Part shown: piece by piece, positions 1-64,000 of the stretch | Numbering within the stretch: the stretch's first letter is position 1 | How the letters are laid out: every line of letters starts with the position of its first letter | NCBI GenBank assembly: GCA_002269645.1 | Contig: NIVC01000094.1 | Span: 620,001-684,000, forward strand | Direction of reading: 5' to 3' | Source: Macrostomum lignano | Taxonomy: Eukaryota | DNA: 64,000 bases | The notes under the pieces: model-generated | Database searches by the model: none | The model's input: the letters and a program-made list of their open reading frames with translations, nothing else | What the model was told of the DNA's origin: nothing | Position numbers and translations under genes: made by a program

Positions 1-699
1 GTTTACCCACTGAGTGCCAGTTTAAACTACTGAGTGTCATTTTAAACTACTGAGTGCCATTTTAAACTACTGAGTGTCATTTTAAACTACTGAGTGCCAT
101 TTTAAAATACTGAGTGCCATTTTAACCTACTGAGTGCCAGTTTACCCACTGAGTGCCAGTTTAAACCTACTGAGTGCCATTTTAACCTACTGAGTGCCAT
201 TTTAAACTTCTGAGTGCCATTATAAACTACTGAGTGCCATTTTAACCTACTGAGTGCCAGTTTACCCACTGAGTGCCAGTTTAAACTACTGAGTGTCATT
301 TTAAACTACTGAGTGCCATTTTAACCTACTGAGTGCCAGTTTACCCACTGAGTTCCAGTTTAAACTACTGAGTGTCATTTTAAACTACTGAGTGCCATTT
401 TAAACTACTGAGTGTCATTTTAAACTACTGAGTGCCATTTTAAAATACTGAGTGCCATTTTAACCTACTGAGTGCCAGTTTACCCACTGAGTGCCAGTTT
501 AAACCTACTGAGTGCCATTTTAACCTACTGAGTGCCAGTTTACCCACTGAGTGCCAGTTTAAACTACTGAGTGTCATTTTAAACTACTGAGTGCCATTTT
601 AAACTAGTGAGTGCCATTTTAAAATACTGAGTGCCATTTTAACCTACTGAGTGCCAGTTTACCCACTGAGTGCCATTTTAAACTACTGAGCACCATTTT
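1..699. repeat. Minisatellite, 19-20-bp unit (ACTGAGTGCCATTTTAAACT and variants), truncated by window start
   Basis: Directly visible tandem periodicity with recurring variant units (GTTTACCCACTGAG...). Confidence 0.95.
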
Positions 700-1158
700 G
701 AAAAAAATATTTTACTTTAAAAAATCACAAATTTTGAAAATCTTTTGAAGGCCTTGAACGCCTTGAAAGCCTATAATCTATTTGGTGCATACCAATAGAA
801 ACTTCAGAACCCAAATTTGCTGGACAGCCGAAGTTGTTAATAAAAACCCCGCCCGCGCCACCCCCATGGCCTGTGCGATGAGTCAGGGCCCAGGGCCTGC
901 TGCAAGAGCCGAGGAGACAGCAGGTTGAGAGAGACTTTGTAAGCATTCGGCTCCATCGGATTTCACATCCGTTGTTTATCCCAGAGACTTCAGCTTCTCT
1001 GCGATAAGCGTGTGGGGTGCCAGTGTTGCAGCAGAGATATTGCTTGGAAACTTTGCTTGGCCAGTGACTAGCACAGAGATTTCTTATCTTCCATCGCTGA
1101 TGGGGCCTTATAGTTTATACGGCGGCCAGGGCAGGTGAACACTTTTGGATGGGTGAAG

Positions 1159-1702
1159 ATTGAATTGGCCACGTGCCTTCGGCCCGGGGTCGCTGCCCTC
1201 TATCGGTCTTTCTTTCTTTCTCAATCTCTCTCCACGGCTCCCTCTCTCCTCTCCTTCTATCTCTCCCTCTCTCTCTGCTTATCTCCCTCCTCTTACCCCT
1301 CTCTCTCCCTCCCCTTACCCCTCTCTCTCCCTCCCCTTACCCCTCTCTCTCCCTCCCCTTACCCATCCCCCTCTCTCCCTCTCCAATTCCCCTCTCTCCC
1401 TCTCCAATTTCCCTCTCTCCCTCTCCCATCCCCCTAGCCCTCTCCAATTCCCCTCTCTCCCTCTCCAATTTCCCTCTCTCCCTCTCCAATTCCCCTCTCT
1501 CCCTCTCCAATTCCCCTCTCTCCCTCTCCAATTCCCCTCTCTCCCTCTCCAATTCCCCTCTCTCCCTCTCCAATCCCCCCTCTCCCCCCCATTCCCCTCT
1601 CTCCCTCTCCAATTCCCCTCTCTCCCTCTCCAATTTCCCTCTCTCCCTCTCCAATTCCCCTCTCTCCCTCTCCAATTCCCCTCTCTCAATTGAATTGGCC
1701 AC
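1159..1702 (+). mobile_element. Putative retroposed insertion (1173-1688) flanked by a 14-bp direct repeat; body mostly CT-rich tandem repeat
   Basis: ATTGAATTGGCCAC occurs at 1159-1172 and 1689-1702. The interior is a short GC-rich head followed by pyrimidine-rich CTCTCCAATTCCCCTCTCTCC-type repeats. Confidence 0.5.
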
Positions 1703-2124
1703 TAAGTATGCAGAGAATTGCATAAAATCTGTGCGTCCAACCATATTGGCTTGGCTCATTAAAATGCCTTTATGCTACTCCGTACGAGCACTGCAGTTCG
1801 TCGGACTTCCGTTGTGTAATTTGACTGATTTGACTCCGGCCGAATTCGAAAGCTTGACTTTTAAATTCTGGCTCTTTGTACCAAGGCCTTGGCAACAGCC
1901 AGAGCAAGTCAAAGAAAGGCTTCACGCCTGGACACCAAGCTCGCATAGATCGGGTCAGCGTGTGCGCGTGTGAACGCGGTTCCGGGTAGGAAACCTGACC
2001 CTGCTGTCAAACATGAATGGCTAAAGTTACGAGTCTTGTATTGAATGAGAGTGAGTCAATTTATTTATAAACAAAATATTCTGTTGACAGTTTATATGTG
2101 ACAGTCTACAGCATCTCAGGTTTG

Positions 2125-2400
2125 ATAATCTGCCGATCTGCAGATGTTCCAATCTACCAATGTTCAAATCTACCGATGTTTCAATCTACCAATGTTCCAA
2201 TCTACCAATGTTCCAATCTTTCAATGTTCCAATCTACCTATGTTTCAATCTACCAATGTTCTAATTTACTGATGCTCCAATCTACCGATGTTCAAATCTA
2301 CCAATGTTCCAATTTACTGATGTTTCAGTCTTACGTACCGATGTCCAATCTTCCAATGTTCCAATCTACCGATGTTCCAATCTACCGAGTTTTCAATATC
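2125..2400. repeat. Degenerate ~16-17-bp repeat (TTCCAATCTACCAATG)
   Basis: Recurring CAATCTACC core. Confidence 0.8.
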
Positions 2401-2517
2401 TACCGGTTTTACTAACTTTTTCAGTCTGCCAATCGGCCACACAATCAGTCTGTTATAACAATCTGTGGTCAATAAATTTACCGCACTGTCAGTCTACGCT
2501 CGTACTAATCTGCCAAT

Positions 2518-2930
2518 CGCGTCAATCTACACCATGACAATCTACCACTCGCGTCAATCTACACCATGACAATCTACCACTCGCGTCAATCTACACCATG
2601 ACAATCTACCACTCGCGTCAATCTACACCATGACAATCTACCACTCGCGTCAATCTACACCATGACAATCTACCACTCGCGTCAATCTACACCATGACAA
2701 TCTACCACTCGCGTCAATCTACACCATGACAATCTACCACTCGCGTCAATCTACACCATGACAATCTACCACTCGCGTCAATCTACACCATGACAATCTA
2801 CCACTCGCGTCAATCTACACCATGACAATCTACCACTCGCGTCAATCTACACCATGACAATCTACCACTCGCGTCAATCTACACCATGACAATCTACCAC
2901 TCGCGTCAATCTACACCATGACAATCTACC
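2518..2930. repeat. Homogeneous 32-bp minisatellite (CGCGTCAATCTACACCATGACAATCTACCACT), ~13 copies
   Basis: Perfect tandem copies. Shares the CAATCTAC core with the adjacent degenerate repeat. Confidence 0.95.
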
Positions 2931-3835
2931 AGACGGGGGCAGTCAACATCATTCAACACTGGTTGAGCTTTATAATAAACGAATCTGCTCAGCATGTACA
3001 TGTACTTTTATCAATCAAGATGTGTACGACAGTCACCAACCAAATAACTTACATGCATTAATTCCAACGTGAAGCCGAGTACGGACTTACACAGAAACGA
3101 TGCCATTGACTCAAAAATCCCTCGAAATCGGACAGACAGGAGCGCGAATTCTTTAAACCGGCAGAGCGACGCGGTAGTGAGATTCAGAACAGTGCAAGTC
3201 GGCCTACTTATAACAATACGTAGCTATTGGCACCTGAATCGACCGGATGATGGAGCTGACATTCCAATGCGCTAGCTTCCTGTCACCGCGCGGCCGCTGC
3301 CACCATAAGCAACGCTGCTTGATATGGTAGCATGCGCACTCGATCCAGCTTCCTGTTGTATTTGGCTATTGCCGTCATCATTTTGTGTACGGGAAAGTTA
3401 AATTCGTTTTGGATTATTGACTTCACATGCAGATTCCTTCCGTTTCGAATAGTATGTACGCTGGCCGTACATGCTCATGTATGTGTGTACAGTACATTGT
3501 GCTAGTGATGGTTCTACAATTCGATGCCATTGTATACACAAGTGAGAATATATATATATATATGCATTGATTGATTGTTACTGCATGTATATAACGAATG
3601 ACTGTTACATGTAACGAGCATGATGTGCTGTACGTTTTCACGAGCTCGTCATGTTTTGAGTAATCTTATTAACAATACAAGCTGAATACACGCAACATGT
3701 AAATATGTGCACATATTATGCATCTTTTTGTGCCTGTGCTACAGGTGTGTGGAGTTTATGCAACAGCAACAGCTGAGAGAGCCTGGCTGTGCTGAGGTTG
3801 ACTCTGATCTACGAGTATAGCTTGAGCGTAGGGCC

Positions 3836-4030
3836 GGGGTCGTAGCCCAGCGGTCTAGCGCAGGCTCTGGTGTGCCAGCGACCCAGGCTCGATTCCAAGT
3901 GCAGTTACATTAATTTGGGGCTGAATTGGAATCTCGGCTTGGCTCTCTGCTCGTGCAATTAACAGCCTTAAGAGCCAACACCCCAAGGCGCAGTGAAGTG
4001 TACATGCCTAACGATAATATAAAGTTAGGG
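3836..4030 (+). mobile_element. tRNA-derived SINE-like element (Pol III A/B boxes)
   Basis: A-box-like TAGCCCAGCGG at 3843-3853 and B-box-like GGCTCGATTCC at 3886-3896, with tRNA-like spacing. No complete acceptor stem, so not a functional tRNA. The 3' boundary is approximate. Confidence 0.55.
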
Positions 4031-5274
4031 CCGCTGTGCACTCCTGTGTGAGTCTCTCAGTCTTGGATTTAAACAATTAATAATAAAATGTCGCCAATCT
4101 ATTTTTTGTGAGTAAGTTTCTAATTCAATTAGCTCGTCGCACTTTTGCAGGTTCTGGTAAATTAATTTACGAAAATTACGAGTTTATCATTAATTATTTA
4201 TTGTCAAGAAACTTTGTGTGCCTACGAAAAAGATTTAGTTTCTTTGAAAAAAAATTATTCTTTTGAATTTGTGAAGCTGATTTTTGGTTATGTATTTACA
4301 ATCAAATTATTTACAAAGTTGCATCAATCGATGTACTTTTTCAGATTTTTTCAACCCTCAAAAGTCCAATAGTTTGAACTTCGAGTTTCGCTAAATTGGC
4401 GAATTTGTGCATGCGCTTCAGTGTCTAACAAAAAGTACGTTTTTATTCGATCTGTTTTAATTATTACATAAAATAGATTTTGAAACTAGAAATATATGAA
4501 CTAGCAGCTGATCATTATTTGCACATTTGGTATTTATTTGTTATACTTTTGTCAATGAAAGTAAGTCAAAACAAATGAAGTAACGATTTTAATAGATAGC
4601 TAAATTGAATGGAATTTTTATTTATGATGAAATATTTCTAACTTAGCTACCACCGACACAGGTGGGTAGCTAGCTCTACTTCGTGTTCAAGCTTGTTATT
4701 AATGCAATTCGATGCTAAATACTTGACAAGTAATTCCTAAATTGCTATAAAGGGTGACACTAATAAATCTATATTAGTGCTTTAGAAGAGACGCGTGCAA
4801 ACTTTTAGCTAAATAAAATTAAACAAAAAACTATACTACTAATTAATTTCGATAGAAAATAAATGAACCAGGTGAGAAAAAGCACGTTTCTAAGAATGTT
4901 AAGGTTGAAAACATAGAAAAAATTCAGTAAAGTATCAAAAAGATGGATGCTCATGTCTACTCCTCATCAATGAGAGCTTTGCTCTGTTGCTGGCCTCAAT
5001 GCAGAATGGAGTCGAGGGTTTGTAGGATTTTATATTTTTCAGGTAATGGGTTACTTAGCTGATGTCCTGATGGTATTTTTGATCGAGAGTTTTCTGTCTA
5101 CCGAAGGTATCCGATTATTCCCAAAAGGGGGTATTTATCAAGATTCATTCAGGAAAAAACTTAGGGTAAGAAGGTGAGGCAGCAGGAAAAATCTCTACAG
5201 TAGTGTCTGAGACAAACAAAATTCGGATTTTTCCGTCCGAGATGGTCAATCTGTCCGGCACAACGGCTGCTAGT

Positions 5275-7281
5275 CTAGCGCGAGCCGGCCACGGTCAGCA
5301 GGCCGCCGAGGCACATCAGCGACATCAGTTGCAGAGTCCAGCTGGCCGGGACGGCGGTTGGCCTGGCCGAGTTGCACTCCGGTTCCCGGCAGTGGCAGTA
5401 TCTCACTTTAATCTTCTTGGTTCCGACGCGCTCGATGCAGCCCTGGATGTCGTCGTTGACCAGGTTGGTGCACTGGCGACTCACGTAGACCTTGTCGCCA
5501 ACTGTGAAGCAAGGATTGGGGAGTGGAAGCTGTAAATGCAGGCTAATATTAGTTGCCAGGTGAATCGATAGAGTCTATGGTGGGTCTATGATGAATTCCT
5601 AATGAGTCCGTGATAAGTCGATGGTGAGTCGATAGTGAGTTGATGGTGAGTCGATAGTGAGTTGATGGTGAGTCAATAGTGAGTCGATGGTGAGTCGATA
5701 GTGAGTTGATGGTGAGTCGATAGTGAGTTGATGGTGAGTCAATAGTGAGTCGATGGTGAGTCGATAGTGAGTTGATGGTGAGTCAATAGTGAGTTGATGG
5801 AGAGTCGATAGTGAGTCGATGGCGAGTCGATAGTGAGTTGATGGTGAGTCGATAGTGAGTTGATGGTGAGTCGATAGTGAGTCGATGGCGAGTCGATAGT
5901 GAGTTGATGGTGAGTCGATAGTGAGTTGATGGTGAGTCAATAGTGAGTCGATGGTGAGTCGATAGTGAGTTGATGGTGAGTCGATAGTGAGTTGATGGTG
6001 AGTCAATAGTGAGTTGATGGTGAGTCGATAGTGAGTTGATGGTGAGTCAATAGTGAGTTGATGGTGAGTCGATAGTGAGTTGATGGTGAGTCGATAGTGA
6101 GTTGATGGTGAGTCGATAGTGAGTTGATGGTGAGTCGATAGTGAGTTGATGGTGAGTCGATAGTGAGTTGATGGTGAGTCGATAGTGAGTTGATGGTGAG
6201 TCAATAGTGAGTTGATGGTGAGTCGATAGTGAGTTGATGGTGAGTCAATAGTGAGTTGATGGTGAGTCGATAGTGAGTCGATGGCGAGTCGATAGTGAGT
6301 TGATGGTGAGTCGATAGTGAGTCGATGGTGAGTCAATAGGGAGTCCATGAAGAATCGAGGTGTTATCTCTGAGACCCGAGTCACCGATGCGCACTCACCG
6401 GTCTGTACCATCTTGCGGCAGCCAATCGGCTTGGTGGAGTCAATGCGCGAGTCATTCACGCAGTCAACGCTGTGGCTGAACCGGTCCCAGGTGGCGCAAT
6501 GGTCCTGCCTGGTGTCGTCGCACACGATGCACCGGAAGCCCTTCTTCGGCGTTGTAGTCGGCGCTGGGGTCTCGTCAACGCGGACCTCGGCTTGGCCGCT
6601 GACCAAAGCTGCAGGGGGTGGTTGGAGAGAAATTTTTGTAAGGTGGAAACGCATGTGCTGCCATTGTTATACGATATCGTACCTCCTCTTTTCTATCTCA
6701 TCTCACCCTCTCCCTCAGTTTTTTCTTTCTCATCTCATCCTCTCCCTCACCAGTCTTTTCTATCTCATCTCACCCTCTCCCTCATCAGTCTTTTCTATCT
6801 CATCTCATCCTCTCCCTCACCAGTCTTTTCTATCTCATCTCACCCTCTCCCTCATCAGTCTTTTCTATCTCATCTCACCCTCTCCCTCACCAGTCTTTTC
6901 TATCTCATCTCACCCTCTCCCTCGCCAGTCTTTTCTATCTCATCTCACCCTCTCCCTCACCAGTCTTTTCTATCTCATCTCACCCTCTCCCTCGCCAGTC
7001 TATTCTCTCTCATCTCACCCTCTCCTTCAGTACTTTGCCTCTGCTCTCATCCTCTCTCTTCTTTCTTTCTCTTCTCAAATTCTCGCTCTTCTCCCGGTTT
7101 CTCAAAGCCTTTTCTCCCAAGTCTGCTCAGAGTCTCAAAGCTACGTAGTGGCAATTGAAATTGCGAATGGCTTGAGATGTGCAGCAGGCTAAATGACAAT
7201 TCAAATAAGAGCCATAACAATCTCACCGCAGAGCCAGGCGGAGCAGAAGAGGGCCAGCAGGCAAGCGTATCCGGGCTGCAT
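5275..7281 (-). CDS. Ly6/uPAR (three-finger) GPI-anchored protein, Quiver/Sleepless-like; exons 7281-7227, 6608-6399, 5501-5275 (~163 aa)
   Basis: GT-AG exons join in phase. Signal peptide MQPGYACLLALFCSAWLC; 10-Cys LU pattern (CIVC...C...C...CRKMVQT...C...C...CHC...CN); hydrophobic C-terminal GPI signal (WTLQLMSLMCLGGLLTVAGSR). Confidence 0.85.
5619..6337. repeat. Intronic 22-bp minisatellite (GATGGTGAGTCGATAGTGAGTT)
   Basis: Tandem array in intron 2 of the Ly6-like gene. Confidence 0.95.
6683..7030. repeat. Intronic 35-bp pyrimidine-rich minisatellite (CAGTCTTTTCTATCTCATCTCACCCTCTCCCTCAC)
   Basis: Tandem array in intron 1 of the Ly6-like gene. Confidence 0.9.
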
Positions 7282-8397
7282 TCTTTAATTACTGCTAACT
7301 GAAATTCTGATCAAATCTGCTCAGTGGCAAAAGGCAAAGCAGAATTCTTCAGCTGCTTTCAGTGCTAAGAATTGGCAGTGGGGCCGATCCTGTTCTAGGC
7401 AAGAAATTTATGCTGCAATGCTTTGCGAAAGGATTCTGGACTAGGGCGGCTGCGGAGAGGGAAGACATCCCTCTAATGTACATCCCTACCCTCCCCCCTT
7501 CTTCCTTCTCCCCTTCTCTCTCTAGTTTTCTTCCCAGTTCACACCCCAAGCTGGGGAAGAGGGATCCCTCACAGCCATCCAGAATTTTCCTCCTATCAAC
7601 TCCCCCCCACACACAACCAATTCGTCCCAGGTCAGCCGTTGTCATGCAGGAAGGATTTCAAGGGTAAGGATTGAAGTGTACACCTTACTGGATTGGAAAA
7701 TCAATAAAACACAAGGCGCCTCCACCTCTCCCGGCCTCAGCTGTACAGTGTGTCTTCTCCGCCTCTTACCGTTGAACAAAAGTCTTTTTTACTGTTTCTA
7801 ATCGGAGACTGAATAAAGTCAGTGCAAGATGCTCAATGGTGCAGAGGATTATGCGAACAGATACTATGGTGCAGATTTGACCATATTTTTATAAGCTATA
7901 CTCATCGATTCGATTTAATATTACTGAATTATAGACTCAGGCTGAACTTAGAAGATCGATAACCTTTCATTTCAAAACGCTTTTTAGGACACATACCTAA
8001 AATAATTACCTGTAGGCTCCATACTCGTTTGAGAATAGTACGAGTATATACGACTCATAGTAAGAAATTAGTCAGTCTATTGCAATATACATAGTCATTT
8101 TTTTGTTTTCTTTTCAGATGCGCCACGAAAGAAGTTAAGCCAATTTTTTTAAATACAATCATATTGTAGTTTAAGACACGAATCCTGCCTCTCCCGTGTT
8201 CAGTACAAACCCAAAAAGACATTTGCCATCATGGCAGTTTCGTGTATTCCGGACAGGAACCAATTCTTAATGATAAAAATTGAAATCTTGCCTATTTTTA
8301 GAGCCAGTCAAACAAGTCTGCAAGTAAAATGTTATGCTTTCTACTGTCAGTAGCTGCAGAGAATGTGGCTATAAACTGGGCTATTAAGTTGCAACAG

Positions 8398-8412
8398 AGA
8401 AAATTCTAGAAT
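8398..8412 (+). promoter_or_regulatory. Distal heat-shock element (3 inverted nGAAn units)
   Basis: aGAAa-aTTCt-aGAAt upstream of hsp70. Confidence 0.8.
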
Positions 8413-8473
8413 CGGTGTTCTAAAAATAGCACAGCGAAGCAGTGGGCCAATGTGTGACGGTGGTGAATGGGGA

Positions 8474-8513
8474 ATTCTGGAAATTTCTCGAAGCTGAGCT
8501 GCAGTCTATAAAA
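8474..8513 (+). promoter_or_regulatory. Proximal perfect 4-unit heat-shock element plus TATA box
   Basis: aTTCt-gGAAa-tTTCt-cGAAg at 8474-8493; TATAAAA at 8507-8513; CCAAT at 8447-8451. Confidence 0.9.
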
Positions 8514-8649
8514 GCAGGCGTTCCTGCTGGCCCAGGAGCAAGCAGTTCGGATCGCAACCAAAGCAATCCAGAAGCATCCAAAGCAAGACAAGCCTTCCTC
8601 AGTGAAGAAGCCTCTTTCTCAGTCAAGCTCAGCTCAGTGAAGAAGCATC

Positions 8650-10566
8650 ATGGGCAAGAGGAGCAACGGACCTGCAATCGGCATCGACCTGGGCACCACG
8701 TACTCGTGCGTGGGCATGTTCCAGGCAGGCAAAGTGGAGATCATCGCCAATGACCAGGGCAACCGAACCACGCCCAGCTACGTGGCCTTCACGGACACGG
8801 AGAGGCTGGTGGGCGACGCGGCAAAGAACCAGGTGGCGATGAACCCGGAGAACACGGTGTTCGACGCCAAGCGGCTCATCGGGAGGAAGTTCAGCGACGA
8901 GACGGTGCAGCGGGACATGAAGCTGTGGCCGTTCAAAGTGGCGAACGACGGTGGGCGGCCGAAGATTGAGGTGCAGTACATGGGCGAGAGGCGGAGCTTC
9001 TACCCGGAGGAGATCTCGGCCATGGTGCTGACCAAGATGAAGGAGACGGCGGAGGCGTACCTCGGCGAGAAGGTGACTGACGCGGTGATCACGGTGCCGG
9101 CCTACTTCAACGACAGCCAGCGGCAGGCGACGAAGGACGCTGGCGCGATCGCCGGGCTGAATGTGCTGCGGATTGTGAACGAGCCGACGGCGGCTGCCCT
9201 GGCCTACGGGCTGGACAAGAGCCTGGACGGCGAGAAGAACATTCTGATCTTCGACCTGGGAGGCGGCACATTCGACGTGTCCATCCTGACGGTGTCGGAG
9301 GGCAGCATGTTCGAGGTGCGATCGACGGCCGGTGACACTCATTTGGGCGGCGAAGACTTTGACAACCGGCTGGTAGAGCACTTGATCCAGGAGTTCAAGC
9401 GCAAGTACCGCAAGGACATGAGCGGCAACGCCCGAGCAGTGAGGCGGCTGCGCACAGCGGCTGAGCGAGCGAAGCGAACTCTGAGCAGCTCAGCGCAGGC
9501 GAGCATCGAGATCGACTCGCTGTTCGAGGGCATCGACTTTTACACCAGCGTGACCAGGGCTCGGTTCGAGGAGCTGTGCGCTGACCTCTTCCGTCAGACG
9601 ATGGAGCCGGTGGAGCGAGCGCTGAGGGACGCCAAGATGGACAAGAGCAGCGTCAGCGAGATTGTGCTGGTCGGCGGATCGACGAGGATCCCGAAGGTGC
9701 AGAAGCTGCTGCAGGAGTTCATGGGCGGCCGGACGCTGAACAAGTCGATCAACCCGGACGAGGCGGTCGCGTACGGAGCCGCGGTGCAGGCGGCGGTGCT
9801 GACCGGTGTGAAGGACGAGAAGATCGAAGACCTGCTGCTGCTTGACGTGGCTCCGCTGTCGCTGGGCATCGAGACTGCCGGCGGCGTGATGACCAAGATC
9901 GTGGAGAGGAACAGCCGCATCCCGACCAAGGCGACGCAGACGTTCACCACGTACTCTGACAACCAGAGCGGCGTCACGGTGCAGGTGTTTGAGGGCGAGC
10001 GGGCGCTGACCAGGGACAACCACCTGCTGGGCCGGTTCAACCTGGACGGCATCCCGCCAGCGCCGCGCGGAGTCCCGCAGATCGAGGTGACCTTCGACGT
10101 AGACGCCAACGGAATCCTGGTGGTGTCGGCGAAGGACAAGAGCACCAGCAAGGAGGAGAAGATCACGATCACGAACGACAAGGGTCGCCTGTCGAAGGAC
10201 GAGATCGAGCGGATGGTGCGGGACGCGGAGAAGTTCCGCGAGGAGGACGAGCGGCATCGCGAGCGCCTGGCGGCCCGCAACCAGCTGGAATCGCTCGCCT
10301 TCCAGTACAAGCAGGCGGCCAACGACTGCAAGGACCGGCTGGGCGAGAAGGAGGCCGGCGAGGTGACCGCCGCTTGTGACCGCGTCATCTCCTGGCTGGA
10401 GAACAACCAGACGGCCGATAAGGACGAGATCGCCGAACAGCAGCGGCAGCTGAGCAGCCTGTGCTCGCCTCTCATGGCCAAGCTGCATCAGCAGCAGCAG
10501 TCGCCTCCGCAGGGTCCGCAGCGAGCGGGACGAGCGGGCGGACCCACCGTCGAGGAGGTTGACTGA
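8650..10566 (+). CDS. hsp70: Intronless cytosolic heat-inducible Hsp70 (638 aa)
   Basis: Family signatures [22 protein letters not shown] and [14 protein letters not shown]; C-terminal GPTVEEVD; EGSMFEV insertion typical of inducible invertebrate Hsp70; no introns; HSEs upstream. Confidence 0.98.
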
Positions 10567-10778
10567 GCTCCTGTCGCAGACGAAAGTTTGATGATTGATT
10601 TGAGCTCTGACTCTGAATTACTCCGATCAGCGTTGTGTTCCGGAACATTTTTATCTACTTTTGATTAATTTTTATTTTTGCATGCGTCTGTAAATGCAAT
10701 CGATATTCAAGTACATGTACATGTATGGTAGCCTTGTACACATTTAGCTGAATGTATACTTAACTTGCGTGAGATGAT

Positions 10779-10784
10779 AATAAA
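10779..10784 (+). terminator. Probable polyadenylation signal of hsp70
   Basis: AATAAA about 210 nt after the stop codon. Confidence 0.55.
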
Positions 10785-13059
10785 AAAGGAGCTAGCTTCT
10801 CTAGCTACCCTCCAAAGTAGCATTCTATTATTTTATATACAGAAAACTATAATTTTATAAGTAGTAATTGGTTTTTGTCACATTTCTAGTCATAATTTTT
10901 TACAAAAAATTTGTAAAACGTATGAAGTTTAAGTTTCAATACCTGAAGTCCATGTGTTGGATCATTTCAGAGGTTGTCCACGAGTTTCAAGCTGTCTAGC
11001 TCCGGAAAGACTAGCAAGTTATAACAATATTTTTTTTCCTATTTTAATTAGGTCCTACAATTGAGAAAAATGATTTTTGAAAGTCAATGATTAAAGCACA
11101 GTTGTGCTTTTTTTACGCATTCACGTGGTTGTCGAAAATAGTACTTTTGTTTAAAATTTAAAATTTGGACATGGGATGCTGGATCCTGGCTTCATCATGA
11201 TCGATGATCACCATCACTTCAAACTAAACTAAAGTTCAGCATGGGTATTTCGTATTAGCATCCGAGGACCGAGGCTAATTAAGTGCATTGTTGTATGTAT
11301 ATTTTTTAGATTGTGGTAGGATCTAGGCCTATGCATTTGCAATATATGTGGTATACTTCTGTTCTGCGTTTATGAAGTCTAATAATAAAAAAAGGATTTA
11401 TTGGAAGGGCTGTGTCTTACTTACAACTAAGAAGATCATCTTGGTTTATTTATTTAATGGAATAACCAAGGGACAAGGGGTGACAAAACCCGACTTTGTT
11501 AGAAATCTTTACATTGTTTATTATTGCATACTAAATGCTTAATGCTTATTTTCTTAATATTATATTTGTGCACTTATGTTTTACAAAAAATTGATGTATC
11601 CATTAAAAACTTATTTCACTTCATATGCTCAATTATGTTTTGCAACTGGCGGTAGGAAAGAATTTAGATTTTTTAAAAAATACTTGAATCACTATATTTA
11701 AAGTAGTCAATTTTTTCTAATTTTAATATTACTATTTTGGGTAGTATATTTGAATTTTAATAAGGCCTAGCTGCCTAGTAGCATAATAAAGGGATATCAA
11801 ATCAGTCTATCATTGGCTAATACCCTAAATTTTAGGACTAGAATCTTTTTCAACTTTCATTAATCAGTAAGAGTTTTGCTTTGCCATAAACAATTTTTTT
11901 GTTGTATCTATATATTTGTAGCCATATTTTTAATTTTTTCCCATATCCTATTTGTATTCTGTATCTATAGCTAATTAGTTTCTCATAACTTCTTAAAACT
12001 TAATGATATTTAAGCCAATTGCAACAAATAGAAACAGTTTCACTTAACCTATTTAGTATTAATCATTACTAATTTCTTATTTCTTATTGTATAAAAACTA
12101 TTATATTGTTTAGAAACAGACTTTTCAAAACTTCCTATGTGACTAAGCTTTGTTTACAAATGTCATATATTTTTAGAAAGTTATTTTATTTGTATTCATA
12201 TGTTTTTGGAACTTTTTCCCATGCAAGTATAAATATACAACTTCCCCCTGTTTATTCAAGTTTTATTTGATATTCCTGGTGTCTAGCATGCTGCTATACT
12301 ACTAGGCAGTCTAGCCACTCAGCTTGCTAGGCTATTCAGTTGGTCTATAATACAAGTGTACTACATTTTTTGTCTATGTTAAGATCCTAGTTTTTTTCCT
12401 TACTTATTTGCATAGGAATATAGCAAAACTATATATAGTTTATAATAAAACAAAAAAATTCAATTTAAGTAAAAAGGTTTTTATTTTTATAAAGATGCAC
12501 AAAAAAGGAATAAAAAATATAAAACACAAAAAGACATTTATGAAATACAATAGCATATATTTGGAATTTAACAAAAAATATCTATATTATACTATAATTC
12601 AAATGTTAGATTAAATTAAACCCAAATTCTGCTCAATGAATAGCTGTTTGTCAGCTGACTATAGAGCTAGCCTGCTACACTGTGGTGTGACAATACTGCT
12701 TGCTACACTAAAGAGCCACTCAGCATTAGCACTAGATAGTAAAGTATAAAAGTACCATTGAGCAAGCAGCCTTGGCAACAGCTGGGAATTTGGCTTGGCC
12801 AATTTTGGCAATTATTATTAAGTTGTGTGCCAGAACTAAATTTTGTATGCAATTGAAGGAGTGACTATTTTTTATGCATTGGTTTTTAGCTTGTTAGCTT
12901 GTGATTCAGTAAATGACTGTAGACTTTTAGACATGGAAGCCACAATTTTAGACTTTATTAGATTATGAATTTTTATATGTGTATTACTAAATCAGGACAA
13001 GCTTGGTTGTCATAAATATATTAATATCTTTGATCAAGGCTGCCTATGTTTTATTTCAG

Positions 13060-16000
13060 GCCTATACCTAGCAACGAGTATGGTCATATGTAATGGTGGT
13101 GGAACCCTACAAAAACATGTCATTGGGAAAAACATTTCAGCTCTGAAGCAATGCCTTATAAAAGGTAACATTTGCATTCTGTTCAAAGTTACATAATACC
13201 ATGTGCAATTATTGATGTGCTTATTTGTTTACTTTTAGGCCTGCACCCGAATGCAGAAAATGAGAATGGAGAAACGGCACTGTTTGTTGCATCCTACTAT
13301 GGACATGAGGACATTGTTGACCTATTGCTATGTAGTGGAGCTAAGCCTAACCTGTAAGCTATAGTCAACTCTGAAGCTATTATGTTTTTTAATCTGCTTG
13401 TGAAGTGAAATACAATGTCAGATGAAGTATGTTGGGATAGAAAAAGTTGAAAAAATGATAGCGAAAGGATATTCATCATCATCAGGTCCCTAAGCCATTA
13501 TGGCCGTTGGTGCGCCCATTTCTCGACAGCGACTCCACCTCCTTCGATCCAAGACCGTCTTGCTCAGCTGCATAATCCTCTCTCCACTCTACTTGATTGC
13601 CTGTCCAGTCACCTTGTGCCTCTGCCCCTTCGTCCCTCAACATCACCTTAAACCACAGCCTTCAGCACCCCATCACTTGCAACATTCCCGAAGAAACGGA
13701 GTCTTCTTATCCTTCCAGGAAATGCCCAGCGTCCTTCTGTAGATCTTCATCTCGAAAGCTCTCGTAATTTTCATCTTTCTTCTCCATTATCCATCTCTTT
13801 CTGGCATAGAGAAGAGTTGCCATGACTACCAATCTCATCGGCAGCATTTTACTTTCCATTTGGGTGTTTTTTGCTCTCCAGATGTTTCCAATTTCTCTAG
13901 CGCAATTTTAGCTCTTCCTATCCGTATCCAAATCTCCATGTTTGGCTTTCCATCGTCTTTTATTCTTAATCCAAAGTAGTCATTTAGCTCCTCACCTGTT
14001 CCAAAGGTACACGATTAACCATCACATTCACCAACTGATTCTCTGTGTCCGTCCTCTTGCTAATAAAATCTTGACTCTCTAACACAGGATATCAGGGAGA
14101 ATTTAATTTTTTTTAACGTAATTTTTGTACATGCAATGCCTTCTAATTCAAATAATTCAAAAGTCCGAACAAGCAGGGCAACACGCCGTTGCACGCGGCA
14201 GCCAGCCGCGGCCACCACCGAGTGATGAGTCGCCTGATCTCCTCCGGCGCCGACCTCAGCCTGGTCAACTCCGACGGCAAACGGGTCGCCGATGTCGCTC
14301 GCGGCAGACGGGCGATCGATATTGTTGAAAGGAAATGGGCCACCTTCCAGCGGCTCATCAACTGCGGCCACCTGCGGCCCGGCCGCGAGCACTGGCCGCC
14401 CGGCGTGATGGACACCGGCTTCGGGCCCGTGGTCATCGCCGACGGCTCGCCGGCCCTGCTGCACGGCCTGCCGATCGTCAATGCAGCCACCGACGAGCTG
14501 CGGGACGACCCAGCGCTGGTCCGGTCCTACAGGTGCGGGGCCTTCACTGAGATTGTCAGGTAGGTCGGCCAACTTGACACTCTGAGCTGCTTGTAACGCG
14601 TGTATCAACGGTGTGAAAGTACAGTGTTGGCTTGCATGTTCGATTGCTTTTTGTGAGGCTCACAAGTGCGTACAACTCGCTGCACATCACCTTCTCGGTG
14701 TTCACGGTCTCTTGATTGATCGCCCTGTGCCAAGTGGCACCACGGTGAATAGTGAATGCTAACAAATATTCGTTCACCGTATCCTTCTGTTGAAAATGTT
14801 ACTGTGTCAAGAATCGCTAAAGAGTCATTGCAAACACATCTCTAGTGACTCTATCTAGTCTAATTCGGCTCTTGTGACCTTTAACAACTCAAAACGATTG
14901 TAATGCGACAGAGAGGTGACTGTTAAGTCACGAGCACATCACGTGAGTCGTAGAATATTAAGAGTCGCAAGTCGTCCGTTGTTAAACGGGGGTGGAAAGC
15001 CAGGGGCTTACCGCGGATCAGCCCGAAAGGGGGCTCTACCGCAGGGATCTGAAAGGGCCATACTGCCAGGGGCATGTAGCCCGAGAGGCCACAATCGGGA
15101 CCAGAGCTCAGGACTCTGGTGAGAACCTAGTGAATTGGTGCTACTAGCCCAAACCTACGGTACAAGACACCGCCAACCCAAACAATGGAATCAGGGATGG
15201 TGCAAGGACCGAGTCCACCCAGGCCACCACCCAGCAGACAAGTCCTTGGGAGTGCGCAGAAAAAAATGGAATTAGCGAAAAAAGCTTGGGTTACTACTAA
15301 AAGCGGTCCGAGAGCGGGGAAACCCCGAGGTCTACGGAAATGGCTTAATTATTGGAGCGAGTCTGGAAGGCTTGTTTCCGAGGGCGAGACTCCAGGCAGG
15401 AAACACAACTACCGGCTACAAACCCAAGGGTATCGCCTATCCAGCTCAATATTGGAGGCCAGGCCAAAGGGTCGGGAAGGGGCACAATGAGCAAGAGGAC
15501 CCGGACTCAGCCGGTATCCCCGAATCGGGCGAACTCATTCCCCAGGACACCAATCCACTGTCAGGATGAGAGCCAGAGACACTTAGGCAGGGAGACAACC
15601 AGAGGAGCCAGCAGATGGACCAAGGACAGCGCAGGATGGACCGGGCAGGGAGGGCAGAGCTCATAACTCCGGAGAATTGGAGCGACAATCTAAGGCCTTA
15701 CATTAATAAAACCAGTACAGTAATGGGGATAAAAACAGGACGGAGGAGCACCTGAACCCTACTAGCAGGTGGAGGGACCCTGCTTCCCGGGGCTCAGCCT
15801 CAGGGCTGGCATCAACTGGGCTCTACCGTACACCTTCGTGAATGGTCATTCTTTCCTGCAGGGCGGGTACGACCGGGGGGCTCAAGTCCCGTTCTAGCCA
15901 CACTGCAGTCCAGAGTACACACTCACCCCAGGTACATCCCCCTAAACGAAGGCCGAGGGCCAAATAATTGGAATGCACGAAAAAGAATGGTTGGGGTTAT

Positions 16001-19000
16001 TTTTAGAATGGGCACAGCCCCTCCGGGGCGGACCCTTAGAAATTGGGCTAGCCGAAGCCAGGCCAATCGGATTGCGCACAACCCTTAGACAAGCTACCAG
16101 AGAGGCAGCCAGGGTAAAAACAGTCAGAGACCGTCTTTACGGCAAAATGCAATTCTTTAGACAAAATCTGTGTAGTGCTTGTCTCGAAAGTGCTTTAAAA
16201 CGCAAAATTTAACGTCTAATTTATATTAGTAGTTTTAGTTTCTTTTGTAAAATTAGCCATCTACTACTTAATTCAAAATTCAGTCAGTAGTATCAATAGA
16301 TCATCAGTATTATTCCCCTTATAATTGTCTATTCTTCAATCGGTAAAATTTACCATCATAACAGCATGACCTGGCGCAGCTCCGCGGTGTCCGTGCGCCA
16401 GCTCAACCGTCACTACGTTACCAAGGCAACTGGTGCTTACGTGAAGTGTCTTGTGCTCAATCAGGCTGTCTGGGAGGTGACCGCGGCCAGCTCGCTACGG
16501 CATCCCGCCATCCTCACCATGATGGCAGTGAGCGTCGACACACACTCTGTTCACGCTTACCCCATTATCACGCCTGTGAGTCTTTGTTCCTTTTATTTTA
16601 TGGTAAACTTGGTAAGATTGTAGAGTTGTGAGACTGATAATTGTCACTTTCCATTGTCAGATAGTTCACATTTAGGCCTGTTGGCTTTGTTAGACTGTTC
16701 GCATCGTCAGACTGTTTACATTTTCAGGCTGCTCACATTGTCAAACTGCTCACATTGTCAGACTGTTCACATTGTCAGACTATTCACATTGTCATACTGC
16801 TCACATTGTCAGACTGTTCACATTGTCAGACTATTCACATTGTCAGGCTATTCACATTGTCATACTGCTCACATTGTCAGACTGTTCACATTGTCATACT
16901 GCTCACATTGTCAGACTGTTCACATTGTCATACTGCTCACATTTTCAGACTGTTCACATTGTCATACTGCTCACATTTTCAGACTATTCACATTGTCATA
17001 CTGCTCACATTGTCAGACTGTTCACATTGTCATACTGCTCACATTGTCAGACTATTCACATTGTCATACTGCTCACATTGTCAGACTGTTTATACAAACT
17101 GAATGCCAATGTCAGCAACTGTCAGACACTCCTATCCCAACTCCCAATCCTGGCGCCTCAGATATTCGAGCGAGTTGGCCTTGGCTCGCTGTTCCACCAC
17201 CTGCACGTGCGCCACCAGCCTCTCAACGATGCGACCCGGTACGCCTACCTGCGCCAGATTGGCGAGGCCCTCGCCTTCCTGCACTCGCGTGGCGTTGTCC
17301 ACACAGCGCTCAGCTCACACGCTGTGCACCTGGTGTCGCCCAGCCTGGCCAAGCTCGGCTGCCTGGAATACGCCGTCTGCACAGCCGACACCGGGCCGAG
17401 GTGCTCCTACGCCTCGCTGAATGATTGCTACCGGGCCGTGGCCAACTGGCTGGCTCCGGAGCTGCTCAACCGGCTGCCAGCCACGGCCGCTGCCGACGTC
17501 TACGGGCTGGGCGTTGTGGCCTGGGAGATTTGGACTGCCCAGGTAAGGATTTGCTGGTGTACTAGATTAGCTTTTGAATGCTTTTGTTTCAATCTGGCAA
17601 TCCTGAACTTCAAAATGGCTCTTAAAATGTCCTCCTTTGCAGGTGCCGCACGAGACCGCCCAATCGGCAGCCGACATTCGGCGTCGTCTCAGTCAGCGCA
17701 GCTCGGACTGGCTGAGCCGCTGGCGCGATCGCCGCCTGCCGGAGTCGCTGCAGCAGCTGGTGCTGTCGGCCGTGCTGCCGGAGCCGCACAGGAGGCCCCC
17801 GTTGGACACTGTCTGCCGATTGCTGGTCTACGGCTACTGGGGAGCGCAGCGCGACGGCGACGATCGATTTGGTGACAATCTGGCGCGTCGGGTTCGACGA
17901 AGTTCGCCAGCTGCTTGCGCTGCTGCGGCCGCTGAAGGTAAGCAATCTGGTTGCGAGTGAGGAGCCAAGTGATTTGTTATTTTGCACTGCTGCAAACCAA
18001 CAGTGCCAACAGTGGACCCGTACTGTACGTGTAGTATATAGGGAACACTGAAATCCATAACGGCCTTGTCACGACGCGAGTCATTCAAAACAGTCCTTAA
18101 TGTTATTTCTGTGTGCCTTAAACTCAATTTGAGGAGTAATTTCTGACAGTCGATGAGTTGCTTTTAAAGCTTGCTCGATACTTCTTTTAATGAAAAAGAG
18201 ACTCGTTTCTTGTGTTTATAACGAGTCAACGACGCTGAAAATCGGGTAATGACGAATGAAAAAGCAAACAGCATACTAGGCAACAAGCCGAATGCAACCT
18301 TCCCAAAGACCCTTTGAAAGCGTTACCATTTCGTTACGTTAACGTTACCGACAAGAATCGCTAGAGTTATTGAAAGCAACTCTCTAGTGACTCAAAATGA
18401 ATTGCAATGCGACTGTTGAGTCACGAGCGCGTCACGTGAGTTGCAGAATCGTAAAAGAGTCGCGAAAAAACCGTCCACTTTCTACTGACTCGAGTAGACT
18501 AAATAGAGTCGAACTGCGATTCTAACTAACTCATTGTCGCGTCGTTTAAGAGTTCACCTGAATAGCACGATGATTTGGTAGAATCAACGATGTCTCAGTT
18601 TCGATATATTATTCATAAACGATGCTAACAGAAACGATGCACAATATAAAATATTAACGCATTGGAGTGGCGGGGCGTACGGGCGCGAAATGGGGTGGTG
18701 GGCACACAAGATGTACAGTCAATAATTCAATAGTCATTTAGTTAGTCATTCAGTTACAAGTGCAACGGCAGACTCCAGCGCTGCCTCATTCATAAAGCGC
18801 GCATGTGCACTTTAGATTCTAGACTCTACGGCCCCCGAGTCATTATAGATCGAAGCGCTCCAGGGTCACTTGCGTTGCCTCAGAGTTGCAAACAATAAAA
18901 CGCCTCAAATTGATTCTTAGGCGACTAACGACTTTTTGGCGACTTTAATCATGACTCGTCGTTTAAGGGTCGTCTAGAGTCACTTCTTTCTGATTTTACC

Positions 19001-22000
19001 TGTGTTACCTGCAATAACTCTCGGACGCTTCTTAGCCTAGTTGCCGGTTTCATCGGTAAGCACCGACAGCTCAGAAGCAATTTTCTAATTTCCTTTTTTA
19101 TGTTTCCATTTCAAAGATATTTTCATTTGATCTAGAACAAAATCGATAGCTTTGATATTAGAATGTAGAGAAATCGCACATGGTTTCCAATTAAACTCCA
19201 TCCGGACACAAAACAAAAATATACGTGCTAAACTGGATAAGAGTGCATAAGCAGTCACGTGACCTCTATTTTAAAGTAGCCGCCTTTTCACCTGACTTAA
19301 AATGATCCCTCATGACCTTTGACCTTTGCCCGATCGACCCCACCGCAGCATCAACATCGGCAGGCGCTCGCAGTCACCGACAGCGCAGTAACCGCCGGTC
19401 ACAGCGGCGGCAGCAGCCTAATCGAGTCTCGCAGGACCTGACTAACGTCTCTAGCTTGGCCACCGAGATTCTGATGGCCTCTGACAATGAGGATGAACAA
19501 TCTGACGAAAGCGACGGCGAGGCGGCTGGAGCAGCGGCTGGAGCAGCAGCCGCGTCGCCTCATGGCCGGCAGCGGCATCACCTTAGCCGGCGCGACTACT
19601 TGGAACTGGCGGCCGTACCGCCTCCCGACAGGCGCAGCTGGTCGCCGGGCGGGCGGTCCCGGTCTCCTAGCAACGGCAACTGGGCCGGCCGGCGCGGCTG
19701 CCGCCGGCGTCACCACAGCTGCTCCAGCGCCTCGGCTGTCGGCGACGGCGCCGGGTTCAAGCCGGCCGGCCACCGGACCAGCTTTGATCCGCCCTGTGCC
19801 GAGAGGTGCTCCGAGTCGCCGGACCTGATCCGGGCGGCCAGCAGCGGCGGCTTCTCCAGCGTTGCAGCCGATTGCAGGCGGCGACGTCAGCCCAGGGCCG
19901 CCTCCGCGGACAGCGGCCGGCCGCCATTGCCGCCGACTGCCAGGACCATCGTAAGTTGGGGACGTCTAAGCTTTCGATGTATTTAATTTGTGAGCTGTGG
20001 TGTGCGATAATTTCTACGGCTGCTCATAATGTACATGTGGACCGGCTGCTCACACATGTAGACCGGCTGCTCACAAATGTAGACCGGCTGCTCATACATG
20101 TAGACCGGCTGCTCACACATGTAGACCGGCTGCTCACACATGTAGACCGCCTGCTCACACATGTAGACCGGCTGCTCACACATGTGGACCGGCTGCTCAC
20201 ACATGTAGACCGCCTGCTCACACATGTAGACCGGCTGCTCACACATGTGGACCGGCTGCTCACACATGTAGACCGGCTGCTCACACATGTAGACCGGCTG
20301 CTCACACATGTAGACCGCCTGCTCACACATGTAGACCGCCTGCTCACACATGTAGACCGGCTGCTCACACATGTGGACCAGCGGCACAAAAGACTGGCTG
20401 CTCCTCTTTTGCTGGCCTCATCTGGGGGAGAAAACAGATGGAGGCCAACCTAGCAGGGACGACACGCAAACTAGGGTTGGGGAAGTATTAAAACAGGACA
20501 TTATGCGTACATTATTATTCCCAACTTGAGCATTCTCTTATTTATATTCTCCCAGACTCGGCGCAGCGAACCCTTTGCCGCAGCAGGCCCAGCTTCTCCG
20601 CGTCGGCCTCGCCGCTCTGTCAACCGGCTTATTAACCAATTCGAGAACATCGCCGACTCCGGTCACGTCAGCGCCGCCTCCTCCGTGGCCGCGACTGCCG
20701 GAGTCTTGGACAGCACGCCGGTGAAGGCCAGGCCCGGGGACCCGGTGCCGACCACCTGCCGGGTGTTGCTGCCCAACTCGCAGTCGGCTCGGCGGGCGCT
20801 CAATCTTGGTGAGAGACTTGGCGGTAGATTGCTGTTGATTGACAGGTGTACTGCTGTTGATTGACAGGTGTACTGCTGTTGATTGACAGGTGTACTGCTG
20901 TTGATTGACAGGCATACTGCTGTTGATTGACAGGTATATTGTTGTTAATTAACAGGTATATTGCTGTTGATTGACAGATATATTGCTGTTAATTACATAT
21001 TAACAGCAATCAACATATTGCTGTTGATTGACAGGTATATTGCTGTTGATTGACAGGTATATTGCTGTTGATTGACAGGTGTATTGCTGTTGATTGACAG
21101 GTGTATTGCTGTTGATTGAGAGGTGATCTTGCTGGTGATTGACAGATATATTGCTGTTGATTGACAGGTATATTTTCGTTGATTAGCAGGATATTGCTGG
21201 TAATTGACAGGTATTCTGCTGTTGAAAAGAATAGGAACACGTCTTGCTGTTCATGGACATGCAGTTTATTTGAAGGCATCCGTATTATTCATAAATATTT
21301 CCCCAACTTTGCACCGCAGACGGTCGCGGCAACCGGCCAACAGCTGTTGACGCCGAGCTGGTGTCCCCCAGCGCAGACAGTCGGGGTGGCCACCAGTGGC
21401 AGCCGACTGACTCAGTTCGGGAGCAGCTCAACACCGGTTTCATAGCCAGCAGCACCAGCAGCTGCACCGGCAGCAGCAGCGAGAGTCAGCAACGGAAGCA
21501 GAGAACCGCACCGGCTATGCTTCACCCCTTGGAGAACGGCCTGTACCGCATGGTGTTTCTGCAGCCTCCGACAGAGTCCCAGCATCATCATGAGCAGCAT
21601 CCTCATCACCATCATCACAGTCAGCACCAGCAGCCGCAGCGGCACGTCGCTTTTCTTCGCCAACCCCAGCCGACGTCGTACACGAAATCACCGACTCCGC
21701 CGATTTCTCCGGTCGTCGAATCTTCGCCGATCGCATTCGGGCAGGCCAGGCGCTCCTGGCTGGCGGCGGAGACTCGCCGGGAGGCTCGCCAGGTGCAAGA
21801 ACGCGAATGGGAGGCGGCCAGGTGGCGTAACAGGCGCAGCGCGCTCGGCGACAGCGGCGTCGGCCTGTCGGAGGTCGAGCCGACAATGTCGGAAGCTTGC
21901 GAAATGCCGATATCTCAGCAGCAGCGGCAGGCTGATTCAGTGCCGGTGCCAGTTGTCAAACGCAAAGGCTTCGGCAGCAGCGGCTCGGCGAGCAATTCAA

Positions 22001-24312
22001 TCCAGCCGCAGGATCAGGGAAGCTGGGACTCGCCTGTTGAGCAGCGTCATCAGGGATTCGGTTTCGCGACATCATCAATAGGTCGAACTGAAGACGCACC
22101 AGTTCCAGTGCAAGTTAAGCTGAAAGGATTGCTCAGCAACTCTGTTCAGGTGCAGCAGGAAGAGCAGCAGTGCGGCGGAAGCTGGGACTCGCCTGTCGAG
22201 CAGCGTCATCAAGGATTTGGCTCAGCGAGATCCTCAGCAGTTGAACAGCGGGAAGCACCTGTTCCAGTGCGCATGAAACAGAAAGGATTCTTCAGCAACT
22301 CGTCGGTTCAGATGGAGCAGAATGGAGGAAGCTGGGACTCACCAGTTGAGAAGCGCCATCAGGGATTTGGATCCGCAGCCTCCTCAGCTGGTGAGCAGCA
22401 GCAGGGCTGCACCGAAGAATTGGCAGTCCCTGTGCAAGTGAAACGAAAAGGGTTCTCCAGCAACTCGGTCCAGGTGCATCAAGGAGAGCAGCAGCAGCAG
22501 GATGAAGAGGAGGGCGGTGGAAGCTGGGAATCGCCAGCCGAGAAGCACCTGTCCGCCTCGGCCGGTCTGCAGGTGAAGCGAAAAGGGTTCGGCAACAACA
22601 TGTCGTCAGCGTCAGCTGGCAACATCGGTCAGCAGCGGGATGACGTCTGGGCGCCGGTGCCCGTGTCGCAGTCGACTGACGAAACTGCGACAACAGTCTC
22701 CAAGCGTCGGGGATTTGGAAATTCGGGACAGCAGCGGCAGCAGCAGCCGCGTCGGAAAGGCTTCAGCTTCGGCAGCAGCCAGCCGCAGACGGTTCAACAG
22801 GAACAGGATGAGAACTGCGGCGAGCATCAGATTGATCAGCAATCCGCTGACGGTCACTCCAGCGGAGGTTGGAAGCTCCAGAGAGGCTTTGGCTTTAACA
22901 ACCGATTGCCTGACGATGTAGAGATACCTGTGCAGCAGAGCCAGCAAGCAGATGAAGACAACTGGGAGACACCCGAGCCGCAGAAGCAACCAACCGCCGA
23001 ATGCTGGGAGTCGGCAGTTCCCGTCACAGTGCACAGTACTGCTGACGCTCAGGTGACAGCACCAGTGAGCCAGACTGCTCAGGTGGGATTTGGCAACTCC
23101 GCTAGCAACCAGACTCAGGTGGGATTCGGCAACTCCGCTACCAACCAGACTCAGGTGGGATTCGGCAACTCCGCTACCAACCAGGCTCAGGTGGGATTCG
23201 GCAACTCCGCTAGCAACCAGGCTCAGGTGGGATTTGGCAACTCCGCTAGCAACCAGGCTCAGGTGGGATTCGGCAACTCCGCTACCAACCAGGCTCAGGT
23301 GGGATTCGGCAACTCCGCTAGCAACCAGGCTCAGGTGGGATTCGGCAACTCCGCTACCGCCCAGGCCCAGGTGGGATTCGGCAACTCAAACACTCAGGCT
23401 CAGGTGGGATTCGGCAACTCCGCTAACACCCAGGCTCAGGTGGGATTCGGCAACTCCGCTAGCAACCAGGCTCAGGTGGGATTCGGCAACTCCGCTAACA
23501 CCCAGGCTCAGGTGGGATTCGGCAACTCCGCTAGCAACCAGGCTCAGGTGGGATTCGGCAACTCAAACACCCAGGCTCAGGTGGAATTCGGCAACTCAAG
23601 CACCCAGGCTCAGGTGGGATTCGGCAACTCCGCTACCACCCAGGCTCAGGTGGGATTCGGCAACTCCGCTACCAACCAGCCTCAGGTGGGATTCGGCAAC
23701 TCCGCTACCACCCAGGCTCAGGTGGGATTCGGCAACTCCGCTGCCAACCAGGCTCAGGTGGGATTCGGCAACTCCGCTACCAACCAGGCTCAGGTGGGAT
23801 TCGGCAACTCCGCTAACACCCAGGCTCAGGTGGAATTCGGCAACTCCGCTAACACCCAGGCTCAGGTGGGATTCAGCAACTCAAAAACCCAGGCTCAGGT
23901 GGGATTCGGCAACTCAAACACCCAGGCTCAGGTGGGATTCGGCAACTTAAACATCCAGGCTCAGGTGGGATTCGGCAACTCAAACACCCAGGCTCAGGTG
24001 GGATTCGGCAACTCAAACACCCAGGCTCAGGTGGGATTCGGCAGCGCTGCCGTAACCGACTGCGAGGATCCCATAGAAACGGATTCGATTAACGAAGTCT
24101 CACAGCAGCCGCAGCAGCAGCAGTTTAGCGATTGGTCCGAGCTCGAGGCCTCGCATTTCTGGCCAGACGACTCCGATGGCGACATCGCCGAATCGCAGAG
24201 TGCCGAGCGTCGCGGCTGGCTAGCCGCCTTCACTGACCGGGTGAGCGGCCTGCTCAGGAGAAGCGTCGGCTACTCAGACAGCGCCACCTCTGCCGACTGG
24301 GTGCGAAATTGA
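13060..24312 (+). CDS. TEX14-like: TEX14-like ankyrin-repeat pseudokinase; exons 13060-13164 (ATG 13080), 13239-13353, 14164-14559, 16365-16575, 17162-17542, 17643-17937, 19349-19950, 20556-20808, 21320-24312
   Basis: All introns are GT-AG with compatible phases. Ankyrin repeats (GETALFVASYYG, GNTPLHAAASRG). The kinase fold has degenerate catalytic motifs (VSVRQ, HTALSSHAVHLVSP, GCLEY, NWLAPE) that resemble, from memory, vertebrate TEX14 (HRSLSSYAVHIISP, TNLEY, NWAAPE). An extra upstream exon is possible. Confidence 0.8.
13473..14060 (-). mobile_element. 5'-truncated, decayed RTE-clade LINE fragment in TEX14-like intron 2
   Basis: Minus-strand translation gives RT C-terminal remnants (RIGRAKIAL, MATLLY, RAFEMKIYRRTLGISWKD) with frameshifts. 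The 3' tail is a short (GAT)n microsatellite (TCA x4 at 13473-13484), as expected for RTE elements. Confidence 0.75.
14790..14970 (+). repeat. Dispersed repeat family, copy A (truncated)
   Basis: AAGAATCGCTA-AGAGTCATTGCAAAC...CACGTGAGT...AAGAGTCGC is shared with copies at ~18313-19067 and ~26748-27143. Confidence 0.7.
16690..17095. repeat. Intronic 17-bp minisatellite (CACATTGTCAGACTGTT / CACATTGTCATACTGCT)
   Basis: Tandem alternating variants upstream of exon 17162. Confidence 0.9.
18313..19067 (+). repeat. Dispersed repeat family, copy B (with internal insertion)
   Basis: Matches copy C over both halves (e.g. TTTACCTGTGTTACCTGCA...GACGCTTCTT.GCCTAG). Confidence 0.7.
20030..20378. repeat. 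Intronic 21-bp minisatellite (ACATGTAGACCGGCTGCTCAC)
   Basis: Tandem array. Confidence 0.95.
20835..21215. repeat. Intronic 21-bp minisatellite (CTGTTGATTGACAGGTRTAYTG-type)
   Basis: Tandem array starting just after the 20808 donor. Confidence 0.9.
23078..24045 (+). repeat. Coding minisatellite (33/36-bp units) encoding QAQVGFGNS(A)xN repeats in the TEX14-like last exon
   Basis: In-frame tandem repeat inside ORF 21361-24312. Both unit lengths are multiples of 3. Confidence 0.9.
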
Positions 24313-25025
24313 ATTCCCAATGTTGGCTGAGTAGTCTGTTAGGATTGTTCTATCCAATTTGAGCAAAATACAGAGGGCTGAAGCATCGAGGCGCGAGCAT
24401 AGCTACGAATATATTAGTGTTGTAGTTAATGTAGCATAGCATTAGGAGTCAGGAGTCAGCGAATTGCCTCAGCGCTGGCTTAGGAACGATGTCGCCGAAA
24501 GCCTTGCGCCAGGGTGCCCACAGCATAGCATTAAGTGAGGATTTACCATAGACAGTCTCTCGGCGGGCGTGAAACGCGTTTCGCGACCGCCCCGCTGGCT
24601 TATTGCCCTGAATCAACGGGCTTTTGACCATAGACATCGTTAGCGGGCGCAGCATTAAAACGCATATGAAAGCTTTGCCATTCAACACATCAATTCATAT
24701 CATTCAATACATGGCACATACATACAGTATACTATATTGACATATTACTAATTAATTTTCATTTATAAACATTAATTTCAGAGTGCCTCACCTGCTAGCA
24801 GATCGAGTGGGCGGATTAACATTGGAATTGGGCATCGGCACCAGTTTGACTAGCTTTTGGCTTATCGCATTGCTTACGCGAGCGCATGAACCGTTTTAAT
24901 TTGTTTGTTTTTTTAGCTGCTCTGCTCATTTCGTGTTTTCAGTTTTAGAATTCATTGTCTGTTTGTTCTGTTCTCTAGCGTTTGTGCTGTGCGAAATTCT
25001 GAGCTCAATTTAGTTTTGGTTTTAG

Positions 25026-26216
25026 GTGATGACAGTTCAGGAGATGTGTCAGGAGATGTGTCAGGAGATGTGTCAGGAGATGACAGTTCAAGAGATGTGT
25101 CAGGAGATGACAGTTCAGAAGATGTGTCAGAAGATGACAGTTCAGCAGATGACAGTTCAGGAGACGTGTCAGGAGATGACAGTTCAGGAGATGTGTCAGG
25201 AGATGACAGTTCAGGAGATGTGTCAGGAGATGACAGTTCAGGAGATGTGTCAGGAGATGTGTCAGGAGATGACAGTTCAGGAGATGACAGTTCAGGAGAT
25301 GTGTCAGGAGATGACAGTTCAGGAGATGTGTCAGGAGACGTGTCAGGAGATGACAGTTCAGGAGATGTGTCAGGAGACGTGTCAGGAGATGACAGTTCAA
25401 GAGATGTGTCAGAAGATGTGTCAGGAGATGACAGTTCAGGAAATGTGTCAGGAGATGACAGTTCAGGAGATGTGTCAGGAGATGTGTCAGGAGATGACAG
25501 TTCAAGAGATGTGTCAGGAGATGACAGTTCAGGAGATGTGTCAGGAGATGACAGTTCAGGAGATGTGTCAGGAGATGTGTCAGGAGATGACAGTTCAGGA
25601 GATGACAGTTCAGGAGATGTGTCAGGAGATGACAGTTCAGGAGATGTGTCAGGAGACGTGTCAGGAGATGACAGTTCAGGAGATGTGTCAGGAGACGTGT
25701 CAGGAGATGACAGTTCAGGAGATGTGTCAGGAGATGTGTCAGGAGATGACAGTTCAAGAGATGTGTCAGGAGATGACAGTTCAGGAGATGTGTCAGGAGA
25801 TGACAGTTCAGGAGATGTGTCAGGAGATGACAGTTCAGGAGATGACAGTTCAGGAGATGTGTCAGGAGATGACAGTTCAGGAGATGTGTCAGGAGATGAC
25901 AGTTCAGGAGATGTGTCAGAAGATGACAGTTCAGGAGATAACAGTTCAGGAGATGACAGTTCAGGAGATGTGTCAGGAGATGACAGTTCAGGAGAATTGT
26001 CAGGAGATGACAGTTCAGGAGATGTGTCAGGAGATGACAGTTCAAGAGATGTGTCAGGTGATGACAGTTCAGGAGATGTGTCAGGAGATGACAGTTCAGG
26101 AGAATTGTCAGGAGATGACAGTTCAGGAGATGTGTCAGGAGATGACAGTTCAGGAGATGTGTCAGGAGATAACAGTTCAGGAGATGTGTCAGGAGATGAC
26201 AGTTCAGGAGATGTGT
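25026..26216. repeat. Intergenic minisatellite of mixed 12/15-bp units (CAGGAGATGTGT / CAGGAGATGACAGTT)
   Basis: Tandem array. Confidence 0.95.
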
Positions 26217-26747
26217 GCTCAGGTACCTAGTTATTCATTCGATTGAAGTTCAGGTGATGAGGATTTATGTTTCGGGTGATGAGGATTTTTAGCTTTCAGT
26301 TTCTTTTTTGAGCGTAAACCAGCGCATGGTGTCTCCTGCCAGCTTGTCTTGCTTTCACATTAATATGCTTTTCTTCATCATTTAGAAAGGGTCCATTCTA
26401 TTACTTTCATCGTCTTCCACATTTTCCTGTCCATTTAATTTTGCTTTTATTAAAACTTTATTACTAGGGTAATGAATCTTAGAACGCCAGCCATTTCAAT
26501 GTTTATCGAGTTTGCGTCCTGCAAAAAGTAGGTGAAATTCAGTCCAAATTTTGTGCCCATTTTTACCATTTTGAATTGTGCCGAAAAAATTGCTTGCATT
26601 TCTCTGTCTGTTGTGCTTTTCTGTTTTTTTTTTCGTTTTTTTCCCAATAAAAAGTTTGTTTGTTGCGATGTGGAGGTCCAAGTTTTTCGTTTCGTTTTAA
26701 TTGACTTTAAATCAGGTTTTCTGTTATTCAATTTTCAACAAACCATC

Positions 26748-27143
26748 GTTGAAAACGTTATCGCGGGAAGAATCGCTAGAGTCATTGCAAACAACTCTAG
26801 CGACTGCTGAGGCGACTCTAGTGACTAATGCGACAGAGAGGCGACTGTTGAGTCATGAGAGCATCACGTGAGTTGCAGACTCGTAAGAGTCTATTCTAAT
26901 TTATTAAGTGACGCAAATGCGACCCTACGGCCCCAGAGTCATATAGAAGCGACCCAGAGTTGTTTCAGAGTCGCAGAAAATCAAAACGCCTTAAATTGCC
27001 TCTTAAGCAACTCTTTGACGACTTTTTAGCGACTTGTACCGTGACATCTCGTTTTAAAATCGTCTAGTCACTTCTTTCCTATTTACCTGTGTTACCTGCA
27101 ACCAATCTGGGACGCTTCTTGGCCTAGGTATCGTTTTCATCGT
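26748..27143 (+). repeat. Dispersed repeat family, copy C
   Basis: Collinear similarity with copies A and B. Confidence 0.7.
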
Positions 27144-28379
27144 GGTCTGATCGCCTACTGATAAGTATTGCCAGAGAAGAATGTAAAGTGAATCTCTTTA
27201 AGTTACTCCACGCAAAGTGAACGACCTCTCCTTTAACGTTCGCTGTCAAGCTTACTTAAAGAAATCTCCTCCTTTTAAGTCCAAATATGCAGATTTACCG
27301 GTAGTTTGGACCATAGACTAAATTTCTGATTTTAATAGGGACGAGAGACTTTACAGACAAGTCAATTTTTTTTAAATTCATCCAATAATAACAGCGAACG
27401 ATAGGGAAGGTCGTTGACTTTGCCTGGTTAATATTTATTCGTCCCCAGACTAGCAATCCAGGTAGTACGAGGTACGAGACTCACTTTTGAGCACAAATAT
27501 AGAAGCTCACATGCATTCACTCTAGACTCTCTTTAGGCCAGATCTAAATTGAAAAACCAAAGACTACAGCAATTCAGTAAAGCTCCAGGCACCTGTATCA
27601 ATGATCACAGTATAAATACATTGCATAGATCTCCTGGCTCCCCCCGACTCAAAGATCTTTACACATGTTCCACCCTAGAAAGAATTGGCAGGTATTGGCC
27701 ATTCATTCGCATTTTTTCCGAATTTCGTGTGCGAACTCACAGACAGCCCCATTGGCGTGACTACAGTTCGTCGCTCTATTAAAAGTATTACCGAGAAAGG
27801 GATTGGTGGATTTTTGAAAGTAATAGAAAGTTAAAAATCTTCCATATATGGCAGTTCCAATGTTGCGTCAGGCTTAAACGATCCTGCTCTTCTCTCTGAT
27901 TGAATTCCTATATAGTCTCATGTTTGATCAGTGCAACGCAGCTGGCGACACGCGGGGGAAAACAGTTCTCCGCACCGTGGGTGGTTGAGTCCTTTTTTAC
28001 GTTTTTAAGTGCGGAGTCCCAAGGATTAACCGAGGTATTGGGGGGGGGGCAAGGAGGCACGAGACACACCAACAAGAGACAGAGTGACTGAGTATTAGAA
28101 GTGCGCGATCGATTTCCTACACGTTCGTACAGTGCACTGCTGTAGTCCAATCTGCTCGGGGGCCGACGATTTTGATCGAGCCACGCCTAATATTAACTAT
28201 TAACTGCCATCGGTTTAACTAGTTCGTGTTAGCTTTCTTGGTGTTGGACTTCCAATAGTATGCATAATATTTATTTGCTAGTGCATCATTGTGATTTATG
28301 CACTTGAGGATTGCCTTCGCTCTGAACAGCTGTTTTGTCTCACTCACTGTGCACACCGCCTTTCTCCCCATCCTTATGA

Positions 28380-31300
28380 TCTATGATCCCTCGTCCCTCT
28401 TCTCTCCGTGCTTGATCTATTCTATCACCTCTCTTCTCTCCGTGCTTGATCTATTCTATCCCCTGCTCTCTATGTTTGATCTATTCTATCCCCTCCTCTC
28501 CGTGTGTTTAATCTATTCTATCCCCTCCTCTCCGTGTGTTTGATCTATTCTATCCCCTCCTCTCTGTGTTTGATCTATTCTATCCCCTGCTCTCTGTGTT
28601 TGATCTATTCTATCCCCTGCTCTCTATGTTTGATCTATTCTATCCCCTCCTCTCTGTGTGTTTGATCTATTCTATCACATCTCTTCTCTCCGTGCTTGAT
28701 CTATTCTATCCCCTGCTCTCTGTGTTTGATCTATTCTATCCCCTCCTCTCCGTGTGTTTGATCTATTCTATCCCCTCCTCTCCGTGTGTTTGATCTATTC
28801 TATCCCCTCCTCTCTGTGTTTGATCTATTCTATTCCCTGCTCTCTGTGTTTGATCTATTCTATCCCCTGCTCTCTGTGTTTGATCTATTCTATCCCCTGC
28901 TCTCTGTGTTTGATCTATTCTATCCCCTGCTCTCTGTGTTTGATCTATTCTATCCCCTCCTCTCTGTGTTTGATCTATTCTATCACCTCCTCTCTGTGTT
29001 TGATCTATTCTATCACCTCCTCTCTGTGTTTGATCTATTCTATCCCCTCCTCTCTGTGTTTGATCTATTCTATCCCCTCCTATCTGTGTTTGATCTATTC
29101 TATCACCTCCTCTCTGTGTTTGATCTATTCTATCCCCTCCTCTCTGTGTTTGATCTATTCTATCCCCTCCTCTCCGTTTGTTTGATCTATTCTATCCCCT
29201 CCTCTCTGTGTTTAATCTATTCTATCCCCTGCTCTCTGTGTTTGATCTATTCTATCCCCTCCACTCCGTGTGTTTGATCTATTCTATCCCCTCCTCTCCG
29301 TGTGTTTGATCTATTCTATCCCCTCCTCTCTGTGTTTGATCTATTCTATCCCCTCCTCTCTGTGTTTGATCTATTCTATCCCCTACTCTCTGTGTTTGAT
29401 CTATTCTATCCCCTCCTCTCTGTGTTTGATCTATTCTATCCCCTCCTCTCTGTGTTTGATCTATTCTATCCCCTCCTCTCTGTGTTTGATCTATTCTATC
29501 CCCTCCTCTCTGTGTTTGATCTATTCTATCACCTCCTCTCTGTGTTTGATCTATTCTATCCCCTGCTCTCTGTGTTTGATCTATTCTATCCCCTGCTCTC
29601 TGTGTTTGATCTATTCTATTCCCTCCTCTCTGTGTTTGATCTATTCTATCCCCTCCTCTCTGTGTTTGATCTATTCTATCCCCTGCTCTCTGTGTTTGAT
29701 CTATTCTATCCCCTCCTCTCCGTTTGTTTGATCTATTCTATCCCCTCCTCTCTGTGTTTAATCTATTCTATCCCCTGCTCTCTGTGTTTGATCTATTCTA
29801 TCCCCTCCACTCCGTGTGTTTGATCTATTCTATCCCCTCCTCTCCGTGTGTTTGATCTATTCTATCCCCTCCTCTCTGTGTTTGATCTATTCTATCCCCT
29901 CCTCTCTGTGTTTGATCTATTCTATCCCCTACTCTCTGTGTTTGATCTATTCTATCCCCTCCTCTCTGTGTTTGATCTATTCTATCCCCTCCTCTCTGTG
30001 TTTGATCTATTCTATCCCCTCCTCTCTGTGTTTGATCTATTCTATCCCCTCCTCTCTGTGTTTGATCTATTCTATCACCTCCTCTCTGTGTTTGATCTAT
30101 TCTATCCCCTGCTCTCTGTGTTTGATCTATTCTATCCCCTGCTCTCTGTGTTTGATCTATTCTATTCCCTCCTCTCTGTGTTTGATCTATTCTATCCCCT
30201 CCTCTCTGTGTTTGATCTATTCTATCCCCTGCTCTCTGTGTTTGATCTATTCTATCCCCTGCTCTCTGTGTTTGATCTATTCTATTCCCTCCTCTCTGTG
30301 TTTGATCTATTCTATCCCCTCCTCTCTGTGTTTGATCTATTCTATCCCCTCCTCTCTGTGTTTGATCTATTCTATCCCCTCCTCTCTGTGTTTGATCTAT
30401 TCTATCACCTCCTCTCTGTGTTTGATCTATTCTATCCCCTCCTCTCTGTGTTTGATCTATTCTATCACCTCCTCTCTGTGTTTGATCTATTCTATCCCCT
30501 CCTCTCTGTGTTTGATCTATTCTATCCCCTCCTCTCTGTGTTTGATCTATTCTATCCCCTCCTGTCCGTATGTTTGATCTATTCTATCCCCTCCTCTCCG
30601 TATGTTTGATCTATTCTATCCCCTCCTCTCTGTGTTTGATCTATTCTATCACCTCCTCTCTGTGTTTGATCTATTCTATCCCCTCCTCTCTGTGTTTGAT
30701 CTATTCTATCCCCTCCTCTCTGTGTTTGATCTTTTCTATCCCCTCCCTTCACTGTGTTTGATCTATTCTATCCCCTCCTCTCTGTGTTTGATCTATTCTA
30801 TCCCCTCCCTTCACTGTGTTTGATCTATTCTATCCCCTCCTCTCTGTGTTTGATCTATTCTATCCCCTCCCTTCACTGTGTTTGATCTATTCTATCCCCT
30901 CCTCTCTGTGTTTGATCTATTCTATCCCCTCCTCTCTGTGTTTGATCTTTTCTATCCCCTCCCTTCACTGTGTTTGATCTATTCTATCCCCTCCTCTCTG
31001 TGTTTGATCTATTCTATCCCCTCCCTTCACTGTGTTTGATCTATTCTATCCCCTCCTCTCTGTGTTTGATCTATTCTATCCCCTCCCTTCACTGTGTTTG
31101 ATCTATTCTATCCCCTCCTCTCTGTGTTTGATCTATTCTATCCCCTCCTGTCCGTATGTTTGATCTATTCTATCCCCTCCTCTCCGTATGTTTGATCTAT
31201 TCTATCCCCTCCTCTCTGTGTTTGATCTATTCTATCCCCTCCTCTCTGTGTGTGATCTATTCTATCCCCTCCTCTCTGTGTTTGATCTATTCTATCCCCT

Positions 31301-31515
31301 CCTCTCTGTGTTTGATCTATTCTATCCCCTCCTCTCTGTGTTTGATCTATTCTATCCCCTCCTCTCTGTGTTTGATCTATTCTATCCCCTCCTCTCTGTG
31401 TGTGATCTATTCTATCCCCTCCTCTCTGTGTTTGATCTATTCTATCCCCTCCTCTCTGTGTTTGATCTATTCTATCCCCTCCTCTCTGTGTGTGATCTAT
31501 TCTATCCCGTCCTCT
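28380..31515. repeat. Large 30-bp satellite array (TTTGATCTATTCTATCCCCTCCTCTCTGTG), ~100 copies, with higher-order block duplication
   Basis: Tandem periodicity. The variant pattern repeats with a 546-bp offset (29270 vs 29816). Confidence 0.97.
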
Positions 31516-32409
31516 CTTCACAGTATTTGCTAAATCCTCTCCTCTCATATATTTATTTTTCAGCTCACTTTGCAAGGAATTTCAAATGCAATTTCCTTTC
31601 CTACTGCAATTTCCCACTATTGTCTGTTGCGCTTCTGTCTCCCTGCCCCTCTCTTTCTGCTTTTTTATTATTTCTTTCTCATTCTTTGCGCCGCATTCCG
31701 ATCGTTTCCCTCTCTGATTTGCTTTTTTTCAATTCTGTCCTCCCAAGCAAGCAAACAATTGCTTGGCTGTGTCTGGATTTGCATGGTTGCTGCTTGAACG
31801 GAAGCATTTGCATATAGCAGTATGCTGCGGCCCTGCTGGCCATTTCTCGGTTTTCGTCCGACTGCAGGCTGCAGCTCTGCTTTACCCCGCAACCCCGCCT
31901 GTGTTGGGGGATCGGAGGTTGGGGCTGGGTGGCACCCGGTGAGGTGGCGGCGCAGCCAGAAATCAGAGAGAATAATCAATAGGGCTCAAAACCGCCTCCG
32001 CCGCTTCTCCCTCCTTGTTCTACTGTTTTTGCCCGACTCGCACGCGCTCCGCTCTCTTCTCTGTCTACCTTTCTCTTGCTTTACTTTACATTTTCTTTTC
32101 TCGAACGATTTTGCGTTTCCATGTACGTTGTTGATAAGCCTGGGGGGGGGCATACTTCCTTGGCCCACTGATTGGCCTGGTCAGCGTGCAAGTCTCGCCT
32201 GCACTTCAATATTTGATATCTTTCTCTCCCAGGCTAGAAAATTTATGCAACAAAAGCGGTGCAAAAACACTGCTTTTGCCTGTTGTCTACCTTTTTAGGT
32301 AGCGAATCAATTGACAGCTTATAGTCAACTGCTTTCACTTGCGTGCAAGCAAAATGAACTGTAAGATATGAATGGTTAACCCACTGGGCCAGCGAGCTGA
32401 CGGATCGAC

Positions 32410-35400
32410 ATGCAGAAATCTGGCGGAGAGAACGGCAACAGCAGCAGTTTCTGGAGCTTCTTCAAGCCGAACCAGGAGGCGGCTGCAGCGGCGAAGCCGT
32501 CAGCAGCTCTGGCTGAGGCAGAAGAGGTCACTCTGGTGCCCAAGGCTGCTAAAGTGCACGTGAGTTACTGTAGTAAGGACACGGGCTAATGAGCGTCGGG
32601 GGGGGGGGCGTTGGCTGCCATCGGAGGACACGGGAGGGGGCGGTGGCTGCTATCGGAGGACACGGGAGGGGTGGCGGCTGCCATCTGAGGACACAGGAGG
32701 GGGCGGTGGCTGCCATCGGAGGACACGGGAGGGGGCGGTGGCTGCTATCGGAGGACACGGGAGGGGGCGGTGGCTGCTATCGGAGGACACGGGAGGGGTG
32801 GCGGCTGCCATCTGAGGACACAGGAGGGGGCGGTGGCTGCCATCGGAGGACACGGGAGGGGGCGGTGGCTGCTATCGGAGGACACGGGAGGGGTGGCGGC
32901 TGCCATCTGAGGACACAGGAGGGGGCGGTGGCTGCCATCGGAGGACACGGGAGGGGGCGGTGGCTGCCATCGGAGGACACGGGAGGGGGCGGTGGCTGCC
33001 ATCGGAGGACACGGGAGGGGTGGGGGCTGCCATCTGAGGACACGGGAGGGGTGGGGGCTGCCATCTGAGGACACGGGAGGGGTGGGGGCTGCCATCTGAG
33101 GACACAGGAGGGGGCGGTGGCTGCCATCGGAGGACACGGGAGGGGGCGGTGGCTGCCATCGGAGGACACGGGAGGGGGCGGTGGCTGTCATCGGAGGACA
33201 CGGGAGGGGGCGATGGCTGGCTGCCATCAAAGAAAGGATCAGAACGTGTATTGGGAGCCATCAAAAGAACTGGAAGTGGTTGCCATGGAAAGTAAACAAT
33301 ATTTATAATCATAAATTTAACCAGGGCGGCGATCCAGTTTTAATTCTGCTGCCGGACGGAGGCAGGTCGGTGAGCGCCGACTGCCGCTACTGCCTGGTGT
33401 ACGAGGGGACAAACAGGCGGCACCTGGCCTCGTGCGAGCTGGCGCCAGACCGCCGAGCGCTGTTCTCCCGGGTGCCAGGTGAGCAGGTGTTTTAAGATAA
33501 GAGTACAGTTTTATTTTCCTTGATGCTCTATAGCGTCTGACATTATGTATGATGAGGCAGGACTTATTAGAATGAAGTAATAAAAAATGTCTATTATCCA
33601 TAAAAATGTTCTTTGGAACGCGCAAAGAATAGCTAGCACTTGTTAATGTACAGCGCAATTTTACACGCATGGAATGAAAAGAAAAGGGAAAATGATGCCC
33701 AAAGCTACTCAAATTCTACTCTACAAGTCACGTAATTCACTGGCGTTTTCAAGTTGCAATGAAAGGGAGCCAAAGTTGTTAGAATGATAGTATATTATAG
33801 AATAGCAATCAGAATATTACAATGTCTCAATTAAATATTAACGTCTTGCTACAAAACAGCTCCAGGTTAGCGCAAGGCTGACATTGTGAGGAGTTGCAAA
33901 TCTCAACTTCTGAACTTCCTTTTGTTGCCGTTGCTTGGAGCTTCAGAGCTGCACTCGATCCCAGCCTGCATTAAGGGAATAGGGGTGTACTAACCGCTGG
34001 CGACTTTGCTTAACTTTTCCGACGCTCTTTACTAGCCAGAACAGCAATGGCTCTACCGAATCCTTAAAAAAACTCGCAGAGCACGACGCCCCAGAGACGG
34101 TGCGCCTCAGCCTGCACCGCCTGGCGCCAACGCCATCCAGCTCTGCTCAGCCGCTGCTCAGCAACCTGGAGTTCAGCTTCGTCCCGGATCCCATGACAGC
34201 CGTGGCCGCCGCCATCGCAGCCGCCTTCCCCTCGGTGCCGTCGGAGCTCGCCGAGCTGTCCGCCTGCGCCTCCGCTTCCGCCGCCGCCGACTGCGACCGT
34301 CAGCTGAGCGACGCGCTGAGCCGCCTTGGTGACGAGAATTTCAACAGGGTGGAGAATTTTGCCGGCCTGCAGTCGTCGGCCACCGCCCTCTACTGGCTGG
34401 CCGAGCGGGGCTGGCTGGACAGCTTCGCCGACCTGGCCACTCGGCGCCGGGACGGACAGTCAATGCTGGACACCTGGCTGTCTGCCGGCGAGGACGGCGG
34501 CAAGCGGCTTCGGCAGGCGTTGCTAAGCGACAGCCGGTGCCCGCGGGCGGCGCTCGGCTCGCCGGATCGGCTGCGTCTTTGGCTGCGCGCCGTGGCCTCC
34601 GCCTGCAGTCGGCGGCGACGTCGACGCCGGCCGCCCGGCCCTGAAGATGCCGTCGTCCGCGTGGCCAGCTGGGTGACGCCGACAGCCGCACCGTTAGTTG
34701 TCATGACAACTAATTTGGCCAAATCGTCGACGGCCTCGTTGGAGCAGGACCTGGCTCTGTTTCCTGGGCTGGAGGCCAGCCACGCTCGAGGTGGGTCCCA
34801 GATGTCTAGGAGTAGGAGCAGCTGGTATGGCATTGAATGCCGGTTCTCTACATTTTGTATCATTTTCGATTATTGCAGAGCATTTTCATCGTTACGGCTC
34901 AGATTCCGACTATGATGAGGTAAGACTACGAGCGTCGCAACGTGTGTTTTAGTAACCCCAGTCCTTGAATCTGCCTCTCCGCTCTCCCAGTCAGTGTCTC
35001 TACGCAACATTTGCAGGATGCCCCTCGAGAGACCGCTTGCGTGCAAACTGAAACCGGCAAGTCAATGGAGGACTTGCAGCAGCCACAGAAACGGCCCTTC
35101 GATGAGGTAAAGGAGGCTGCATCAAATCCCGAGACTCTCCTCCATGGTTCGCGCTCACCAGCATGCAATAACTACCCTTCGTCTCCGCTGACCTCACCTT
35201 CGCCCTTGCCGTCGCCGTCGCCGTCACCGGCCCCAGCCGTTTGCGTTGATACCGTCGATTCGGCTACGTCGAAGTCGGTCAAGTCGGCAACGTCAGCGCT
35301 CGCCCTGTCGGCCAGCGCTCGATCGATCAGCACGCCGTCGCTTTTCGGAGATTTGAATTCGTGAGATTTTTGTTGTACTCCTATTCTATTTAAATTTGCA

Positions 35401-38400
35401 ATTTTTCCTACTATCTTACTGATACGCCCTTGGACAGTAGGCTAGTAAGAAAAAGTAGCGTAACCAAACCAAACTGCAACTAACTATCGGCACTACTGCT
35501 TTTTTGAGTGCAGGCCTCAGCTGACTAACCGTGGTCCCCAAGCGTCACTCAGTCGCTAGCTGTATGGCACAGTTTTTGGGACAAGTGGCGCGCAGTTTCC
35601 CTCATCTAAACATATCCTGGTGCTTAGCGCTAGTGGGACGAAAGATAGTAAAAAATTTTAAGGTCTTCCCTATTTTTTAACAAGCTTCTCCCCGGATTTT
35701 CGATTTCATAGGGCAAAAAGTTTCTCTCAGGGAGAATTAGTCACCCCGCCCGCCACTTAAACTTCTCTCCTGCCTTTAAGCTTTGCTTCTTCTCTTTTAT
35801 AGCGAGCAGCAGCAAGGCCGAAAGAAGAGACGCAGCTTCCTGTCTAGGCTTGGCAGCAGCTACCGGATGAAGCACAAGCAGCAACAGCATCAGCAGCAGC
35901 ACCTGGCTGTGCCGCAGACTCCTGGAGACCACGACTGGGTGCTCGTCAGCTCGGGACGGTGCGCTGTGTGCGAGGCTGAGGATGGAGCTGGGTGCCGGCT
36001 CAGGTGCCGGGGTGAGGACCTGGTTCTGACTTTCCAGTTGTCTGACTGACCCTGACTCTCTGATTGGCTGTCTGACTCTCTCACTCATATGGTTTCCTGT
36101 CTCCCTGTCTCTCCGACTCTGACTCTGACTGTCCCCATTGCCAACCAGTCGCCAACTAATGCTAGCAACATGTCGCACACTCGCAGTCACAACTTCATCT
36201 CTCCGTGCCCCCCGCCTCAACAGTCTGCCAGCTTACTGTGCACAGCGCTGATCAGTGCCGCGGCCGCGTGGTCGCCTGCCTGCCGGCCATCGCTGAGACC
36301 CCGCAGCAGGGCGCTTCGGCCGCTGCCCCAGCCGCTGCTACAGCCGCGGTGAAGCCGGAGGTCGCCCTAGCGGTGGAGCTGTTCAAGAAGAAGAAGGTTT
36401 GTTTGTGTATTTGTAGCAACATAGAGAGAGATGTTAAGGCTTAGTGTGTAGAGAATTGAAGAGGCTGGTAGACAGGTAGACACAAGAGTATGGCAAATAA
36501 TAAATAATAGAAAAGACAGAGGGGGGCAAGAAGGAAGGGAGTCGATTTCCGATGTTGTAGCAAAAATAGCGAGTGAACTTTAGAGCCAAAAGCCAATTTA
36601 AAGCCAAATCCCTTAAAGCATTGGCGTCGCACACGTATAGAGAATCTAGTGAGTCTAGCGACGTAAACAAAGCAAAGATCGAAAAAGACGCCAGCCAACA
36701 TTAGACCCATTAAAACTGGCACTTCCTGTTCGTTATCTATGCTTGCAGTTGAAATGCAAGGAGCAGAACTCCCAGACTGTTGGTTGACTAGTCCATTAAC
36801 CCGGTTGCTTTACTGCACCACTGATTTTTCCTTTCTCTTATCGGGTCTTAACTGCACCAACACCAGTAAGGCATTGAAATTTAATCCACTACTGTGTAGG
36901 AGTCTCTAAAATTGCATTTGTTGACGCAATAACGGGGTATCAGTCACAGAATATCAGCTTTAAAAAGACTGTTTTGGTTCGGGTTGGGACTCGGATTTCC
37001 TGGCTGCTTCCTTCTACGGGTAGCTCGTATAAGGAGAAGGGCTGGGTTAAATGCGGTTTTGCAAGAAGTCAGAGCGCCGCTGTGGCTTATCTTTGTTATT
37101 GATTTTTCCTACTTTCTGTTCAGTTTAGAAAATCTGCGGCTAATTTTCGACAGACTTGTTATCAAAAGTGAAGATCGAGGGTCCAGAAAATCACGTGATA
37201 CTTTACTATCAGGGGTACAGAGAGTAATGTACATTCGACTTAGCAAGCGTGGCTAATAATGTACATGTAGGCTGGCTTAACTGCCGGGGGGCCCGAGGCG
37301 GGGCAATAAAATGGGGGGGGGTAGAAAAGTAACGCTGGGGTCTTTATGTTTTGTATTAGTTTAATTTTAGTTAATTCGATTTAATGGCCCAAACAAATTA
37401 GCTAAGGTCAAAGGATCTCTTTGTGCTCCAATTGATGTGGAATTCCTTGGACGACACAATACTACTACTGAATTGAAGAGAAAAATAAGTAGCTTAATAG
37501 CATTATGCTAAACTAGTCAGCTACCTAAATTTGACGTATTGGGTATCTGTCTGTACTGTACTATCAGTTGTTTTGTGTTCTAATATCAAATAGGAATTTT
37601 TAGAACTTTGTTGTAACCCGGGTCGGCTTGGGTGCCCAGTCCCGAGTACAATATATATTATATGTGATATAACAGGCGTTGTGACGCTCTGTCTGTACTT
37701 TTATGAATACGACGAGCAGGCGTGGCGACGCTCTGCGATAATAATTTGATCCCTCTGGTGTTGTGACACTCAGAGTTCACGCTGCGGCTCGAGGTGTGGT
37801 GACACTCTCGAGTGCTTCTATTCTCTATACCGTAGGGCGTACGCAATATATGGTAAACGGTACCGTACTACAGAAGCTATATGGTCTCCCGGCGTTATGA
37901 CGCTCTGGCAAGAATTCGGCCTAGCAAGCTTCCCGAAAAGAAAGGACTCAAACAGCAGGCGGCTTACCAGTGGCCAGATGACTGTTCACCGTTTATTATT
38001 CGCAGGTCTCAAGCGCAGTTTCCGACTTCTTCTTAATTCTCCAAGACTCTTCTCAATTAGGCTATTGTCTTTCTTTTATCGAAGTAGCTAATGTTGCTGT
38101 TTCTTTTATCAGGTCTCGCGCTTGCACTCTCGGAGCACACCAAAACACAAAAAGCACGCAGGTGGTGGGCAAGAGCCAGAGTCGCACCATAAATAGCACC
38201 CAAACCCTGGGGCAGACGGCCCCACCGGCTAAGCTCACCAAAACAAACCACGCCGGCCCAGCCAATCAAAACCCCGCCTAAGGGGGGAGGGGCAGCACCC
38301 GCGCCAAAGCTGGCCCGGCCGCAGCCAACCAGCCCTGAGCACGGGGCAGGGGCACGGCTGGGGAGGGGCACGCGCAAAGCCCGGCCGGCGGCCAAACCCT

Positions 38401-41400
38401 GCCACGCCCGCCAACCCCCCCAACCAGCCCCAAAGTGCAACGCGCCCTGCCAACTGACAAGGGCGCATGCACTACACCCTCCCCTCCTAAAAAAAAACAG
38501 GGCGGAGCTCGAACCACGGCGACTGGGATTCCAAATTTCAAATAACAAAGCAAAAAAAATCAAAAACAACAAATAAATTGGAAACAAACTAATGCAAAGG
38601 GGAAAAAGAAAAATGGTTGCCGCAAAAGAAATATAAAAAAAATACTGGTTTTCTGCACGCAAGTTCGTCAGAGCAACCACGGGGCACGGAATAGGCTTTA
38701 CATCAAAGCTGGCGCCACAGAAAACCATCGCAGGTGGCCGGCAGGACGCGCAGGTGGCCGGCAGGAAGCGCAGATGGCCGGGCGGGAAGCGCAGGTTGCC
38801 GACGCAGAAGCCGGCAGGAAGCGCACGTGGCCGCCGCAGAAGCCGGCAGGAAGCGCACGTGGCCGCCGCAAAAGCCGGCAGGAAGCGCAGGTGGCCGCCG
38901 CAGAAGCCGGCAGGAAGCGCAGGTGGCCGCCGCAGAAGCCGCTGAGCCATTCCCCCAGGAAGCTTGACCCCACTAGCAAGCAAATAAACCCATACAGTAC
39001 GAGCGTAACAACATACATACAAGTAAGCAGAAAATACAGTATGAATCGGAACTGGGCACCCTAGCGAACCCGAAGTCCAGGGAGACCGACGCAGCTTTTC
39101 AGGACCTCGAGCAGCCTGCCGGGCCGGCGCAAACCGAACAGCGGGATGAGCTCGTGACAGAGCTGTCGGACGAAACAATCAAAACTCTGCCTAGACCAGT
39201 AACGGCGGCCTGCTCTCTGACGCTTTACCGGAGCGATATCTCTGCGGATGAAGAACAACGCCTGCAGCAGGACCATTGACAGTGCGCTCCTCGGTTCTCG
39301 CTGCGAGTCTCGAAACAGCCGTCTCATAGCCGTGAGCACTGACACGATTCCGTCCGACTGTCCAGCCAAAATATGCTTCATCAAACGATGGCGGAGCTGA
39401 CGCGCAGCTGCCGATAACGACAGCTTTTCATCATCCCATATTGCTCCCGACGCGCGATGTGAGACAACCTCCTTGCTTTCCGGTACATCGATCTCCATAG
39501 CTTCTGACTCACTACTTCCGGAGGAGCCATCCGATGCCAGCAACTCGTCTTCTTCTTCTGTGTCGATGCTACACTCATCCGACTCCTCGCTCTCATCGTC
39601 GTCCGAGATTAGAATGTAGCCATCCGCTTCGTAATCGTTCCTCTGTCCCTGTCTCCCCTGCCTGAGACCAGCTTCCTTGCGCTGAGCTTCTTCAACTTCT
39701 CGCCTTTGCTGTACTCCCTCTTCGATGTCCGCCGGCATTCTTACACCAGTAGGAGGTATGAACGTCATTGCGAAGGTTACAGCCTCGTCATACGGGATTG
39801 ATTTATCGCCCAACTGGTCGTACATCGCTCGGCGATATGGACACGATAGAATTCTACCAGCAGTCTCAATTTCTTGGAAACGGCGTCCTGCGAGTTCCTT
39901 GTCCGGGTGCTTGTCCGGGTGCCAGAAGAGCGCTAGCTGTCGATAGACTCGCCTGATCTCGGCACGTTCGGCTGTGTGTCCGACTTGGAGGACAGCGTAC
40001 AAATCCATCTGCAAAGCAACGTACTCAAACCTGCGACACACTGTCCCTGACTCCAGATTCTACTCCTGCTCCCCTCTTGCCAGAGCGTCATCTCCTCGGA
40101 CCGTGGCCCGCGGTACCCTGCATCGTAAAGTCCCAGCGCAAATTCGAGTTGTCACCGGATGCCAGTCCGAATACCCTCCACCGATGCATAGATTTTGTAG
40201 GCAAAATTTGATTCTCGTCAAAACTTCGATGAAGATGCGATTAAAATGACTTAATGACGCATTAACGAATTTCTTGAATGACGCATTGGCGAACTGCTCG
40301 TACTCATGATGAATGATGCATTGATGAAGTACTCGTATTTATGATGAATGACGCATTCGCGAAATATTTTTCTGGCTTTTAACGATAATCGCATATGAAA
40401 CTGATGAGACTTCACGATGACGAGTAACCCATTAGAATGTCACTGGCTGGCCGTAGCGATCCGGCGGCCGTCGCAACCTTCCGGACCTTCGAGGCTCAGG
40501 TGCAGCTTCCACCGGGTTATGAGTAGGCTGCAGGTCGTCAACCAACTCCATCTGCTCTTCCAGCACCTCGGCGACTTCCTCAGCGTCCTGTGGCGGCATC
40601 AGTTGAGGCCGAGTCCAAGTCTCGCCTTCCGCATCTGCCTCCGAGTCCGTCTCGTCGACCACTTCCGGCGGTGCCGCGGTCCTAACTGGTGTTTCCAGGG
40701 CGGCCGGTCGAGCGAACTTCCGGAGGTTGTTGAAGTGGACGAACTTCGACTTTTTACGATTTGACGGGTTTTCCACTTTGAAGAGCACCTCGGATCTTCT
40801 TTCGAGCACCTTCACTGGGCCGAGCCAGCTTACGTGAAACTTTGCGGCTTCGTCTGGTTTCAGGGCGGGGCTGTAGACGAAGACATGGTCACCCTCCTGA
40901 ATATCGGATCCTCGGGTTCTTTTATCGTACTGGTCCTTCTGTCGCCGCTGATAAGTATTCAACTGCTGTCGAGCAGCGCGATGAGCTGTCTGCAATTTGT
41001 CTTCTAGCTCCTTGACGAAATTTACATGCGAATCGACAGGCTGTGGCGGCTGGTCAGTCAAGTCTATCGGTAGGCGCATCTCCGTGCCATAGATCATGTA
41101 GTGGGGAGTATAACCCGTTGCTCGATGCACGCTTGATCGGTACGCCATTAACGCAGAGCTGACGAATTCTTCCCAGTCGTTTCGTCCTGAGTCCTCTAGG
41201 CAGCACTTGAGGATGGATTTTAAACTTTTATTGAAGTTTTCTACTTGTCCATTTCCGCTCGGATGATAAGCTGTTGTTCTGATCCTGCACATTTCGCGCA
41301 TCACTTGCGATTCGAAGTTTCTTCCTTGGTCGCTGTGCAAAGTACTCGGACACCCATGTTGGCTAATCCATCGATTGAAAAGCGCCCTTGCCACCGTCCT

Positions 41401-44400
41401 TGCCTTCTGGTTGCGAAGCGGGTACGCGTCAGGCCACTTCGTAAACGAATCTTGGACTGTCAGGAGATAAATGTTTCCAGCCTTACTCCGCGGTAGCGGC
41501 CCGACAATGTCCATCATGACGCAATCGAATGGTGCTGCGAATGTCAACGGTTGCAGGGGTGCTCGGTTTCGCTTGCCCGGCTTTGACTTGCAGCAGGTGG
41601 CACAACCGCGAATATATTCTTCAATGGCACGAGACAATCCTGGACGCCAGTAGCGCTGAAGCACTTTAAATTTTGTCTTCGCAAAGCCCATGTGGCCACC
41701 TCCCACTCCCTCGTGTAGGGTTTTCAAGATACGATCCAATGCCTTTCGTGGCAGCACCATTTGATACTCATCGCGCCTGTCTTTGTTTCTCACAAGGAGC
41801 ACGTTCTCTTGCAGCACCAGGTCGTCTTTTCGAGTCCAGACGGCTCTAGCCAGTGGACTCCAAGCTGTCTCGCTTTTATCTGGAACTGGGTTTGAGCCAA
41901 GCGCTTCCTTTACTGTTCTCAAATCGTCGTCTTGATCCTGCTCGCTTGCCAGATTGCCGGCTGAGAATCGTTCAAATTCGACTGCATTTAGTCCTTCTGG
42001 ATGCTGCGCACATGCCGGGCATGTCTCCGCTCCGAAATGTCTCCGTACTGGCTTCCTCGACATTGCGTCCGCGTTGCCATGCGATCGACCTGGTCTGTGA
42101 ACGATGCGGTACTGAAATGGAGCCAACTTCTCCAACCAGCGAGCAACCTGTCCCTCGGCGTCACTGAAGTTTTTTAACCATTGCAGGCTGCTGTGGTCCG
42201 TTCGCAGACAGAACGCTTTTCCAAGCAGATAGTATCTGAACTTCATGATGAAAGTCACAACCGCTAGTAGTTCTAAACGAGTCGTACAATAGTTGCGTTC
42301 GGCTTGATTTAGTGTCTTGGACCCATAGGCGATCACTCGTTCTGCTCCATCTGGCTGGACTTGAGAAAGTACCGCTCCTATGCCCATCTTCGAACTGCCA
42401 TCAGTATCGAGGATAAACTCTCCGGCATCCGGGGAGAAATCCGGATGAGCAATAACCTCTGAACTTGTCATTCGTTCCTTCAATGTTTCGAACGCCAGCT
42501 GCTGTTCCGTTTTCCATTCAAACTTTGCGTCTTTTGTTGTCAATCGAGTTAGAGGCGCTGCTATTGCGGCGAAATCTTTAATAAACTTTCTGTAATAGCC
42601 ACACAGGCCCAAGAATGAATGCAGCTCCGTCGAGGATCGCGGTGTTGGCCAGTTCTTCACTTCTTGAACTTTCTCCTCATCGGTACTGATGCCAGCAGCC
42701 GACAGCGTGTGACCGAGAAATTTCACTTGCTTTTGCAAAAAGTGACACTTCTGGGGCTTCAGGCACAAATTTGCTTGCCGCAACTTGCTGAATATTTCCT
42801 CCAGTCTTCTCAGGTGTTCATCCACGTCGGTTGACCAAACCAGTAGATCGTCGATGTAGACGAGACAGGTTTTCCACATCTGCTTGTCCAGAACGGCTGC
42901 CATCAACCTGGTGAATGTTGCTGGGCTGTTCACTAAGCCGAACGGCATAACCTTCCATCGAAATTGTCCGCGATGCGGCACTGCAAACGCCGTCTTGTCC
43001 TGATCCTGAGGTCTCACCCCTACTTGCCAAAACCCGCTGTGAAGGTCCATTGTCGAGAAGATCTTGGCTCCGTGTACTGCCTCCAGCGCATCATCGACCC
43101 TCGGCATCGGCACTGCATCCTTGACGGTGACCTCATTCAACTTCCGATAATCGACGCACATCCTCATTTCCCCTGATTTCTTCTTTACGCACACCAAAGG
43201 AAAGCACCATGGTGACTGTGCTTCTTCGATCTGCCCCTTTTCCAGCAACTCGTTGACTTGACGATCTACTTCTGGCTGTAAGTGGGGAGGCAGACGACGC
43301 GGTGGGATCTTGATTGGGCGCGCATTCTCGGTGTTAATTTCATGCTCCACCACGGTAGTTAACTTGCTTGAAGTCTGCTTGGTCGTGAACACGTCGCTGT
43401 AACTCCGGACAAGGATTCTAAATTCTTCGTCTTCTTTCGTCGACAGTCCACAGTCGCCGTACGAGTTTGGTAGCAAGTCTGCTTCCGAAGGGCTGTTGCT
43501 GCCTTGGACCTTCGGCTCTTCCTGTGGATCGTCTCCTGACTCTACGGCTAAGAGCTTGATGGTGTTCAACGGTTCGGTGGATTCTAGGGGGCAGAACCAC
43601 CCGAGCGTACAACCTTGGCGAATTCTGACTGGCTCTTCCGTGATATTGATGAGTCGAGTCGGCAGACGGCTGCCGCTATTTGGGATCACTAAGGCCTTAG
43701 CAAGCCAGCGGCCAGCTGCCAAATCGTTCGCTCCGAGATTCTCAGTTAACCGACACACCCTCTGTTCCGTCGTCCTTTGCTCTCCAGCCTTGCTGACAGA
43801 ACTGCTTGATGACCTGGCGGTATTGTGCTGGACCTTGTCGCCAAAATTCTGCAAACGATCGGGCGCTCAGCTTGCCATCGGAACGGGATTGCAGTGTCCT
43901 GCACTGAAAAGACAGCTGTCTTGTAGTCGATGACGCAACTGTTGTCCCTGCAGAAGTCGGATCCCAATACCAGTTGGTACTTCACTCCGCTGACTACCAA
44001 GGCTGGAGTATCTATTACTTTATCAGCGATTGACAGTCGCAACAGGACTGTTCTCTCGATTTCGATCGGGCTGCCGTTTGCTAAGCTAACATAGCCTTCA
44101 GCACCGGCCAAATCTCTGACGCTCTGTTTCGGCATACTTTGGTAGGCTTCCCGTGAGATAATGGTGCAGGAAGCTCCCGAGTCCACTAGCGCGTTCACCC
44201 TCCGCCCTGCGATTGAGGCCGTAACATATATCGACGCAGGATTGATTTGAATTGACTGAGGTGCGTTGACGGTGATTGGGCGCTGCGACTGTGCAAAACC
44301 GGCTAGTTGATGGTGAGGTGCAGTACCGGACGCTGGAGGCTGATGAGGCACTGTAACGGACACTGGATGCTGATGAGACTCAGTACCGGACACTGTAGGC

Positions 44401-47400
44401 TGATGAGGCGCAGTACCGGACACTGGAGGCTGATGAGGCACTGTACCGGACACTGGATGCTGATGAGACACAGTACCGGACACTGGAGGCTGATGAGACG
44501 CTGTACCGGACACTGGATGCTGATGAGGCACTGTACCGGACACTGGAGGCTGATGAGGCGCAGTACCGGACACTGGATGCTGATGAGGCGCAGTACCGGA
44601 CGCTGGAGGCTGATGAGGCGCAGTACCGGACACTGGATGCTGATGAGGCGCAGTACCGGACACTGAATGCTGATGAGGCGCAGTACCGGACACTGGAGGC
44701 TGATGAGGCACTGTACCGGACACTGGATGCTGATGAGATGAAGTACCGGACACTGGATGCTGATGAGGCGCAGTACCGGACACTGGATGCTGATGAGGCG
44801 CAGTACCGGACACTGGATGCTGATGAGCCGCAGTACCGGACGCTGGATGCTGATGAGATGAAGTACCGGACACTGGATGCTGATGAGGCGCAGTACCCGA
44901 CACTGGATGCTGATGAGGCGCAGTACCGGACACTGGATGCTGATGAGCCGCAGTACCGGACGCTGGAGGCTGATGAGGCACTGTAACGGACACTGGATGC
45001 TGATGAGACTCAGTACCGGACACTGTAGGCTGATGAGGCGCAGTACCGGACACTGGAGGCTGATGAGGCACTGTACCGGACACTGGATGCTGATGAGACA
45101 CAGTACCGGACACTGGAGGCTGATGAGACGCTGTACCGGACGCTGGAGGCTGATGAGGCGCAGTACCGGACACTGAATGCTGATGAGGCGCAGTACCGGA
45201 CACTGGATGCTGATGAGGCGCAGTACCGGACACTGGAGGCTGATGAGATGAAGTACCGGACACTGGATGCTGATGAGGCGCAGTACCGGGCGTTTGATGA
45301 TGATGAGATGAGATGACGACTTGTTCGGAGGCTGACGAATTGCAGGGGCTCACTTGCCTCCAGCTGGTGGGCCCCTCTTGCCTTTTCCCGGCTTTGGGCA
45401 CTGGAATGAGAGATGGCCTATCTCCCCGCAGTTGTAGCACTTGACACCGCTACGCTGCTTCGAGCTGGACGGAGCCGCCTGCTTGGATTGTTGCTTGTCT
45501 TGAAGGCCGGGTTCGGGCGGCTCCTGCTGGCCCTGCTGCATCTGCTCCATCCGTCGGATCTTTTCTTCCATTTCCTTTACTTTTTGACGCAGTTGCCGTA
45601 GCTCCTCGTCTTTGCCGGTGTCACCTGTCGACGTTTCGGTGGCAAAGGCATTCAGCCCAGCCCTGGGTCTGGCTTTGGACTGGGTCGAAGACGCCTTCTG
45701 GGCTGCTTCAAGTTGTCTTACTGTTCGAATGGCATCGGTGAGGTTGGCCGTCTGCTGCAGGTACAGTCTTTCTCGGACAGTGTCGGTTACTCGAACACCT
45801 TTTAGAAATCTGTCTTTCGCCAGCTCTGTCCTGGTGTCGGCATCCGCGGTGGGGAAGGCATTGCGCACCAACTCCAGCAGCTCGTCCCCGTAGGTCTCCA
45901 CAGACTCCTTGTCTAGCTGATCTCGATTCGATAATTCAAAACGGTAGTCCTGGGCTGTTCTGTTCATGGTGAACCGCGCCAGCAGTGCATCCGTGAATTC
46001 CCCGTACTCGATGTCGTCTGCCAAGTCCAGCTTATCAACGGCAGCGTAGGCTGTTGTGAGGTCGAGTAGGCCGATCAGGTGCGGCCGCCTGGCTTCTTCT
46101 TCTATACCGACAGCCTCGCAGTACTCGTTGAAACTCTGCAGCCATAGGCTGAAATTCATCGTTGGTATGTACTTGGGCGGCTTCGAGAGTCGTGGCGCTG
46201 CTCGGTCGGCGTTGGCTCTGAGGCGCGCAGCCAGCGCATCGATCAGTTGGTCCATAGCTTGATCACCCATGGCCGAAGTCACTGAATACCGTTGCTACTC
46301 TTTACTCTGAGGTGGTGATAGCTATCAATCTCTGATAACCAATCAGTTGTCTGTCACCGTGATCAATGTCTTTTGCGGTAGGGCAATAGCCGCAGGCGAT
46401 AAGCAAAAGTCGTTTTAATAAGAAAAACGCTCACAATATGACAGCAATTTTCATAGAAAGCAACTGAGCCGACTTTCAATCTTTGGGGACAGGGTCCCTG
46501 TTCGGGCGCCAATTTGTTGTAACCCGGGTCGGCTTGGGTGCCCAGTCCCGAGTACAATATATATTATATGTGATATAACAGGCGTTGTGACGCTCTGTCT
46601 GTACTTTTATGAATACGACGAGCAGGCGTGGCGACGCTCTGCGATAATAATTTGATCCCTCTGGTGTTGTGACACTCAGAGTTCACGCTGCGGCTCGAGG
46701 TGTGGTGACACTCTCGAGTGCTTCTATTCTCTATACCGTAGGGCGTACGCAATATATGGTAAACGGTACCGTACTACAGAAGCTATATGGTCTCCCGGCG
46801 TTATGACGCTCTGGCAAGAATTCGGCCTAGCAAGCTTCCCGAAAAGAAAGGACTCAAACAGCAGGCGGCTTACCAGTGGCCAGATGACTGTTCACCGTTT
46901 ATTATTCGCAGGTCTCAAGCGCAGTTTCCGACTTCTTCTTAATTCTCCAAGACTCTTCTCAATTAGGCTATTGTCTTTCTTTTATCGAAGTAGCTAATGT
47001 TGCTGTTTCTTTTATCAGGTCTCGCGCTTGCACTCTGGGAGCACACCAAAACACAAAAAGCACGCAGGTGGTGGGCAAGAGCCAGAGTCGCACCATAAAT
47101 AGCACCCAAACCCTGGGGCAGACGGCCCCACCGGCTAAGCTCACCAAAACAAACCACGCCGGCCCAGCCAATCAAAACCCCGCCTAAGGGGGGAGGGGCA
47201 GCACCCGCGCCAAAGCTGGCCCGGCCGCAGCCAACCAGCCCTGAGCACGGGGCAGGGGCACGGCTGGGGAGGGGCACGCGCAAAGCCCGGCCGGCGGCCA
47301 AACCCTGCCACGCCCGCCAACCCCCCCAACCAGCCCCAAAGTGCAACGCGCCCTGCCAACTGACAAGGGCGCATGCACTACAGTATAAAGCAGTCAGTCT

Positions 47401-50400
47401 ACTGTATAGAGCAAAGAGAATCAATATTTTCTGTTCCTTTTGTTATTTCCATCTACTAAAAATTTTATACTATACGAAAACACAAAACAGCTTACTGATT
47501 TATCAGTCTCAGTTTCATTTCGGCTCTCTATTGGCATCTTCAAATCAAAACAGAACACAGCCCCATCTGTCCTCAGTAATTTAATACGGTTTAGGCAGGC
47601 AAGCGTGGGGATTTCAAGATTTCGAGGCCTGGGATTCGATCCGAGATTATTGCGGAGAAATTTGGTCGGCTTAAGATGGAAATTCGAGATTGGATTCGTT
47701 CACCTCCACTTGAATTGTTTACGGCTTTGGGGGAAAAAGTGCTCGCATCTGACCCCGTATAGCAATTGAGCGGCTGATGCTCCTAATTAATAATTGCGTT
47801 GGAGTTTGTCTGTAAACTGTAGCTGTCTTATTATTTGTCGATGTCTGAATGCCTCTAAAAGAGGATATTTAGATGCTTCTAACTGTTTGTTATTAAGTAG
47901 CTGTCAAGCGGGTGTTGTCTGTATTCGCCTGTAAGTATCTGTCAAGCTTCGTGTTGTCTGTATTTGCCTGTAAGTATCTGTCAAACCGGCTGTTGTCTGT
48001 AATTTGCCTGTAAGTATCTGTCAAACCGGCTGTTGTCTGTATTTGCCTGTAAGTATCTGTCAAACCGGCTGTTGTCTGTAATTTGCCTGTAAGTATCTGT
48101 CAAACCGGCTGTTGTCTGTATTTGCCTGTAAGTATCTGTCAAACCGGCTGTTGTCTGTAATTTGCCTGTAAGTATCTGTCAAACCGGCTGTTGTCTGTAA
48201 TTTGCCTGTAAGTATCTGTCAAACCGGCTGTTGTCTGTATTTGCCTGTAAGTATCTGTCAAACCGGCTGTTGTCTGTATTTGCCTGTAAGTATCTGTCAA
48301 ACCGGCTGTTGTCTGTATTTGCCTGTAAGTATCTGTCAAACCGGCTGTTGTCTGTAATTTGCCTGTAAGTATCTGTCAAACCGGCTGTTGTCTGTAATTT
48401 GCCTGTAAGTATCTGTCAAACCGGCTGTTGTCTGTATTCGCCTGTAAGTATCTGTCAAACCGGCTGTTGTCTGTATTCGCCTGTAAGTATCTGTCAAACC
48501 GGCTGTTGTCTGTATTTGCCTGTAAGTATCTGTCAAACCGGCTGTTGTCTGTAATTTGCCTGTAAGTATCTGTCAAACCGGCTGTTGTCTGTATTTGCCT
48601 GTAAGTATCTGTCAAACCGGCTGTTGTCTGTAATTTGCCTGTAAGTATCTGTCAAACCGGCTGTTGTCTGTATTCGCCTGTAAGTATCTGTCAAACCGGC
48701 TGTTGTCTGTATTCGCCTGTAAGTATCTGTCAAACCGGCTGTTGTCTGTATTTGCCTGTAAGTATCTGTCAAACCGGCTGTTGTCTGTATTTGCCTGTAA
48801 GTATCTGTCAAACCGGGTGTTGTCTGTATTCGCCTGTAAGTATCTGTCAAGCTTCGTGTTGTCTGTATTTGCCTGTAAGTATCTGTCAAGCGGGTGTTGT
48901 CTGTATTCGCCTGTAAGTGGCTGTCAAGCTTCGTGTTGTCTGTATTCGCCTGTAAGTATCTGTCAAACCGGCTGTTGTCTGTATTCGCCTGTAAGTATCT
49001 GTCAAACCGGCTGTTGTCTGTATTTGCCTGTACGCGTGACTATCTAGTCTGTTGTTTGTAAATGTCTGTAGCTGTTCTGCAATAAGAAACGTCTTCGCCT
49101 GTAGTTATAAACTCGCTATTAATTTTTGTAGACGATGGTTCCACATTTCTGTAAATATTGGCGCATTCTCGAATCTGCACAGTTTGGCGTCATCCCGTCC
49201 GCGATCAGCCCGACAATTGTCAAAATTTTTTCCTCCTTTTTCGACACTCTGTACCCAATTAACCAGCATTCAACCCTACCTGCAAAGCAGAATAAGCCCC
49301 GCAGTCAGCTTCCTTGATGTAATAAAAACCGTGCTAGAAAAAAGTCACTCTTTCAATGTGCTGCTTGTCCCTCTCAATAATCTCGATACTGCAGGGACTA
49401 TTACACGCAATTTCGAGCTGTTTTTTCTGGGCAATGGGAACATCTTGAATCGACAGAATGAAGGCAACCCCACTGACTGCTGCTGGCTTTGCCTTGGTCA
49501 AGGACTACTAAACAGAGAATACTTGCTTTTCGTCTGCTGCACAAAAGAGATTACATGTATCACTGCAGGTAATTATCACTGCAGGTAATTATCACTGCAG
49601 GTAATTATCACTGCAGGTAATTATCCCTGCAGGTAATTATCACTGCAGGTAATTATCACTGCAGGTAATTATCACTGCAGGTAATTATCACTGCAGGTAA
49701 TTATCACTGCAGGTAATTATCACTGCAGGTAATTATCACTGCAGGTAATTATCCCTGCAGGTAATTATCACTGCAGGTAATTATCACTGCAGGTAATTAT
49801 CCCTGCAGGTAGTTATCACTGCAGGTAATTATCACTGCAGGTAATTATCACTGCAGGTAATTATCGCTGCAGGCAATTATCGCGCAACCGCTTACTTGAG
49901 GGCAAATTTACTAGCCTAAATGTTTTGGGTAAAGGGCGAAAACCGGCTGAGCTTTCCGCCCCAAATCCTCTTTCTAGAACCCCCTGTCCCAGCTTGCATC
50001 CAATTGGCTGGCTCCCGTTGATCGTATAAAACTGTTCATAGAGTCGGGCAGAAACAAAAGAGGGGCTTTGAAAAAAGAGAAAAAAGCAGTTTATTGGAAA
50101 TAACAGAAGACACAAATTAGCAAAGCAGAAGACAGATGGATAGAGCGATGCAGGAGCAACGGCACAAGCAGCATCAGCAGAAGCGCCGGTTTCAGACTCA
50201 GGCCCTGCCTCCAAAACCCCCGCCAAAGACTTACCTGATTGCATTGCAGCACCGCACGGCTGCCACCAGCCCGACGCCGCAGTCACAGCCGCCTTTGTCG
50301 CCTCAGTCTCCGGCAGCAGCAACACTTGGGTGAGTTTGTCGAAACGGAATGTTTTGCTAAATGAAATAATCAAATCATCATATTTCTAAATTTAGTTATT

Positions 50401-53400
50401 TTGATGTGCTTCCCTTGTCTCTGCGCCTGTCGAGCTCCGAGCCCCAACAGACGCCCTGTCTGTAGTGGAATTAGTAATTACTGGCTCAGACACCGCATGC
50501 AGATGTTCGTTTGAATCAGCTGCAAGCTGGAATAATGAATATTCATTAATCCTACAGGTTGGTAGCTAAGGTTCAGTGCCACAATTCTGCACTATTAGTA
50601 AAAGACACTACTGTGCAGTCAATGAAAAAAGTGACTTGGTCTCTCGCACTGTGTAAGACGGTGGGATCTGTCCATACAGATCCAAACAGGACTTCATACT
50701 GGCTGTCTTGCGATACATTTGCGATAACTAATGGGATATTGGGGAATGGGAGACAGTCAAAACAGGGATGCATTGTGACTGTAAGACTGGGATGCGGTGA
50801 GACAAGAAATTACTAAGTGAGGATGGGAGACTGAGAGAGGAGAGGGAGCCAGAATGAGGAGAGGGAGACAGAGAGGAGAGGGAGACAAGAGAGGAGAGGG
50901 AGACAAGAGAGGAGAGGGAGACAAGAGAGGAGAGGGAGACAAGAGAGGAGAGGGAGACAAGAGAGGAGAGGGAGACAAGAGAGGAGAGGGAGACAAGAGA
51001 GGAGAGGGAGACAAGAGAGGAGAGGGAGACAAGAGAGGAGAGGGAGACAAGAGAGGAGAGGGAGACAAGAGAGGAGAGGGAGACAAGAGAGGAGAGGGAG
51101 ACAAGAGAGGAGAGGGAGACAAGAGAGGAGAGGGAGACAAGAGAGGAGAGGGAGACAAGAGAGGAGAGGGAGACAAGAGAGGAGAGGGAGACAAGAGAGG
51201 AGAGGGAGACAAGAGAGGAGAGGGAGACAAGAGAGGAGAGGGAGACAAGAGAGGAGAGGGAGACAAGAGAGGAGAGGGAGCCAAGAGAGGAGAGGGAGAC
51301 AAGAGAGGAGAGGGAGCCAAGAGAGGAGAGGGAGACAAGAGAGGAGAGGGAGACAAGAGAGGAGAGGGAGACAAGAGAGGAGAGGGAGACAAGAGAGGAG
51401 AGGGAGCCAGAGAGAGAGGGAGACAAGAGAGGAGAGGGAGCCAGAGAGAGGAGAGGGAACCAGAGAGAGGAGAGGGAACCAGAGAGAGGAGGGAGACAAG
51501 AGAGGAGAGGGAGCCAAGAGAGGAGAGGGAGACAAGAGAGGAGAGGGAGACAAGAGAGGAGAGGGAGACAAGAGAGGAGAGGGAGACAAGAGAGGAGAGG
51601 GAGCCAGAGAGAGAGGGAGACAAGAGAGGAGAGGGAGCCAGAGAGAGGAGAGGGAACCAGAGAGAGGAGAGGGAACCAGAGAGAGGAGGGAGACAAGAGA
51701 GGAGAGGGAGACAAGAGAGGAGAGGGAGACAAGAGAGGAGAGGGAGACAAGAGAGGAGAGGGAGACAAGAGAGGAGAGGGAGCCAGAGAGAGAGGGAGAC
51801 AAGAGAGGAGAGGGAGCCAGAGAGAGGAGAGGGAACCAGAGAGAGGAGAGGGAACCAGAGAGAGGAGGGAGACAAGAGAGGAGAGGGAGACAAGAGAGGA
51901 GAGGGAGACAAGAGAGAAGAGGGAGACAAGAGAGGAGAGGGAGACAAGAGAGGAGAGGGAGACAAGAGAGGAGAGGGAGACAAGAGAGGAGAGGGAGACA
52001 AGAGAGGAGAGGGAGACAAGAGAGGAGAGGGAGACAAGAGAGGAGAGGGAGACAAGAGAGGAGAGGGAGCCAGAGAGAGGAGAGGGAGCCAGAGAGAGGA
52101 GAGGGAGCCAGAGAGAGGAGAGGGAGTCCAGAGAGGAGAGGGAGTCCAGAGAGGAGAGGGAGTCCAGAGAGGAGAGGGAGACAAGAGAGGAGAGGGAGCC
52201 AGAGAGAGAGGAAGACAAGAGAGGAGAGGGAACCAGAGAGAGGAGAGGGAACCAGAGAGAGGAGGGAGACAAGAGAGGAGAGGGAGACAAGAGAGGAGAG
52301 GGAGACAAGAGAGGAGAGGGAGACAAGAGAGGAGAGGGAGCCAGAGAGAGGAGAGGGAGCCAGAGAGAGGAGAGGGAGTCCAGAGAGGAGAGGGAGTCCA
52401 GAGAGGAGAGGGAGTCCAGAGAGGAGAGGGAGTCCAGAGAGGAGAGGGAGTCCAGAGAGGAGAGGGAGCCAGAGAGAGAGGGAGACAAGAGAGGAGAGGG
52501 AGCCAGAGAGAGGAGAGGGAACTAGAGAGAGGAGAGGGAACCAGAGAGAGGAGGGAGACAAGAGAGGAGAGGGAGACAAGAGAGGAGAGGGAGACAAGAG
52601 AGGAGAGGGAGACAAGAGAGGAGAGGGAGACAAGAGAGGAGAGGGAGACAAGAGAGGAGAGGGAGACAAGAGAGGAGAGGGAGACAAGAGAGGAGAGGGA
52701 GACAAGAGAGGAGAGGGAGACAAGAGAGGAGAGGGAGACAAGAGAGGAGAGGGAGACAAGAGAGGAGAGGGAGACAAGAGAGGAGAGGGAGACAAGAGAG
52801 GAGAGGGAGACAAGAGAGGAGAGGGAGACAAGAGAGGAGAGGGAGACAAGAGAGGAGAGGGAGACAAGAGAGGAGAGGGAGACAAGAGAGGAGAGGGAGC
52901 CAGAGAGAGGAGAGGGAGCCAGAGAGAGGAGAGGGAGCCAGAGAGAGGAGAGGGAGTCCAGAGAGGAGAGGGAGTCCAGAGAGGAGGCGGAGAAGCGGTG
53001 AGAAGAGATACACGGGGAGAAGTACAAGGGCAAAGGTAGGGAGCAGCGAACAGATGGAGATAGGCGAGATAGGCAGGAACGTCGGACAAGGGGAGAAAGA
53101 AAGTCAGAACGGTGCGGCAGGCCGGAGGCGCAGCGCAGTCCCTGTGTTTACTCCAGCTGGGCCTGATGGGATCCGAGGCAGAGCCCTTTGCGGCATCGAA
53201 TTTCCCATGCTCCCCCCCGCGCAGCGCAACAGCGTTCGACCATTTTGTGTTCGGATTTCAAGCCAGTCGAACGTTTGATAATTTTGTTCAAGCAGCCGGA
53301 GTCATGCTGGCCATTTTGCCCAAGGCCAGGCGAACGGGACAAAGTGTCTGTTCACTTGTGATTAATAATAATATCCCTGCTACTCTTGATTATCTCCCTG

Positions 53401-56400
53401 ATAATCCCAAATGCGAATTAGCGCATGCAAGGTGGAGATTTAAAAATTGGGAATGTTGGTGACTTATGCTGAACTTTCATGCCCCAGTTCGCAGCGATTG
53501 CATAATTGAAAAAAGTGCAAAAGGCCCGCTGGTTTTGGCTTTCAATAAATCCCTCCGGGGGGGGGACTAGGCTGGGGTCGGTGCTCGGTCCTTTCAATCA
53601 ACCCGCTCGCAGGGGGATTATTTATGCAGCATCCATGCAGCCCTCGGGACACTTCCCCGACCATCTGCCAAGGTTGCTTGGTGCTTCTTTCTGCTTTGGC
53701 TTTCTTTGCTGCTTGAAGCAGTTGGCTTTGGGTGGTCGCCGTGTTATCTTATAATTCTCCTTAATCCTCCTATTTATGGTCAGAGTGAGGCGGCGGGAGA
53801 ATTCTAGGAATTCGGTTGTTGCGATTCGAGACAAATGAAAAGCATATAATTCAATCAGCCGATCGATCAGTATATTCGATATGTTGAGCAGTAAACTTTC
53901 TAGACGATGTATTGACCTAGCTGAATCAGCCGATATGTTGCGCAGTAATCTTAATAAAGGATGTATTGACCTAGCCGAATCAGCCGATATGTTGCGCAGT
54001 AAACTTAATAAAGGATGTATTGACCTAGCCGAATCAGCCGATATGTTGCGCAGTAAACTTAATAAAGGATGTATTGACCTAGCCGAATCAGCCGATATGT
54101 TGTGCAGTAAACTTAATAAAGGATGTATTGACCTAGCTGAATCAGCCGATATGTTGCGCAGTAAACTTAATAAAGGATGTATTGACCTAGCCGAATCAGC
54201 CGATATGTTGCGCAGTAAACTTAATAAAAGATGTATTGACCTAGCTGAATCGGCTGATATGTTGCGCAGTAAACTTAATAAAGGATGATTGACCTAGCTG
54301 AATCGGCCGATATGTTGAGCAGTAAATTTAATAAAGGATGTATTGACCTAGCCGAATCAGCCGATATGTTGCGCAGTAAACTTAATAAAGGATGTATTGA
54401 CCTAGCTCAATCGGCCGATATGTTGCGCTGTAAACTTAATAAAGGATGTATTGACCTAGCTGAATCGCCCGATATGTTGAGCAGTAAACTTAATAAAAGA
54501 TGTATTGACCTAGCTGAATCGGCTGATATGTTGCGCAGTAAACTTAATAAAGGATGATTGACCTAGCTGAATCGGCCGATATGTTGAGCAGTAAATTTAA
54601 TAAAGGATGTATTGACCTAGCCGAATCAGCCGATATGTTGCGCAGTAAACTTAATAAAGGATGTATTGACCTAGCCGAATCAGCCGATATGTTGTGCAGT
54701 AAACTTAATAAAGGATGTATTGACCTAGCTGAATCAGCCGATATGTTGCGCAGTAAACTTAATAAAGGATGTATTGACCTAGCCGAATCAGCCGATATGT
54801 TGCGCAGTAAACTTAATAAAGGATGTATTGACCTAGCTCAATCGGCCGATATGTTGCGCTGTAAACTTAATAAAGGATGTATTGACCTAGCTGAATCGCC
54901 CGATATGTTGAGCAGTAAACTTAATAAAAGATGTATTGACCTAGCTGAATCGGCTGATATGTTGCGCAGTAAACTTAATAAAGGATGATTGACCTAGCTG
55001 AATCGGCTGATATGTTGCGCAGTAAACTTAATAAAGGATGATTGACCTAGCTGAATCGGCCGATATGTTGCGCAGTAAACTTAATAAAGGATGTATTGAC
55101 CTAGCTGAATCGGCCGATATGTTGCGCAGTAAACTTAATAAAGGATGTATTGACCTAGCTGAATCAGCCGATATGTTGCGCAGTAAACTTAATAAAGGAT
55201 GTATTGACCTAGCTGAATCGGCCGATATGTTGAGCAGTAAACTTAATAAAGGATGTATTGACCTAGCCGAATCAGCCGATATGTTGTGCAGTAAACTTAA
55301 TAAAGGATGTATTGACCTAGCTGAATCAGCCGATATGTTGCGCAGAAATAGAAAATTTATTAAAAAAAGAGAAAATCGGCCGAGAAAATTCTGATAAATT
55401 CCAGAAACTTTCGAACCAAAAGCCATTATCTCCCAATAGATAAAATGTCTTCTTTAAAAGCAGCAATTTATTGGACAGCTGAGCGCAAAGTTCAAAGAAA
55501 TGAAAGCAGAACACAAGCGGCGAGACCCAAGTCTTCAGCGGCTTTCTTTGAAGTTTAACTGCGGGTCGATTTTCCGACCCCTTTGATGTTCAAAGCTCAA
55601 TTAATAATAATATAGCTACTGCTATTATTATTATCTTGATGCTCGTCTAAGCAAAGCTCGAGTCTGACTTGGCTGCGACTGCCTGCCGCTCTGCTGTGCG
55701 TTTCAAGTCTAAAGAAGGGAGAGTTCAGAGCAAGTTGGTCTTCACCCGGTCTGCTCAGACCCGTCTGTTCCGACCCACCCACACAGTGTCTGACCCACAC
55801 AATTTCTGACCCACACAGTGTCTGACCCACTCAGTGTCTGACCCAGAATGAATCTGACCAACTCAGTGTCTGACCTACTCAGTATCTGATCTACTCGGTG
55901 TCTGACGCACACAGTGTCTGACCCAACAGTGTCTGACCCAACAGTGTCTGACCCAACAGTGTCTGACCCAACAGTGTCTGACCCAACAGTGTCTGACCCA
56001 ACAGTGTCTGACCCAACAGTGTCTGACCCAACAGTGTCTGACCCACACAGTGTCTGACCCAGAATGAATCTGACCAACTCAGTGTCTGACCCACTCAGTG
56101 TCTGACCCACTCGGTGTCTGACCCACTCAGTGTCTGACCCACTCGGTGTCTGACCCACTCCGGTGTCTGACCTACTCAATGTCTGACCCACTCAGTGTCT
56201 GACCCACTCAGTGTCTGACCCACTCAGTGTCTGACCCAGACTGAATCTGACCCACACAGTGTCTGACCCAGACTGAATCTGACCCACACAGTGTCTGACC
56301 CAGACTGAATCTGACCCACACAGTGTCTGACCCAGAATGAATCTGACCCACACAGTGTCTGACCCAGAATGAATCTGACCCACACAGTGTCTGACCCAGA

Positions 56401-59400
56401 ATGAATCTGACCCACACAGTGTCTGACCCAGAATGAATCTGACCCACACAGTGTCTGACCCAGAATGAATCTGACCCACACAGTGTCTGACCCACACAGT
56501 GTCTGACCTACTCAGTGTCTGACCCACACAGTTTCTGACCCAGACTGAATCTGACCCACACAGTGTCTGACCCAATCAGTGCCTGTAAGTCTGACAGGTG
56601 TTTACTTGCATTCCGTCTGTATCCCAGCAGCGCACCTCATTCTACTGTTAAACTATTGAAGTCTGCATCTTTGGCAATGCAAAAAGTAAAGTTAGCAATA
56701 AAATCAAATTCTGCAAGCACAACTATAATTAAGTTACATCTCTTTCGCCTCTCTCCCCCCCCCACAGTTCATATTCGCCAAGCCTATCCTTGCCTCAAGG
56801 GGGGGGGGCAACTCGAGGCCCTGGCTTAAGGCGTGTCTGAATTTATTTAAGCTTTTCCAGATTAATTAATGCCCAACGCCTCAGTTTAACTTTCTACTGA
56901 TTAGTCCTAATTGCCTACGCTAGGCTGCTCTTACGAATACGAGCTGTGCACGGGCCAGAAATTCAATGAGGTAGGCTGGCTGGTGTATGGCTGGTTGGCC
57001 CTTTTCCGATACACATTAAAGGCACAGTAAAGCTTTGCAATGAGCTGCGGCTGCTGCTGCTGCTGCTGCTGCACTTGGGGCAACTGTAGCGGTTCCGCAG
57101 TCAGGCTCTCACTGTGTCTGCAGGGGGCAGTGGGATCCAGGTCTCTATCCCGAACTACTGCGGCTGAGTGACTCACCCCCATGGAACTGTGCTGTGCGCC
57201 ACAATATCGCGAATCACTTATTCGTGAAGTCATGAGCTCACTTATAAACTCATCATAACCTCACTCTTGAACTCAATTATAAACTCACTTTTACAAATCG
57301 TTCGTGAACCCATTCATGAACTCACTCAGGAAGTCATTCATGAACTCACTCAGTGACTCATTCATGAACTCACTCAGTGACTCATTCATGAACTCACTCA
57401 GTGACTCATTCATGAACTCACTCAATAAATCATTCATGAACTCACTCAGTGACTCAATCATTAACTCACTCAGTGACTCATTCATGAACTCACTCAGTGA
57501 CTCATTCATGAACTCACTCAGTGACTCATTCATGAACTCACTCAGTGACTCATTCATGAACTCACTCAGTGACTCATTCATGAACTCACTCAGTGACTCA
57601 TTCATGAACTCACTCAGTGACTCATTCATGAACTCACTCAGTGACTCATTCATGAACTCACTCAGTGACTCATTCATGAACTCACTCAGTGACTCATTCA
57701 TGAACTCACTCAGTGACTCATTCATGAACTCACTCAGTGACTCATTCATGAACTCACTCAGTGACTCATTCATGAACTCACTCAGTGACTCATTCATGAA
57801 CTCACTCAGTGACTCATTCATGAACTCACTCAGTGACTCATTCATGAACACACTCAATGACTCATTGATGAACTCACTCAGTGACTCATTTATGAACACA
57901 CTCAGGAACTCATTTATGAACACACTCAGGAACTCATTCATGAACTCACTCAGTGACTCATTCATGAACTCACTCAGTGACTCATTCATGAACTCACTCA
58001 GTGACTCATTCATGAACTCACTCAGTGACTCATTCATGAACTCACTCAGTGACTCATTCATGAACTCACTCAGTGACTCATTCATGAACTCACTCAGTGA
58101 CTCATTCATTAACTCACTCAGTGACTCATTCATGAACTCACTCAGTGACTCATTCATGAACTCACTCAGTGACTCATTCATGAACACACTCAATGACTCA
58201 TTCATGAACTCACTCAGTGACTCATTCATAAACACACTCAGGAACTCATTTATGAACACACTCAGGAACTCATTCATTAACTTACTCAGTGACTCATTCA
58301 TGAACACACTCGGTGACTCATTCATTAACTCATTCAGTGACTCATTGATGAACTCACTCAGTGACTCATTTATGAACAGACTCAGGAACGCATTTATGAA
58401 CACACTCAGGAACTCATTCATGAACTCACTCAGTGACTCATTCATGAACTCACTCAGTGACTCATTCATGAACTCACTCAGTGACTCATTCATGAACTCA
58501 CTCAGTGACTCATTCATGAACTCACTCAGTGACTCATTCATGAACTCACTCAGTGACTCATTCATGAACTCACTCAGTGACTCATTCATTAACTCACTCA
58601 ATGACTCATTCATGAACTCACTCAATGACTCATTCATGAACTCACTCAGTGACTCATTCATGAACACACTCAGTGACTCATTCATTAAGTCACTCAGTGA
58701 CTCATTCATGAACTCACTCAGTGACTCATTCATGAACACACTCAGTGACTCATTCATGAACACACTCAGTGACTCATTCATGAACACACTCAGTGACTCA
58801 TTCATTAAGTCACTCAGTGACTCATTCATGAACTCACTCAGTGACTCATTCATGAACTCACTCAGTGACTCATTCATGAACACACTCAATGACTCATTGA
58901 TGAACTCACTCAGTGACTCATTTATGAACACACTCAGTGACTCATTCATGAACTCACTCAGTGACTCATTCATGAACTCACTCAGTGACTCATTCATGAA
59001 CTCACTCAGTGACTCATTCATGAACTCACTCAGTGACTCATTCATGAACTCACTCAGTGACTCATTCATGAACTCACTCAGTGACTCATTCATTAACTCA
59101 CTCAGTGACTCATTCATGAACTCACTCAGGAAATCATTCATGAACTCACTCAGGAAGTCATTCATGAACTCACTCAGTGACTCATTCATGAACTCACTCA
59201 GTGACTCATTCATGAACTCACTCAGTGACTCATTCATGAACTCACTCAGTAACTCATTCATGAACACACTCAATGACTCATTGATGAACTCACTCAGTGA
59301 CTCATTTATGAACACACTCAGGAACTCATGTATGAACACACTCAGGAACTCATTCATTAACTTACTCAGTGACTCATTCATGAACACACTCGGTGACTCA

Positions 59401-62400
59401 TTCATTAACTCATTCAGTGACTCATTCATGAACTCACTCAGTGACTCATTCATTAACTCACTCAGTGACTCATTCATGAACACACTCAATGACTCATTGA
59501 TGAACTCACTCAGTGACTCATTTATGAACACACTCAGGAACTCATTTATGAACACACTCAGGAACTCATTCATGAACTCACTCAGTGACTCATTCATGAA
59601 CACACTCAGTGACTCATTCATGAACACACTCAGTGACTCATTCATGAACACACTCAGTGACTCATTCATTAAGTCACTCAGTGACTCATTCATGAACTCA
59701 CTCAGTGACTCATTCATGAACACACTCAGTGACTCATTCATGAACACACTCAGTGACTCATTCATGAACACACTCAGTGACTCATTCATTAAGTCACTCA
59801 GTGACTCATTCATGAACTCACTCAGTGACTCATTCATGAACTCACTCAGTGACTCATTCATGAACACACTCAGTGACTCATTCATGAACACACTCAGTGA
59901 CTCATTAATCCATTAAAATAGACAATGCGGCAGGTAATTCTAATTATAATTTTTCTAGATTACTATACAGAATAACTTGGCTCAGAATAGGCATAAGCCG
60001 CCTGTATCCAGTTCAGAGCGCGCCTGTCTGCATAAGCCCCCTTAATTCAGCTTTATAGCAGATCTCTGACCAACATTGATATTCTGTATCTACCACCAAG
60101 TAGCGCTCATCCATGCATTCAATGCGTTCGCACTTGTCTGGCTTCAGTGTTTTTATAGTATCGTATGTATATAAATGTGTGTGTGTTCCCAGCCAAGCCC
60201 TAATAGCGGACTTGTTAGCTGAATTTGGTGCAGCGGGAACGGTGGGTAGGCTAAATTCGGTTTAAATAGCGCTATAAATTTTGCCAAATCTGTTGAGGCC
60301 ACGTGTCAGTCATTGCTGGTTCATCATTTATATCTTTATGAAAAGTGTTTTTCCAATTTCTGTCGTTGCTATGTTACCCCACAAGAGCTTAAGGTAAGTT
60401 TTTTAAAAGTAAAGGCACATTAATTTAAAAGTTTTGTGGGTACTCTGCTTGCCGTTAGGAAAATGATTGGAGCAGATTGACTGCTCAAGGATCTGTGGAA
60501 TTAATTAGTCTGGCTGCCCGCTCTCTATCCACTTTCTATCATATCTCTATCCGCTCTCTATCCGCTCTCTATCCGCTCACTATCCGCTCACTATCCGCTC
60601 ACTATCCGCTCACTATCCGCTCACTATCCGCTCACTATCCGCTCACTATCCGCTCACTATCCGCTCTCTATCCGCTCACTATCCTCTCCCTATCCGCTCC
60701 CTATCCGCTCACTATTCGCTCACTATCCGCTCACTATCCGCTCACTATCCGCTCTTTATCCGCTCTTTATCCGCTCACTATCCGCTCACTATCCGCTCAC
60801 TATCCGCTCACTATCCGCTCACTATCCGCTCACTATCCGCTCCCTATCCGCTCACTATCCGCTCCCTATCCGCTCTTTATCCGCTCACTATCCGCTCACT
60901 ATCCGCTCTTTATCCGCTCACTATCCGCTCACTATCCGCTCACTATCCGCTCACTATCCGCTCTTTATCCGCTCACTATCCGCTCACTATCCGCTCCCTA
61001 TCCGCTCACTATCCGCTCTTTATCCGCTCACTATCCGCTCACTATCCGCTCCCTATCCGCTCACTATCCGCTCTTTATCCGCTCCCTATCCGCTCACTAT
61101 CCGCTCTTTATCCGCTCACTATCCGCTCACTATCCGCTCACTATCCGCTCACTATTCGCTCTCTATCCGCTCTTTATCCGCTCACTATCCGCTCACTATC
61201 CGCTCCCTATCCGCTCACTATCCGCTCTTTATCCGCTCACTATCCGCTCACTATCCGCTCCCTATTCGCTCACTATCCGCTCTTTATCCGCTCCCTATCC
61301 GCTCACTATCCGCTCTTTATCCGCTCACTATCCGCTCACTATCCGCTCACTATCCGCTCACTATTCGCTCTCTATCCGCTCTTTATCAGCTCTACATCCG
61401 CTCACTATCCGCTCACTATCCGCTCACTATCCGCTCACTATTCGCTCTCTATCCGCTCTTTATCAGCTCTACATCCGCTGTATATCGTGTCTGAATTAGA
61501 AATTCGAGCAAGCACTTGTCAATTGATCAATTTTTAATATTCAAAGCCAATTTTTAATTTCCTCAATCAGACAAAGTCCGGAAACCCCGACTCTGGGCAG
61601 CAGCCCCGTCACAACGGCCGCCCCCGCCAGTCCAACGCCGTCGTCCGCGGAGTCCCTGGCCGACCTGGACGCCCTGACCCGCGAAGCCGCCAGCAGAAAC
61701 GATTCGTGGGCCAACGCCCAGGAGAAGAAGCTGCTGAAGCAGTGCGGCGAGAAGCTTGTGCGGCGATGCAACTTTGTCTACGAGCTGGTGTCCACGGAGA
61801 TCAACCACCTGCGCAACATCCGGGCGATGCAGGTGAGACTGACCGTTCAGGTTCCTTGTCTTCGTCTCTGTGCATCCGCTCTCCATCCGCTCTCTATCCG
61901 CTCTCTCCGCTCTCTATCCGCTCTCCATCCGCTCTCTATCCGCTCTCCATCCGCTCTCTATCCGCTCTCCATCCGCTCTCTATCCGCTCTCTATCCGCTC
62001 TCCATCCGCTCTCTATCCGCTCTCCATCCGCTCTCTATCCGCTCTCCATCCGCTCTCTATCCGCTCTCCATCCGCTCTCTATCCGCTCTCCATCCGCTCT
62101 CTATCCGCTCTCCATCCGCTCTCTATCCGCTCTCCATCCGCTCTCTATCCGCTCTCCATCCGCTCTCTATCCGCTCTCCATCCGCTCTCTATCCGCTCTC
62201 CATCCGCTCTCTATCCGCTCTCCATCCGCTCTCTATCCAACCTATTTGCTCTCTATCCGCTCACTATCCGCTCACTATCCGCTCTCTATCCTCTATCCAT
62301 CCGCTCTCCATCCGCTTTCCATCCGCTCTCCATCCGCTCTCCATCCGCTCTCCATCCGCTCTCCATCCGCTCTCCATCCGCTCTCCATCCGCTCTCCATC

Positions 62401-63878
62401 TGCTCTCCGTCTGTTTTCTATCCGCTCTCCTTCCACTCTCGAATCTGATCTCCAACCGCTCTCCATCCGTTCACCTTGGCGTCCTCGCCGCCCGCCCGCA
62501 GGTTGTATTCCGAGAGCCCCTTCGCCGTCTGCCGCCCAGCGCCGCCATCTCGGCCGCCGAGATCGAAGCGCTGTTCCCTCAGCTGGACCTGCTGGAGCGC
62601 CTGCACTCCGGCCTGCTGGCCGACCTGCGCCGCTGCGAGCCGCCGGCCGTCCTGACCAAAGCGACTCTGCCGCCAGCCGCCGACTGGGCCGGACTGGCCG
62701 GCCTCGGGGCCGCCCTGCGCCGCCACCTGTCCGGACCGGCCGGTACTGATTGGCTAACGGCCTATGGCGGATTCTGCTTTGAGCACACCGTCACCCTGCA
62801 GCCTGGGTTGGCCGCCCTCACAGCCAGGAGTGCCGGCTTCGCCAACGCGCTCAGAGACTGCGAGCGGAGTCCGCAGGCGGGGAGGAAAACCCTGCTGGTG
62901 GGTTCTCGGGCTGTGAGGGAGGCGGGGCGGGGAGGTTTAGTGTAAATAATCGTTTTGAGTCGGTTTTTGTTGGTTTGAATCGGTTTCAGTCGATTTGAGT
63001 CGATTTGAGTTGATTTGAGTTGGTTTGAATTGGTTTGAGTTGGTTTGAATCGGTTTGAGTCGATTTGAGTCGATTTGAGTTGATTTGAGTTGGTTTGAAT
63101 TGGTTTGAGTTGGTTTGAGTCGATTTGAGTCGATTTGAGTTGGTTTGAGTCGTTTTGAATTGATTTGAGTTGGTTTGAGTCGGTTTAAATCGGTTTGAGT
63201 TGGTTTGAGTGGTTTGAGTCAGCTCGGACAGTTCAAGTGGCTCCCCTGTGAAGTCCTGCACTGTCAGCCAGCCGCTGCACCCGCCGCCACTGCCACCACC
63301 AGGATCACTACCTGACGGTCACCCAGCGGCTGTCCAAGTACAAGACGCTGCTGCCCCAGATAGCCGAGTGCTGCCAGCTGGTGGCTCCCGTAGATGCCGA
63401 CATGGCGGCGGCCTGCGCCGACCTGGACTCGCTGCTGCAGGCCGTCAACGACCAGGTTGAGCGGCGGCACAATGAGCACGTGCTCGGCCAGGTGGCGGCC
63501 AACTTCCAGCCCGACCAGGGCATCTCCGCCCAGCAGCACCTGGCCGGCAGGCGGCTCATCCACAGCGGTCGGCTGCAGGTCCGCCACCAGGAGGCCAAGG
63601 TGCCCGCCGTCGCCAGCTTCGGGTTGCTGCTGAACGACTCGCTGCTGCTCCTCCAGGAGCTCGCGGGCGGCCGGTTCGCCCCGCTGTCCGGCCCCGCCAT
63701 CGCCGGCTGCGCCTGCCTGCCGCTGATGCGATTCGCCGAGACCGACGCCATCGTCAGGGAAAACGAAGGCAGCAAGCCGACGTTTTTTATCGTGGTGAAG
63801 CGGCCGGAGCCCAAGCTGATCAGCGTGGCCTGCCTCAGCCAGGAGGACAGAGACAAGTGGCTGCGGCTGATTAACAAG
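32410..63878 (+). CDS. Lbc-family RhoGEF (ARHGEF28/AKAP13/ARHGEF18-like), 3'-incomplete; exons 32410-32559, 33325-33478, 34095-34790, 34879-34919, 35017-35360, 35803-36011, 36224-36396, 50136-50329, 61571-61832, 62502-62897, 63303-63878
   Basis: Phase-compatible GT-AG exons. N-terminal CLVYEGTNRRH...LEFSFV domain as in AKAP13/ARHGEF28; split C1 zinc finger (H..CAVC..CRVC..H..C..C); DH motifs (SWA...VYELVSTEINHLRNI, VTQRLSKYKTLL); PH domain (LLLNDSLLLL...SQEDRDKWLRLI). Exon 50136-50329 has a weak acceptor and is the least certain. Confidence 0.8.
32620..33215. repeat. G-rich ~32-33-bp minisatellite in RhoGEF intron 1 (GCCATCGGAGGACACGGGAGGGGGCGGTGGCT)
   Basis: Tandem array. Confidence 0.9.
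37609..38476 (-). repeat. 3' LTR
   Basis: Matches 46515-47382 at a constant offset of 8906 bp. Termini TGTTGT...ACTACA. The only difference I noticed is C38131 vs G47037. Confidence 0.95.
38477..38497 (-). other. Polypurine tract preceded by a T9 tract
   Basis: Minus strand reads TTTTTTTTT-AGGAGGGGAGGG-|TGTAGT (start of 3' LTR). Confidence 0.9.
38725..38945. repeat. GC-rich ~32-bp tandem repeat in the element's 3' untranslated region
   Basis: GCAGGAAGCGCAGGTGGCCGCCGCAGAAGCCG-type units, ~6-7 copies. Confidence 0.85.
39061..40008 (-). CDS. Retrotransposon-encoded J-domain (DnaJ/Hsp40-type) protein, 315 aa from ATG 40008
   Basis: N-terminus MDLYAVLQVGHTAERAEIRRVYRQLALFWHPDKHPDKELAGRRFQEIETAGRILSCPYRRAMYDQLG matches the J-domain consensus, with HPD at 39921-39913. 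It is followed by an acidic tract and a basic/helical C-terminal region. Open and intronless. Confidence 0.9.
   Translation of the reverse strand: MDLYAVLQVGHTAERAEIRRVYRQLALFWHPDKHPDKELAGRRFQEIETAGRILSCPYRRAMYDQLGDKSIPYDEAVTFAMTFIPPTGVRMPADIEEGVQQRREVEEAQRKEAGLRQGRQGQRNDYEADGYILISDDDESEESDECSIDTEEEDELLASDGSSGSSESEAMEIDVPESKEVVSHRASGAIWDDEKLSLSAAARQLRHRLMKHILAGQSDGIVSVLTAMRRLFRDSQREPRSALSMVLLQALFFIRRDIAPVKRQRAGRRYWSRQSFDCFVRQLCHELIPLFGLRRPGRLLEVLKSCVGLPGLRVR
40432..43854 (-). CDS. pol: pol: reverse transcriptase, RNase H, integrase
   Basis: RT: MPFGLVNSPATF, YIDDLLV. RNase H: LDTDGS, NYCTTRLELLAV. Integrase: H-H-C-C zinc motif, DIVGP, SDQGRNFES, GNGQVENFN, GPY/F-like WLGPVKV. Confidence 0.95.
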   Translation of the reverse strand: MQNFGDKVQHNTARSSSSSVSKAGEQRTTEQRVCRLTENLGANDLAAGRWLAKALVIPNSGSRLPTRLINITEEPVRIRQGCTLGWFCPLESTEPLNTIKLLAVESGDDPQEEPKVQGSNSPSEADLLPNSYGDCGLSTKEDEEFRILVRSYSDVFTTKQTSSKLTTVVEHEINTENARPIKIPPRRLPPHLQPEVDRQVNELLEKGQIEEAQSPWCFPLVCVKKKSGEMRMCVDYRKLNEVTVKDAVPMPRVDDALEAVHGAKIFSTMDLHSGFWQVGVRPQDQDKTAFAVPHRGQFRWKVMPFGLVNSPATFTRLMAAVLDKQMWKTCLVYIDDLLVWSTDVDEHLRRLEEIFSKLRQANLCLKPQKCHFLQKQVKFLGHTLSAAGISTDEEKVQEVKNWPTPRSSTELHSFLGLCGYYRKFIKDFAAIAAPLTRLTTKDAKFEWKTEQQLAFETLKERMTSSEVIAHPDFSPDAGEFILDTDGSSKMGIGAVLSQVQPDGAERVIAYGSKTLNQAERNYCTTRLELLAVVTFIMKFRYYLLGKAFCLRTDHSSLQWLKNFSDAEGQVARWLEKLAPFQYRIVHRPGRSHGNADAMSRKPVRRHFGAETCPACAQHPEGLNAVEFERFSAGNLASEQDQDDDLRTVKEALGSNPVPDKSETAWSPLARAVWTRKDDLVLQENVLLVRNKDRRDEYQMVLPRKALDRILKTLHEGVGGGHMGFAKTKFKVLQRYWRPGLSRAIEEYIRGCATCCKSKPGKRNRAPLQPLTFAAPFDCVMMDIVGPLPRSKAGNIYLLTVQDSFTKWPDAYPLRNQKARTVARALFNRWISQHGCPSTLHSDQGRNFESQVMREMCRIRTTAYHPSGNGQVENFNKSLKSILKCCLEDSGRNDWEEFVSSALMAYRSSVHRATGYTPHYMIYGTEMRLPIDLTDQPPQPVDSHVNFVKELEDKLQTAHRAARQQLNTYQRRQKDQYDKRTRGSDIQEGDHVFVYSPALKPDEAAKFHVSWLGPVKVLERRSEVLFKVENPSNRKKSKFVHFNNLRKFARPAALETPVRTAAPPEVVDETDSEADAEGETWTRPQLMPPQDAEEVAEVLEEQMELVDDLQPTHNPVEAAPEPRRSGRLRRPPDRYGQPVTF
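43746..45389 (-). CDS. Transframe/protease region: His/Pro/Gln-rich repeat followed by aspartic protease
   Basis: -1 frame relative to gag. Protease motif ALVDSGASCTII. Out of frame with RT near 43750-43800. Confidence 0.85.
   Translation of the reverse strand, partial: GKRQEGPTSWRQVSPCNSSASEQVVISSHHHQTPGTAPHQHPVSGTSSHQPPVSGTAPHQHPVSGTAPHQHSVSGTAPHQPPASGTASHQPPVSGTVSHQHPVSGTVPHQPPVSGTAPHQPTVSGTESHQHPVSVTVPHQPPASGTAAHQHPVSGTAPHQHPVSGTAPHQHPVSGTSSHQHPASGTAAHQHPVSGTAPHQHPVSGTAPHQHPVSGTSSHQHPVSGTVPHQPPVSGTAPHQHSVSGTAPHQHPVSGTAPHQPPASGTAPHQHPVSGTAPHQPPVSGTVPHQHPVSGTASHQPPVSGTVSHQHPVSGTVPHQPPVSGTAPHQPTVSGTESHQHPVSVTVPHQPPASGTAPHHQLAGFAQSQRPITVNAPQSIQINPASIYVTASIAGRRVNALVDSGASCTIISREAYQSMPKQSVRDLAGAEGYVSLANGSPIEIERTVLLRLSIADKVIDTPALVVSGVKYQLVLGSDFCRDNSCVIDYKTAVFSVQDTAIPFRWQAERPIVCRILATRSSTIPPGHQAVLSARLESKGRRNRGCVG
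44310..45295 (-). repeat. 30-bp coding minisatellite (~33 copies) encoding APHQHPVSGT
   Basis: Tandem array inside the gag-pol transframe ORF, with an internal block duplication. Confidence 0.92.
45335..45389 (-). promoter_or_regulatory. -1 programmed ribosomal frameshift signal (slippery G GGA AAA plus downstream hairpin)
   Basis: Heptamer at 45389-45383 in the correct gag phase (CCG GGA AAA), 6-nt spacer, then AGGGGC...GCCCCT stem spanning the gag stop. Confidence 0.7.
45350..46270 (-). CDS. gag: gag (306 aa from ATG 46270)
   Basis: Capsid-like region and CYNCGEIGHLSFQC zinc knuckle; located just after the PBS. Confidence 0.92.
   Translation of the reverse strand: MGDQAMDQLIDALAARLRANADRAAPRLSKPPKYIPTMNFSLWLQSFNEYCEAVGIEEEARRPHLIGLLDLTTAYAAVDKLDLADDIEYGEFTDALLARFTMNRTAQDYRFELSNRDQLDKESVETYGDELLELVRNAFPTADADTRTELAKDRFLKGVRVTDTVRERLYLQQTANLTDAIRTVRQLEAAQKASSTQSKARPRAGLNAFATETSTGDTGKDEELRQLRQKVKEMEEKIRRMEQMQQGQQEPPEPGLQDKQQSKQAAPSSSKQRSGVKCYNCGEIGHLSFQCPKPGKGKRGPPAGGK
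46494..46511 (-). other. Primer-binding site complementary to the tRNA-Lys(UUU) 3' end
   Basis: Minus strand TGGCGCCCGAACAGGGAC, 3 nt downstream of the 5' LTR. Confidence 0.95.
46515..47382 (-). repeat. 5' LTR with GC box, CCAAT, TATA-like and poly(A) signal
   Basis: GGCGGGG 47184-47178, CCAAT 47168-47172, TATTTAT 47101-47095, AATAAA 46903-46898. Confidence 0.93.
47901..49031. repeat. Intronic 39/40-bp minisatellite (GTTGTCTGTATTTGCCTGTAAGTATCTGTCAAACCGGCT), ~28 copies
   Basis: Tandem array. Confidence 0.95.
49561..49873. repeat. Intronic 16-bp minisatellite (CACTGCAGGTAATTAT), ~19-20 copies
   Basis: Tandem array. Confidence 0.95.
50830..52985. repeat. Purine-rich 18-bp satellite (GAGAGGAGAGGGAGACAA), ~2.1 kb
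   Basis: Tandem array with extreme strand asymmetry. Confidence 0.95.
53860..55345. repeat. 54-bp minisatellite (GATATGTTGCGCAGTAAACTTAATAAAGGATGTATTGACCTAGCTGAATCAGCC)
   Basis: Tandem array; 18-aa period in the ORF track. Confidence 0.95.
55760..56575. repeat. Compound minisatellite (CAGTGTCTGACCCACA / GAATCTGACCCA units)
   Basis: Tandem 15/16-bp and ~31-32-bp composite units. Confidence 0.9.
57300..59907. repeat. 24-bp satellite (TTCATGAACTCACTCAGTGACTCA), ~108 copies
   Basis: Tandem array; 8-aa period in the ORF track. Confidence 0.97.
60520..61480. repeat. 11-bp satellite (TATCCGCTCAC and variants)
   Basis: Tandem array upstream of exon 61571. Confidence 0.95.
61875..62465. repeat. 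11-bp satellite (CTCCATCCGCT / CTCTATCCGCT alternating)
   Basis: Tandem array filling the intron after exon 61832. Confidence 0.93.
62975..63220. repeat. 10-bp degenerate repeat (GATTTGAGTY / GGTTTGARTY)
   Basis: Tandem array in the intron before exon 63303. Confidence 0.88.
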
Positions 63879-64000
63879 GTGAGCTGGGAGAGGAGATACC
63901 CGGCTCGGTTTTCCACGCCATACCAGGAAACTGGGTTGATCTCGCGTGTAACCTGGCTGGTTAATCCGGGTGGTACCTGATTGATCCCGGTGATACCTGG

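Follow-up and report, generated by a model that had tools for sequence, protein, structure and literature searches.

An open reading frame for an HPD J-domain protein between pol and the 3′ LTR of a Ty3/gypsy retrotransposon in the flatworm Macrostomum lignano

A Ty3/gypsy LTR retrotransposon of 9.8 kb occupies positions 37609-47382 of the window (the whole stretch of 64,000 nucleotides of Macrostomum lignano DNA analysed here), and it encloses an open reading frame (J ORF) for a protein with an N-terminal J domain. The J ORF looks like a so far undescribed accessory gene, the known kinds being the accessory ORFs of LTR elements and the J proteins of viruses, and it looks like a real one because all copies examined have it, as do several sister elements that have diverged strongly. 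According to the explanation that we consider the best and, on the whole, probable, the J protein consists of three parts (an N-terminal HPD J domain, a disordered acidic linker and a novel five-helix C-terminal domain), and its gene, as the third gene (ORF3) of a Ty3/gypsy (Ty3/Mdg4) clade, has been passed on together with pol under purifying selection. Members of this clade occur in M. lignano, in sequencing runs (SRR31628392, SRR31628394 and SRR31628435) and in metagenomes (JGI 3300040801). Judging from its domain content, the J protein probably recruits host Hsp70.

The LTR pair was recognised as a direct-repeat match of 37607-38476 with 46513-47382, containing a single mismatch (offset 8906). 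The LTR termini were set from the copies carrying target site duplications (TSDs; L002, L003 and L005), and because the true termini are TGTAG...ACAACA, the final bounds are 46515-47382 for the 5′ LTR (868 bp) and 37609-38476 for the 3′ LTR, both on the minus strand. An 18-nt stretch beginning with TGG (TGGCGCCCGAACAGGGAC, 46494-46511, minus strand), which starts 3 nt past the 5′ LTR, was read from the sequence as a putative primer binding site (PBS); no tRNA genes were detected by ARAGORN in the window or in the copy loci. A polypurine tract (PPT) of 12 nt (AGGAGGGGAGGG, 38477-38488, minus strand) adjoins the 3′ LTR. Tandem arrays of 20-nt and 32-nt units were detected by TRF in the 3′ untranslated region between the stop codon of the J ORF and the PPT (38729-38941, minus strand), and these arrays differ among copies (85-92% identity with many gaps). 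Perfect 4-bp TSDs were found for L002 (GAAG), L003 (CTTA) and L005 (TTTT); at the window/L004 locus, flanked by ATAC and AAGT, a TSD was absent.

The gag ORF (45350-46282, minus strand; ORF list and Pfam) encodes 310 residues with one CCHC zinc knuckle (zf-CCHC, 7.7e-8; matches to Retrotrans_gag and PNMA were weak), and pro-pol (40432-45440, minus strand) encodes aspartic protease, RT, RNase H and integrase (Pfam matches to Asp_protease_2, RVT_1, RT_RNaseH, Integrase_H2C2, rve and Integrase_p58_C). The assignment to Ty3/gypsy is based on two LTRs around gag and pol, the PR-RT-RH-IN order, the PBS-like stretch and the PPT, and the annotated relatives of pol are gypsy-type polyproteins. Integrase comes after RT, which speaks against an organisation like that of Gmr1; the zinc knuckle of gag is of the standard CCHC type. 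Pfam gave no Chromo match in either the pol or the J ORF of the window, and a chromovirus identity was rejected on the integrase C-terminus, where Pfam found no chromodomain. The pol product shares 98% identity with PAA55822.1 of M. lignano, a member of a 17-protein cluster; its further relatives include P0007, P0008 and ENA clusters at 45-50% identity. Additionally, a tandem array in pro-pol (30 nt × 33, 44314-45307; TRF) codes for a decapeptide repeat. The J-carrying element is young. The pro-pol frame is unbroken over 1528-1682 codons in L002-L005 and over 1335 codons in L001, which is truncated by its contig, and it is split in the window, where comparison with five other copies shows one frameshift and where 18 nt are deleted in frame (a gap in comparison with four copies). 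Because its pro-pol is damaged, the window copy need not be active; its J ORF itself is intact.

The J ORF (39061-40008, minus strand; ORF list and Pfam) starts with an ATG at 40008 and ends with a stop at 39061-39063, giving 315 aa with zero internal stops. It shares the minus strand with gag and pro-pol and lies between the pol stop (40432-40434) and the PPT/3′ LTR; coordinates and translation thus agree with the first-pass annotation, which had reported an open 315-aa ORF at this place in the sense of gag-pol. It was not called as a separate gene in the M. lignano annotation. The J domain (residues 2-64, 39817-40005, minus strand) was delimited by Pfam DnaJ, AlphaFold (AF2), Foldseek and sequence matches in the PDB. 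The full N-terminal J domain with an intact HPD that had been claimed was recovered by Pfam PF00226 (65.3 bits at a cutoff of 27.8, E 5.5e-18, profile positions 1-63 of 63), the HPD tripeptide lying in FWHPDKHP, and the AF2 model of the domain (pLDDT 85-90) was superimposed by Foldseek on solved J domains with TM 0.6 to 0.91 and rmsd 1.1-1.9 Å. By phmmer against the PDB, matches (down to 4.5e-12) were obtained only within residues 1-75, and a G/F region, a zinc-finger domain and DnaJ C-terminal domains were absent (no Pfam match to DnaJ_C or DnaJ_CXXCXGXG); since class A/B domains are lacking and the PDB matches end at residue 75, the protein was assigned to class C (type III). A chance resemblance to J domains is ruled out by the Pfam E-value, the superposed model and the restriction of PDB matches to the N-terminal part. 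When the whole ORF was used in a word-indexed homology search, only generic J domains came back, of which the best outside the family matched 21% of the query at 45-50% identity; the nearest cellular J domains are 40-50% identical across ~65 residues, and phage records searched by tblastn yielded generic dnaJ matches only.

The J domain is followed by an acidic, serine-rich linker (residues 119-193, 39430-39654, minus strand), which is predicted to be disordered (AF2 pLDDT <50) and contains 26 D+E and 4 K+R, and by a five-helix C-terminal domain (residues 194-311, 39076-39429, minus strand; alignments A1, A2 and A4, and AF2). The translation contains both features to which the first-pass annotation had pointed, an acidic tract (DDDESEESDECSIDTEEEDE) and the PVKRQRAGRR motif. 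The KRQRAGRR stretch lies inside an invariant motif of the C-terminal domain, R-D ... G-x-R-x-W (RRDI...GRRYW in the window copy). Across the five sequences of A1, 21 residues are invariant, and 20 of these fall within the C-terminal domain; across seven sequences, the number is 13. A C-terminal domain model calculated by AF2 from a five-sequence alignment (pLDDT 83.8, pTM 0.78) has five helices, and the earlier description of the C-terminus as helical and novel was upheld: no match was found in Pfam, and a fold search of PDB and BFVD gave nothing significant (best E about 0.9-1.0). The C-terminal domain is family-specific, novel, compact and undescribed.

Within M. lignano, the J ORF was present at all five independent insertion loci examined (window/L004, L001, L002, L003 and L005) with 99.6-100% nucleotide identity, so that the retention of the ORF by other family copies, on which the first-pass annotation had made its case depend, was observed throughout. 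Three of the five loci have 4-bp TSDs that differ from one another. The ORF is intact at three loci, has lost its stop at one and carries one 1-nt indel at another; an unrelated gypsy element in L002, taken as a control, has no J ORF.

Beyond this family, the non-J part was searched exhaustively by HMMER against 1.84 billion representatives; this search returned five proteins only and revealed the J-gene family. The context of three of these proteins was as follows: an integrase end lies upstream of P0140 and of P0141, and P0143 is on a contig without pol; P0139 is a fused gene model holding pol segments of the element. Among these four contexts (P0139, P0140, P0141 and P0143), the C-terminal domain was not seen outside an element. 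A word-indexed search with the C-terminal profile gave P0142 alone, and a metagenome scan with a three-sequence full-length alignment gave 80 loci matching in the J domain only, with no new family member.

A J homologue was found in five more lineages (L006-L010), the pol or integrase of which is 44-68% identical to that of the window element. An HPD J domain, an acidic linker and the C-terminal domain of roughly 120 residues are common to the J homologues of all lineages, HPD is kept in L006, L007, L008, L009 and L010, and every lineage with a J domain scores 59-69 bits over the full 63-position Pfam profile (cutoff 27.8). The J ORF follows pol at a spacing of 80-425 nt in the four of the five diverged lineages whose contig has the pol end. 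L006 (integrase 52% identical) has its J ORF 245 nt downstream, L008 has an integrase end and a J homologue with three in-frame stops, L007 has a J homologue, and L010, a JGI metagenome contig with pol 54% identical, has the order gag-pol-J. L009 is an LTR-bounded sister family in M. lignano (pol about 55% identical), and its J protein contains a DnaJ domain (4.8e-16) and a Chromo domain (9.2e-9; Pfam Chromo 35.5 bits) encoded 3′ of integrase. The Chromo domain is confined to the L009 J protein, and no remnant of a chromodomain was detected in the window J protein or in P0140-P0143. Identities of integrase and of J name the same closest pair, the window element and L008 (68% and 46-52%, respectively).

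Between lineages, the dN/dS of the J gene is about 0.16-0.40 for pairs with finite dS, ratios that are rough owing to saturation of dS in most pairs of lineages, and five of the six lineages have an open frame, L008 being the exception. Selection on the ORF, as envisaged in the first-pass annotation, is borne out between lineages by these ratios, the open frames and the retained HPD; within the family, five nonsynonymous substitutions against one synonymous are too few to judge selection. Few and mostly nonsynonymous changes are expected within the family because young copies decay after insertion, and the 5:1 excess among copies is compatible with neutrality after insertion.

The same excess could be taken to favour a one-off passive transduction of a host DNAJ fragment by a single copy with no role for the element, and the capture of host sequences is known for LTR retrotransposons; this explanation is nevertheless very improbable, since the J ORF occurs at all five loci and in five lineages diverged as described, directly 3′ of pol in all four with the pol end, the frame has mostly stayed open with the low dN/dS given above, and no close host paralogue was found. 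A J domain uncoupled from Hsp70, serving as a degenerate 'J-like' scaffold or leaving the role to the C-terminal domain alone (RNA export or packaging, or chromatin binding), would agree with the C-terminal domain being conserved at least as well as the J domain, as the distribution of the invariant columns in A1 shows. J-like proteins without Hsp70 coupling, however, typically lose HPD, and here HPD and the complete J profile are kept in every lineage with a J domain; we regard such uncoupling as unlikely, even though RNA export is a function of accessory proteins in other LTR elements, for example CERV of Cer1 (PMC10309623). Of the 'env position' assigned by the first-pass annotation, the place between pol and the 3′ LTR stands, and this place is all that would speak for an env-like gene encoding a membrane fusion glycoprotein. 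We give that reading virtually no credence: the J protein is not env-like because it has no transmembrane segment (the highest 19-residue hydropathy is 1.33), it matches no env Pfam family, its N-terminus is a J domain of cytosolic type, and the predicted structure is that of a soluble, all-helical protein whose acidic linker is disordered.

The spacer between pol and the J ORF (40009-40431, minus strand) comprises 423 nt of non-coding sequence, including a 35-nt × 2.5 repeat at 40275-40363 (TRF), and its 3′ end is a pyrimidine-rich acceptor (...ttgctttgcag) directly before the ATG of J. A YAG precedes this ATG in all six lineages (adjacent in five, 1 nt upstream in one), and the remaining spacer is unalignable. 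The YAG acceptor at the ATG suggests that the J ORF is expressed from a subgenomic mRNA, cis-spliced or spliced-leader (SL) trans-spliced at this site. About 39% of M. lignano genes are trans-spliced, and polycistronic precursors exist (PMC5730564). The acceptor might instead serve a short intron, the removal of which would take out the pol stop and join the J module to the integrase C-terminus. Such a Pol-J (IN-J) fusion, to which the IN-chromodomain fusion of chromoviruses would be an analogue, could draw on a phase-0 GT (a Val codon) located 12-18 nt ahead of the pol stop in all five lineages with the pol end; combined with the AG|ATG acceptor, this would permit an in-frame join in four of the five, and a phase-2 GT in L010 would offset the 1-nt shift of its acceptor. 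The public gene model P0139 links '...DRYGQP' straight to 'MDLYAV...', and the chromodomain inside the J protein of L009 would suit a fusion of this kind. We nonetheless think the fusion quite unlikely. ATG is the invariant first codon past the acceptor in all six lineages, which fits an initiation codon and not an internal exon; the candidate donor GTs are weak in context (e.g., GTCGTC in L008), and their conservation is explained by their location in a conserved peptide motif (RRPPxR..V); P0139 is evidently an artefactual model of 3375 aa, in which most of RT is also skipped.

The reading of the J ORF as a separate third gene can be extended to a mechanism. The J gene lies inside the LTR-bounded unit in all examined copies and is conserved in sister lineages. 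Its subgenomic mRNA would be produced by cis-splicing or by spliced-leader trans-splicing at the conserved YAG, as the sequence suggests, and the HPD J domain of the product, by the biochemistry of J proteins, would dock on host cytosolic/nuclear Hsp70 and trigger ATP hydrolysis, loading Hsp70 onto whatever the C-terminal domain holds. The client might, speculatively, be the Gag particle, integrase, the pre-integration complex or a chromatin-bound factor, and a nuclear or chromatin client is favoured because of the chromodomain in the sister family and the basic GRR-W loop. We tentatively propose, as possible rather than probable, that this flatworm Ty3/gypsy clade has its own (trans-)spliced Hsp70 co-chaperone, whose C-terminal domain, with or without a chromodomain, steers Hsp70 to the nucleoprotein complex of the element or to chromatin at an integration or silencing step.

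Several known systems resemble parts of this arrangement. Polyomavirus large T and small t carry an N-terminal HPD J domain and use host Hsc70 for replication steps. The flatworm protein is like these T antigens in that a genome-encoded N-terminal HPD J domain is joined to an element-specific effector region, as it is to a virus-specific one in the virus, whereas homology stops at the generic J fold, the virus is a dsDNA virus and not an LTR retroelement, and the J gene of the flatworm element is a separate small ORF after pol. Class C cellular J proteins likewise combine an HPD J domain with an unrelated client or localisation domain, but the flatworm protein is encoded by a retroelement, and no cellular protein with its C-terminal domain was found among the 1.84 billion representatives. 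In chromoviruses, a chromodomain is fused to the integrase C-terminus; the Chromo domain of L009 is similarly encoded 3′ of integrase and suggests chromatin reading by an element protein, but it is within a separate J ORF, not in integrase, and the window family is without a detectable chromodomain. Additional ORFs have been described for Ty3/gypsy LTR elements, including plant aORFs (PMC7264820), ORF3 captures in bdelloid rotifers (PMC5408684), an m6A-demethylase domain in orchid Ty3/gypsy elements (PMC9289625) and the CERV accessory protein of Cer1 in C. elegans (PMC10309623). Like the aORFs/ORF3 of Ty3/gypsy elements, the J ORF adds, between pol and the 3′ LTR, a coding region specific to its lineage, of a sort kept across a family and thought to modulate the life cycle of the element; unlike them, it codes for a J domain, an acidic linker, a helical domain of a novel kind and, in one family, a chromodomain. 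No J domain was found among the retroelement aORFs in PMC5408684 or PMC6338049.

Heat-responsive LTR retrotransposons with LTR promoters that contain heat-shock elements (HSEs) have been reported in M. lignano (Ustyantsev et al. 2025, PMC12801592); no DnaJ ORF is mentioned in the main text of their article. The present element shares host, superfamily and the thematic link to heat shock with these families, but its LTRs contain no canonical HSE, a single 1-mismatch site being at chance level, and an HSE link for the J-bearing element was ruled out on this ground. The HSEs that occur within the window are part of a neighbouring Hsp70 gene at 8650-10566; when looked up by exact sequence, neither the J ORF nor this Hsp70 matched a record. 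A search of PMC and bioRxiv in full text brought up no description of a J ORF in LTR retrotransposons (Repbase, GyDB and Dfam lay outside the scope of the search), in keeping with the first-pass annotation, which knew of no such accessory ORF for Ty3/gypsy elements, and neither the M. lignano LTR-retrotransposon study nor the genome paper mentions one.

Retroviruses and LTR retrotransposons depend on host Hsp70/Hsp40 chaperones and, to our knowledge, are thought to borrow these chaperones, not to encode a co-chaperone. If the proposed function is true, chaperone recruitment can become a gene of a retroelement, as it did independently in polyomaviruses, and would here be encoded and selectable, the first case for LTR retrotransposons or retroviruses. 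The C-terminal domain presumably marks the step or the client that needs Hsp70, and the chromodomain-bearing variant points toward a function at the level of chromatin. The element is also a likely example of a retroelement expressing a downstream gene via a conserved splice or trans-splice acceptor in a host with widespread SL trans-splicing, and this host, M. lignano, serves as a transgenic model in which LTR elements are already known to take advantage of the heat-shock response.

The J ORF (ORF3; 315 codons, minus strand, start ATG at 40008, stop codon at 39061-39063) was translated and compared with Pfam-A. DnaJ (PF00226) was matched at residues 2-64 (65.3 bits, E 5.5e-18, profile positions 1-63 of 63), bearing out the full N-terminal J domain of the first-pass annotation, and nothing beyond DnaJ was found in Pfam-A. 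The HPD motif (as FWHPDKHP), the acidic tract DDDESEESDECSIDTEEEDE and the motif PVKRQRAGRR, all read previously from the sequence, were located in the translation. The AlphaFold2 model comprised three regions: the J domain (confident, pLDDT 85-90), a disordered stretch at residues 119-193 (26 D+E versus 4 K+R), and a confident C-terminal domain of five helices (domain model: pLDDT 83.8, pTM 0.78). Solved J domains were the sole Foldseek matches of the J protein model (TM(target) up to 0.91, rmsd 1.1-1.9 Å), and only residues 1-75 were matched by phmmer against PDB sequences. Structural searches with the C-terminal domain model gave no significant hit in PDB (best E 0.88) or BFVD (best E 1.0), and Pfam contained no match, in keeping with the novel helical C-terminus described earlier; because no relative was found in these three collections, the domain is taken as the family-specific module, which presumably binds a client. 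An env-like identity of the J protein was rejected, since no hydrophobic segment was found in it.

Direct repeats at 37607-38476 and 46513-47382 show a single mismatch; comparison with copies bearing target-site duplications (TSDs) set the true LTR ends (TGTAG...ACAACA) and hence the LTRs at 37609-38476 and 46515-47382. The minus-strand unit contains an 18-nt PBS-like stretch beginning with TGG after the 5′ LTR, gag with a CCHC knuckle, an aspartic protease ORF preceded by a tandem array of 33 30-nt units, RT-RNaseH-integrase, a 423-nt spacer, the J ORF, a 3′ UTR of approximately 570 nt with 20-nt and 32-nt tandem arrays, and a 12-nt polypurine tract adjoining the 3′ LTR. Domain and ORF mapping thus placed the J ORF within the LTR-bounded unit on the strand of gag and pol, as proposed. 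Compared with all five other copies, the pro-pol of this copy has one frameshift; it also has an in-frame 18-nt deletion, which recurs in one other record. The copy is young, yet its pro-pol is damaged and its J ORF undamaged. The 30-nt array (44314-45307, minus strand) encodes a PHQHPVSGTA-like decapeptide repeat that precedes the protease core in the pro ORF, and its unit number varies by copy; the window and the fetched record of the same locus (L004) differ by 90 nt. The 3′ UTR arrays (38729-38941, minus strand) vary strongly between copies of the element (85-92% identity, many gaps), and the pol-J spacer holds a 35-nt repeat of 2.5 units (40275-40363, minus strand). Directly upstream of the element lie a 39/40-nt satellite-like array (47827-49110) and a 16-nt array (49478-49957); array sequence upstream of the element also flanks the L004 copy.

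The window pol product is 98% identical to PAA55822.1 (Macrostomum lignano), which represents a 90% cluster of 17 M. lignano members, and five cluster loci (L001-L005) were taken from GCA_002269645.1. L004 is the window locus, with flanks 96-98% identical and the same junctions, and the remaining four are independent insertions, of which L002, L003 and L005 have perfect, differing 4-bp TSDs. The window insertion has no TSD (ATAC versus AAGT; flanks 37595-37608 and 47383-47394), possibly through inter-element recombination or a change in the flank. The J ORF was found in every locus examined (99.6-100% nucleotide identity), answering the question of its presence in other family copies. It is intact in the window locus, L003 and L005 (three amino-acid differences); in L001 (two amino-acid differences) the stop codon is gone, giving a read-through extension, and L002 has one 1-nt indel. 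Only six substitutions were counted within the family, five of them nonsynonymous, too few for dN/dS to be informative; differences of this kind date from after insertion, when each copy evolves neutrally. The NCBI annotation calls the J ORF as a separate gene in none of the five loci. At L004, a RhoGEF/PH-domain gene model on the opposite strand (L004:1-19620) spans the insertion, which probably sits in an intron.

The non-J part (residues 71-315) was searched exhaustively with HMMER against 1.84 billion representatives, and five proteins were returned: P0139 and the diverged relatives P0140-P0143 (31-53% identical). Of these last four, three are full or near-full length, and two combine a J domain with an acidic linker and the C-terminal domain. 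P0139 (3375 aa) is a public chimeric gene model in which pol fragments of the element are joined to the complete J ORF, to the repeat downstream and to unrelated sequence, that is, an annotation artefact hiding the J ORF in a giant "protein". Open J ORFs were found in L006 (Logan SRR31628392; 309 aa, 245 nt after pol, integrase end 52% identical to the window), L007 (Logan SRR31628435; 351 aa, contig without pol), L009 (LTR-bounded M. lignano sister family, P0014; 326 aa, 99 nt after pol, pol approximately 55%) and L010 (JGI metagenome 3300040801; gag-pol-J, 264 aa, 82 nt after pol, pol 54%). In L008 (Logan SRR31628394; integrase block 68%), the J homologue, 324 nt downstream, is interrupted by three in-frame stops and keeps HPD. 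All seven sequences share thirteen invariant C-terminal residues, among them R-D and G-x-R-x-W (window copy, RRDI...GRRYW). The L009 protein (L009:10953-11933) matched DnaJ (4.8e-16) and, over the Pfam cutoff, Chromo (9.2e-9), and has the C-terminal domain of the window protein. Its chromodomain (residues 151-199, 35.5 bits) lies between the J and C-terminal domains, an unusual location in an accessory ORF instead of the integrase.

Between lineages, dN was 0.39-0.73 and dS 1.75-4.6, giving dN/dS of 0.16-0.40 (Nei-Gojobori; finite-dS pairs, dS being saturated in the others), against the value near 1 named beforehand as speaking against the proposal. The window and L008 form the closest pair by both integrase block (68%) and J protein (46-52%), which is consistent with co-inheritance of the two genes. 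As a negative control, a neighbouring unrelated Ty3/gypsy element (L002:1-1682, pol 28% identical) had no J ORF downstream of its pol. Taken together, the presence in every copy examined and in diverged lineages, dN/dS and the integrase/J agreement rule out a one-off capture, and these comparisons show that an open, domain-complete J gene has been retained long-term at the same element position.

In five of six lineages the ATG directly follows a pyrimidine-rich tract whose last three bases are CAG or TAG (window, ...ttgctttgcag/ATG; L006, ...cgctgtag/ATG; L007, ...ctgctgcag/ATG; L008, ...gttttgtag/ATG; L009, ...ctgttacag/ATG), and in L010 one nucleotide stands between the AG and the ATG (...tcctgcag c/ATG); beyond the acceptor, the spacers do not align between lineages. 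Judged by sequence, the pattern is characteristic of a 3′ splice site, with the ATG as the first codon of a predicted downstream exon. The mRNA would arise by spliced-leader (SL) trans-splicing of full-length element RNA or by retrovirus-style cis-splicing from a leader donor. Since approximately 39% of M. lignano genes are trans-spliced and polycistronic precursors make up approximately 7% of its transcription units (PMC5730564), the SL route appears as plausible as cis-splicing. Alternatively, a short intron could run from a conserved phase-0 GT shortly ahead of the pol stop codon to the J acceptor and yield an integrase-J fusion. The geometry allows this in four or five lineages, but the invariance of the ATG and the weakness of the donor contexts speak against it.

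J domains with an HPD motif bind Hsp70 and set off its ATP hydrolysis, and in class-C J proteins a second domain picks the place or client. The element protein has no G/F, zinc-finger or DnaJ C-terminal domain and therefore belongs to class C. Its J domain would dock on host Hsp70 and trigger ATP hydrolysis, and its C-terminal domain would choose the client, as in cellular class-C J proteins and, by analogy, the polyomavirus T antigens; recruitment of Hsp70 is thus a well-founded inference. The protein may act in the nucleus or on chromatin, for example at the pre-integration complex, in target choice or on heterochromatin factors, as hinted by the chromodomain in L009 and by the invariant basic loop; a role in particle assembly or disassembly is also possible. 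Approximately 29 kb from the element lies an intronless gene for a cytosolic Hsp70, the natural partner class (8650-10566, plus strand; 638 aa, Pfam HSP70 E 2.6e-255, ending ...EEVD), preceded by three canonical heat-shock elements (HSEs; 8399-8492, plus strand); this proximity is probably coincidental. Elsewhere in the window, an ORF with a protein-kinase domain fragment was noted at 16772-17875 (plus strand; Pfam PK_Tyr_Ser-Thr, 4.6e-14), and two low-complexity blocks of strong strand skew with long overlapping ORFs on both strands (28000-32000 and 50000-53000) are probably repeats, not genes.

HSEs in LTR promoters give M. lignano LTR elements a heat-shock theme (PMC12801592), which does not apply directly here, as the LTRs of this element hold no canonical HSE. 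The J ORF shares the position of other Ty3/gypsy accessory ORFs. Full-text searches of PMC and bioRxiv yielded no paper describing a J-domain or DnaJ gene in an LTR retrotransposon, in line with the first-pass annotation; the gene may nevertheless already be catalogued in Repbase, Dfam or GyDB. The terms DnaJ, J-domain and chaperone are absent from the main texts of the bdelloid ORF3 paper, the accessory-domain review and the M. lignano LTR-retrotransposon study. The structural and evolutionary claims of the first-pass annotation are supported, and the element is of interest to both transposon and chaperone biologists.
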